Positions 1 to 33,225 of a stretch of 33,225 nucleotides of DNA are shown in pieces. The position numbers were made by a program, and so were the translations under genes. This DNA is from a virus. Location of the stretch: positions 1-33,225 of the IMG/VR virus record IMGVR_UViG_3300028558_000013; one strand, written 5' to 3'. A model generated the notes under the pieces. That model had not been told where the DNA came from and did no database searches. It saw nothing but the letters and a program-made list of their open reading frames with translations. Position 1 is the first letter of the stretch. Every line of letters starts with the position of its first letter.

Positions 1-127
1 ATACCCCCCGTCGCCGTTACAACCCCCGTCGGACCTGTGGGTGAGTGCGACTTGGCCCGGCTCTTCCATGCGGTTGGCGGACATGGCCTCGATGCGCTTG
101 GTGAGCGATGCGAGCTTCCTCTCTTGA
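1..127. repeat. Terminal direct repeat, left copy (identical to 33099-33225)
   Basis: Compared base by base: 1-127 equals 33099-33225 with no mismatch. The repeat is bounded exactly by the window ends, as expected for the overlap of a circular contig or for terminal redundancy. Confidence 0.97.
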
Positions 128-1518
128 GCCTCCGTCGGCAGGTCGATAGAGTCGCGGCATGCGATCGCGGCGTGGACCTGGATGTACTCGTACCAGGGGC
201 GGAACACCGCGGGCAGCTCGAACACGGTGCCAGCCGGGTTGATCTCGACGGTCGCGGTGATCGCGTTCGGAGGGGTCGGGGTCAGCGTGCGCGTCTGGTT
301 CGTGTCGTCGGTCGCGGTGATCTTGTACTCGACTCCGTTCGCAGTGACCTTGTCGCCGATCGCGCCGACTGCGCCCACCATCTGGAGAGCCGAGGTCGAG
401 GTATTGAGCACGAGGTTTTGGATCGAGATGGAGATGTTAGGGATCCCTGCGGTCAGACTTTCAAACACCGTCGTGCCGTTGGTCGTGAGTGTGCGGGTCG
501 CGTTGTTAAAAGCAGTGATCGTATGGGAACCGTTGTTTGCTGGGTGCGCGCAGCCCGACGATAGCAACTGGCCCCCGACGTCGTTCGGACCCCACAGGAG
601 GACGACCGGAACGATGGTGGGCGAGAATAGGATCGGCGTGACATCGGGGTTGCTCGACGTACTCACAAGCGCAAACTGGAGGCCGGTGTTGACGGTTCCG
701 GCGGTGATCGAGAAGACGTCGCCAGTGACCATGTCGGCGCTCGTCGAGTAGTCCGAGTTTCGGCTCAGGATCCAGCCGGTGCCGTCGTTCTTCGTGCACG
801 TGTAATAACCGTTGTGGACGTCGTTGGGGCTAACCTCATCCTTGACGAGGACGAAGTCACCCGCGACGGGCGAGACGCCATCGGCCGTGAGACCGGGCGT
901 CGCGCTGGAGAGACTGTGCGTCCCGACGGCTGAATATGTGTACGTCGGCAAAACGCCAGCCGTGGCCAACCGAGCCGTCAAGAATCCGTTGTTGAAAATC
1001 CAGGACGTGGAGCCCGAGCCCGAGAAAACCTTCCCCCGCGGCGGCATGGGCCGCGTGACCGGGACCGCGGGAGCCGACGAGTAGAGAGGCAGAGCGAACG
1101 AGTCGACCAGCGGCGTGTAATAAAGCGTGTACGAGCCCTGGGCGAGCTGGGGAGGGTTGACGATCAGGTTGTTGCCGAGGAGGGTGTACTCTCGGCGGCC
1201 GGTGCTGTTGCGGTCGAGCCACTCGAACCTATGGACGGTGGACGGCTTCGAGTTGGCGCCGTTCGATCGGTCGAGCGAATTGTCTTTGTAAAAGTCGTCG
1301 GGCAGCGCGACGGAGTTTCCAGCCACTCCACCAGCGAGCGTAAACGGGAACGTCTGGATCGCGTAGTGCTCGTACGCCCCGACGACGAGGTCATAGAGAC
1401 TAGAGGCAGCCTCGGACAGCCGCTGAGTGATGTCGTCGTCCGAGATAGAGTCATCGTTGACGATGAATGCGAGGGATCTCGTATTGGCGATAAGCTGGGT
1501 GAGGTTCGGTGTGATCAA
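1..1518 (-). CDS. Virion structural protein, 508 aa once the circle is closed (possible head-tail adaptor or tail protein). Not in the supplied ORF track.
   Basis: I checked every plus-strand triplet 1-3, 4-6 ... 1516-1518 and none is tta, cta or tca. The first upstream stop is tca at 1519-1521. The start is TTG at 1516-1518 with AAGGT 8 nt upstream. The frame continues across the junction (33098-33093) to TAA at 33090-33092, which abuts the ATG of the next gene. The translation looks like a real protein (starts MITPNLTQLIANTRSLAFIVNDDSISDDDITQRLSEAASSLYDLVVGAYEHY, ends RKLASLTKRIEAMSANRMEEPGQVALTHRSDGGCNGDGGYLP). Confidence 0.75.
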   Translation of the reverse strand, partial: MITPNLTQLIANTRSLAFIVNDDSISDDDITQRLSEAASSLYDLVVGAYEHYAIQTFPFTLAGGVAGNSVALPDDFYKDNSLDRSNGANSKPSTVHRFEWLDRNSTGRREYTLLGNNLIVNPPQLAQGSYTLYYTPLVDSFALPLYSSAPAVPVTRPMPPRGKVFSGSGSTSWIFNNGFLTARLATAGVLPTYTYSAVGTHSLSSATPGLTADGVSPVAGDFVLVKDEVSPNDVHNGYYTCTKNDGTGWILSRNSDYSTSADMVTGDVFSITAGTVNTGLQFALVSTSSNPDVTPILFSPTIVPVVLLWGPNDVGGQLLSSGCAHPANNGSHTITAFNNATRTLTTNGTTVFESLTAGIPNISISIQNLVLNTSTSALQMVGAVGAIGDKVTANGVEYKITATDDTNQTRTLTPTPPNAITATVEINPAGTVFELPAVFRPWYEYIQVHAAIACRDSIDLPTEAQERKLASLTKRIEAMSANRMEEPGQVALTHRSDGGCNGDGGY

Positions 1519-1529
1519 TCAATTACCTT

Positions 1530-1576
1530 AAAAAAGAAAAGCCGGCGTTTCGGATTACAAGGCCCGAAGCGCCGGC
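1530..1576 (-). terminator. Rho-independent terminator after the capsid gene block
   Basis: Minus-strand RNA reads GCCGGCGCUUCGGG-loop-CCGAAACGCCGGC, a 7+5 bp GC-rich stem with one mismatch. UUUUCUUUUUU follows immediately. It lies 20 nt downstream of the stop at 1597. Confidence 0.75.
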
Positions 1577-1596
1577 TAAGTCAGGTCACGGTCTGT

Positions 1597-1815
1597 TTAG
1601 GCGCAGATAGCTCGGATGGCAGCGGTAAGGGCCGCGTAATTGCCCTTGCGGTATGCGGCCGCTACTGCCTTGCCGAGTTCGTTGTCTCTCTCGGTGTCAG
1701 AGTCGGTATCGGACGATTCGGTATCGTCCTCATCCGGTTCCGAAGGCTTCGCATCGGCCTTGCCCTTGTATCGAGCCATCGCGCGGTCAGCGAAGTCTTT
1801 GCCCAAGTCGGCCAT
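1597..1815 (-). CDS. Hypothetical small acidic protein (capsid module)
   Basis: ORF track, 72 aa with an Asp/Glu/Ser-rich centre. It is packed 2 nt after the preceding gene and followed by a strong terminator. Confidence 0.6.
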   Translation of the reverse strand: MADLGKDFADRAMARYKGKADAKPSEPDEDDTESSDTDSDTERDNELGKAVAAAYRKGNYAALTAAIRAICA

Positions 1816-1817
1816 GG

Positions 1818-2207
1818 TTAGTTGGTCGTCCAGCGCTGCAGGCGGAAGGTGACGCGCAGCTGGTCACCCGATGCCAGGTTCACGAGAGCCCCCGCGGCGT
1901 TGTAGAAGTTGATCGTCAACGTGCCGGTCGTAGAGACCGTGTGCGCGACGACGTTGCCCTTGCATGCGCCCGTAGACGCGTTGTAGGTCGCCTGCATGAC
2001 GGTGATTTCGGCGTTCAGGTAGTCGACATAGCAGTCTTGCAAAGTGACCAAGTAGTCGTTGGTGTTTTGCAACCCGACCGAAGCGATACCGTCGGCCTTA
2101 TAGAGAACCGTGGGAACGGCCCCCGAAGTGCCTGCAGTGAAGATGAGGTCCAGGCCAACAACGCCGGCTTGGAAATTAGAAACATCAGTATTTACGTAGC
2201 GATCCAT
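1818..2207 (-). CDS. Hypothetical capsid-module protein (possible decoration or accessory head protein)
   Basis: ORF track, 129 aa, composition suggests beta-rich. It is the first gene after the major capsid gene, with AAGG upstream of the ATG. Confidence 0.6.
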   Translation of the reverse strand: MDRYVNTDVSNFQAGVVGLDLIFTAGTSGAVPTVLYKADGIASVGLQNTNDYLVTLQDCYVDYLNAEITVMQATYNASTGACKGNVVAHTVSTTGTLTINFYNAAGALVNLASGDQLRVTFRLQRWTTN

Positions 2208-2229
2208 GTTTGCCTTTTGGTGCGTTCAG

Positions 2230-2281
2230 AAAAAACAAGATGCCCAGTCGGGCCCGACACAACGCCAGGCCACGACCGGGC
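2230..2281 (-). terminator. Candidate attenuator or terminator immediately after the major capsid gene
   Basis: On minus-strand RNA a 9-bp stem forms (plus 2242-2250 with 2273-2281, one G-U pair), with an inner GGCC/GGCC extension. AUCUUGUUUUUU follows. Confidence 0.5.
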
Positions 2282-2287
2282 GTCTAA

Positions 2288-3532
2288 TTAGCCTTTGGTA
2301 GTGAGCATTCCGTTGTGGCCGGGGGCATCACACCAGACCATGAGGTTGGCGCGGTACTGGACCGAGACAGCGTCAGCGCCCGGGATCTCGATGACCGGTG
2401 AGCCGGTGCTCGAAGCGGGAACGAACGGCTTACCCTTCGGTGCGCCCATCTTCCAGCTACGGCTGGTTGCCACCAACACCAGCGTCTGCTGGAAGTGAGA
2501 CGAGCCGACGAACGACATGGGGCCGTGAGGACCTTCGATCTCGAACGACGGATAGAACACGTCGATACCGGCGCCCTTGACCTTGGTGGCCCCGCCGTAG
2601 CGATTCTGCGTCTGCAGAGCCGCCATGACCTTGCCCTTGGTCTGGAACGAACCGACGATGAGATCGAGCTGCGACCCCGGGACGTCAGCCACCTGGAAAG
2701 CCAGCTGGTTGATGCCTTCGAGGATCGACATCTTCGTACCGTCGAGGTACGAACCCGCAAGCTTCTGCTCGTCTTGCGAGCGGTTCAGCCCGAAGAACGA
2801 ATCAGAGCTAGAGACAGGACGGGCCGACGCGGGCGGAATCCAGCCAGGGATACCGGGCCACACAACCGGCGAAGTGCTCGCCTGCATGGTGCCCTGGGTT
2901 CCGATCACGTAACCATCCGTGACGGTGAAGCCACCCGAGCCAGCGATCGTGATCTGATTCTTTGCCGCGTTGATAGCAGTGACGCTTGCGGTACCCGAGA
3001 CGAGAGTACCCGTGGTCGGAGTCGCCTTCGAAACGAGGATCCCGTTGAATGTGATGTTGCGGCAGGCGCCCGCCTCCAGCGTCAGAACCCACGGACCCGA
3101 ACCGGTGTGGCTCTGGATGGTGCCGAGAGTGCCGTACCCGTCGTAGGCCAGCGCTTGGTCGACCTGCTTTTTGCAGGAATCCATTGCCGTCTTGGATTCG
3201 TCCAAGAGCAGGTCAACGATCGCGTTGTCGCCCTGGGTCCAGGCTGCCTGATCCAGAGGAACAGTCGAAAAGCCGTACGTCTTGAACGGAGTGACGTTGA
3301 AACTGAAACGAGCCGCCAGCGTTGCGTTGGCGTAAGCCGTTGCAGCTGTCGCGCCCTGGCCTGCTCCGACGTCGTCCTTGACGGTGACCTTCATGCCGTC
3401 GCCGGACGCGGGTTCGACCTTCTCAAAAAGGCCAATCAGAGCGGCGTAGTTGCCGCCGAAGGCCATATCCTCGTACGACTCATCGAGGTCCGTACGAAGC
3501 AGGGTGTCTACGTTAGTGTTGAAAAATGCCAT
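2288..3532 (-). CDS. Major capsid protein (by position and size)
   Basis: 414 aa, directly after portal and scaffold. It has a good SD (TAAGGA) and a hairpin plus U-run downstream. No domain search was possible. Confidence 0.75.
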   Translation of the reverse strand: MAFFNTNVDTLLRTDLDESYEDMAFGGNYAALIGLFEKVEPASGDGMKVTVKDDVGAGQGATAATAYANATLAARFSFNVTPFKTYGFSTVPLDQAAWTQGDNAIVDLLLDESKTAMDSCKKQVDQALAYDGYGTLGTIQSHTGSGPWVLTLEAGACRNITFNGILVSKATPTTGTLVSGTASVTAINAAKNQITIAGSGGFTVTDGYVIGTQGTMQASTSPVVWPGIPGWIPPASARPVSSSDSFFGLNRSQDEQKLAGSYLDGTKMSILEGINQLAFQVADVPGSQLDLIVGSFQTKGKVMAALQTQNRYGGATKVKGAGIDVFYPSFEIEGPHGPMSFVGSSHFQQTLVLVATSRSWKMGAPKGKPFVPASSTGSPVIEIPGADAVSVQYRANLMVWCDAPGHNGMLTTKG

Positions 3533-3551
3533 TGGTGGGAATCCTTATTGT

Positions 3552-4490
3552 CTATCTGGAGGCTGACTTGCGCCGTCTTGCGCGCACTTCATCAAAGGTC
3601 AGCTTTGTGTTGTGGTTCCGGTTCTCTGACTGCCGATTCCCATTGGCCGCGGGTGACTTCCTATCGTTCTCTTGAACGGTTAAGTGGTTGGCCTCGCCGG
3701 TGTACAGCTTGGCGGTCAACGCGTGCTCCGCCTCCGCCTCATCGAGGAAGGCGCGAACAAAGGCCGCGCTCTGTTCGGCCGTCTTGGGCCGTTCGTTTGC
3801 AGGAATGGTGTAGAACGTGTCCAAAGCCGTCTCATAGGCTTTGGTGGCCCATGCCGGGTTGGTCGAGAGATACTTAAACTCCGCTTTATTCTCGGTCACG
3901 AAGCCGATGACCGTCTTGGAGTGCTCCGCTTTAGCAGCCGCTCGGTTAGCCTCAGTCTGCTCTGCGTCGCGCTTCTTTTGCTCTTCGGTGGTCGTCTTGA
4001 CGCCTTCGAGATCTTTTCGAAGAGCCTCAAGCTCCTGGCGCTCAGGAGTCATCGGGATACTTGCCTTGAGATGCTGTTGAGTCAGGGCTTCAGCATCGAA
4101 CTCGATCAGGTCCGCGGCCTCCTGGTACTTACCCGCGGCTTTCAGCTCGCGATATTTCTTGAGGGTCGCAGCTTCCTTGGCGTCGGCTTCGAGCTGCTTG
4201 TTTTGCGCCTGCAGTCGGCGGATCTCTTTCTGCGTCGAGGTGAACTGATTTAGCTCGGCATCCGAGATATTGACCTCGGCTTCGACCTTCGGGGGTGCGG
4301 CCGGCGTTGCCGTAGTGGTCGGGGGAGCCGCAGGCTTGGCGGGCTCGGGTGGCTTCGCAGTGGTGTCGGCGTTCGCGCGACGTCGGGCCTTCAGAGCAGC
4401 GATCTTGGAGACGGCCGGGTCATTGGAGACGGAGGTGACCTCGGTGGCGGGTGCCTCGCTAGCAGCGGGCGCAGCGGTTTCGTCAGACAT
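3552..4490 (-). CDS. Scaffolding protein
   Basis: 312 aa lying between portal and capsid. It has an Ala/Pro-rich N-terminus, then a long Glu/Lys/Ala-rich coiled-coil-like region and a basic C-terminus. SD is GAGG. Confidence 0.7.
   Translation of the reverse strand: MSDETAAPAASEAPATEVTSVSNDPAVSKIAALKARRRANADTTAKPPEPAKPAAPPTTTATPAAPPKVEAEVNISDAELNQFTSTQKEIRRLQAQNKQLEADAKEAATLKKYRELKAAGKYQEAADLIEFDAEALTQQHLKASIPMTPERQELEALRKDLEGVKTTTEEQKKRDAEQTEANRAAAKAEHSKTVIGFVTENKAEFKYLSTNPAWATKAYETALDTFYTIPANERPKTAEQSAAFVRAFLDEAEAEHALTAKLYTGEANHLTVQENDRKSPAANGNRQSENRNHNTKLTFDEVRARRRKSASR
3674..3690 (-). promoter_or_regulatory. 17-mer CAACCACTTAACCGTTC, copy A (inside the 3' end of the scaffold gene, 141 nt upstream of the capsid ATG)
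   Basis: Exact match to the copies at 6672-6688, 24104-24120 and 29325-29341, in the same orientation as the operon. Confidence 0.6.
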
Positions 4491-4520
4491 TGGTATTACC
4501 TCACGGGGAACTGACTTGGA

Positions 4521-6410
4521 TTACGCGGTTGGCGCTGGAGCGCCGGCAGGCGGAAGCGGGAAAGCTGCAGGCGCGGGGCCGGGGCCCGCAGGCGGCTGCA
4601 CACCGAAAGTGGCTGGCGCGGCTGCTGGAGCCTGCGCCTTAGCCCGCTCTTCGATCATCTCTTGGAGCTGGGCTATATATCGAAGGATGTGATCAAGACG
4701 GTCCTGAGGGGTCTTTTCGTTCTTTTCCTGCAGGTACAGCGACTGCGCCGTTTCTAGAGCTGTATCCAGGTCGCCGAAGGGCTCAGCCGGTACGAACTCG
4801 TTTTCCTCGACCATGTGTTCGATCGCGCCAAAGACGTCGTTAATAGCGGCGTTGACGAGGTCAAGGAAGCCGTCGGTATCGGGGACCTGCTCCAACCGCA
4901 TCTTTGTCTGCTTGGAGATCGAGCCTTCAGCGAACCAGGTATCGATCTGCTGCTGGCGGCGGGCCATGTCCTGCGACAGCGACGACATCGGGAAAGCCTT
5001 CGGCCTGCCGAATGAGGACTTGTCGATCCCGATGTCAGACCACTTGATCTGCTGGCGCGTGCGACCGGGAAGTGTGACCTCGGGCTTTGCCTGGACACCT
5101 GCTTCAACCAGCAGGACGCCAATCTGTTCAACGAAGTCCTGAACCTCCAGGAGCAACTCAACATGGCGGGCGTCGTCTAGCTGGGCTTCCTTGGCGATGG
5201 CCACACCGGACATACCAGGCTGACGCTCGGTACGAGCCGCATTGTCGGAGATGCCGACGCGGTCCTTGACCATCTGGATTCGACCGGCGAGGTAGCGGAA
5301 CGACTCAGGCCCGAGGGCCTCGGGGGAGATGAACTTGGGCTCACGGTCGCCCGCGTACGGAATAATTCCGCCCGATTTAGCTGCGAAAGCACCGTCTGGG
5401 ATCTGAGCGCCAGTCGGTTTGAGAATGCGCGGCCATGCGATCCTCATCATGTTTTCCCAGTCGGCTGCCATTTGCCGCTCAATATCGCGCTGAAGAGAGA
5501 CGATCTGCTCTGCTACGCCTTGGCCTCTCCAGGAGCCCGAAAGCTTTTTGTAGCGCAGACGCGCAAGCGGGAAGTGGTCGCGCTCGTACTTGGTGTCTTC
5601 GAAGACGAAGCCATCGACGGCGAGGACGCGGCGTCCGGGCTTCTTGCCCGAGGGGAGCTGCCAGGCAAGCGCTAGGACGCGAAGGTCGGACGTATCGAGG
5701 TCAGAGCCGAAGTACATTCCCAGTTCGACCTTGGGAGCGTTGCGGATTGCGGCTTCGGCGCCGTCGATGTGACCGAATCGTTCGATCAGGTCATCGACAT
5801 ATTCGAACGTTCGGATTGCGAGCGTCTTCGGGTTGTCCTTGAGGTTGGACTGTGACTCGTCGATGATGACTTCGTCGTCCATGACGACGCGTGTTTCGAT
5901 CTTCTTGGAAATACCGACGTCACAGAGGACGTAGCCGGTGCCGTACATTCGCGCGTCTGCGCCGGCTTGCTGGACCAAAGGCCACAGCTTCATGTCGTGG
6001 AAGGCCGCGTCCGTCCAGCGTGTCAGCTTCTTTGCCTTCACCCTTTGGCCGAAGTCGCCCGCGTCTGGACACCACTGCAGAAACGGACGCTGTGAATAAA
6101 TGCGGTTGGCTAGGACATCGTCCACCATCGCCAATGCGTTGAAGCTGGGCGCGGTCCATTGCGCGCGGCTGTAGAACGACGTGATCGACCCGGGACGCGC
6201 ACCTACTGCATAATTAAATGCGGTGTTGGTCGCGCGACCGGTCATGTACCTGTAGAAGAGAAGGTTATTGTATCGGCGCGGCCAGTTGACTAGCTCGATG
6301 TTCCGAATCCAGCTGAAGAGCTGGCGAGCGGTCTCAGGGCCTTTCGGAGCAGTCCACCACCGACGGGGAATTGATCCTTTCTTGGGCCGAGGCTTGTCGT
6401 TGATTGGCAA
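4521..6410 (-). CDS. Portal protein
   Basis: 629 aa lying between the large terminase and scaffold. TTG start with GGTGGAG upstream. Its Ala/Pro-rich C-terminal tail is consistent with portal proteins. Called from synteny and size. Confidence 0.75.
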   Translation of the reverse strand: MPINDKPRPKKGSIPRRWWTAPKGPETARQLFSWIRNIELVNWPRRYNNLLFYRYMTGRATNTAFNYAVGARPGSITSFYSRAQWTAPSFNALAMVDDVLANRIYSQRPFLQWCPDAGDFGQRVKAKKLTRWTDAAFHDMKLWPLVQQAGADARMYGTGYVLCDVGISKKIETRVVMDDEVIIDESQSNLKDNPKTLAIRTFEYVDDLIERFGHIDGAEAAIRNAPKVELGMYFGSDLDTSDLRVLALAWQLPSGKKPGRRVLAVDGFVFEDTKYERDHFPLARLRYKKLSGSWRGQGVAEQIVSLQRDIERQMAADWENMMRIAWPRILKPTGAQIPDGAFAAKSGGIIPYAGDREPKFISPEALGPESFRYLAGRIQMVKDRVGISDNAARTERQPGMSGVAIAKEAQLDDARHVELLLEVQDFVEQIGVLLVEAGVQAKPEVTLPGRTRQQIKWSDIGIDKSSFGRPKAFPMSSLSQDMARRQQQIDTWFAEGSISKQTKMRLEQVPDTDGFLDLVNAAINDVFGAIEHMVEENEFVPAEPFGDLDTALETAQSLYLQEKNEKTPQDRLDHILRYIAQLQEMIEERAKAQAPAAAPATFGVQPPAGPGPAPAAFPLPPAGAPAPTA

Positions 6411-6413
6411 CGG

Positions 6414-6665
6414 TTACTCCACCGAGCCCAGCTCGAACGGGGGAGGGTCTAGACACGCATCAATGGGATTGATGGGAGCCTTGTCGGGGTCCGTCTCAGG
6501 CGGAGCCATCCGGTACTGACGCGGCTCAGCGGCCTGGACAGCGGGGGGTGCCGGGGCAGCTTCGAAAATGAGCTCAAGCCCGTTGTATCGGAACACGGAC
6601 ACATGAGCAGCACGAAGCTGGTTCAGCAGCTCGGGCAGAGAGGTAACGCTAATATCGATGGACAC
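6414..6665 (-). CDS. Hypothetical 83-aa protein between terminase and portal
   Basis: ORF track. GTG start 6 nt downstream of 17-mer copy B. The stop lies 3 nt before the portal start. Confidence 0.55.
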   Translation of the reverse strand: MSIDISVTSLPELLNQLRAAHVSVFRYNGLELIFEAAPAPPAVQAAEPRQYRMAPPETDPDKAPINPIDACLDPPPFELGSVE

Positions 6666-6671
6666 TCATCG

Positions 6672-6688
6672 GAACGGTTAAGTGGTTG
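6672..6688 (-). promoter_or_regulatory. 17-mer CAACCACTTAACCGTTC, copy B
   Basis: Exact copy. It begins 1 nt after the terminase stop (TAG at 6690-6692) and ends 6 nt before the GTG at 6665. Confidence 0.6.
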
Positions 6689-6689
6689 A

Positions 6690-8315
6690 CTAGTCAGGAG
6701 GGCCGTAGCTGTCGCTAGACGAGCCGCCTAACATGCGAGCCAGGCCCGGATCGTCCTGGTAGCCGTACACCGGTGGGGGTGGCGGCTGATTTATCAAGAT
6801 CTCGATCAATTGCGCCGGCGTAGGCGGAACCTTCGGGGGGCGATAGCCGTCATTCCAAGCGGCCAGCGCGTAGCGGAATGCCTCAGACGCATCCACCTTG
6901 TTCGGACCGATGGCCAGCTTGAACTTTCCACGGGCCAACTCACGGCGATCCCAAATCGCCCTTTCCCAGTCCGCGACAAGCGGTGACCCGACCATGCCCC
7001 TGATTCGTCCGAGCATGAGCAGCTCAGACGTTCGGCGAATCTGAGTGACCATGCCTTTTTTGTTGGCAGCGGCGATGAGAGGAATTCCATACATCTTCGA
7101 AAATTCGTCGTGTTCGGTTCCGTCCGCCCCGGCGTCATAGAACATCCCGACCACTGGTAGGTTCTTTTGGAGCAGCTGCAGAATCGGAAGCAGCTCACCC
7201 CACGTGAAGTGCTGGTCCCGTTCTGACGTCCAGTCGAAGACGTGCTGTAGAATCGGGGTGCTCGGGCCATAGCCTAGGGCTTGTATCGAAGCACGATCAG
7301 ACCCTCCGAGATCGAGAGCTACGAGTATCTCTGTGATGCCTTGGAGCAGCTCCCCAGCGAAAATGCGGCCAGAGCGAACGGCGATGGTGTCAGCCCACTT
7401 GGGGCGGGTGGGCTCGTAGGTGTTCCGAATCGGCTCGTAGCGATACGGCTTGCCCGCGTCGATATCGTAGACAAGCTCACCCTTCCACTGGCGTCGGGCT
7501 TGGGGGTCTTCCTCTGAGAGGTGGCGAGCGGCTAGCCATTTCTCGAACATCTCCCGCTGACGCTTTAGAAATGGGTTGTCGAGACGTGACCAGCCGTGGC
7601 GCTCGTACTCTGGCGGGTCCGCCACCAGCTCCTTGCCGTTGGCCTGTGCTTCTGCAGTGGCGTCCTCGTACTGCTTGGCCTCCATGAGCTTGCGCCAAAA
7701 CCATCCACCCTTGGCTCGGGGGAGTGAGCCGATACAGATCAGTCGGCCAGGGTTGGGATGTTCGTCGGTGAGGTCGGTGAGTCGGTCTACGATCACGTCC
7801 TCGATGAGGGGCTCTAAAACGGAATCAACCCGCTCTTGAACCTCGTCTAGGCAGACCACGCCACCGGCCATGCTCATGCCAAGGAAGACCCACGCCTGAG
7901 AGACGTCGTCGGCGCCTGCGAACTGGGCTACCGAGCCGTTAGGGAAGGTGGTGGTCAGGTCCGAGTCTTTGTGCTCACAGATAATGCCCGCCTTCTTGAG
8001 CATCTTTTTCCACGGGCGCCACGCCACCCGCTTCGCCTGGTCTGCCGTGATCGCCAGATAGAGAAAAGGTGTCTCGGGGGTGTCCAGGCAGGCGTTGGCA
8101 CCGATCTTGAGGATCGGGTACGTCTTGCCAGCTCGGGGGGTGGCTCCTACGATGAGTTTCTCTGCCGTCGATCGCAGTAGACGAAGCTGGCCCTCATGGA
8201 CCCGTCCGTCAGGGGTGGTGGAGAATGATTCGTCCGTCCACAGTGCTCGCTGGCGCGCGTTGATGGCGCAGAGCTTGGCTTGCGCTTCCTCGGGCGAGAC
8301 TGGCTTACGCGCCAT
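6690..8315 (-). CDS. terL: Terminase large subunit
   Basis: 541 aa with a Walker A-like VGATPRAGKT and Walker B GVVCLDEVQ. The C-terminal half carries acidic motifs (LVALDLGGSD, MFYDAGADG) as in RNase H-fold terminase nucleases. It lies upstream of the portal. Confidence 0.85.
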   Translation of the reverse strand: MARKPVSPEEAQAKLCAINARQRALWTDESFSTTPDGRVHEGQLRLLRSTAEKLIVGATPRAGKTYPILKIGANACLDTPETPFLYLAITADQAKRVAWRPWKKMLKKAGIICEHKDSDLTTTFPNGSVAQFAGADDVSQAWVFLGMSMAGGVVCLDEVQERVDSVLEPLIEDVIVDRLTDLTDEHPNPGRLICIGSLPRAKGGWFWRKLMEAKQYEDATAEAQANGKELVADPPEYERHGWSRLDNPFLKRQREMFEKWLAARHLSEEDPQARRQWKGELVYDIDAGKPYRYEPIRNTYEPTRPKWADTIAVRSGRIFAGELLQGITEILVALDLGGSDRASIQALGYGPSTPILQHVFDWTSERDQHFTWGELLPILQLLQKNLPVVGMFYDAGADGTEHDEFSKMYGIPLIAAANKKGMVTQIRRTSELLMLGRIRGMVGSPLVADWERAIWDRRELARGKFKLAIGPNKVDASEAFRYALAAWNDGYRPPKVPPTPAQLIEILINQPPPPPVYGYQDDPGLARMLGGSSSDSYGPPD

Positions 8316-8784
8316 TGGGCGGGTAGATCGTCAAGGAGCCGCTGGCCAGTGCCGCAGTGAGGGCTACAGCGACCGTCTGAAAGGGTAGATATGGCCGAAA
8401 CCTTAGGGTGTACCCGTGCCTCTCAGCTTCTTTTGCGAACCTGCCCGCAGTCGGCATGAACGCACAACTAATCTCGCTAGGGCACTGGACACCAGCGTGT
8501 GTCAGGAGTGCCCGCGCAATCCCTCGCTTCCTGACCCCGAGTTTCACATTGACCCAAGCCACGGTGCTGGGATCACGCCAGCATATCCAACCCAAGATCG
8601 TGTCGTCCGGGGCTACGGCGACAGCGACCGTCCAGAGCGCCAGCAGCGGCTCTATCTGGTCAACCAGGATCTGACCGTGGACAGCTTGGGCATAGGCGCT
8701 ATTGCTCTGGTAGGAACGCACGAACGAATCGAGCAAAAAGGGGCGGTCTTCGACGGTGGCGGGGCGGATTTGAATCTTGGACAT
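8305..8784 (-). CDS. GNAT-family N-acetyltransferase
   Basis: 159 aa. Motif A-like VKLGVRKRGIARALL is preceded by ILGWICW beta strands, and the N-terminus (IRPATVEDRPFLLDSF) is typical of GNATs. It overlaps the terL start by 11 nt. Confidence 0.7.
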   Translation of the reverse strand: MSKIQIRPATVEDRPFLLDSFVRSYQSNSAYAQAVHGQILVDQIEPLLALWTVAVAVAPDDTILGWICWRDPSTVAWVNVKLGVRKRGIARALLTHAGVQCPSEISCAFMPTAGRFAKEAERHGYTLRFRPYLPFQTVAVALTAALASGSLTIYPPNGA

Positions 8785-8785
8785 T

Positions 8786-9373
8786 TTAAGCTCGTCTCTT
8801 GGTTCGTCCCGGGACTAGGAGTGTGTTAGTAGGCAGCTTCATGGCGCGGCAGTGACTCTCAAAAATGGTTCGGATGTTCTGACGACTTTTCTTGTGCCGC
8901 TTCTTGATGTCGGCTGTGATGCACCCAGCGTCAGCGAGATCGAGTAGCAGGCGCTTGGTCGGGCCGTCGGGGAGCCGGTGGGCGCCAGCGCTGAAGACGC
9001 TCCAGGCTTGCGCGATGGGGGTAGCAGCTACCGAGGCGGCTCCATAAAGGGACTCGGCTTCGAGCTGGGCAGTCTCCAGCGTGAGGACGGGTTCTTCTCT
9101 GTCTGCGTCCTCGATCTGGATGTAGCGGGAGACGAGCGGTCTCTTACACTTGCTGCAGTTGCAGCTTCTACTTTTGCGATGTGTTGGCTTTGACTGTTTC
9201 GGGTCGTCGGGTGCTTCGACTTTGTCGTCTTCGAAGGATGACGCTCTGAATTTATTGAGGTCGGCTCCAGCCTCAATATCCCGAAAGCCCGAACGCTTGA
9301 GCTTCCGATCCCAGATAGCCTGGAGTCGTTGAAACTCGGGATCCCTGGGACCCCGGGGCGGTCTCTGTGGCAC
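8786..9373 (-). CDS. Hypothetical basic protein (possible DNA-binding protein or small-terminase candidate, by position only)
   Basis: 195 aa with a GTG start. It contains a Cys cluster (SCNCSKCKRP) and a basic helix-rich C-terminus, and lies two genes upstream of terL. Confidence 0.5.
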   Translation of the reverse strand: MPQRPPRGPRDPEFQRLQAIWDRKLKRSGFRDIEAGADLNKFRASSFEDDKVEAPDDPKQSKPTHRKSRSCNCSKCKRPLVSRYIQIEDADREEPVLTLETAQLEAESLYGAASVAATPIAQAWSVFSAGAHRLPDGPTKRLLLDLADAGCITADIKKRHKKSRQNIRTIFESHCRAMKLPTNTLLVPGRTKRRA

Positions 9374-9375
9374 GT

Positions 9376-9822
9376 TTACCGCGCCTTCTTGGCCTGGCGC
9401 TGGAGGGCTGCGATATCGTCTTCGTTGCCGGTGTTGCCGGCTTGGCGTTCTTCAGCGGCCCATTGTTTCGCAATTGCACTGCATTTTGAAAGCTGCGACA
9501 GAATAACGTCATCGTCCGCACCCTTGCCCGCAAGCTTGGCACCGATCCTAGCCAGCATGATGCTGTTCAACCGGCGGACCTCCTCCTTTTGCGCGTCGAA
9601 CGACAAGTCACCTTCGCCACGGATGACGAGGGTTTTCTCATCAGCATCGCGCTGTGTAATGTTGATCCGTGTAGGGTTATTGTTCATTGATGCTATTTCT
9701 TCCGGAGTGAAGGTGCGGACATGTGACGGTGGGACGAATCCCGGTGGTCGGTCGTGTCTCTGGCGCGGGTCGGGGTTCGGCGAATTGCGCCACGTCCCGA
9801 CCGGATATTCGTCGGTGCTCAC
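9376..9822 (-). CDS. Hypothetical protein
   Basis: ORF track, 148 aa. Its start overlaps the upstream gene's stop by 1 nt, and its own stop lies 2 nt before the downstream start. Confidence 0.6.
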   Translation of the reverse strand: MSTDEYPVGTWRNSPNPDPRQRHDRPPGFVPPSHVRTFTPEEIASMNNNPTRINITQRDADEKTLVIRGEGDLSFDAQKEEVRRLNSIMLARIGAKLAGKGADDDVILSQLSKCSAIAKQWAAEERQAGNTGNEDDIAALQRQAKKAR

Positions 9823-10145
9823 TAGTTCGCAGGACCCTCCACCAGCTCCGCGGGCACCTCGGGCATTGCCTGATCGACCTTCTCTTCCGCTTTCGCCTTA
9901 GCGGCCTTTGCCTCGTCTACGATGCGGGCAACGACTTCGCGGACCCTGTCTTCAATTCCGAGAACTTCGATAACGGCGCTGACCACCACCTGAGTGTGAC
10001 CGACGTACTCAGCGAGCTGCTGGTTGTGGCCGTCATGCTCCTGGCGAGCGTTGTCGAGCGATTCGACCGCGCGACCAGTGAGGCCGACATATTTGTTAAA
10101 GGCGTCTTCGAGATTTTTGATACGGATTTTGTTCGAGGGCTGCAT
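9822..10145 (-). CDS. Hypothetical coiled-coil protein
   Basis: ORF track, 107 aa. Its translation-initiation region TAGAAAGCTCCCAAATGCAGCC is nearly identical to the one at 10428. Confidence 0.6.
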   Translation of the reverse strand: MQPSNKIRIKNLEDAFNKYVGLTGRAVESLDNARQEHDGHNQQLAEYVGHTQVVVSAVIEVLGIEDRVREVVARIVDEAKAAKAKAEEKVDQAMPEVPAELVEGPAN

Positions 10146-10263
10146 TTGGGAGCTTTCTAGTGTTGGGAGTTGGGATTACGGGGGCGGGGGTGCTGTCTAC
10201 TCGGATGCGGCCTGGAGTGCCGCAGCGATTGCCGCGCGAGCTTCACCACCAAGACAGCTCGGC

Positions 10264-10428
10264 TCATAGCTGAGCGGGTCGAGGTTCGACCAACCGAATA
10301 CGAGACGGCCAGTCACCTTGTGAGGGATAATGACGATGATTTGGGGGGAGAAGTGGAATCGTGGTTGTTTCCACGAAGTGACAGCTGTACAGCGTCTCCA
10401 GCTCCTGTAGTTCGGTCATTGGCTGCAT
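10264..10428 (-). CDS. Small hypothetical ORF (54 aa), possibly the 5' part of a frameshifted gene
   Basis: ATG at 10428 preceded by TAGAAAGCTTCCAA. It is below the track length cutoff. A second frame with protein-like translation continues to the TAG at 10197-10199. Confidence 0.3.
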   Translation of the reverse strand: MQPMTELQELETLYSCHFVETTTIPLLPPNHRHYPSQGDWPSRIRLVEPRPAQL

Positions 10429-10463
10429 TTGGAAGCTTTCTATATTTGGGGTGTGGATAGGAG

Positions 10464-10913
10464 TTACTTCGTTTCCGCGATCTTCTTCGCGTACTGGTCG
10501 ATCGTGCGCTTGGCCGTGTCGAAGGCGCCGTTGTCGATCAGGCCCGAGACGACGTCTTTGAGAGTAGTGATGAGATGGGCGCGGTTCTTTTCGAGCGCTT
10601 GGGCAAGTAGGGCTTCGCGCTCAGTCGACGAAAGGTACTCTTTGGTCTGTGCAAGGCCGCTCTCGTTAAAGAGACCGCCACTGAGGCAGCCACCAACAGC
10701 CGCACCCGAAAGGCCACCCTGAACCTGTCCAACGCCACATGAGGCGGTGGTGGGCTCCGAGCCGCGGTGATCCTCGACAACAGGATCGGTGATGCGGCCG
10801 ACACCGTTGCGATCGATGGTCAGGATGCTCAGTTCGCCGCGCATCGAGTCCAGAAGGAGAAAGCGGTTCGGATTGCTGGTGGGAGTGATAGAGCTGCAGT
10901 GCTTCTTGGTCAT
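10464..10913 (-). CDS. Hypothetical protein with a glycine-zipper-like segment
   Basis: ORF track, 149 aa, with a central GGLSGAAVGGCLSGGLF segment. Confidence 0.6.
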   Translation of the reverse strand: MTKKHCSSITPTSNPNRFLLLDSMRGELSILTIDRNGVGRITDPVVEDHRGSEPTTASCGVGQVQGGLSGAAVGGCLSGGLFNESGLAQTKEYLSSTEREALLAQALEKNRAHLITTLKDVVSGLIDNGAFDTAKRTIDQYAKKIAETK

Positions 10914-10971
10914 TCGGGTCTCTTTCTATTTATCTAGAGTTGTTCAAAAAGGGGCCGGTTAGGGGATGGGG

Positions 10972-11145
10972 TTAGGGGGAGAGGAGCGCGGTCAGCGAGA
11001 GGCAGATCCCCGCGAGCGCAAGCAGAACGTATCCGAGGTAGTTGCGGGTCGAAGGAGGGTAGTCACCAGCGTATGGCAGGCTAGATAGGCAGCTGCCGAC
11101 GAAGGCCGACGCGCCGAGGACCGCAAAAAAGTGGTCGAAGTGCAT
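10972..11145 (-). CDS. Small membrane protein, 57 aa, two hydrophobic segments (not in ORF track)
   Basis: The ATG at 11145 abuts the TAA of the upstream gene (TAAATG). Translation is MHFDHFFAVLGASAFVGSCLSSLPYAGDYPPSTRNYLGYVLLALAGICLSLTALLSP, ending at TAA 10972-10974. Confidence 0.5.
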   Translation of the reverse strand: MHFDHFFAVLGASAFVGSCLSSLPYAGDYPPSTRNYLGYVLLALAGICLSLTALLSP

Positions 11146-11385
11146 TTACTTCGACTCCGGACGGCGCTTGGAGCGGGATTCGTGGGTGACCTCGGCTGCA
11201 ACGACTGGCGCACAGACATCGAGCTTTCGGGAGATATCGTGTTGCTGGTCGATGATCTGGTGTTCGAGGCGGACGATCTCATCGGCCTTTGCGGCGACGG
11301 TGTGCATGTGCACGTGAATCCTTACCACTGTGCCGAAGGTGAAGCCGACCATTGCGGCCAGAAGGGCGATAGTGAGGAGGCGCAT
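11146..11385 (-). CDS. Membrane-anchored protein, 79 aa (N-terminal TM plus charged helical tail)
   Basis: ORF track. The N-terminus MRLLTIALLAAMVGFTFGTVV is a single hydrophobic helix. Confidence 0.6.
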   Translation of the reverse strand: MRLLTIALLAAMVGFTFGTVVRIHVHMHTVAAKADEIVRLEHQIIDQQHDISRKLDVCAPVVAAEVTHESRSKRRPESK

Positions 11386-11397
11386 TACGACAGATCC

Positions 11398-11502
11398 TCA
11401 AAAGAGCAAGGCGTACAACCCGCGAATGACTAGGAGGGCGATGACGCCCACCGTGGCCGACAGCCCGATGACAGCAAACAGCTCGGTGATTTCAGGAGAC
11501 AT
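11398..11502 (-). CDS. Tiny single-pass membrane protein, 34 aa (not in ORF track)
   Basis: The ATG at 11502 abuts the TAA of the upstream mini-ORF. Translation is MSPEITELFAVIGLSATVGVIALLVIRGLYALLF. Confidence 0.45.
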   Translation of the reverse strand: MSPEITELFAVIGLSATVGVIALLVIRGLYALLF

Positions 11503-11586
11503 TTACAGCAACTCTTTCAAATACCGACCGAGGGTGAGTCCTGCGCCGATGACGACGCCAAGGAGGATGCAAGCTAGGTAGAGCAT
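11503..11586 (-). CDS. Tiny single-pass membrane protein, 27 aa (not in ORF track)
   Basis: The ATG at 11586 lies 2 nt after the stop of the 140-aa gene. Translation is MLYLACILLGVVIGAGLTLGRYLKELL. Confidence 0.4.
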   Translation of the reverse strand: MLYLACILLGVVIGAGLTLGRYLKELL

Positions 11587-11588
11587 AT

Positions 11589-12011
11589 TTAGTTACGTGA
11601 TCCTTTCGTGTTTCTGAGGATTTCGGAAAAACGGGTGATATCGAAAGTGCGCGTAACGCCCGTCGCGTTGACCACGACCGTGATGGAAGTGGCTGTCAGG
11701 GACTTGTGCGACGCGAGGTAGTCCGCGATGACGTCGAGGTCGGTTGACTTGGGCTTGTTCTTGCCCCTCTTCGTCTCCCGAATCTCGATAACTCCGTCGA
11801 AGTCGGGATACTCGGCCAGCAGACGCCTTGCGATGGCGGGGGCCGTGTTGGAGTTGATCTTGCGCTTCAACTCGGCGCGGGTCGTCTCCAGAAGCAGCCG
11901 GACAGAGATGGTCTCTGCGTTGTCGAAGAGGAGGGTGAGGGCCTGCTCTTTGACGTGTTGGTAAACGTCCGGGTCGATGTTGGGGTCGGTGGAGTAGTTG
12001 GGAGTGCTCAT
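11589..12011 (-). CDS. Hypothetical protein
   Basis: ORF track, 140 aa. No recognisable motif. Confidence 0.6.
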   Translation of the reverse strand: MSTPNYSTDPNIDPDVYQHVKEQALTLLFDNAETISVRLLLETTRAELKRKINSNTAPAIARRLLAEYPDFDGVIEIRETKRGKNKPKSTDLDVIADYLASHKSLTATSITVVVNATGVTRTFDITRFSEILRNTKGSRN

Positions 12012-12065
12012 GTTCGATGCCTCCCTATACAGATTGTGTCTTGTGTTTGAGAACTCACTCCCAAG

Positions 12066-12398
12066 TTAGGAAACACGCGTTGACAATCGAGTTTCGAACG
12101 CCTGGAGGTACGCAACTACCGCCTTTGCTTTGTCGATCGTGATGCCGCGTCCTAGATGCGTCTTGTTGCACCACCAGCAACAAATTCCTCGGATGAGAGC
12201 CCGCCTCTGATCGTCAGGCAGCTTCTTGTAGCCCTTAACGTGCGCGTGGTCGGTTACCCACCGGCCAGTGGATGGGACCTTGCCGCAAATGGCGCAGACG
12301 TTGCCCTGTGAAGCGAGGATCTCTAGCCACTGTTCAGCGGTGACGCCGTATTTACGTAAAGTCGCTGCGCTTGGGGGAGTCGGCTGGATCAGCGGCAA
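12066..12398 (-). CDS. Recombination endonuclease VII family protein
   Basis: 110 aa. The pattern VCAICG ... VTDHAHVKG ... RGICCWWCNKTHLG matches the Cys/His layout of the endonuclease VII (T4 gp49-like) family. Confidence 0.8.
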   Translation of the reverse strand: MPLIQPTPPSAATLRKYGVTAEQWLEILASQGNVCAICGKVPSTGRWVTDHAHVKGYKKLPDDQRRALIRGICCWWCNKTHLGRGITIDKAKAVVAYLQAFETRLSTRVS

Positions 12399-12862
12399 AC
12401 GCGCAGCACTCCAGCGATACGAGGATCAGGTAGGTCGTGTGGATGTTCGAATACGCCCGTCCCATTGCGGCTCTTGCCGTCGGGGGACGTGTTCGCGGCT
12501 ATACAGGTGAGCCCAGTGACCGTGCCGTCGATGCGTACGACGTCGGTGACGATCGAGACGTGACCAAGGCCATTACCGTGATCCTCGATTATTAAATCCC
12601 CTGGCCGGACGTCTTCGAACGGGACAACCAGGTGCTGATTTATTGCGAGTAGATGTAACGCCCCTGCAGACGGCTTGAGCTGCGTCTGGGGGTCTACGTC
12701 GAGCACCATGCAGCAGGCGTAGGCAGCGCAGTAGGAGCAGCCTGGAGGGCATCCGAGACGATGGAGCCAGGTGTCGATCTCAGGCGAGGAGTTCGGAGCT
12801 ACCTCACGAACAAAAAGAAATGAACGGCAGTGGGAGATGAGTACGGGCGCAGCTAGAGGCAC
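12389..12862 (-). CDS. NlpC/P60- or CHAP-like cysteine peptidase (endolysin candidate)
   Basis: 157 aa with a GTG start. A candidate catalytic Cys sits in GCSYCAAYACC and a downstream His in GDLIIEDHGNGLGHVSIV, as in phage cell-wall cysteine peptidases. It is the first gene of the leftward arm. Confidence 0.5.
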   Translation of the reverse strand: MPLAAPVLISHCRSFLFVREVAPNSSPEIDTWLHRLGCPPGCSYCAAYACCMVLDVDPQTQLKPSAGALHLLAINQHLVVPFEDVRPGDLIIEDHGNGLGHVSIVTDVVRIDGTVTGLTCIAANTSPDGKSRNGTGVFEHPHDLPDPRIAGVLRVCR

Positions 12863-12869
12863 AGATCTC

Positions 12870-12882
12870 TAGTAGCGAAACT
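12870..12882 (-). promoter_or_regulatory. 13-mer AGTTTCGCTACTA, leftward-facing copy
   Basis: Exact reverse complement of the copies at 13123-13135 and 18254-18266. It ends 7 nt before the GTG at 12862 and overlaps a perfect 9-bp hairpin (12878-12899). Confidence 0.55.
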
Positions 12883-12991
12883 CCCGTGAACGGGAGTTTG
12901 CCCGCACCCACCGAAATGATGGGGCGGGTCTCCAGTTCGAAGGCACTGTCAGAGGGTATGTAGCGAAGCTGGAATCAGCCCGTACACCCGA

Positions 12992-13010
12992 GGCATTTTA
13001 AAAAATGCGG
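12992..13010. promoter_or_regulatory. Candidate operator GGCATTTT-AAAAA-ATGCGG (AT-rich palindrome core GCATTTTAAAAAATGC)
   Basis: It lies in the divergent control region. A shorter relative, GGCATTTTATGCGG, occurs at 13064-13077. Confidence 0.3.
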
Positions 13011-13063
13011 CGCGTTAACCGCCCATTGTGGTGATTAATAAATGGGTACTGCTGGTTGTGGTG

Positions 13064-13077
13064 GGCATTTTATGCGG
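13064..13077. promoter_or_regulatory. Candidate operator GGCATTTTATGCGG
   Basis: It shares both half-sites with 12992-13010. Confidence 0.3.
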
Positions 13078-13122
13078 TCGAAAAGAGAGACTTAGGGGGT
13101 CGCAATCTCCTAAGTAGCAGAA

Positions 13123-13135
13123 AGTTTCGCTACTA
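13123..13135 (+). promoter_or_regulatory. 13-mer AGTTTCGCTACTA, rightward-facing copy
   Basis: Exact copy 24 nt upstream of the ATG at 13160. The leader GAAAGGATCGAACGATG follows and recurs at 18315-18331. Confidence 0.55.
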
Positions 13136-13159
13136 GACACATCAGGAAAGGATCGAACG

Positions 13160-13375
13160 ATGACAAAGCTCCAAGAGGTACTCGAATTCATCAAAAAGAC
13201 CGAGGGGACGCAAATCACGAACCGGAAGATATCGATCGCGGCAAACATCGGCTACGCGCAGACAGCCGCAATGTACGTTCACACGTTGATCGACACCGGC
13301 AAGATCGAGATCGTACAGACCACACGTGGATGGCACGGCGGCACTACTTACCGCGTGGTGTCGGAGGCAGAGTAA
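13160..13375 (+). CDS. Small winged-helix/HTH DNA-binding protein (Cro-like early regulator candidate)
   Basis: 71 aa and the first gene of the rightward arm. ITNRKISIAANIGYAQTAAMYVHTLIDTGKIEIV reads as an HTH plus wing. SD is AGGAAAGGA. Confidence 0.55.
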   Translation: MTKLQEVLEFIKKTEGTQITNRKISIAANIGYAQTAAMYVHTLIDTGKIEIVQTTRGWHGGTTYRVVSEAE

Positions 13376-13377
13376 TC

Positions 13378-14301
13378 ATGGCCGGGTATACGCCATTGTG
13401 GTCGTCTCTACTCGATTCGTCGACTTGGGCTGAGCCACCAGATATTCGATGCGTCTGGCTCACTCTGCTCTTGATGAAAAATCGACACGGTTACGTTGCG
13501 GCTTCCGTACTGGGATTGCAGCGGCGGGCTGGTGTCAGCATGGAGACGACGTTGCGGGCCCTAGAGCTTTTCTTGGCTCCCGATCCATTCAGCAGGACGA
13601 AGGATAACGAAGGTCGGCGTCTGAAAGAGGTGGATGGTGGGTGGATGGTCCTGAATTCAGAAAAATACAGGAGCGGGAAGACCGATGAGGAGAAGGCGTC
13701 TATTGCGGCCGAAAAGGAAGCGGCGAGGTTGGCAAAGGATGCGGAACGGAAGCGGCATGAACGTGAACTCAAGCGTCAGTCCAAAAACGTCCAGGAGCGT
13801 CCGAAGTCGTCCGAAGTCGTCCTAAAAACGTCCATTTCACAATCGGACGAAACTCGGACGCTGTCCAGTGGGGTTGCCAATGAAAACACCGGGTTGCAAA
13901 ACGCGTCCATGGACAAACACGAAAAATTGCCACATTCACATTCACATTCACATTCACCCAATCAACAGAAGGGTGTTGGCTTTGGACCGAAACTGAGTCC
14001 GGAGGAAAGACGTCAACTCGACTGTTTCACTGCCTCATTCTCCGACTGGCCTGCTCCTTCACCTGGATTCAATCCGGAGAAAAGACAAAAAGCTCAAGAG
14101 GCATTCATGGCACGTAACTTCACCGTCTCCGAATATATCCGGTTCCAGACTGCCCTAGAAGCCCGAGTCCAGGCATTCCGAGATGACACCACGTCTGACG
14201 ATCCGAGACGACTCCTAGGAACCTTCACCAACTTCGTCACCAACTGGGTAGATAAGCCAGAAGTCACTAAATCAGCTGCTCCAATCCAAGAGATCTACTA
14301 A
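13378..14301 (+). CDS. Replication initiator or replisome-organizer-like protein
   Basis: I prefer the ATG at 13378 (GGAGG 10 nt upstream, 2 nt after the previous stop) over the track start at 13330. The N-terminal domain (WSSLLDSSTWAEPPDIRCVWLTLLLMKNRHGYV ... LELFLAPDPFSRTKDNEGRRL) resembles phage replication organizer N-domains. It contains the iteron array and lies directly upstream of the helicase. Confidence 0.6.
   Translation: MAGYTPLWSSLLDSSTWAEPPDIRCVWLTLLLMKNRHGYVAASVLGLQRRAGVSMETTLRALELFLAPDPFSRTKDNEGRRLKEVDGGWMVLNSEKYRSGKTDEEKASIAAEKEAARLAKDAERKRHERELKRQSKNVQERPKSSEVVLKTSISQSDETRTLSSGVANENTGLQNASMDKHEKLPHSHSHSHSPNQQKGVGFGPKLSPEERRQLDCFTASFSDWPAPSPGFNPEKRQKAQEAFMARNFTVSEYIRFQTALEARVQAFRDDTTSDDPRRLLGTFTNFVTNWVDKPEVTKSAAPIQEIY
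13783..13860. repeat. Iteron array (putative origin of replication) inside the initiator gene
   Basis: CGTCC occurs at 13788, 13798, 13808, 13818 and 13829 (spacing 10, 10, 10, 11). Inverted GGACG occurs at 13845 and 13856. AAAAACGTCC occurs twice and CGTCCGAAGT twice in tandem. Confidence 0.5.
13931..13957 (+). repeat. (CACATT)4 CAC hexanucleotide microsatellite encoding HSHSHSHS
   Basis: Read directly from the sequence. It is in frame within the initiator gene, about 70 nt after the iterons. Confidence 0.9.
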
Positions 14302-14326
14302 GTCCGAATTATCCTGAAAGACTAAA

Positions 14327-15838
14327 ATGCCTGATACGAATCCTGCCGAGTCAATTCTTCAGTCCCCTGAACAGCAAGCCGCAGTTCTGGGTCATGCAAT
14401 TAAATCAAGTCACTGGTATGAGCAGTGTGAGATCTGGGGTGTCAAATCCAACTGGTACCGAGATCCCTTTGACGGAATCCTCTGGTCTAAGCTGACTGAG
14501 TTCGTCTCCAAGTTCCATCGTCACCCAACTTCGACCGAGTTGTTGACCGCTGCTAAAGCCCTGCAGACAGTCGAGGAAGCGAAGCGACTTGAGCAAAGGG
14601 TGTCTGTCGCCATGAAGTTCTCATCCGAGATCGGTCAAGACACCCTCGTCGAAGCGGTGAAAGACTGGTCGAAGGGTGAAGCAATCAAAGACGGGGTGAT
14701 GAGACAGCTACAACCCGTCTTCGGCCGTGGGGACATGGATCAGTCCGCTGAGATCGTCTCCAAGCTATCCACACGCCTGGATGCCATAGCTCGCGCCAGT
14801 TCAACGACAAACCGTTTTGAGAGTGCCAGTGCCCGTACGCAGAGAACTCGCGCCATACGCGAAGCTGGAGAGGCACAGACGCTGCCGTACGGCATCGCCT
14901 ATCTTGACGAAGCCCTTGGAGGCATCGGTAAAGCCGAAGTCGTGCTCATCGGAGCTACATCCGGTGCTGGCAAAACCGAAGTCCTAGCGAACATCGTCCG
15001 AGCTGTCTGCGAGTCCGGTAAGCGTGTCGCCTCATTCGTCCTGGAGGAATCTGAGGAACACATGGCTTTTGAGGATCGAATTAAATTCACTTACATGATC
15101 TCGAAGTATATCGACGATGGCAAAGACGCCTCTCTGATTCGTCGCGGACAGTGGTTCAAGGGCCAGCACCTGAAAGAAATGGGTCCTTACGAGGACCACG
15201 GTCAAGCCTGCGTCGAGGACAAGCTCAAAGGCCTGATCACTTTCTACCGTAGTCATGGGGACTTCACGATCGAAAACCTGGAACAGCAAATCATGAAGGT
15301 CGCCCCATACGTCGACTTGATCACCCTGGACCATATCTCGTACGTCGATCTCCCCCAAGACAAGGGAGCGTCTGAACACACCGAGCTTCGTAAGGTGGTC
15401 TCCAAGATCAACGACCTGACGCGAGAAATGAACGTCCCGATCGTGGTCGTCTCCCAGCTCCGAAAGGACCAAGGCGGGTTGAAGAATCAGACTCTGGTCC
15501 CGACTCAAGACGACCTGTATGGGTCGGCCCACCTGCGAAACGTGGCGTCCACGATTATCGTCTTCGCCAAGGCTCCGCCGGAGAGTCTGCCGCCCTACGA
15601 TGGGATGCTTCCTGGAGCGCCTACCTACGTCTCGATTCGGAAGAGTCGGCACGAGGGAACCGGTCATACATCTGTCTGTTTCTTCGATCGCCGAAAATAC
15701 CTCTACTTGAAGCCGTACGCGATCGGCTACCTGCAGGCGGAAAAGAAATGGATAGCGACTCCCACCGGGTCACGTCCTCGGTGGGCTACTAGTTCTGTAT
15801 GTAACTTCGGAACCGAAACCAAAAAGGAGAACAAATGA
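14327..15838 (+). CDS. DnaB-family replicative helicase (RecA-like ATPase C-domain)
   Basis: 503 aa. Motifs are YGIAYLDEALGGIGKAEVVLIGATSGAGKTE (Walker A), DLITLDHISY (Walker B) and VVVSQLRK. Confidence 0.75.
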   Translation: MPDTNPAESILQSPEQQAAVLGHAIKSSHWYEQCEIWGVKSNWYRDPFDGILWSKLTEFVSKFHRHPTSTELLTAAKALQTVEEAKRLEQRVSVAMKFSSEIGQDTLVEAVKDWSKGEAIKDGVMRQLQPVFGRGDMDQSAEIVSKLSTRLDAIARASSTTNRFESASARTQRTRAIREAGEAQTLPYGIAYLDEALGGIGKAEVVLIGATSGAGKTEVLANIVRAVCESGKRVASFVLEESEEHMAFEDRIKFTYMISKYIDDGKDASLIRRGQWFKGQHLKEMGPYEDHGQACVEDKLKGLITFYRSHGDFTIENLEQQIMKVAPYVDLITLDHISYVDLPQDKGASEHTELRKVVSKINDLTREMNVPIVVVSQLRKDQGGLKNQTLVPTQDDLYGSAHLRNVASTIIVFAKAPPESLPPYDGMLPGAPTYVSIRKSRHEGTGHTSVCFFDRRKYLYLKPYAIGYLQAEKKWIATPTGSRPRWATSSVCNFGTETKKENK

Positions 15839-16056
15839 AGTGCACCAACGACCACCTGACATGTCCCGTCCATGCGGCATGGAAGACCGCGAACAAACAA
15901 GAGGAAGCTACCCGAGAGGCGCTCTTATCTGAGACGGGCATCGACATTTACAAAGTGACTCCCGGCTCCGACACCGACTGTGAGACTCAACGGAGAGCAG
16001 TCGCCGCACGTACAAAGGCAGCGAGGCTAGCCGCGCAGTGTTGGTGCCACGAATAG
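15835..16056 (+). CDS. Hypothetical Cys-containing small protein
   Basis: ORF track, 73 aa. The ATGA overlap with the helicase stop suggests translational coupling. Confidence 0.55.
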   Translation: MKCTNDHLTCPVHAAWKTANKQEEATREALLSETGIDIYKVTPGSDTDCETQRRAVAARTKAARLAAQCWCHE

Positions 16057-16128
16057 TTCTTGAGCACGGAAGGCAATCTTGATCCCGACCCCTTTAACGC
16101 CCGAATGACCGATTAGAGAAAGTAGAAA

Positions 16129-16563
16129 ATGAGCAACATAGACACTATCGAAACACATGCCCCCAAGGAATTCGGAGGAATGGGAGGCGTTGTTGGTGGT
16201 CGCCCACGCGATCCTGACGATCTGTTTGAGGCCGCTCTTGATCGCGCGTGCGGTGAGAAAATGCGTTCCGACTGCGTGCCTGGCGCCCACCATGCCGGCA
16301 AGACGGCTGCGTCACAAGTGTGGGGCGCATTGGCAAACACAAAATGGAGTCACGTCAACGGTGATGCGGCTTGGTACTCGTTTCGTGCAGCTGGCGACAT
16401 GATCGCCGCAATCGTCGGCAACGGCACTGACTACATGGATTATTACTGTTCGGCGATGTACCCGAACGTCCCGGAGTGGATCGCGAAGGCAATGGAAACC
16501 GAAGGGTGGAGTCACTCACACGATGACACCGAGATCTGTTCTAGCTGCAAGAAGGCGCGATAA
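16129..16563 (+). CDS. Hypothetical protein
   Basis: ORF track, 144 aa. TAGAGAAAGTAGAAA lies upstream of the ATG. Confidence 0.6.
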   Translation: MSNIDTIETHAPKEFGGMGGVVGGRPRDPDDLFEAALDRACGEKMRSDCVPGAHHAGKTAASQVWGALANTKWSHVNGDAAWYSFRAAGDMIAAIVGNGTDYMDYYCSAMYPNVPEWIAKAMETEGWSHSHDDTEICSSCKKAR

Positions 16564-16937
16564 TGGGCGCCTCGGACATCTGCCCCGGACACTCTGACGG
16601 CGGCTGTCCCCCTTCAGCCAACCCGTTTCGGCGCCGAGATGTCGACGAACTAGTTGACGCAGTCGACTTGGACTCAAGCTGTATCTCCACCCGCGATGAG
16701 CTGGAGTCGATCGTAGCCGAAGCGTGGCAGACGGGCTTTAACCGCGCCTCTAACCCCTCCCCCGACCTTGGGGCGATCAGGGAGCTGCTGGAGGATGTGG
16801 TCATGCGAGGCAAGTTCGAACACTCGGTGTTAGCCAGCCCGCCGAGGTTCGCAGATTGCCACGAGCTTGAGAGGGCCGGTCACTGCATCCACGCCCGCGC
16901 TGCCCTGCTCTTGAAGGGGCTCGGGGAGGTGGGGTAG
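16563..16937 (+). CDS. Hypothetical protein
   Basis: ORF track, 124 aa. Its start overlaps the previous stop by 1 nt. Confidence 0.6.
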   Translation: MGASDICPGHSDGGCPPSANPFRRRDVDELVDAVDLDSSCISTRDELESIVAEAWQTGFNRASNPSPDLGAIRELLEDVVMRGKFEHSVLASPPRFADCHELERAGHCIHARAALLLKGLGEVG

Positions 16938-17147
16938 ATGGGCGAGGCAAAGCGACGGAGAGACGCTGAAATTAAAGCGGGAATCGAAAGTCTCATTGAG
17001 ACGATTCAAAAGGTACCGGCCAGCACGCCGGACGTATTCTATTTCTACGGTTATCGCTGGCCGCTGTCACCGGACGTGCCTGAGTGGGTGCACGAGAAAG
17101 CACGCGTGCTGTTGGAGCAGCTCGGGGTAGACAGGGAGGCGGAGTAG
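16938..17147 (+). CDS. Hypothetical protein
   Basis: ORF track, 69 aa. TAGATG junction. Confidence 0.55.
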   Translation: MGEAKRRRDAEIKAGIESLIETIQKVPASTPDVFYFYGYRWPLSPDVPEWVHEKARVLLEQLGVDREAE

Positions 17148-17354
17148 ATGGGCGACCTAGACACCGTCAGAGAAGGCTTTCGCCTAACCAAGACCGAAGG
17201 CAAAGAACCCAACTACTTCACGTTGCACTGTTCTTGTGGAGACGGTTTTATCTGGCGGACGGACGACAAGTCCAACCCATGGATCGACTGGGCTAACCGA
17301 CATGACGTGAAGCACGGTGAGGGGGCGGAGGTAAGGTCCAAAACGGACCAATAA
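17148..17354 (+). CDS. Hypothetical protein
   Basis: ORF track, 68 aa. The TAGATG junction is nearly identical to the previous one. Confidence 0.55.
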   Translation: MGDLDTVREGFRLTKTEGKEPNYFTLHCSCGDGFIWRTDDKSNPWIDWANRHDVKHGEGAEVRSKTDQ

Positions 17355-17411
17355 CGGTCAAAAGAAAGCCGTTTCAGGCATTTAGCAAACTGGCGATAAT
17401 CAGGAGATGCG

Positions 17412-17609
17412 TCACTTCCCACTGAGTATTTTTCGGGCCTTCTCTACCGCCGCCGACAGCATAAAAGCGCCGACTCCCATTTTGGCAGCGGGCAGATCCT
17501 CCAGCTGTTTGGCGATCGCTTTCTCTATGAGATCGCGGTCTTCCTGAGGCATGCGAATGAACACGCTGGCGCCGGTGCTCCTGTTTGGCGCTTTTTTCTG
17601 CATCTCCAA
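17412..17609 (-). CDS. Ribbon-helix-helix (CopG/Arc-like) DNA-binding protein; candidate lysogeny or immunity regulator
   Basis: 65 aa. ASVFIRMPQEDRDLIEKAIAKQL fits a beta strand followed by helix A of RHH proteins. It is the only minus-strand gene inside the rightward arm and is divergent from the lipoprotein gene. Confidence 0.55.
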   Translation of the reverse strand: MEMQKKAPNRSTGASVFIRMPQEDRDLIEKAIAKQLEDLPAAKMGVGAFMLSAAVEKARKILSGK

Positions 17610-17715
17610 ATCCTAGGAACTCCTGGGATATATGTCAAGTGGTACATGTGATCCAAAGATATTGGTGGATCGCCACAGATCGCTGAGGTAATCTTGGGGC
17701 TGGAGGTTACGAAAC

Positions 17716-18045
17716 ATGAAGACCATCACCACCCTGTCCCTGGTCGCCATCATCGCCGCTTTCGCCATCTGTCTGCTGGCCTGTGGCTGTGACCAGGCCC
17801 CGAGCACCATCCAGCCCGATGCCAGCCACGATTCGGCTCTGGTCAGCACCTGGTCAGTGGACGACGGGCAAGCAGGCAGCTGGGCCCTGAGCTTCGAGGC
17901 GGATGGGAGCTGCAGCTATGACAACCAGGGGTCGCCGTCGGCTTGCACCTGGACGACTGCGGATAGCGCTGTGACGATGGTGTTCAGCACCTTCACTGTG
18001 ACCGCTCCTTACGTCGTTGATGGTGACGTGCGGGCGACTGGATGA
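17716..18045 (+). CDS. Lipoprotein (moron or superinfection-exclusion candidate)
   Basis: 109 aa. Signal peptide MKTITTLSLVAIIAAFAICLLAC has an L-L-A-C lipobox. Confidence 0.7.
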   Translation: MKTITTLSLVAIIAAFAICLLACGCDQAPSTIQPDASHDSALVSTWSVDDGQAGSWALSFEADGSCSYDNQGSPSACTWTTADSAVTMVFSTFTVTAPYVVDGDVRATG

Positions 18046-18235
18046 GGGCGGTGGCGAAGTGAACCCGTCGGCTGAGACCGAGACGACTATTAATCAGCTG
18101 GAAGAGCTGCAGGAAGACGTAGCCTACCTACGGGCGATGTGTCTGATTCTTTCTGCGGCTCTGGCGAAGTCGGAAGCGGTGTTGGGTGAGGCAAGGGCGA
18201 CGATTGCCGAACTCGAACAAAATCATCGACGCTAA
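18017..18235 (+). CDS. Hypothetical coiled-coil protein (start uncertain; GTG at 18059 with GAGGG upstream is an alternative)
   Basis: ORF track, 72 aa. The track start overlaps the lipoprotein gene by 29 nt. Confidence 0.5.
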   Translation: MMVTCGRLDEGGGEVNPSAETETTINQLEELQEDVAYLRAMCLILSAALAKSEAVLGEARATIAELEQNHRR

Positions 18236-18253
18236 CGGTCCGAGAGTCGCGAT

Positions 18254-18266
18254 AGTTTCGCTACTA
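18254..18266 (+). promoter_or_regulatory. 13-mer AGTTTCGCTACTA, third copy
   Basis: Exact copy 62 nt upstream of the ATG at 18329. The leader GAAAGGTACGAACGATG matches 15 of 17 nt with 13146-13162. Confidence 0.5.
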
Positions 18267-18328
18267 CCTCTCTATCAGCTCCGAATTCATCGGAGCAACC
18301 TCAACCCCGATAGAGAAAGGTACGAACG

Positions 18329-19192
18329 ATGAAGACGTCCGATTTTCCCAAGGTTCGATTTGAGCTGATAACCCCAGCCGTTGCTCAGGAACTGCTTGAC
18401 GCAACTCCGCCCGGGACCAACTTTCGCAAGCTGTCAGAGAATGAAGCGAGGAAGTATGCCCGCTTCATGGCGGCAGGAACGTTTCGGTCACTGAACGGGC
18501 AGACGATTTCGATCGATAACGACGGCGCGATCGTCGACGGTCAACACCGGCTTCGTGCCATTGTTATTTCCGGGCAATCGTTGTGGATGTTGGTCGTTCG
18601 CGGGGTCGAGACATCTGACGCCGCTACCATCGATGTCGGCTATATTCGCCGATTGGTTCAGGTACTACAGGGCGAAGGTGTCAAGCACTACAATGTCGCC
18701 GCTGCCTTGGCGTACTGGAGTCAGTGGTATTTGACTGGTTCCCGTCCGGACCGACGGACCGATCTCCAGCAGCAGTTGAATTTCGTTCACAAGACGCCCT
18801 TCGTCGCGGAAGCATGTGGTCTGGGCGCGTATGTTGACCACGTAATTCCCGGGGCGCACGGTGCCTTGCTGTATCTTCTTGCGAAGAATGCAGGATGCGA
18901 GGGTCAAGCTCGCGAGTTCCTGACCTCGATCGCAACTGGCGCCAACCTTGGGCTGAATAGCCCCGCCTTCAGGCTTCGCAAGAAGATGCTGGGATTTGAG
19001 CACACCAAGGGCGCCAAGAAGACGATGGACGCCAGGGGGAAGCTCGCACTTCTGATCAAGTGCTGGAACCTTCACCGATTGGGACTACCTTGCCTCCGTC
19101 TCCATTGGCAGGATGGAGAGGCGTTCCCCGCTTTCGAGTTCGGACCTTCCTGCGAAGCTTCCGAAACGGCTCCAAAGTCGGTCAAGGCTTAA
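18329..19192 (+). CDS. ParB N-terminal domain (ParB/Srx-like) protein
   Basis: 287 aa. The motif IVDGQHRLRAIV is the ParB-like nuclease-domain signature. Confidence 0.65.
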   Translation: MKTSDFPKVRFELITPAVAQELLDATPPGTNFRKLSENEARKYARFMAAGTFRSLNGQTISIDNDGAIVDGQHRLRAIVISGQSLWMLVVRGVETSDAATIDVGYIRRLVQVLQGEGVKHYNVAAALAYWSQWYLTGSRPDRRTDLQQQLNFVHKTPFVAEACGLGAYVDHVIPGAHGALLYLLAKNAGCEGQAREFLTSIATGANLGLNSPAFRLRKKMLGFEHTKGAKKTMDARGKLALLIKCWNLHRLGLPCLRLHWQDGEAFPAFEFGPSCEASETAPKSVKA

Positions 19193-19195
19193 CCC

Positions 19196-19363
19196 ATGCT
19201 GCTCAAAGTCAAAGCAGCCGCCGAACTCCTGGGAGTGAACGTCAAGACGATCCACGCACTGATCGCCGATGGTCTCCCCCACTTCAAGGTGAGCCAGAGG
19301 ATCATCCGCATCGACCGAGATGTCTTGCTCTCTTGGGTCGAATCCAAGCGCAAGACGGCTTGA
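19196..19363 (+). CDS. xis: Excisionase-family HTH DNA-binding protein, 55 aa (not in ORF track)
   Basis: My translation is MLLKVKAAAELLGVNVKTIHALIADGLPHFKVSQRIIRIDRDVLLSWVESKRKTA. It shows the excisionase/MerR-type HTH pattern and lies immediately upstream of the integrase. Confidence 0.7.
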   Translation: MLLKVKAAAELLGVNVKTIHALIADGLPHFKVSQRIIRIDRDVLLSWVESKRKTA

Positions 19364-19397
19364 CGAGTGGCAAAAGAACCGATAGGCTCCTAGGACC

Positions 19398-20492
19398 ATG
19401 GGCGCTTACAAGCGGAAGTTCAAAGACACCTCCACTGGCTTGGTCACCGTCGAAGACCAGTGGAGGTATCGCAAGCTCGTGACCCTGCCCGACGGGCGTA
19501 AAGAGCGAGTGACAGGTACTCCAGCCATCAACACTAGAGCTGCAGCTGTCTCGGCTGAGAAAGCCCATGTTGACCGCGTCCTGGACCCGAAGAAAGCCGC
19601 GTCTGGTCTGACGTTCGCGTCGTACTGGTCTACTCGATGGTCTCCCGCATTCGGTAAGAAGGGCGCGAAGTCGACTATCGAGTCACGTAACGACATTTTC
19701 GAAAACCACCTGACAGCCGCTATCGGCTCCATTCAGCTCGGCGCCATCAACAAAGAACGGCTTGACCGCCTGGTTGCGACGCTGGAAGCCAAAGAGCTTA
19801 AGCCTCGTACCGTTCGCAACGTACTCAATGTGCTTCGCCGTGCCCTGCGAGATGCGTATGAGTGGGATTTGCTGCCTGCCCTGCCCCGCTTCCCCAAGAT
19901 CAAACCGCCACAGACCAGTTTCGACTACCTGACCCTTCCTGAGGTGGGGCTACTGCTTGCCGGTGCCCGCGATGCGCACGACCGCGCCCTACTCCATCTG
20001 GCTGCATGTACGGGTCTTCGAGCTGGAGAGATCCTTGCCCTCAAGTGGGGAGACATCGACGAAACCGCCTCTGTAGTGCGTGTGTCGCGGTCCAGGACGC
20101 GCGCAGCGACGAAGAGCACCAAGTCAGGTCGAGCACGGTCCATCCCGCTGACTGCGGACCTCCTACGCGATCTGAGAGCCCATGGAGGCGAAGACAGAGA
20201 GCGAGAGGGGCTAGTATTTCATCGTGGCGGGCAACCGATGCTCATCGGCCGATTCCAAGAGGCGCTCTGGCGCACGCTGAAGAACGCCAAGCTGCGTCGC
20301 ATCCGCTTCCACGACCTTCGTCATTCGTTCGCGTCGAACCTCATCTCTGCCGGCGTGCCCATCGTCCAGGTACAGCACTGGCTCGGACACAGCACCGTGA
20401 GCACGACCGAGATCTACGCGCACCTTGCCCCGCGGTCGGGTGACCAGCAGATCGAAGCTCTGGCCGGCATCAAGATGCTTACCGCCGCTTGA
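19398..20492 (+). CDS. int: Tyrosine recombinase (phage integrase)
   Basis: 364 aa. Motifs are AACTGLRAGEILALKWGDID (Arg box), RFHDLRHSFAS (H-x-x-R) and HWLGHSTVSTTEIYAHL (catalytic Tyr). Confidence 0.92.
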   Translation: MGAYKRKFKDTSTGLVTVEDQWRYRKLVTLPDGRKERVTGTPAINTRAAAVSAEKAHVDRVLDPKKAASGLTFASYWSTRWSPAFGKKGAKSTIESRNDIFENHLTAAIGSIQLGAINKERLDRLVATLEAKELKPRTVRNVLNVLRRALRDAYEWDLLPALPRFPKIKPPQTSFDYLTLPEVGLLLAGARDAHDRALLHLAACTGLRAGEILALKWGDIDETASVVRVSRSRTRAATKSTKSGRARSIPLTADLLRDLRAHGGEDREREGLVFHRGGQPMLIGRFQEALWRTLKNAKLRRIRFHDLRHSFASNLISAGVPIVQVQHWLGHSTVSTTEIYAHLAPRSGDQQIEALAGIKMLTAA

Positions 20493-20514
20493 GATGCGCC
20501 GCGTTGTGCAAAGG

Positions 20515-20742
20515 GGTGGCAAAGTGCGTTTCGGCTGCATGAAAATGCCTAGGAGCTGCGGTAAGATAGACTCCAAACAGTATCACTCTTCAAAACCGAT
20601 GGGGCGCCGCGAAAGCGTGCGCTCGGCGGGTTCGATTCCCGTGCGCTTCCGCTCTTTCGCATAGTTAGACGGCAAAGCAAGAGCCGTTCCAGACCATCAG
20701 AATCCAGTCAAGTCCATCTCGCGTGGCAAAATGGTGGCAAAA
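20515..20742. other. attP region: tRNA-derived core flanked by GTGGCAAA arm-type repeats
   Basis: GGTGGCAAA occurs at 20515-20523, GTGGCAAAA at 20723-20731 and GGTGGCAAAA at 20733-20742, all direct, bracketing the core at 20588-20651. The region starts 23 nt after the integrase stop. Confidence 0.55.
20588..20651 (+). tRNA. Partial tRNA gene (3' portion only, anticodon loop to discriminator), tRNA-Sec(UCA)-like; the attP core
   Basis: The anticodon loop CTTCAAA (TCA at 20590-20592) is followed by a long variable arm (an 8-bp stem with a GAAA tetraloop). The T-arm is GCGGG-TTCGATT-CCCGT. Then come the 8-nt acceptor strand GCGCTTCC and discriminator G, an 8/5 architecture. No matching 5' half lies upstream. 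Confidence 0.55.
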
Positions 20743-21030
20743 CGATCGACGAGAGGCGCCGGACCGGGATCGGAACGCGCCTGTGGATGAAGAGACGCAG
20801 TAGAGATACGGCTGGTCATGCAGTAGCTCGCTTACGCTCGCCCCGGATCATGCGGTAGGAGATGCAGCTTGAGAGACAGTTCACCTACGCCACTCCTACA
20901 GCCTGAGGGCCTAGCAGACAGCAGCTCAGGAGCTTGGGGAAGAGGGCATGACAGTTCGTGTGGACTGTCTCTGTGGTCGCATCCTTCACGTCAGTCGTAT
21001 CTTCGACATCGGGCTTAGGCAGAAGGTTGT

Positions 21031-21174
21031 TCACTTCGCCCCTCGTCTTGGGTCCAGCTTGGAGACACAGAGATAAATGGCGACGATGCCGACACTTAGT
21101 AGACCGAGTACCAGCCATGCGGGGATATTTGATGTACGTCCCTGCATTTGTTGAAGCACGATAAGTGCACCCAT
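21031..21174 (-). CDS. Small single-pass membrane protein, 47 aa (not in ORF track); last gene of the leftward arm
   Basis: The ATG at 21174 abuts the TAG of the upstream gene (TAGATG). Translation is MGALIVLQQMQGRTSNIPAWLVLGLLSVGIVAIYLCVSKLDPRRGAK. Confidence 0.45.
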   Translation of the reverse strand: MGALIVLQQMQGRTSNIPAWLVLGLLSVGIVAIYLCVSKLDPRRGAK

Positions 21175-21375
21175 CTACTTTGCCTCTTCTGTCTTCTTGT
21201 GGTCCTGGTCTGCGTAGACGTGACCAGCAATAAATGAGGCATAGAGACCGGTCAGAGCTGCGACGATAGACGTGATTTTGTCAGCGCGTATGACCAGTCC
21301 TGCAGTGAAGACCAGAAGGCTGGTGAAGACGAACCCTGTAGCCTTACGGGGGAGCTTCTTGAAGTCGATGGTCAT
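21175..21375 (-). CDS. Two-TM small membrane protein (holin-like)
   Basis: ORF track, 66 aa. Hydrophobic segments are GFVFTSLLVFTAGLVI and IVAALTGLYASFIAGHV, with a charged C-terminus. Confidence 0.6.
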   Translation of the reverse strand: MTIDFKKLPRKATGFVFTSLLVFTAGLVIRADKITSIVAALTGLYASFIAGHVYADQDHKKTEEAK

Positions 21376-21378
21376 GGA

Positions 21379-21936
21379 CTAGAAAGCCAGTCTGAGACTG
21401 AGTCCGAACATCCCATTGGTGTTGACTGTGATACCTGCGTAGAAATTCCCTAGAAGTCTGCGATCGATTTCAACACCAAAGACATTTGGTCTGACTGTCA
21501 GCTGGTGGATATCTTCTAACGCGAATAATCCCAGCTGGTAGTTCGGCTTGGATGCTGGGGTTGTAGTGGTCTTGGTCTCTTGGGTAGTGACTTCGTCTTT
21601 GCTGTTGGTGTCACTCACCTTGGTTACTTCCTTATCCTCTGTCTTGGATTCGTCCTGGGTGGTGGTCGTAGTAGTCACAGCTGTTTGACCATTCGGTTGG
21701 GGCAGCCACTGTGTGACTGTACGGGTTTGGATGTTGGTCTGTTGGTCGTGGACGATTCTGTCTTTGAACTGAATTACCTGTTTCTCAACAATTCGGTCCT
21801 GAGTCTTGGTGACTGTGACGGTCTTGACGCTGGGGTGGATATATCTGCCTGCTGTGAAGCTTCCTCCCAGTAGACACAGCAACACCACTCCAACTATCGC
21901 TAGCTTCTTTGGGGTGGCGATCAGGTTGAAGCTCAT
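21379..21936 (-). CDS. Envelope protein with an N-terminal signal or anchor, a Thr/Gln-rich linker and a C-terminal OMP-like beta signal
   Basis: ORF track, 185 aa. It has KKLAIVGVVLLCLLGG at the N-terminus and a TTTTTQDESKTEDKEV low-complexity middle. The C-terminus GMFGLSLRLAF has alternating hydrophobic residues and a terminal Phe. Confidence 0.6.
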   Translation of the reverse strand: MSFNLIATPKKLAIVGVVLLCLLGGSFTAGRYIHPSVKTVTVTKTQDRIVEKQVIQFKDRIVHDQQTNIQTRTVTQWLPQPNGQTAVTTTTTTQDESKTEDKEVTKVSDTNSKDEVTTQETKTTTTPASKPNYQLGLFALEDIHQLTVRPNVFGVEIDRRLLGNFYAGITVNTNGMFGLSLRLAF

Positions 21937-22167
21937 TTATCCGATCAGTCCGAGCAATTTAAATAGCCCCAGCACTACACCAGCTGCAATCGCTCCAGTG
22001 ACAGCCGATATCCATTTCTTTTTGTCGATGGATTTCGCCTTGATGTCCTCGGCTATGCCCTTGAGCAAGACCGTCTGTTCAGCCTGAGTCACCTTCAGCT
22101 CAGTAACTGCTTGTTCGACGTTGATGAGCCTTTGGAGATCATCCGGTCGCAGTTCGACTTGGGCCAT
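21937..22167 (-). CDS. Tail-anchored small membrane protein (holin-like candidate)
   Basis: ORF track, 76 aa. A charged helical N-terminus is followed by the C-terminal TM segment WISAVTGAIAAGVVLGLFKLLGLIG. Confidence 0.6.
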   Translation of the reverse strand: MAQVELRPDDLQRLINVEQAVTELKVTQAEQTVLLKGIAEDIKAKSIDKKKWISAVTGAIAAGVVLGLFKLLGLIG

Positions 22168-22170
22168 CGA

Positions 22171-22524
22171 TTACGACACAGTCCCAGCAAGTAACAGTCC
22201 TGCAGCCAGAAGAGCCGACTCAGCCGCCTTAAGACGTGCACTAATTCCGCCGGTCATCGCAGTGACTAGAGCGGTAAACGCTCCGACCGATGGCGCGGTG
22301 AAGACTTCACATCGGTCGTTGTATCCCAACGGGCTGACAGTAGCTCTGAGGCCCGTACTGACGTCGTCCTTAACTGTCAGCTGATAGGTTCCATACGTGA
22401 TGTTGCCCGTACCCTGGACGACTACCGTGACATAGGCGATGAGGTTGTCGCCGTCGAGCTGGACGCTTGCGACATGGGCCTTTTGGAGGTTTGGGATAGT
22501 GATCGGTGTGGTGAGTGAGAGCAT
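22171..22524 (-). CDS. Hypothetical protein downstream of the tail fibre (fibre accessory or assembly candidate)
   Basis: ORF track, 117 aa. Called by position only. Confidence 0.55.
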   Translation of the reverse strand: MLSLTTPITIPNLQKAHVASVQLDGDNLIAYVTVVVQGTGNITYGTYQLTVKDDVSTGLRATVSPLGYNDRCEVFTAPSVGAFTALVTAMTGGISARLKAAESALLAAGLLLAGTVS

Positions 22525-22536
22525 TTAATTAATCCC

Positions 22537-23640
22537 TTAGCTTGCCAGTAATCCGTACGCCTTGAGAGCCTTGACGATGTCCGAGATGCGATAGGCGGTA
22601 GCGCCTGTGCCGCCGGTGAATGTCGACACATCCTGAACGGAGGTACCGGAACCGGCAGTAAAACCCGTCGACGTGCCAGTGGTGTTCTGCTGAGCAACGG
22701 GCGTGACGTTAACGCCGAAGTTCCCGTCGAAACGGGTCGCGCCAGCCTGCACCCACAAGCTGTAGGCATTGGCGATCATGGCGTTGGTGCCGGCGACGGG
22801 AGCGCCTTCAATGGCGACTGTCGCAGCGTTCGTGATGGTCGAAACGCCCACGAATGCGTAGGTGGGTGGCTTGATTCTTACTGCCCGCTGGGTCGTCAGA
22901 GCACCGGTTGCCCAAGTCCGAGTGCGGGACAAGTCGAAGTTGACGTCAAACGCCTCGGTGCTTGCGGTGGTGCCAGTGTCAGCGGCGGGAGTGAGACCGA
23001 ACTTTGTGACAACGCCCGAAGCGGTCGCGGGAGGGGTAAGGTTCGTGACTGACTGAAACGTGAAACCACCAGATGACGCGATGGCGATTTGCGTTCCAGC
23101 GACACCGAAGCATAGGAAGCCACCAGAGTGGTAAAGGCCGATTTTGCTCGCAATCGGTCCCAAGGTTAGATGGGGCTGCGCGGCTGTCGCGTTGGTGACG
23201 GGGCTGATATTGATGCCCTGGATGTCAGCTGTCGTTCCGAGCGTCGCCAGCGGGGTGAGAGTACCCGCCGTCATCGTCGAGATTACCCGCGTGGCAGTCT
23301 CGGCCGTGTCGGTCGCAACAGTCAACGCGGTCGAGTCGGTCATTACCCGACGTAGGTTGCCGGCTGCCGACTGCAGGTCGACCGCATCTCCGATACCGAA
23401 GCTGGCGGCGGTCGTACCCGAGCTGGTGTGCTTGAGTACCCGCGCGATCGGCGCTGTGTTGGTGACGTTGTCGGCGAGCGCGAATAGTGCGTTCTGACCG
23501 AGGGTGAGTGCTGCCAAAGCGTTCAGACCCGCGTTTGCGGTGACATTCCCCGTCCCGCCTTGATTGATCGCCAGCGGCAGCGTGATCGAGCTGCCTCCGC
23601 CGCCGCCACCGAATCCAGAACCGAAAATACTAGCCGACAT
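22537..23640 (-). CDS. Tail fibre protein
   Basis: 367 aa with a Gly-rich N-terminus. LPLAINQGGTGNVTANAGLNAL resembles the recurrent GGTGxxTxAxARxNLG motif of phage fibre N-termini. The remainder is Thr/Ala/Gly-rich, suggesting a beta-rich fold. Confidence 0.65.
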   Translation of the reverse strand: MSASIFGSGFGGGGGGSSITLPLAINQGGTGNVTANAGLNALAALTLGQNALFALADNVTNTAPIARVLKHTSSGTTAASFGIGDAVDLQSAAGNLRRVMTDSTALTVATDTAETATRVISTMTAGTLTPLATLGTTADIQGINISPVTNATAAQPHLTLGPIASKIGLYHSGGFLCFGVAGTQIAIASSGGFTFQSVTNLTPPATASGVVTKFGLTPAADTGTTASTEAFDVNFDLSRTRTWATGALTTQRAVRIKPPTYAFVGVSTITNAATVAIEGAPVAGTNAMIANAYSLWVQAGATRFDGNFGVNVTPVAQQNTTGTSTGFTAGSGTSVQDVSTFTGGTGATAYRISDIVKALKAYGLLAS

Positions 23641-23697
23641 TTAATTGAGTCCTTGCTGCACTGCACCTGCCGATTTGAAAAGTTTCGCTCACCAGAG

Positions 23698-24099
23698 TTA
23701 GCTCAGACTCTTCACGATGCCGATTGCGCGGACTGTGCCGCTACCGCTTGTCGGCGTGAACGTGTAACGAATACACCTCGCGCACACGCTGGCCTGGACA
23801 AATTGATTTTCTCCGCTGACACCAGAGACGACTGCGACGATCACAGGAGTGAACGCAGCCGTGATATCCGAGAACGTCCCGGTGGTCTGCGCCTGGCCGT
23901 AGGCATTGTTGAGCGGGGCCACGAAATCGTTGCTGACTTCGATCTTCCAGCTACCCGAAAGACCAGTGGTGACCAGCTGGACACCGACCCAATCGCCTTC
24001 AGCGAGGTCCATGGGACCAGCAACAGCTGGAGTGGTGTCGGTGACTGTCTTGGTCAGGAAGTCAAACTCTTGGCCGTTTCCAATAACAACTCTACCCAT
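23698..24099 (-). CDS. Hypothetical virion protein, beta-rich by composition
   Basis: ORF track, 133 aa. The ATG lies 4 nt after 17-mer copy C and has no SD. Confidence 0.6.
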   Translation of the reverse strand: MGRVVIGNGQEFDFLTKTVTDTTPAVAGPMDLAEGDWVGVQLVTTGLSGSWKIEVSNDFVAPLNNAYGQAQTTGTFSDITAAFTPVIVAVVSGVSGENQFVQASVCARCIRYTFTPTSGSGTVRAIGIVKSLS

Positions 24100-24103
24100 A
24101 ACG

Positions 24104-24120
24104 GAACGGTTAAGTGGTTG
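24104..24120 (-). promoter_or_regulatory. 17-mer CAACCACTTAACCGTTC, copy C
   Basis: Exact copy in the 56-nt gap between the 263-aa and 133-aa genes. Confidence 0.6.
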
Positions 24121-24155
24121 GCGTCTGCCACCGCTCCGCGGGTAAGGTCGTACAG

Positions 24156-24947
24156 TTAGGCGGTCAACGACTTTTGAGCTAGCGTCTGGTCGTCTTGAGG
24201 TCGGGGCGTGACGGCTGCTTGCTTCGCTCGCTGCTTTGCTCGGGCAACGTTGTCCTGAGCCAGCTTCAACAGCTTGGGGTCGATAGGGCCGTTGCCCTGC
24301 CAGGCCCTGACCCCCACCTCGGCGCGCGGAGATAATTCGAAATCCCTATTCGCTGACTTCGCCTTGATAGTCTCGACAAGGATCGCCCAATCGATATATG
24401 CGGCGATGGTGGGGTAAGTCTCTCGGACAGCTTTGCCCTGCGAGATGAGCAGAGCGGCTGTAGCCATGAGAGGGAAAATGGTCGTGGGGTCGTCTAGGAC
24501 TTCAAGTTTCGCAATGAACTTCCACAACCGAGAGTCGGAGGGGAGCAGGTTGGTTGACCCCGTGACCGTCTGGTAGGTCGAAACGGGGTAGTCAGCCAGC
24601 AAACCCTTGACGATCGACGAAGCAGAGATAACCAGAGCCGCACCGGTCGTACGCATGTCGTGAGGAAATGAATCGGCCATCTCCATGAGCTGGTGGACAT
24701 CCCATCCACGATTCAGCTCCTTGAGCATTTGGCGATAATTCAATTTCTCGTGATAGGTGTCTCCCAACCCACCGTGCACAAGGTTCCTTGCGAGCCGCTG
24801 CAGAGTGCGGGGCAGGTTGACCATTTTCTTGATGTCCTCACGCGTGACGAATTCGACCTTGCGTGAGATGACGCTTCGTAATCCTAAAATGGCCAATGCA
24901 GCTTCGACTGGCGCAATCGGGGGACCCTTAAGAGCCTTGGTCGCCAT
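24156..24947 (-). CDS. Hypothetical helical virion-module protein
   Basis: ORF track, 263 aa. Its start overlaps the stop of the 620-aa gene by 1 nt. Confidence 0.6.
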   Translation of the reverse strand: MATKALKGPPIAPVEAALAILGLRSVISRKVEFVTREDIKKMVNLPRTLQRLARNLVHGGLGDTYHEKLNYRQMLKELNRGWDVHQLMEMADSFPHDMRTTGAALVISASSIVKGLLADYPVSTYQTVTGSTNLLPSDSRLWKFIAKLEVLDDPTTIFPLMATAALLISQGKAVRETYPTIAAYIDWAILVETIKAKSANRDFELSPRAEVGVRAWQGNGPIDPKLLKLAQDNVARAKQRAKQAAVTPRPQDDQTLAQKSLTA

Positions 24948-26809
24948 TACTCGTCTCCCTCTTCTTCGGTCGGTGCTGGAGCTGCTGTTGGAGCAGGCGC
25001 AGCGGCTGCAGTCGTGTCACTCGGGGGAGTTGACGGGATGGTGAGAAGTCCGCCGGGTGTGGTCGATCGCAGTGCAGCTATACGGGCAGCCGCCCCTGGG
25101 ACTGCCTGGAACGCGGCTAGCTGTTTCTGTGCCCACTGGTTACCCTGGCCAGCCGCATAGACGATTTTCGCCAGCGTATCGTTACCCCGACGGACAGCAG
25201 CTCCAGCTCCTTTGAGAACGTGAGGAGCGAGAATCTCAGCTCCACCAGTAATTACATCGCCATGAAGTAGGCTTCCTACGCCTGCCATCTTTGACAGGTT
25301 GCCAGCGGTATCAATGACCTTCTGACCCAAGGTAGTTTGACGGCCGGTCGTCTGCTTCTCTAGAGCCGTTTCAAGAGCATCACGCGAGGCGATACCCATC
25401 GAAATCAATTTGTCGTTGTGACGGATTCTCTCGACTGCCGCTTTTGCCTCAGCCGACATAGCTCCAGCGTCGTTCAAGCTCTTCTCAAGAGCGTCATTCA
25501 TCACGTGGTCAGCCGCTGTCGCGATACGGTAATGCTCGGTCTCTGCGATTGAGCCCAGCGTTTCCTTGGCGTGCTGCTGAGCCGCAGACGTCGCCTTCCG
25601 CAGGCGGAGCAGATCGACCTTAGCGTTGGGGTCATACTTGAAATTGAGAGACTCGATCGCCTGGTGGAGGGAGTCGGGAACGTCTCCGGCTTTCGCCTCA
25701 GGGTTGGTAGACCGGGTCAGGTCGATCGCTGCCTGCTGAACGTCTTTCTTTGTCAGCTGCTCTGTCTTGGGCAGGAAGGGAGAGAGTTTCTCTAGCTCCT
25801 GACCGATCTTCGTCTCGACGTTGGCGTCTGCGATGACATTTCGGGGGACCGTGCTCCAGGTGTTGCGGAGGTAGTCGGCCATGTTGCCGAGCACCTTCGA
25901 TTCACCCTGACGCCCCTCTGTGGAACCGGCGTAACTGGCTTCTTTCTCGAAGCGGTTGACGATCGAACCGACTTCGGCCGTGGCCTTGCCGCCAGACGCG
26001 ATCTCGTAGTTGTGGAGACGGTCAGAGCTGACGTGGTCGATGTAGTTTTGGGCTGCGTCGATTGCCTCAGGGATTTTGCCCGCTCGTGCGTTCGTTTTGA
26101 CCGCTTCGAATTCATCGGAATGCAACATCTCCTTGAATTCGGCCGGGTTCGCTTCCTGGACTTGGTGGGCGAGCTTGATCTCCTTCGGCTTGGCCCTACC
26201 GAAAATGTCGGCGTTCGTGTCGCTGGCGTGCTTCGCTTCACTGGAGTCGATCGCCTTCGAGGTCAGAGCATGGAGAACGCCACCAGCCACACCACCAACG
26301 CCGGCACCCTTGACGGTGTCGGCTGCGATGTCGCTGGCGTTGGTACCTTCGGAACCACCGAAACCAGCTAGGCCACCTTGGATCGCACCTTCGACTGCTC
26401 CACCAGCAAGACCGGCGACCTTGGCCGCACGTGTACCGACTAGACTAGCTTCAACGGCCTTGCCCGCTGCCCCAACGCCAGGGATGAACGACGTAGCCAG
26501 CGACCCGCCAAGCTCGCCTCCGCCATAGACGTAAGGGTGCGCTTCCTGAGCAGCTCGATTGTTGGCTCGCGATTCGTCTCGGGCTTGCTCGTATTTCTTC
26601 TTCGTCAGGATGCTTTCGACAAGCCCAGTCAGCTCGTCGCTGAGTCCGAACGAAGCCCCTTGGAGAGCCCCCCTTCCCAGAGCTTCGAGCGCTCCAGGGG
26701 TTTGGACAGGCTGGTTGAGTGGAGCTAGGTCAGCCTGAGAGATGGGGGTAAAGCCGGCGGGGCCCGCAGACGGAGCCAGGTCCGCCGCGGTGATAGGCGT
26801 GAACGCCAT
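24947..26809 (-). CDS. Internal virion or ejection-like protein (Gly/Ala-rich hydrophobic N-region)
   Basis: 620 aa. It has an N-terminal duplicated FTPI(T/S)xADLAP motif and GGxxGG-rich segments. It is translationally coupled to its neighbours. The function is inferred from podovirus gene order. Confidence 0.55.
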   Translation of the reverse strand: MAFTPITAADLAPSAGPAGFTPISQADLAPLNQPVQTPGALEALGRGALQGASFGLSDELTGLVESILTKKKYEQARDESRANNRAAQEAHPYVYGGGELGGSLATSFIPGVGAAGKAVEASLVGTRAAKVAGLAGGAVEGAIQGGLAGFGGSEGTNASDIAADTVKGAGVGGVAGGVLHALTSKAIDSSEAKHASDTNADIFGRAKPKEIKLAHQVQEANPAEFKEMLHSDEFEAVKTNARAGKIPEAIDAAQNYIDHVSSDRLHNYEIASGGKATAEVGSIVNRFEKEASYAGSTEGRQGESKVLGNMADYLRNTWSTVPRNVIADANVETKIGQELEKLSPFLPKTEQLTKKDVQQAAIDLTRSTNPEAKAGDVPDSLHQAIESLNFKYDPNAKVDLLRLRKATSAAQQHAKETLGSIAETEHYRIATAADHVMNDALEKSLNDAGAMSAEAKAAVERIRHNDKLISMGIASRDALETALEKQTTGRQTTLGQKVIDTAGNLSKMAGVGSLLHGDVITGGAEILAPHVLKGAGAAVRRGNDTLAKIVYAAGQGNQWAQKQLAAFQAVPGAAARIAALRSTTPGGLLTIPSTPPSDTTAAAAPAPTAAPAPTEEEGDE

Positions 26810-28461
26810 TACTCAGACACCATCGAGCCGTCAGGAAGTTTAAATGCACGCTTCCCAGCGTTTGTCAGGCCGATGCTGACAGTCCCGGGAGGCAGTCCGG
26901 CAGGGATACCCGTGTCAGTCTTCGGGGCGAAGTCACCTCGGAAGCCAGCGACGTGACGTCGGGCTCTCTCAGCCTGTGCGGCGTTCGAAGCCGATAGGCC
27001 GGTCTGGGGGTTGAGTTCCTGATTCTCGAACTGCGACACCAGAGCGTTGACCTGCTGGCGCTTTTCGTCGCCCACACCTTTGAGGAGTGAGCCGAGCTGC
27101 TGTGTGTACTGCTCACCAGCCTGAGGGTTGCCCGAGACGGAGCCCCACTGAGACGAGAGACGGTCACCAAGCGTCTGCATCCCCTGGAGCAGGTGAACAG
27201 ACGTCGTCGTCGATTTACCGCCCGAGATCATTCCTCCAGCCTCTTCCTCGATCGCCTTGATCGTGGTGAGTGCTCGGTTCTTGTCGCCTGACGAAATCGC
27301 CTCTCCCAGCTCCTTCTGCATCGACGAGAGGCGAATCAGCTGGGTACGGGGCCCGGGGCTTCGAGTCGTGCCGTCCAGCTGCTTCTCAAGGAAGCTCTTG
27401 GCGCGTGTATCCAGCTCCTTGAACTGCTTGTCATCGGCCTTCGCAGCTGCAGCCTTCGCAGACGCTTCCGCTGCCTGAGCCCGCATGAGGGAGATTTGAG
27501 CGAGGTTGAGACGAGCTTTCTCGATTCCTTCGACACCCTTGCTCTTGAGCTGGGCCGCTAGGACATCTCCCTGTGTGCGATCGACCTTGCCCTGAGCCTC
27601 ATTCATCACCGAGTTGATATGGTCGGCAACGGAGAGATTGGTGGCCGAATGTTGGATCTGCAGCTCGGACAAGTCCGCCGCTTGCTGCAGGCGCAGCTGG
27701 TCTGTCATACGCCCGCGTGCTTCGGCGTACTTATAGAGGTTGTCGATACGGTCTTTTTCGCGTGAATAGAACGTGTCAACGTTGTGCTGGATGATGTTGT
27801 AAGCGGCGTTTGGCTGTCCGAGCATGCTGGACGCGAACCCGCCGATCGTTGATGCGGCAACAGCCCAAGTGAGTTTCCCTTCATCCCCTGCCCAGAAGTC
27901 TGGGATCTTCGAGTTGTGGGCTTCCTCTAGGGCTTTGTTTGCCTGTGCCGTCGACTCTGCGAGCGCCTGTGAATGCTGCGCCCGCGTCTGACGGATTTCT
28001 TCGGACTGGGCGAGGTGTTGGGCCTGTGCGTCCTCTTGAGCACGGGCAACGGCTTCGCTCTTCTGCGCTTGCGCGTCTGCACTTAGGCGAGCGGCTGTCT
28101 GCTCTTCTTTATTTGCAGAGATGACCTGCTTTTCGAGAGAGCTACCCCCTCCCCCTCCACCAATGCCAGGTGATGCCGGAAGAGGGGGAGGCGGCGGGAG
28201 GTCGGTAGGCGATGTGGCGGGAGGCGCAACCGGAGCCGCTGGGACGGTTGGCGTGGGAGGCAGTAGAGACGGCGGGATCGTCACTCCCGCGGCTTGAGCG
28301 GCTGTGATATCTGCCGGCGTGGCCTGGATGGGGGCTGGCGCTACCGCGGTCGGGCGGGCAACGGCATCCGCCCGGAGCATGTCGAACTCGTTAGCCGGTG
28401 TCTGGTCAGGTTCGACTTCCGCGCCAGGAGGGAGCGGCTGCAAAGGATCGAAGTTCGGCAT
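26809..28461 (-). CDS. Internal virion or ejection-like protein (Pro-rich N-terminus, long Gln/Ala coiled coil)
   Basis: 550 aa. PPPPPLPASPGIGGGGGGSS is followed by an extended heptad-like region. Confidence 0.55.
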   Translation of the reverse strand: MPNFDPLQPLPPGAEVEPDQTPANEFDMLRADAVARPTAVAPAPIQATPADITAAQAAGVTIPPSLLPPTPTVPAAPVAPPATSPTDLPPPPPLPASPGIGGGGGGSSLEKQVISANKEEQTAARLSADAQAQKSEAVARAQEDAQAQHLAQSEEIRQTRAQHSQALAESTAQANKALEEAHNSKIPDFWAGDEGKLTWAVAASTIGGFASSMLGQPNAAYNIIQHNVDTFYSREKDRIDNLYKYAEARGRMTDQLRLQQAADLSELQIQHSATNLSVADHINSVMNEAQGKVDRTQGDVLAAQLKSKGVEGIEKARLNLAQISLMRAQAAEASAKAAAAKADDKQFKELDTRAKSFLEKQLDGTTRSPGPRTQLIRLSSMQKELGEAISSGDKNRALTTIKAIEEEAGGMISGGKSTTTSVHLLQGMQTLGDRLSSQWGSVSGNPQAGEQYTQQLGSLLKGVGDEKRQQVNALVSQFENQELNPQTGLSASNAAQAERARRHVAGFRGDFAPKTDTGIPAGLPPGTVSIGLTNAGKRAFKLPDGSMVSE

Positions 28462-29318
28462 TAGAGCGTAGACGGGCCGGAGGGCGGGTTGCCGTACGGG
28501 TTGCGCTCTTCCTCGTCCTCAGGCAGCACCGAGGAGAGACCCAACGTCGACGGTGAATAATTTCCCGTCTTCGGGTTGATATCGGGCCCTTCGTAGGGCA
28601 GCGTCGACGCGAGGGAGCTGGTCGGTGCGTGAACACCAGCTCCCGCATTGTTGGCAGCTTGCCCAGCGGCGATCCCCGCTGCAGCGTTTGGGTTCACAGT
28701 CGGTGGCTTGGCCAAGAGAGCCAGCCCTCCCGCGGCTGCATTCAGCCCAGACAGCTCCATTTTCTGCTTGTTAGCTGCGTCTGCAGCTGCAACAGCGTCG
28801 CGCTCCTGGCCCTCGGTTCGGAGGTCGCCGCTCGCAACGCTGGACATGTTATTGAGGACTCCACCGAGCTGTTGGTCCGCGGCCTGGCGCTCCCTTACAG
28901 CTGCCAGTTCAGCGGACTGATTTGCCGCCGCGCCCGACTGTGCGGCTGCGAGAATGGCCGCGTAGCGCGCGAGAGCGCCGGTATTACCTCGGGCGCCTGC
29001 CGCCATAGAGGACGCGTTGCGGTTAATCTGGTCTAGTCCGGCCCCCAGATCGGCGCTGGCTACGCTAGGAGTCTTGCCCGAGGCCACATCACGCAACGTC
29101 TGGGCAAGCTGCTGCTGCTGGGCAAATGCCTGGCGCTCGCGCTCTAGTTGCTCGTCAAGCTGCTGTTGAGTAAATGAGGAGCTGGGACCGCCCGAAGACA
29201 GCATGCCTTCGAGGGTGCCACCAAGCCCGCCACCAATAGCAGCGCCAGCTGGGCCACCGATAAATGCACCAAGCCCAGTTCCGGCGACGGGCAGAAGACT
29301 ACTAAGCGAAAATGCCAT
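28461..29318 (-). CDS. Internal virion-like protein with a glycine-zipper N-terminus
   Basis: 285 aa. The N-terminus is LLPVAGTGLGAFIGGPAGAAIGGGLGGTLEG. The ATG lies 6 nt after 17-mer copy D. Confidence 0.55.
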   Translation of the reverse strand: MAFSLSSLLPVAGTGLGAFIGGPAGAAIGGGLGGTLEGMLSSGGPSSSFTQQQLDEQLERERQAFAQQQQLAQTLRDVASGKTPSVASADLGAGLDQINRNASSMAAGARGNTGALARYAAILAAAQSGAAANQSAELAAVRERQAADQQLGGVLNNMSSVASGDLRTEGQERDAVAAADAANKQKMELSGLNAAAGGLALLAKPPTVNPNAAAGIAAGQAANNAGAGVHAPTSSLASTLPYEGPDINPKTGNYSPSTLGLSSVLPEDEEERNPYGNPPSGPSTL

Positions 29319-29324
29319 ACACCT

Positions 29325-29341
29325 GAACGGTTAAGTGGTTG
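29325..29341 (-). promoter_or_regulatory. 17-mer CAACCACTTAACCGTTC, copy D
   Basis: Exact copy. The TAA stop of the 1115-aa gene (29331-29333) lies inside it. Confidence 0.6.
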
Positions 29342-32300
29342 TTCCCGGAACTCGCTGCGACCCCTTGAGGTGTGCTTGCCCCTTTTCGACTCCAGCCAGT
29401 ACCCCGATGAGGTCCAGTGCGAGCCCTCGCCCCGGGGTAAGAGCGCCGTCAGGGCCTTTATTGGAAACGGAGCACGAGATACCGATCGAGGTCGAGCGCT
29501 TGATCGTCGGCGGGTAGTCGAGGAGCAGTGCGGTTCCGGCAAGGAGGTGGGCAGCGGGGTACGTCGTCGATTTACCGCCGAAGTCGTTGTACGTGAGCAC
29601 CGTTTCCAGATAGCAGTCCGTGAACACCTCGCCCTGGAGCTGGACGTTCCAAATACATTTAGTCGTGCGCTTGCCGCCGAGGTGGAGGGGAGCAAGCGTG
29701 AAGCCCATGGTGATCGGCCAGACGATTTGCCCGCCGCTGCTGACCTGCAGGTCGTAGTAGTTCGTCGTTTGCTGCTGCCAGACCAGTGACGACGTCGTAT
29801 TTACGCTCGCGAATATTGGTTGGCCCTGGTGCACACCTAGGAGGGCAGGCGCCTGCGGGAGAGTCCACTTCATCCAGCCGCCTAGAATGGTGTCGTAGAC
29901 CGTGAGGTACTGACCGTTGGTGACGATGAGCCGGTTCTGTCCGTCTAGAACCATGTCGGTGATGGTGCCGGACAAGTAGTCCTGTGCTGCTTGGCCCAAC
30001 CATTTGTTTTCGAGAGACCGCGTAATTAACCACGCTCCGCCCGAACTCGACGCGTACGCGCAACCCTCTCGGATGACCGCGGTGGGGCCGGTGCAGCCGC
30101 TCTCGAATGGCAGCCTGATGGGGACGGGGATCGTCGCGTTGGCGACCTCGTCTACGGTGGGACCAGGGAGTTGAGTCTCGGGTAGGTACCAAATTGAGTT
30201 CGCACAGAAGATCAGAAGGAACGAGTCCATCGGCGCGATCGCGGTGATCTCGTCGGCGGCGGGAAGCGTGATTCGGAAGCCGACGTTGAACCACGGAGAT
30301 TCGCCCTCGACGCGCTCGCCGGAGAACCAAAGCGCGTTGTCGTAGCCGATCAGCCACGATCGATCCTGCCAGACGCAACCGCCACGGAAGGCGGGCGCAG
30401 GGTAGCGCGGTAGGAGCCCCTGGTCAGTGTAGAGCACCTCTCCCGTTCCCTGCAGACCCCCGACATCGGAGTAGGAAAAAGACGCCGCGGTCGAATCGTT
30501 GTACAGCGGTGTCAGGTCGCTAGTGATCTTGTAGCTCAGCGTTGTCGGCGTTCCGACGGGAGGCGAGCCGCTGATTTGCTCGAACGCTGTACGGTACGCG
30601 CTGGCGACGATGTATTTCTTCAGCGTCGGGTAGACCGGGTGGCCACCGAGCACCTGATCCAGGTGCACAGCATTGGTCGCGGTGAATGCGAAGGCGGGCG
30701 ACGGCAGAGAGCGGTCGATGAGCCCAGACCGAGACGTGTACTCCGCCACCATGCGATAGAGGTACTGTCCGATCGAGGCGAAGGCGGTGGACACCGCGCC
30801 GACGGTGATCGCCGGACACTCGTACGCGCACAGCCCGTGCTCCGAGTAGAAACCCTGATCGAGGATCCCGGCCATCAGCCCCGGCACGAAGGTCAGTGCG
30901 TCCACGGAGAACGACCGACCGACGTCAGGGCCGATCGTAAACTGCTTGAGGCCGACGGTGCTATCTCCCGCGGAGAGGTTTAGGGCGAACCCGCCGCTGC
31001 TTGGGATGTTCTCGATCCGATACGCGGCAGGGAAAATGATCGCCCCATTCGAAAGTGTGCACGGCGTGGCAAGCACTCGATTCGGTCCCTGCGCCGACAG
31101 AGCGCCGGTATTGTCGGGAATGATCACTTGCCAGTCAGCTGCTGCGATCGCGTACTCGAAGCGGCCTGCGATCGCTTGCACGGAGTCCAGCGGAATCACG
31201 TACCAGGTGGGTTGGAGGTTGTTCGCGCTCCCGAGGCGGTATGGGAGGTGGCTGTTTGTCGCGGGCGGAGTAAGCGGCCCCCACTTTCGCGCGGGGTAAT
31301 AGGCCAGGGCGCAGTAGTCCGAGCCGACGGCAAACGGCCTTGACACAAGGGACAGTCCGCGACGCGTGACAATATTCGTAGAGGTGCCAGAGAAGGGGAC
31401 GTTGACCGTCTGGGTGTACTGCCCGAGCTGGTCAGGAAAGAAGTCGCTGGCGGAGTCGTTTCGCCCGGAAGGAGGACCCGAGATGGAGTAGGTGGTCGCC
31501 TCGGGGAGGCCGAAGAAATCCATCACGGTGTACGCAACGGTCAGATCACCTGACCCGTCGGTATGCTCGTAGCCGGTCATCCCAGAGATCCACTTGAACG
31601 CGGATGCCGAAGCCGAGCCGATGCCACTGGCGACCTGAGGATATGTGTTGATCGCGGTCAGGGAGGTCGAGATCTGGTAGGCCCAAATGTTATAGATCGT
31701 CGACGTGACTGGGTTGTCGACAGTGAGTAGCTTCCCACCAACGGCGGACGGAGTGGTCTTTGCCCAAGCGCAGACGTGAGCCCCGCATGCGATGGAGGTG
31801 TCAGTGTTAGCCGTCGTCGTCAGGCTCGTGCCGTTCCAAGAGAACGTGGTGAAGTTGATCCCACCAGTGAGGACGGGGCGGGCGAGGACAACAAACTGAT
31901 TGCGAAAGTACGTGACGTCCCAGTCGCTCGACGTAGTCGCCGACGACCCGGAGATCGACGTCTGGAATGCGCCCGTCACGTCATAGACGACGATGATCAC
32001 GGTGTTCGCGACGGAGTTGTCCAGGAACACGTAAAAATACGACCCGTCGGCGACAACGCGCACCTTCTTGTACGGGGTGCCGTTAGCGAAGGTGAACACA
32101 GGGCGAACGTCAGTGCCCGTGGATTCGTCGCGAAACATCACCCGGATTCCGTATAGGTCGGTTGGGGTCAGCGTCGCGGAGGCGCTGTTGCTCGTCGCCT
32201 GGTTCGCAATCTCCTTCAACACGGTACAAGAGACGTTCCCGATCATGGCCATGTCCGGAGCCTGGACCTGCGAGTTGGCCGCGTAGATAGAGCGCGAACG

Positions 32301-32678
32301 CAACGTTTGAGGCAGGACAACCGTGGGCTTTCCATCAGGCGTGGAATTCAGCAGCCACTGGGTCGATCGGCTGTAGAGCCGGTTGCCCGCGATCACGTCG
32401 ATGCCTGACGTCGCGGCAAAGAGCTGCAGGCCCGTGGGAATGGTGAAGACGGTTGTTCCGGTGGCGTCGACGGTCGGGGTGTCGTACGAGGTGAAGCCGG
32501 GGCGCTGTTCGGCGCGCACGTGCGTGACAGAGCCGTCTGCAACGCGCGGGTGGTCGTACTGCCGGACGACCGTATTGACGAGATCGGTGAACCGGCCGAT
32601 TGGCTTGTCGGGCAGCGGCGCGAGCTGATCTAGCGTCGAGAGGGGGACGTCAATTGGCGTTTGTTCTGGCTTCGGCAT
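29331..32678 (-). CDS. Large tail structural protein (nozzle, tubular or spike-like)
   Basis: 1115 aa, the largest ORF. Its Ser/Thr/Gly/Val-rich composition suggests a beta-rich fold. It is coupled TAAATG to the upstream 136-aa gene. Confidence 0.65.
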   Translation of the reverse strand: MPKPEQTPIDVPLSTLDQLAPLPDKPIGRFTDLVNTVVRQYDHPRVADGSVTHVRAEQRPGFTSYDTPTVDATGTTVFTIPTGLQLFAATSGIDVIAGNRLYSRSTQWLLNSTPDGKPTVVLPQTLRSRSIYAANSQVQAPDMAMIGNVSCTVLKEIANQATSNSASATLTPTDLYGIRVMFRDESTGTDVRPVFTFANGTPYKKVRVVADGSYFYVFLDNSVANTVIIVVYDVTGAFQTSISGSSATTSSDWDVTYFRNQFVVLARPVLTGGINFTTFSWNGTSLTTTANTDTSIACGAHVCAWAKTTPSAVGGKLLTVDNPVTSTIYNIWAYQISTSLTAINTYPQVASGIGSASASAFKWISGMTGYEHTDGSGDLTVAYTVMDFFGLPEATTYSISGPPSGRNDSASDFFPDQLGQYTQTVNVPFSGTSTNIVTRRGLSLVSRPFAVGSDYCALAYYPARKWGPLTPPATNSHLPYRLGSANNLQPTWYVIPLDSVQAIAGRFEYAIAAADWQVIIPDNTGALSAQGPNRVLATPCTLSNGAIIFPAAYRIENIPSSGGFALNLSAGDSTVGLKQFTIGPDVGRSFSVDALTFVPGLMAGILDQGFYSEHGLCAYECPAITVGAVSTAFASIGQYLYRMVAEYTSRSGLIDRSLPSPAFAFTATNAVHLDQVLGGHPVYPTLKKYIVASAYRTAFEQISGSPPVGTPTTLSYKITSDLTPLYNDSTAASFSYSDVGGLQGTGEVLYTDQGLLPRYPAPAFRGGCVWQDRSWLIGYDNALWFSGERVEGESPWFNVGFRITLPAADEITAIAPMDSFLLIFCANSIWYLPETQLPGPTVDEVANATIPVPIRLPFESGCTGPTAVIREGCAYASSSGGAWLITRSLENKWLGQAAQDYLSGTITDMVLDGQNRLIVTNGQYLTVYDTILGGWMKWTLPQAPALLGVHQGQPIFASVNTTSSLVWQQQTTNYYDLQVSSGGQIVWPITMGFTLAPLHLGGKRTTKCIWNVQLQGEVFTDCYLETVLTYNDFGGKSTTYPAAHLLAGTALLLDYPPTIKRSTSIGISCSVSNKGPDGALTPGRGLALDLIGVLAGVEKGQAHLKGSQRVPGTTT

Positions 32679-33089
32679 TTAGATCGTGTGGAAGTTGGAA
32701 CCGTCGGAGACGATCGCGACGGAGGTGGACACGGCGACGGTCAAGGTGTTGGCGCCGTTGATCTGCTGTTGGATGCCGCCGACCGACACGCACAGGAGGG
32801 TCAGGGTGTTGCTGGCGCTGGTGTTCTTGTAGCGAATCAGCTTGGAGATCTTCGTCGCGTCGGGCAGCTGGATCGTCATGCCCGCAGTCGCGTTCGCGAT
32901 CGTTACATCAGTGTCGGGCGTGGATATCGCGCTAGTCGACGTCGACGTCACGGTGAGCTTGGCGTTGGCGGTGAGCTGGGTCTGGAGGTCGTTCAGCTTC
33001 GCCGTTGTCGCGGTTGCTGTGTCTCGGATTCGGTCTTGGACACGATCGAGGTCCGGGTTGTTTGTTCGGATTGGGCTGAACTGCGACAT
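32679..33089 (-). CDS. Hypothetical small virion protein
   Basis: ORF track, 136 aa, with an N-terminal helix followed by a Thr/Ser-rich beta-like region. TAAATG junctions on both sides. Confidence 0.6.
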   Translation of the reverse strand: MSQFSPIRTNNPDLDRVQDRIRDTATATTAKLNDLQTQLTANAKLTVTSTSTSAISTPDTDVTIANATAGMTIQLPDATKISKLIRYKNTSASNTLTLLCVSVGGIQQQINGANTLTVAVSTSVAIVSDGSNFHTI

Positions 33090-33225
33090 TTACGGGAGAT
33101 ACCCCCCGTCGCCGTTACAACCCCCGTCGGACCTGTGGGTGAGTGCGACTTGGCCCGGCTCTTCCATGCGGTTGGCGGACATGGCCTCGATGCGCTTGGT
33201 GAGCGATGCGAGCTTCCTCTCTTGA
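33090..33225 (-). CDS. 3' end (last 44 codons plus TAA) of the junction-spanning 508-aa virion gene, visible here because of the terminal duplication
   Basis: This is the same reading frame as 1-1518 carried through the repeat. The stop TAA at 33090-33092 directly abuts the ATG at 33089 (TAAATG coupling). Confidence 0.7.
   Translation of the reverse strand, partial: QERKLASLTKRIEAMSANRMEEPGQVALTHRSDGGCNGDGGYLP
33099..33225. repeat. Terminal direct repeat, right copy (identical to 1-127)
   Basis: Same comparison as for 1-127. Confidence 0.97.

Follow-up and report, generated by a model that had tools for sequence, protein, structure and literature searches.

An attP carrying the 3' part of a tRNA-Sec gene in a circular metagenomic phage, and its proposed integration at selC of uncultured Myxococcota

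The stretch of DNA analysed here, called the window throughout, is 33,225 nt long and contains an integration module in which a small xis-like helix-turn-helix gene, a tyrosine integrase gene, a P arm, a tRNA-derived core and a P' arm follow one another in this order. The first gene of the module (19196-19363, plus strand) encodes a 55-amino acid HTH_17 protein, which is recognised by PF12728 with E = 7e-10, above the curated cut-off, and by phrog_66, "excisionase and transcriptional regulator", with E = 6e-6. The gene lies directly upstream of int, and an HTH_17 gene likewise precedes int in a sister element, found at the locus that we call L088. The protein is likely an excisionase (recombination directionality factor).

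The integrase (19398-20492, plus strand) is a 364-amino acid tyrosine recombinase with three lambda-Int-like domains (PF00589, E = 1e-31; phrog_1 integrase, E = 8e-67). All six catalytic residues are kept: R208, K242, H305, R308, H331 and Y340 are invariant or nearly so in an alignment of 40 sequences. In an AlphaFold2 model with a pLDDT of 89, a three-stranded sheet and a helix occupy the N-terminal residues 2-62, before the core-binding and catalytic domains. The modelled strands span residues 2-9, 16-29 and 35-40 and the helix residues 47-62, with a pLDDT of 85-91 for these elements. Full-length lambda Int structures (1z1b, 1z1g, 5j0n) align with the model over about 360 columns, and its fold matches are Tn1549 Int, lambda Int and XerA. 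Residues 1-101 gave no match to any Pfam arm-binding family. The modelled architecture is that of a protein that binds arm-type sites, and a lambda-Int-like N-terminal arm-binding domain is predicted. Specificity for selC, the gene for tRNA-Sec, does not extend across the whole integrase family; this is ruled out by distant homologues (46-48% identity), which adjoin tRNA-Glu(ctc) or tRNA-Gln(ctg), so that selC specificity is confined to a close clade.

Downstream of the integrase lies a noncoding stretch of 392 nt. It contains an attP with approximate limits at 20493 and 20760 (plus strand; about 250-270 bp), which spans the core and a pair of putative arm-type sites on either side of it; the similarity to the junctions of an integrated relative stops at 20742. 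The core (20587-20653, plus strand) is a copy of selC that extends from the anticodon loop, across the variable arm, the T arm and the acceptor 3' strand, to two nucleotides past the discriminator G73. Within 20588-20651, the anticodon loop CTTCAAA (anticodon TCA; 20588-20594, plus strand) is followed by the 3' strand of the anticodon stem and by a GC-rich variable (extra) arm with a GAAA cap (20602-20624, plus strand), the limits of which come from the minimum-free-energy fold of a native gene (L063, 3792-3889). The remainder (20626-20651, plus strand) consists of a 5-bp T arm, reading GCGGG-TTCGATT-CCCGT with its loop TTCGATT at 20631-20637, the 8-nt acceptor 3' strand GCGCTTCC at 20643-20650 and G73 at 20651; in the fold of the native gene, the acceptor stem has 8 bp and the T stem 5 bp. 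The initial annotation of this DNA, made from its letters, had read 20588-20651 as the 3' part of a tRNA-Sec-type gene from the anticodon loop onward. An exact 67-nt match to selC bears this out, with small corrections to coordinates elsewhere. For example, the segment does not begin 23 nt after the integrase stop codon, as had been stated, but 95 nt after it; what lies 23 nt after the stop codon is the first of the repeats described below.

The window holds a 3' fragment of selC and not a complete tRNA gene. ARAGORN called no tRNA gene in the whole window, which is what the initial annotation had expected of tRNA callers. A permissive Rfam scan of 20450-20800 returned a single family, tRNA-Sec (RF01852), at 34.9 bits (E = 2e-5), below the gathering score of 47. 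The full-length tRNA-Sec model was aligned to 20552-20650, perfectly in the 3' half and with acceptor- and anticodon-stem mismatches in the 5' half; the alignment reaches full length because 7 of the 8 nucleotides in 20552-20559 (GGAGCTGC) can still pair with the acceptor 3' strand. The segment 20552-20651 folds no better than shuffled sequence (z = -0.68) and has neither a D arm nor an anticodon stem. The missing ARAGORN call, the sub-threshold Rfam score and the failure to fold into a complete cloverleaf thus identify a fragment, and also rule it out as a real tRNA. The earlier statement that the 5' half is absent holds in the functional sense, and needs qualifying for the eight nucleotides that still pair with the acceptor strand. 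The resemblance of 20552-20586 to the 5' part of selC is unsupported as a conserved relic, as it is not found in two sister elements (L027 and L088). The tRNA fragments of these two elements did not reach significance against tRNA-Sec at E = 0.1.

Exact copies of the 8-mer GTGGCAAA start at 19367, 20516, 20723 and 20734, all on the plus strand. With both strands counted, chance would give 0.85 copies of this 8-mer across the window, and three or more exact copies would fall within the 392 nt of intergenic DNA with a probability of about 1.7e-7. Three of the copies had been noticed before, at 20515, 20723 and 20733; the second of these positions is correct, the other two are 20516 and 20734, and the copy at 19367 had been missed. 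The repeats form a tandem pair on each side of the core. In the P arm (20506-20523, plus strand; repeat family D7), GTGCAAA, a degenerate copy, and GTGGCAAA, with the starts of GCAAA 11 nt apart, make up a pair that reads TGTGCAAAGGGGTGGCAAAG and lies about 65-80 nt to the left of the anticodon loop. In the P' arm (20723-20741, plus strand), two copies of GTGGCAAA, again 11 nt apart, read CGTGGCAAAATGGTGGCAAAAC and lie about 130-150 nt to the right of the loop. The P arm before the core reads CAAACAGTATCACT, and the P' sequence past the core reads CTCTTTCGCATAGTTAGACGG.

The position homologous to the P-arm pair is occupied by GTGGCAAAGGGGTGGCAAAA in L027 and by GGGCAAAGGGCGGGCAAC in L088, while the position homologous to the P'-arm pair, past a regenerated selC in L065, reads TGGGCAAAGGGCGGGCAAAA. 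A 7.1-kb integrated relative contains GGCAAA exactly four times, on one strand, as two tandem pairs at the two arms. The repeats had been proposed as arm-type integrase sites. Their spacing, their common strand and their recurrence at the same places in an integrated relative lend good comparative support to putative arm sites with the core GGCAAA, which the integrase would bind. A degenerate copy, ACGGCAAA (20669-20676, plus strand; GGCAAA at 20671), is on the same strand as the others and may be an additional P'-arm site, with no equivalent evident in L065. The extra exact copy at 19367-19374 (plus strand) lies between the stop codon of the xis-like gene and the start codon of int. The 16 nt at 19367-19382 are 81% identical to 20734-20749 (repeat family D9), and L088 has no GGCAA at the equivalent position. 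A role of this copy as a site for integrase autoregulation is speculative.

The window is a complete, free circular phage genome. Its first 127 nt are identical to its last (1-127 and 33099-33225), which gives a circularly closed genome with a unit length of 33,098 bp, and the closure junction is read through by an independent Logan contig (SRR8464961). The same phage sequence is present as an ENA contig of 33,239 bp that starts at window position 18973, and contigs from other samples are 100% identical to the phage, with differing start points. Phage genes flank the site on both sides, namely those for a portal, a large terminase, an internal virion protein, a DnaB-type helicase and an endonuclease VII; the portal and the large terminase were identified by weak PHROG hits. 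The core occurs once in the window, and all four contigs that carry the integrase of this exact phage have the attP form. Circular closure and the phage genes on both sides thus show that the site is an attP and not the end of a prophage. Gene calling based on GC3 was too strict for this genome, in which G+C is 58.7%, and a look-up of the 189-amino acid open reading frame at 182-751 gave no record. A distant-mode BLASTN search with window positions 19000-22000 (the integrase and attP, the one stretch queried) found no match among 50,697 phage records. Among IMG/VR viral contigs, a scan for an exact 23-mer of the core had no hits, and a viral-contig scan for relatives of the integrase gave none that was confirmed.

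The same 23-mer (20629-20651) was used to scan bacteria and archaea, with one genome per species. The scan returned 83 stretches, almost all in metagenome-assembled genomes (MAGs) labelled Myxococcota (Kofleriaceae, Haliangiales, Polyangiaceae, Sandaracinaceae and "Myxococcales"). When ARAGORN was applied to 80 of these loci, the 23-mer formed the 3' end of a tRNA-SeC(tca) gene in 63 and lay within a tRNA-Ser, tRNA-Leu or tmRNA gene in none. In the best match, window positions 20587-20653 are identical to positions 3824-3890 of L063 over 67 nt without a mismatch; L040 has one mismatch (66/67, 98.5%). The identical block opens 1 nt ahead of the anticodon loop and extends 2 nt beyond the discriminator. 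None of the outcomes that the initial annotation had named as contrary to its reading was found: the best genomic matches are to tRNA-Sec and never to tRNA-Ser, tRNA-Leu or tmRNA, the 3' end of a bacterial tRNA gene agrees with the segment exactly over 67 nt, and the closest relatives of the integrase module are integrated at selC, the locus that had been predicted.

The host selC genes that match the core have the anticodon UCA, a long variable arm and 13 bp of acceptor and T stem (8/5). When folded, the native gene of L063 forms the cloverleaf of a tRNA-Sec, in which the acceptor stem measures 8 bp and the T stem 5 bp and the extra arm is long. Together with the ARAGORN calls on the host genes, this fold upholds the earlier view of the 8/5 architecture and the UCA anticodon as marks of tRNA-Sec. 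The 3' strands, the loops and the variable arm that correspond to these genes are present in the window. The 5' half of the host gene reads GGAAGTGCGTCCGG[C/T]GCTGGTGTCCGGCTCGGT, and an example of a candidate host flank 3' of selC is CTGGGCTACCTAGTCC. The neighbours of selC in L063 are cellular genes, for LMF1 and for proteins with RCC1 repeats or a GAF domain; among the six flanking open reading frames scanned, Pfam detected no integrase. The L063 and L040 contigs each carry one copy of the 23-mer. These two genes look like unoccupied attB sites.

On the basis of these matches, the host is assigned to selC-bearing Myxococcota of the Polyangia/Haliangiales/Kofleriaceae type, which are uncultured. 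This fits the earlier prediction of a selenoprotein-using host with an outer membrane, since the matches are to selC-bearing diderms. The G+C content of the phage is 58.7%, versus 66-69% in the candidate host loci, a gap that counts against the host assignment and the integration reading.

Two integrated relatives of the module were also found. The contig CAVQDT010000008.1, which was taken as two adjacent 8-kb blocks (L027 and L065), contains on its minus strand a complete tRNA-SeC gene, followed by DNA that is 78% identical to window positions 20652-20742, then by about 6.9 kb, and then by DNA that is 70% identical to window positions 19447-20652. The last block comprises an integrase, a spacer with the P arm and a 3' piece of the tRNA gene, for which ARAGORN makes no call, and a transketolase gene lies on the outer side of the tRNA gene. 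Read in terms of attachment sites, this layout is the attL to attR order predicted from the gene order of the window. The integrase reading frame in L027 appears to be frameshifted, which may reflect a decayed remnant or long-read errors in the contig.

In L088, an HTH_17 gene is followed by int (75% amino-acid identity), a spacer and a tRNA fragment, and the next 60 nt past the fragment are 94% identical to the DNA 3' of the intact selC in L040. L088 therefore represents a right junction (attR), for which L040 supplies the apparently unoccupied counterpart. Thus, the elements closest to the integrase module, with a nucleotide identity of 70-81% and an amino-acid identity of 75%, are integrated at selC; one of their ends has a regenerated tRNA gene, and the end next to the integrase has a displaced 3' fragment. 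L088 is known as the right junction (attR), and the pair of a regenerated selC and a displaced fragment is seen in CAVQDT010000008.1. An attL or attR of this exact phage was not found: scans of metagenomes with the attL/attP junction GCGCTTCCGCTCTTTCGCATAGTT, and with the P-arm/core junction TCACWCTTCAAAACCGATGGGG that the clade shares, had no hits; the exact phage was thus not recovered in its integrated form, nor were the sister elements in their attP form. The proposal that the attP regenerates the tRNA gene on integration is thus borne out in the sister elements, the exact phage being known in its attP form.

These observations can be combined in a model of integration. The integrase would act as a heterobivalent protein in the manner of lambda Int, its N-terminal domain binding the GTGGCAAA-type sites in the P arm (20506-20523) and the P' arm (20723-20741) while the core-binding and catalytic domains act at the region matching the anticodon stem-loop of tRNA-Sec. 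The phage would be inserted when this region exchanges strands with the selC gene of the chromosome, the 7 nt of the anticodon loop being the most likely site of exchange. The 5' part of the bacterial gene would then be joined to the host-identical 3' part supplied by the phage (20588-20651), giving a complete selC at attL, followed by the P' arm. The native 3' part of the gene would be displaced to attR, where xis-int and the P arm lie immediately upstream of it. The last two-thirds of the host gene are present on the phage as an exact copy, and selC would therefore stay intact after integration. The 55-amino acid HTH_17 protein would direct excision. It is very probable that the locus is the attP of a temperate phage with a circular genome of 33,098 bp that infects selC-bearing Myxococcota and integrates as proposed; within this scheme, the binding of the repeats by the integrase, the exact position of the crossover and the role of Xis are inferred. 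The original observation is confirmed, and its interpretation is supported.

The position of the crossover is the part of the model for which a different answer has to be weighed. The tRNA homology begins at most one base from the first nucleotide of the anticodon loop in the window, in L027 and in L088, and an element needs the gene only from the crossover to its 3' end, which points to the anticodon-centred class of sites and makes the anticodon loop the most likely place of strand exchange. The same attP and the same target would also serve if strand exchange took place in the T loop or at the junction of T stem and acceptor (Islander class J), with the homology of the anticodon loop and variable arm carried as a passenger. 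The same MAGs contain another, unrelated family of selC islands whose homology does begin at the T loop, and the att of phage phiE067 comprises 19 bp at the 3' end of selC (PMC7266877). The variable arms bear on both versions. In CAVQDT010000008.1, the regenerated tRNA and the displaced native fragment differ in the variable arm only, at 5 of its 10 positions; such a difference is compatible with a crossover on either side of the arm. The regenerated gene (L065) has the arm CGAAAGCGTG, which is also that of the apparently unoccupied selC of L063 and one base off that of L040, and the displaced fragment has CCAAGGCGCC, as would fit a crossover that left the arm with its original side. However, CGAAAGCGTG is the window type as well, so that the regenerated tRNA has the same variable arm as the attP. 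The displaced fragment in L088 carries CGAAAGCGCG, a single-base variant common to L040, the lineage whose flank L088 shares, and this is expected if the displaced variable arm came from the host. The patterns in L088 and L065 fit a crossover in the anticodon loop, and a crossover nearer the 3' end of the gene appears rather unlikely.

Two further readings deny that the segment is an attP at all. One would make it a pseudogene in decay, derived from a tRNA-Sec or UGA-suppressor gene carried by the phage and unrelated to integration. The alignment of the full-length Rfam model to 20552-20650 and the pairing of GGAGCTGC with the acceptor strand could be taken as traces of such a gene, but the absence of an ARAGORN call, the Rfam score below threshold, and a fold that is no better than shuffled and lacks a D arm and an anticodon stem all speak against it, and the 5' resemblance is missing from the sister elements L027 and L088. 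In addition, the segment forms the junctions of integrated elements in relatives, and a 3' part that is 100% identical to the host beside an unrelated 5' part is the signature of selection for gene restoration and not of uniform decay; a pseudogene is thus highly improbable. The other reading takes the window as the end of a prophage (attR) in a bacterial chromosome, because int, P arm and tRNA 3' fragment have the same order as at attR in L027 and L088. This is refuted by the closure of the genome through the 127-nt terminal overlap, which is read through in other assemblies. Moreover, phage sequence continues past the fragment: it is homologous to the P' arm found behind the regenerated selC of L065, and tail and virion genes come next. 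The window also has a single copy of the core. A prophage end is almost certainly not what the window represents.

Integration by strand exchange in the anticodon loop might have a further consequence, namely that selC is rewritten. Every lysogen would then produce a chimeric tRNA-Sec, to which the phage contributes the variable arm, the T arm and the acceptor 3' strand. The variable arm of tRNA-Sec is a recognition element for SerRS, SelA and SelB. Although such rewriting is distinctly unlikely, it would mean that phages of this clade could change the Sec-decoding tRNA of their hosts, and, in hosts whose selC is unlike the phage copy, altered selenoprotein synthesis could act as lysogenic conversion or as a host-range filter.

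The attachment site gives a probable host (selC-bearing Myxococcota) and a lifestyle of temperate, site-specific lysogeny to a 33-kb metagenomic phage that is otherwise unclassifiable. It also provides a complete candidate integration toolkit; besides Int and an Xis-like protein, this comprises an attP of about 270 bp and an attB of 67 nt. Few genetic tools exist for this myxobacterial group. The set of Int, attP and attB could serve as an integration vector for genetically intractable myxobacteria of the Polyangia type.

In mechanistic terms, a textbook strategy is confirmed and none is new. The gene selC is already documented as a target of phages and islands (phiR73, phiE067, LEE), and the mechanism is the standard one for tyrosine integrases that target tRNA genes. 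What is new here is the host group (uncultured Myxococcota), the 67-nt core anchored at the anticodon loop, the motif of the arm sites, and a phage without a deposited nucleotide match over window positions 19000-22000. Retronphage phiR73 (P4-like, from E. coli), the integration of which at selC is described in PMC7266877 citing Sun et al. 1991, and the Burkholderia thailandensis phage phiE067 likewise target the 3' part of selC by means of a phage-borne copy of the tRNA sequence and a tyrosine integrase (PMC7266877). The identity between the att sites of phiE067 is 19 bp at the 3' end of selC (PMC7266877), whereas here it is a block of 67 nt that begins at the anticodon loop. The hosts also differ, those of phiR73 and phiE067 being Pseudomonadota and the one assigned here belonging to the Myxococcota.

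The enterobacterial selC islands, such as LEE, SHI-2 and the STEC island of Schmidt et al. 2001, use the same chromosomal landmark, selC, next to which their P4-type integrase gene lies. In contrast, they are large, non-phage pathogenicity islands, and the family and sequence of the integrase and the host differ from those described here. Lambda Int and its attP share with the present system a three-domain integrase (predicted here), tandem direct repeats on both arms at 65-150 bp from the core, an attP of about 250 bp and a gene for a small HTH protein beside int. However, lambda Int has only about 18% sequence identity to the integrase of this phage, the arm consensus GTGGCAAA is unrelated to that of lambda, and the target is a tRNA gene here and an intergenic site in lambda. 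The anticodon-centred ("A") class of Islander (Williams 2002; Hudson, Lau and Williams 2015; PMC4383910) also uses a tyrosine integrase and carries the tRNA gene from the anticodon loop to the 3' end. In this class, the regenerated gene and the displaced 3' fragment lie at the ends of the island, as they do in CAVQDT010000008.1 and L088 (PMC4383910). With the crossover placed here by the point at which the homology starts, the proposed mechanism does not differ from that of the A class.

The first and last 127 nt of the window (1-127 and 33099-33225) form an identical direct repeat. This terminal repeat is an assembly overlap, and the true circular unit of the phage is 33,098 bp. The point at which the circle was linearised falls inside a 508-aa gene with a weak match to SU10_adaptor, which runs on the minus strand from about position 1518 across the end junction. 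The same phage is present in other samples: contigs from ENA ERZ27245403 and JGI 3300031251 match it at 100% identity, except for a single 34-nt insertion, TCGCCGCCGCGACGACCCTATGTCGAGAGAAACC. This insertion (L086 2633-2666; L087 2041-2074) corresponds to window position 20791/20792 and is located immediately to the right of the P' arm, the pair of putative arm-type sites on that side of the attP core.

The sequence directly to the left of the core (20552-20586) faintly resembles the 5' half of selC. Within it, GGAGCTGC pairs with the 3' strand of the acceptor at seven of eight positions and shares seven of nine bases with the native GGAAGTGCG. It is because of this likeness that Rfam aligns the whole tRNA-Sec model here. 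No such likeness was found in the sister elements, and it may therefore be due to chance or be a lineage-specific relic.

Additional repeats surround the integrase gene. A fourth exact copy of GTGGCAAA is encountered upstream of int, in the 34-nt gap between the stop codon of the xis-like gene and the integrase start; the 16-mer that holds it (19367-19382) has 81% identity to the P'-arm site at 20734-20749. From there Int might control its own gene, but at the equivalent position of the sister element L088 no GGCAA is present. The two halves of a 12-nt inverted repeat (20478-20489 and 20554-20565), 92% complementary and separated by 64 nt, flank the integrase stop codon together with the P-arm sites.

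In the integrated relative (CAVQDT010000008.1), the integrase gene (L027 4280-5390) is divided between reading frames and matches PF00589 only partially, being either a decaying remnant or the product of long-read indel errors. Three more distant integrases, with 46-48% identity to that of the window (L089, L090 and L091), adjoin a tRNA-Glu(ctc)/tRNA-Gln(ctg) pair that is encoded on the other strand (L089 4283-4469; L091 5115-5301). In L089 and L090, the 3' end of tRNA-Glu and the integrase stop overlap; in L091 the two are about 30 nt apart. All three belong to small elements with HTH_17 and ParA-like genes.

A second, unrelated family of islands is inserted at selC in the same MAG groups (L016, L017, L041, L047, L057, L073, L075 and L082). 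These islands are about 15-16 kb in size, with L076/L047 and L054/L057 being pairs on the same contig. Their displaced fragments share a conserved upstream sequence, ...GATCGCTGCAAGGCTGCRCGGTCGTTGTTGATTCGCCGTGCGTTCACAAG, and their match to the tRNA begins only at the T loop. TTTG... follows the regenerated tRNAs, while the displaced fragment is followed by CCA at five of these eight loci and by TTT... in L057 and L082.

Other contigs carry further selC copies. The 8-kb contig JALTMC010000043.1 (L026) has one selC gene and two more copies of its 3' end (272-294, 2070-2092 and 5996-6087), suggesting tandem small islands. In L022, selC (2011-2110) is accompanied 1.3 kb downstream by a 28-nt 3' fragment (3398-3425), probably a remnant. 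A further selC-like stretch in DASRQZ010000005.1 (L066 3780-3860) scores 36.6 bits with Rfam and received no call from ARAGORN. It shares 91% identity with the core of the window but has a different upstream sequence, and may be an att fragment of yet another element.

Finally, the G+C content of the phage, taken over the whole window, is 58.7%, in contrast to 66-69% in the candidate host loci compared (L027, L040, L063, L065 and L088). Between temperate phages and their hosts, so wide a difference is unusual.

Follow-up and report, generated by a model that had tools for sequence, protein, structure and literature searches.

The window, the whole stretch of 33,225 nucleotides analysed here, is the complete circular 33.1-kb genome of a temperate, podovirus-like phage. 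The virion genes are encoded on one strand and the integrase and helicase genes on the other. The attP site holds the 3' part of a tRNA-SeC matching Myxococcota; the window itself gave no match in Rfam or tRNA scans. A megablast search (11 kb) and a tblastn search with the major capsid protein (MCP) against 50,697 cultured phage records revealed no relative, and an MCP profile found no prophage in the GTDB species genomes. In the JGI metagenomes, a single-protein MCP scan placed the closest relative at no more than 61%, and an identical g83 protein in other samples belonged to the same phage only. Along the virion genes of this genome, an exact 17-mer, CAACCACTTAACCGTTC on the minus strand (GAACGGTTAAGTGGTTG on the plus strand), is present in four copies, each of them in gene sense. 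The four copies (sites A to D) and the genes beside them are listed in Table 1.

Table 1. Positions in the window of the four 17-mer copies, the neighbouring genes and related features
Feature	Position	Strand	Description
Site A	6672..6688	-	Between the TerL stop codon (TAG, 6690-6692) and the GTG of g83; 6 nt to the start codon
Site B	3674..3690	-	Inside the putative scaffold gene, at its 3' end (codes ANHLTVQ); capsid ATG 141 nt downstream
Site C	29325..29341	-	Ends 6 nt ahead of the g285 ATG
Site D	24104..24120	-	In the 56-nt gap after g263; 4 nt ahead of the g133 ATG
g83	6414..6665	-	First gene after site A, precedes the portal gene; GTG start, no SD box; N-terminus conserved from the GTG in relatives
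Portal gene	4521..6410	-	phrog_156 match
Putative scaffold gene	3552..4490	-	Placed between portal and MCP genes; holds site B
Major capsid protein gene (SU10-type)	2288..3532	-	PF17236 in relatives
g285	28461..29318	-	First gene after site C; opens the internal virion protein block (g550, g620)
g133	23698..24099	-	First gene after site D
1115-aa virion gene	29331..32678	-	Stop codon inside site C
Putative capsid mRNA 5' leader	3533..3673	-	Stretch conserved in relatives, CCACCCGCGGCCAATGGGAA, and AAGGA ribosome-binding box
g195	8786..9373	-	Conserved N-terminal LQxxWDxKLxxSGFxDIE motif, disordered linker, C-terminal four/five-helix HTH

Three of the copies run up almost to a start codon, with the junctions CGATGA-GTG (g83, 6665), AGGTGT-ATG (g285, 29318) and CGTT-ATG (g133, 24099), and these distances match the ones given in the original prediction. 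At site C, the TAA within the copy is at the same time the stop codon of the 1115-aa gene. The copy at site B does not lie in a gap; the putative scaffold gene whose 3' end contains it codes for 312 aa. The capsid leader that would follow site B was folded with RNAalifold across four lineages, which gave -10.5 kcal/mol with essentially no covariation, weak support for a conserved fold. The genes g83, g285 and g133 were earlier singled out for having no Shine-Dalgarno (SD) box. Such a box is indeed absent, but this feature is not peculiar to them, as SD-less starts are common in the genome and are also found in TerL, g1115, g550, g77, g54 and g107.

Scanning both genome strands for the 17-mer with 1-3 mismatches yielded no extra copy, so the earlier count of four perfect sense copies stands. 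In 100 dinucleotide shuffles, the mean number of matches was 0.05 and the maximum was 1, with 0/100 reaching four; a chance origin of the repeat is therefore excluded. Within IMG/VR, only two chance matches to the exact 17-mer were found, within a gene of unrelated low-GC contigs. The motif is asymmetric, with only one G among its 17 nt; it includes no SD core and lacks a -35 partner. The RNA is G-poor and unstructured: folding of the four contexts gave z-scores from +0.6 to -1.3, with no common hairpin and no significant fold, and anti-SD pairing was predicted at +0.3 to -3.8 kcal/mol. A sigma-70 consensus scan (TTGACA/TATAAT-like hexamers 16-18 bp apart) detected nothing at any of the four sites, nor were such hexamers enriched in the operons, and a scan for intrinsic terminators (G+C-rich hairpin plus T run) did not recover the motif and found the operons at background level. 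These results agree with the original prediction that the motif forms no hairpin, is not a terminator and is not sigma70-like; the lack of conservation in the sequence flanking the four copies was likewise confirmed. Eight nucleotides of the motif (ACUUAACC) are complementary to GGUUAAGU, which we take to be a conserved stretch of 16S rRNA. This pairing was judged to be due to chance, since the motifs of other lineages do not keep the complementarity.

Relatives from soil metagenomes carry their own motifs of 14-22 nt at the equivalent places, namely ahead of the small gene and portal, the capsid gene and the g285 family. At 42-61% MCP identity, the exact motifs differ, whereas the places are the same and all copies are in gene sense: CCGAACTAAACCCACTTC in L021, GCCACGAATCCCCTA in L020, GCCACGAAATCCCT in L014, TAGCCCACAAAATCCCTGTTC in L042, GCAACAAATCCCC(A/C)TAG in L034/L046, CTCAGTTCCGCTGTTTAGG in L011 and CAATTTCCCGCGTTTACGCGTC in L028. 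Most of these lineage motifs have in common a loose core of CCAC, an A-T-rich stretch and CC(C/G), and each genome contains 3-5 copies. Counterparts of site A are located ahead of g83 or portal homologues (L011, L014, L020, L021, L028, L034 and L042), and those of site C ahead of g285 homologues (L014, L020, L021, L028, L042 and L046), while every motif-bearing lineage has a site B copy 90-155 nt ahead of its MCP gene. The stop codon inside site C recurs in L066 (TAA) and L067-69 (TAG), and the rare Leu codon TTA at site B is kept in 5/5 close relatives. In addition, CCGTTC is present at 4/4 sites of the window, and CCGATC at every site in L005-7, L066 (B, C and D) and L067-69; this difference at all sites of a genome is a concerted change. 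The occurrence of the motif in related metagenomic phages, a point raised by the original prediction, thus holds in the form of syntenic, lineage-specific versions, but not for several lineages (L013, L016), which have no repeat at all.

Overall, the position of the motif is conserved while its sequence turns over in at least eight lineages. Together with the shuffles, which exclude chance, this makes it hardly credible that the repeats lack any regulatory role and are recombination linkers, small mobile-element remnants or accidents, even though no function has been demonstrated for them. They are not mobile-element ends, because their flanks are not conserved; moreover, direct repeats flanking essential genes invite lethal deletions and would therefore be lost unless selected.

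The distance between motif and gene also follows a rule. At 11 A, C or 0 sites in four lineages (the window clade, L014, L020 and L042), the arrangement is CCAC-N16-start codon, with N15 instead in L034/L046 and at site A of L021; the exceptions are site D of the window (N14) and some sites such as L014 site 0 and L021 site C (N18-19). At the B sites, the base at the N16-equivalent position is a purine in seven of the eight lineages. The sites with a more distant start codon (all B sites, L066 site D and L028 site C) are accompanied by an AAGGA/AGGA box. The L066 site D copy, TAACCACATAGCCGATC, is separated by 37 nt from a start codon with an AAGGA box. In L028, site A occupies a 44-nt gap between divergent start codons and site C comes after minus-strand membrane/coiled-coil genes; since these sites follow opposite-strand genes, a promoter is needed there. 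The equivalent operon of L026 begins after a 427-nt divergent region.

Such a fixed 16-nt spacing at sites A and C is within the working range of translation signals and, like the strict sense orientation and the G-poor, unstructured RNA, it would suit an RNA-level element, in which a phage-specified protein or RNA recognises the motif in a long polycistronic late mRNA for endonucleolytic processing or SD-independent ribosome loading. The Start-Associated Sequences (SAS) of Cluster K mycobacteriophages would pose the same puzzle, as they are likewise asymmetric, in a single orientation and 3-7 bp from start codons, sometimes holding the upstream stop codon; they are absent from the host genome, and their function is unproven (PMC3203893). 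SAS, however, are 13 bp long with an AGGAG SD core, occur in 11-19 copies at non-structural genes only and are conserved across subclusters (PMC3203893), whereas the motif here has no SD core, occurs in 3-5 copies at virion genes, is lineage-specific and at site B is separated by 141 nt from the start codon. Site B is a difficulty for this explanation: it is conserved in every motif-bearing lineage, adjoins no start codon and serves a gene with its own SD box, which argues against a pure translation-initiation element. The 37-nt distance at L066 site D points the same way, and at the L028 sites an upstream sense transcript is not expected. A guide RNA encoded elsewhere in the genome was also rejected, as the whole genome contains no complement of the motif with up to 4 mismatches on either strand. 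We thus regard an RNA-level element as unlikely.

We instead favour, with a probability of about 55%, the reading that the 17-mer is the core of a -35-less, phage-specific late promoter, situated about 7 nt from the transcription start and read by a phage-specified factor. The original prediction had offered three options; among them, a late promoter for mRNAs with no leader or a short one is favoured by the synteny, the concerted change, the spacing, L028 and site B, while the ops-like and RNA-level options are weakened. The promoter would be used four times on the virion-gene strand, at site A for g83 and the portal gene, at site B for the capsid gene, at site C for g285 and the internal virion proteins, and at site D for g133 and the tail-end genes. 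From the spacing, we infer a start about 7 nt past the 17-mer, equal to 17 nt past CCAC, in which case the 17-mer would cover about -23 to -7. Transcription from sites A, C and D would begin on the initial base of the start codon or at most 2 nt away from it; these mRNAs would be leaderless and would therefore need no ribosome-binding box. At site B, the capsid gene, equipped with an AAGGA box of its own, would be preceded by a leader of 135-141 nt. The specificity of the reader would be set by the phage, most plausibly through a phage protein that redirects the RNA polymerase of the Myxococcota host, because the phage itself encodes no polymerase. Some observations count against the promoter reading: the stretch from -12 to -7 (CCGTTC, CCCCTA or TCCCTG) is G+C-rich and unlike known melting elements, leaderless mRNAs that begin with GTG are poorly translated in those organisms where this has been tested, and starts without an SD box are common in this genome anyway.

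The repetition of the motif in sense along a transcription unit of about 25 kb, ahead of SD-less starts, could also reflect an ops- or put-like element, whose non-template DNA or nascent RNA would load a phage elongation factor, renew anti-termination and aid ribosome recruitment to SD-less genes, as proposed for RfaH. The operons that depend on RfaH are devoid of SD boxes, and ops is both short and asymmetric. However, domain searches detected no NusG/RfaH-like (NGN-KOW) protein among the genome ORFs, the operon is not enriched in intrinsic terminators that such a factor would overcome, and the motif forms no two-stem RNA structure of the put type. The L028 sites after opposite-strand genes would still need a promoter. 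We consider this explanation very unlikely.

Another possibility is that the motif binds a phage regulator without being a promoter itself, either as an orientation-dependent roadblock, of the kind found in mycobacteriophage L5, that silences the virion genes in the lysogen or as an activator site for a start further downstream. The phage is temperate, with an integrase and an attP in tRNA-SeC, and P2 and Mu each have four activator-dependent late promoters. The P2 (Ogr) and Mu (C) systems resemble the present one in belonging to temperate phages of similar size, in which about four late promoters with one shared recognition sequence head the packaging, head and tail blocks. Their sites, however, show dyad symmetry, have their centre 43-55 bp upstream of the start and are accompanied by a sigma-70 -10 box, whereas the motif here is asymmetric, stops 4-6 nt short of the start codon at sites A, C and D and lacks a -10 box; an activator centred 40-55 nt upstream would put the start inside the first gene. 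As for the roadblock, the Cluster A stoperators recognised by L5 gp71 are asymmetric 13-14-nt sequences (13 nt in the L5 type) in short intergenic gaps, with an orientation tied to the direction of transcription (PMC9283540). The stoperator sequence co-evolves with the phage protein, the repressor, in temperate phages (PMC9283540; PMC6550527). The present motif is similar in its asymmetry, its short gaps and its single orientation relative to transcription. Cluster A stoperators nevertheless occur in more than 20 copies genome-wide, including the operator of the early promoter (PMC9283540); in L5 the early operator has the same repressor sequence. In contrast, there are four copies here (3-5 across the lineages), at a fixed spacing to start codons, and neither the early control region (12710-13160) nor any other place outside the virion genes has a copy at up to 3 mismatches; the three early operon heads carry a different exact 13-mer, AGTTTCGCTACTA. 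The CCAC-N16-start rule is explained by neither form of this hypothesis, which we consider quite unlikely.

Returning to the late-promoter reading, the genome was searched for a protein that could read the motif. Pfam, PHROGs and PDB sequence searches covering nearly all of the approximately 45 ORFs, together with a catalytic-motif scan, revealed neither an RNA polymerase nor a sigma factor or known late activator, in line with the original prediction that no phage RNA polymerase is recognisable. Specifically, no ORF had a Pfam or PHROG RNA_pol match, and HDS/DxDGD-type catalytic motifs were absent from the large proteins; the largest proteins without assigned function are all within the virion module. 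If the motifs are late promoters, they point to an undescribed specificity factor, because nothing polymerase- or sigma-like is encoded. One candidate for this role is the HTH protein g195. Its C-terminal HTH was modelled at pLDDT 96-98, and the folds closest to it are those of sigma region 4, LuxR and KorA, at E > 1 and so not significant. One distant relative of the g195 family has a weak Sigma70_r4_2 match, while the ORFs of the window itself have no sigma-family match, and the 10 kb preceding the L028 motif sites yielded no g195 homologue. The protein is only a candidate reader, and it could instead be the small terminase subunit.

The putative promoters can be compared with two kinds of known phage systems. 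Like the motifs described here, the promoters of the T7 group (T7, T3, SP6 and K11) are contiguous, asymmetric blocks of about 17-23 bp without a -35/-10 layout, are almost the same throughout one genome but differ from one related phage to another, and several of them stand ahead of gene blocks, one just before the capsid gene. They co-evolve with their reader, the single-subunit RNA polymerase of the phage, whereas no gene for such an enzyme was found here; neither is there a conserved initiating GGG or an AT-rich region from -4 to -1. T7 transcripts also have SD-containing leaders, while three of the present sites abut the start codon. The late promoters of T4 (TATAAATA at -10) are used by the host polymerase with the sigma-like gp55 and with gp33, and other phage-sigma systems are those of SPO1 (gp28/gp33-34) and phiEco32 (gp36). 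The likeness here lies in a phage factor that redirects the host polymerase, which in the present case we infer, and in a single start-near element without a -35 at multiple late promoters. Unlike in the T4 type, the element is longer (14-22 nt), G+C-rich and lineage-specific, and no gp55-like or sigma-70-family protein was detected; the leaderless geometry is not a feature of these systems either. A more specific proposal, which we put forward tentatively and hold to be doubtful, is an undescribed phage-directed transcription system in Myxococcota phages, in which a factor without detectable kinship to sigma factors or late activators (possibly of the g195 family) retargets the host polymerase to -35-less, G+C-rich elements of about 17 nt. 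Transcription would then begin on the start codon and the late mRNAs would be largely leaderless, the capsid gene being the one leadered, SD-driven exception.

If the motifs are late promoters, they would form a compact orthogonal promoter set, with eight or more sequence variants among related phages, from Myxococcota, a phylum whose phages have hardly been studied with respect to transcription. Late mRNAs without leaders are predicted by the CCAC-N16-start rule, and a phage regulon built on leaderless translation would be unusual. The motifs would also represent a second case, unrelated to the start-associated repeats of Cluster K, and here the comparative data distinguish closeness to a start codon from a requirement in translation. 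In annotation, they serve as markers of operon boundaries in a clade without a cultured member. Two other classes of exact upstream repeats are present in the genome, the 13-mer at the early operon heads, which occurs three times, and TAGAAAGCTYCCAAATG, which occurs twice; this fits temporal promoter classes.

The perfect 17-mer GAACGGTTAAGTGGTTG on the plus strand (CAACCACTTAACCGTTC in the gene sense, minus strand) occurs at four places in the window, named sites A to D in the order of transcription. A mismatch scan of both strands found no further copy with up to three mismatches, and shuffled sequences gave a mean of 0.05 matches, which confirms the original observation of four exact same-sense copies; the scan for degenerate copies that it proposed thus came back empty at that threshold. 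Alignment of the four contexts showed that conservation ends at the edges of the 17-mer, and RNA folding of these contexts revealed neither a common structure nor unusual stability, in agreement with the earlier description of unconserved flanks and a motif without a hairpin. The distances of 6, 6 and 4 nt to the next start codon were also correct. As for placement, the three start-proximal copies stand, but it had been missed that site B lies inside the scaffold coding sequence, and the missing ribosome-binding box was overstated as a peculiarity of three genes, since many other window genes have none.

Main features of the window
Feature	Position	Strand	Remark
Site A	6672	minus	1 base past terminase stop codon; 6 nt to GTG of 83-aa gene preceding portal gene
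Site B	3674	minus	in last 46 codons of scaffold gene; 141 nt upstream of capsid ATG
Site C	29325	minus	own TAA is stop codon of 1115-aa gene; ends 6 nt upstream of ATG of g285 (285-aa gene)
Site D	24104	minus	within 56-nt gap; 4 nt upstream of ATG of 133-aa gene
Major capsid protein gene	2288-3532	minus	SU10-type
Capsid-gene leader	3533-3673	minus	
Putative scaffold gene	3552-4490	minus	
Portal gene	4521-6410	minus	
Large terminase gene	6690-8315	minus	
g159 (159-aa gene)	8305-8784	minus	directly upstream of large terminase gene, overlapping it
g195 (195-aa gene)	8786-9373	minus	candidate reader
SU10-type adaptor gene	crosses window ends	as virion genes	508 aa
1115-aa protein gene		as virion genes	
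Internal virion protein genes		as virion genes	one with lysozyme-like PHROG match
DnaB-type helicase gene		opposite to virion genes	
Tyrosine integrase gene	19398-20492	opposite to virion genes	
attP	20590-20655		tRNA-SeC copy, anticodon loop to 3' end
13-mer copy	12870-12882	minus	ahead of divergent early operon
13-mer copy	13123-13135	plus	ahead of divergent early operon
13-mer copy	18254-18266	plus	ahead of 287-aa gene
30-nt repeat	10138-10167, 10421-10450	minus	copies 87% identical

The first 127 bases recur exactly, as a terminal direct repeat, at 33099-33225; the window thus represents a 33,098-bp genome whose assembly closes into a circle. At least two other samples yielded assemblies of the same phage. 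About 35 genes run along one strand. The attP lies downstream of the integrase gene, and an exact 29-mer of its tRNA part was found in 16 stretches (14 contigs) of GTDB species genomes, mostly labelled as Myxococcota, Myxococcales or delta-proteobacterial MAGs (five just as 'proteobacterium' or 'Pseudomonadota'); it lay inside tRNA-SeC in all five loci checked with ARAGORN. These matches imply that the selenocysteine tRNA gene of a myxobacterium serves as the integration site, from which we infer a temperate, podovirus-like phage of such a host. No cultured relative was matched by DNA or capsid protein among 50,697 phage records.

The window motif is kept with few changes in the relatives L005-7 (84-88% capsid identity) as well as in L066 and L067-69, whose contigs were found via g285. 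L066, an 18-kb locus of a 24-kb contig with the gene order of the window, reads CAACCAGTTAGCCGATC at site B, CAACCATTTAACCGATC at site C and TAACCACATAGCCGATC at site D. Motif positions 7 and 11 vary freely among close relatives, whereas CCGATC stands at every site of every one of them against CCGTTC in all four window copies, a genome-wide shared change of the kind that co-evolution with one trans-acting reader would predict. The clade consensus AACCANWTANCCGWTC, scanned over 69 loci, hit only the expected sense-strand sites plus two chance contigs. The rare leucine codon TTA in site B is kept in five of five relatives while the adjacent amino acids vary, which suggests selection at the nucleotide level. 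Position 11 of site C can be A or G, and either way the stop codon of the upstream gene survives (TAA or TAG).

The protein collection held 91 capsid homologues, whose DNA was taken from IMG/VR, JGI metagenomes, Logan, ENA and NCBI. The window 17-mer was absent from the distant relatives (42-61% capsid identity); at the corresponding places each of these lineages carries a different exact repeat of its own, in the gene sense throughout: CCGAACTAAACCCACTTC (L021), GCCACGAATCCCCTA (L018-20), GCCACGAAATCCCT (L014), TAGCCCACAAAATCCCTGTTC (L042), GCAACAAATCCCC(A/C)TAG (L034 and L046), CTCAGTTCCGCTGTTTAGG (L011/12) and CAATTTCCCGCGTTTACGCGTC (L028/29). As far as each contig reaches, every lineage carries a copy just upstream of the small gene preceding the portal gene, another 90-155 nt upstream of the capsid gene, and a third just upstream of the g285 homologue (homology confirmed by iterated HMM search); four lineages have an extra, more degenerate copy ahead of a conserved, GNAT-like gene that itself lies upstream of the terminase gene. 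On the sequence comparison, we regard these lineage-own repeats at syntenic places as the decisive result. Because most of the motifs align on a loose core (CCAC, 4-5 mostly A/T bases, CC(C/G)), they look like diverged forms of one ancestral element. Four loci with the terminase gene on the opposite strand (L008, L010, L026 and L031) showed only shorter (T)TAGTCCACA or ATCCACAACC elements, which stand in the divergent stretch that precedes the portal operon and upstream of the g285 homologue, and no motif repeat was found in L013 and L016.

With start codons set from conserved N-termini, the distance from CCAC to the start codon is exactly 16 nt at 11 sites (A and C of the window, L014 and L042; C of L066 and L067; A, C and the site upstream of the terminase gene in L020), 15 nt at L034 A, L046 C and L021 A, and 14 nt at window D. 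The B sites have no start codon at that position, which is a purine in 7 of 8 lineages, and an AAGGA or AGGA box is present wherever the start codon is more distant, namely at all B sites, L066 D (37 nt) and L028 C (14 nt). The simplest account would be a fixed transcription start about 7 nt past the 17-mer: at close-coupled sites it would fall on the start codon and yield a leaderless mRNA in which a box is unnecessary, and elsewhere the same start would yield an ordinary leader carrying the box. Some genomic contexts call for a promoter. In L028, site A occupies a 44-nt gap between two divergent start codons, and site C a gap of 124 nt that follows genes on the minus strand, among them one for an XhlA-like protein with transmembrane and coiled-coil segments; in L026, a 427-nt divergent region precedes the small-gene/portal/scaffold/capsid block. 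The motif-marked positions are thus operon heads in some genomes. An element acting on the RNA, in translation or in processing, would have a parallel in the Start-Associated Sequences (PMC3203893), themselves still unexplained; it would agree with the spacing but does not fit site B, L066 site D or the L028 contexts, and appears weaker than the promoter reading.

Overall, we put the probability that the 17-mer is a phage-specific late promoter at roughly 55%, slightly better than even. Such a promoter would explain the bias to one strand, the syntenic placement, the lineage-specific sequences that change in concert, the long-leader site, the spacing rule with its Shine-Dalgarno complement, and the sites that follow genes on the opposite strand. 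Against it stand the missing reader and a G+C-rich composition where melting is expected. Late promoters specific to a phage are already known as a class, so the present case is not categorically new. What distinguishes it is a long, contiguous and rapidly diverging element, of a type that a phage polymerase usually reads, in a genome without a polymerase or recognisable sigma factor gene, a geometry that puts the inferred transcription start on the start codon, and a source clade that is uncultured and assigned to Myxococcota.

When essentially every ORF was searched against Pfam, PHROGs and PDB sequences, neither an RNA polymerase nor a sigma factor turned up, nor any NusG-like factor or late activator of a known kind, and no protein had two-barrel or T7-type catalytic motifs save a trivial HDS in a 109-aa protein; the earlier statement that no phage RNA polymerase gene is recognisable therefore holds. 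An ops/put-like element seems unlikely, having no cognate factor, no terminators to overcome and no RNA structure. As a reader of the 17-mer, g195 is a lead only. Its family (42 cluster representatives at E <= 0.001, no Pfam model) has a conserved N-terminal motif (LQxxWDxKLxxSGFxDIE, with G..D.E...D invariant), a disordered linker and a C-terminal helical (HTH) domain, which some members have twice, and members match LysR-type and other HTH models weakly. The AlphaFold model of g195 has a mean pLDDT of 76.6 (96-98 in the C-terminal domain), and its nearest PDB folds, all at E > 1, include sigma region 4, FixJ/LuxR and KorA. In almost every lineage a homologue stands upstream of the terminase gene, and in L014, L020 and L011 it immediately precedes the first copy of the motif; in L028, the upstream 10 kb yielded none. 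A small terminase subunit is an equally possible identity for g195. The adjacent g159, kept at its position in most lineages and with its own motif copy in four, resembles a GNAT acetyltransferase, not a small terminase, given its RKRGIARALL motif and weak matches to Acetyltransf_7/10.

Other repeats mark other genes of the window. The 13-mer AGTTTCGCTACTA has three exact copies, each in sense orientation, and is likely an early promoter or operator class separate from the 17-mer. A 30-nt repeat with TAGAAAGCTYCCAAATG and TAGAAAGCTYCCAAATGCAGCC includes the ATG that starts a 107-aa gene and a 54-aa ORF, and a related TAGAAAG stands 9 nt upstream of the ATG of a 149-aa gene; this may be a third (middle) promoter class whose transcripts likewise begin on the start codon or close to it. 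With three such families of exact repeats upstream of genes, the phage fits a scheme of temporal promoter classes, and, the families being separate, the 17-mer is not what forms the early operators or promoters. A stoperator-like repressor site (properties described in PMC9283540) would suit a temperate phage with asymmetric oriented sites, but this reading fails on the copy number, the early control region without a copy and the unexplained spacing rule.

Some further observations were made. The capsid-gene leader (in relatives at L014 9900-10000, L020 6897-6986, L042 8365-8440 and L034 6209-6302) contains a block conserved across lineages, GCACCCCGCGTCC (GTCACCCGCGGCC in the window), which in L014 is complementary to GGACGCGGG, adjoining the ribosome-binding box; RNAalifold gave weak support for a conserved fold of this leader. 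In L021 (19086-19700), the big virion gene and the g285 homologue are separated by an endonuclease VII gene, and after the latter come two copies of the motif with a distance of 226 nt between them, the first with 1 mismatch, a perfect hairpin (TGTCTAT-CTTA-ATAGACA) before it and just an 11-codon ORF after it; this double copy may represent a non-coding transcript or a tandem promoter. The large terminase of L028 (1548-4076, 842 aa) carries an intein (PF14890 Intein_splicing; PT-HINT weak). Finally, the 323-aa ORF that opens the replication operon holds two tandem repeats at 13931-13952 and 13798-13822 (plus strand): one of a hexanucleotide, (CACATT)3-4, and one in which 10 nt are duplicated, CGTCCGAAGT CGTCCGAAGT-like.
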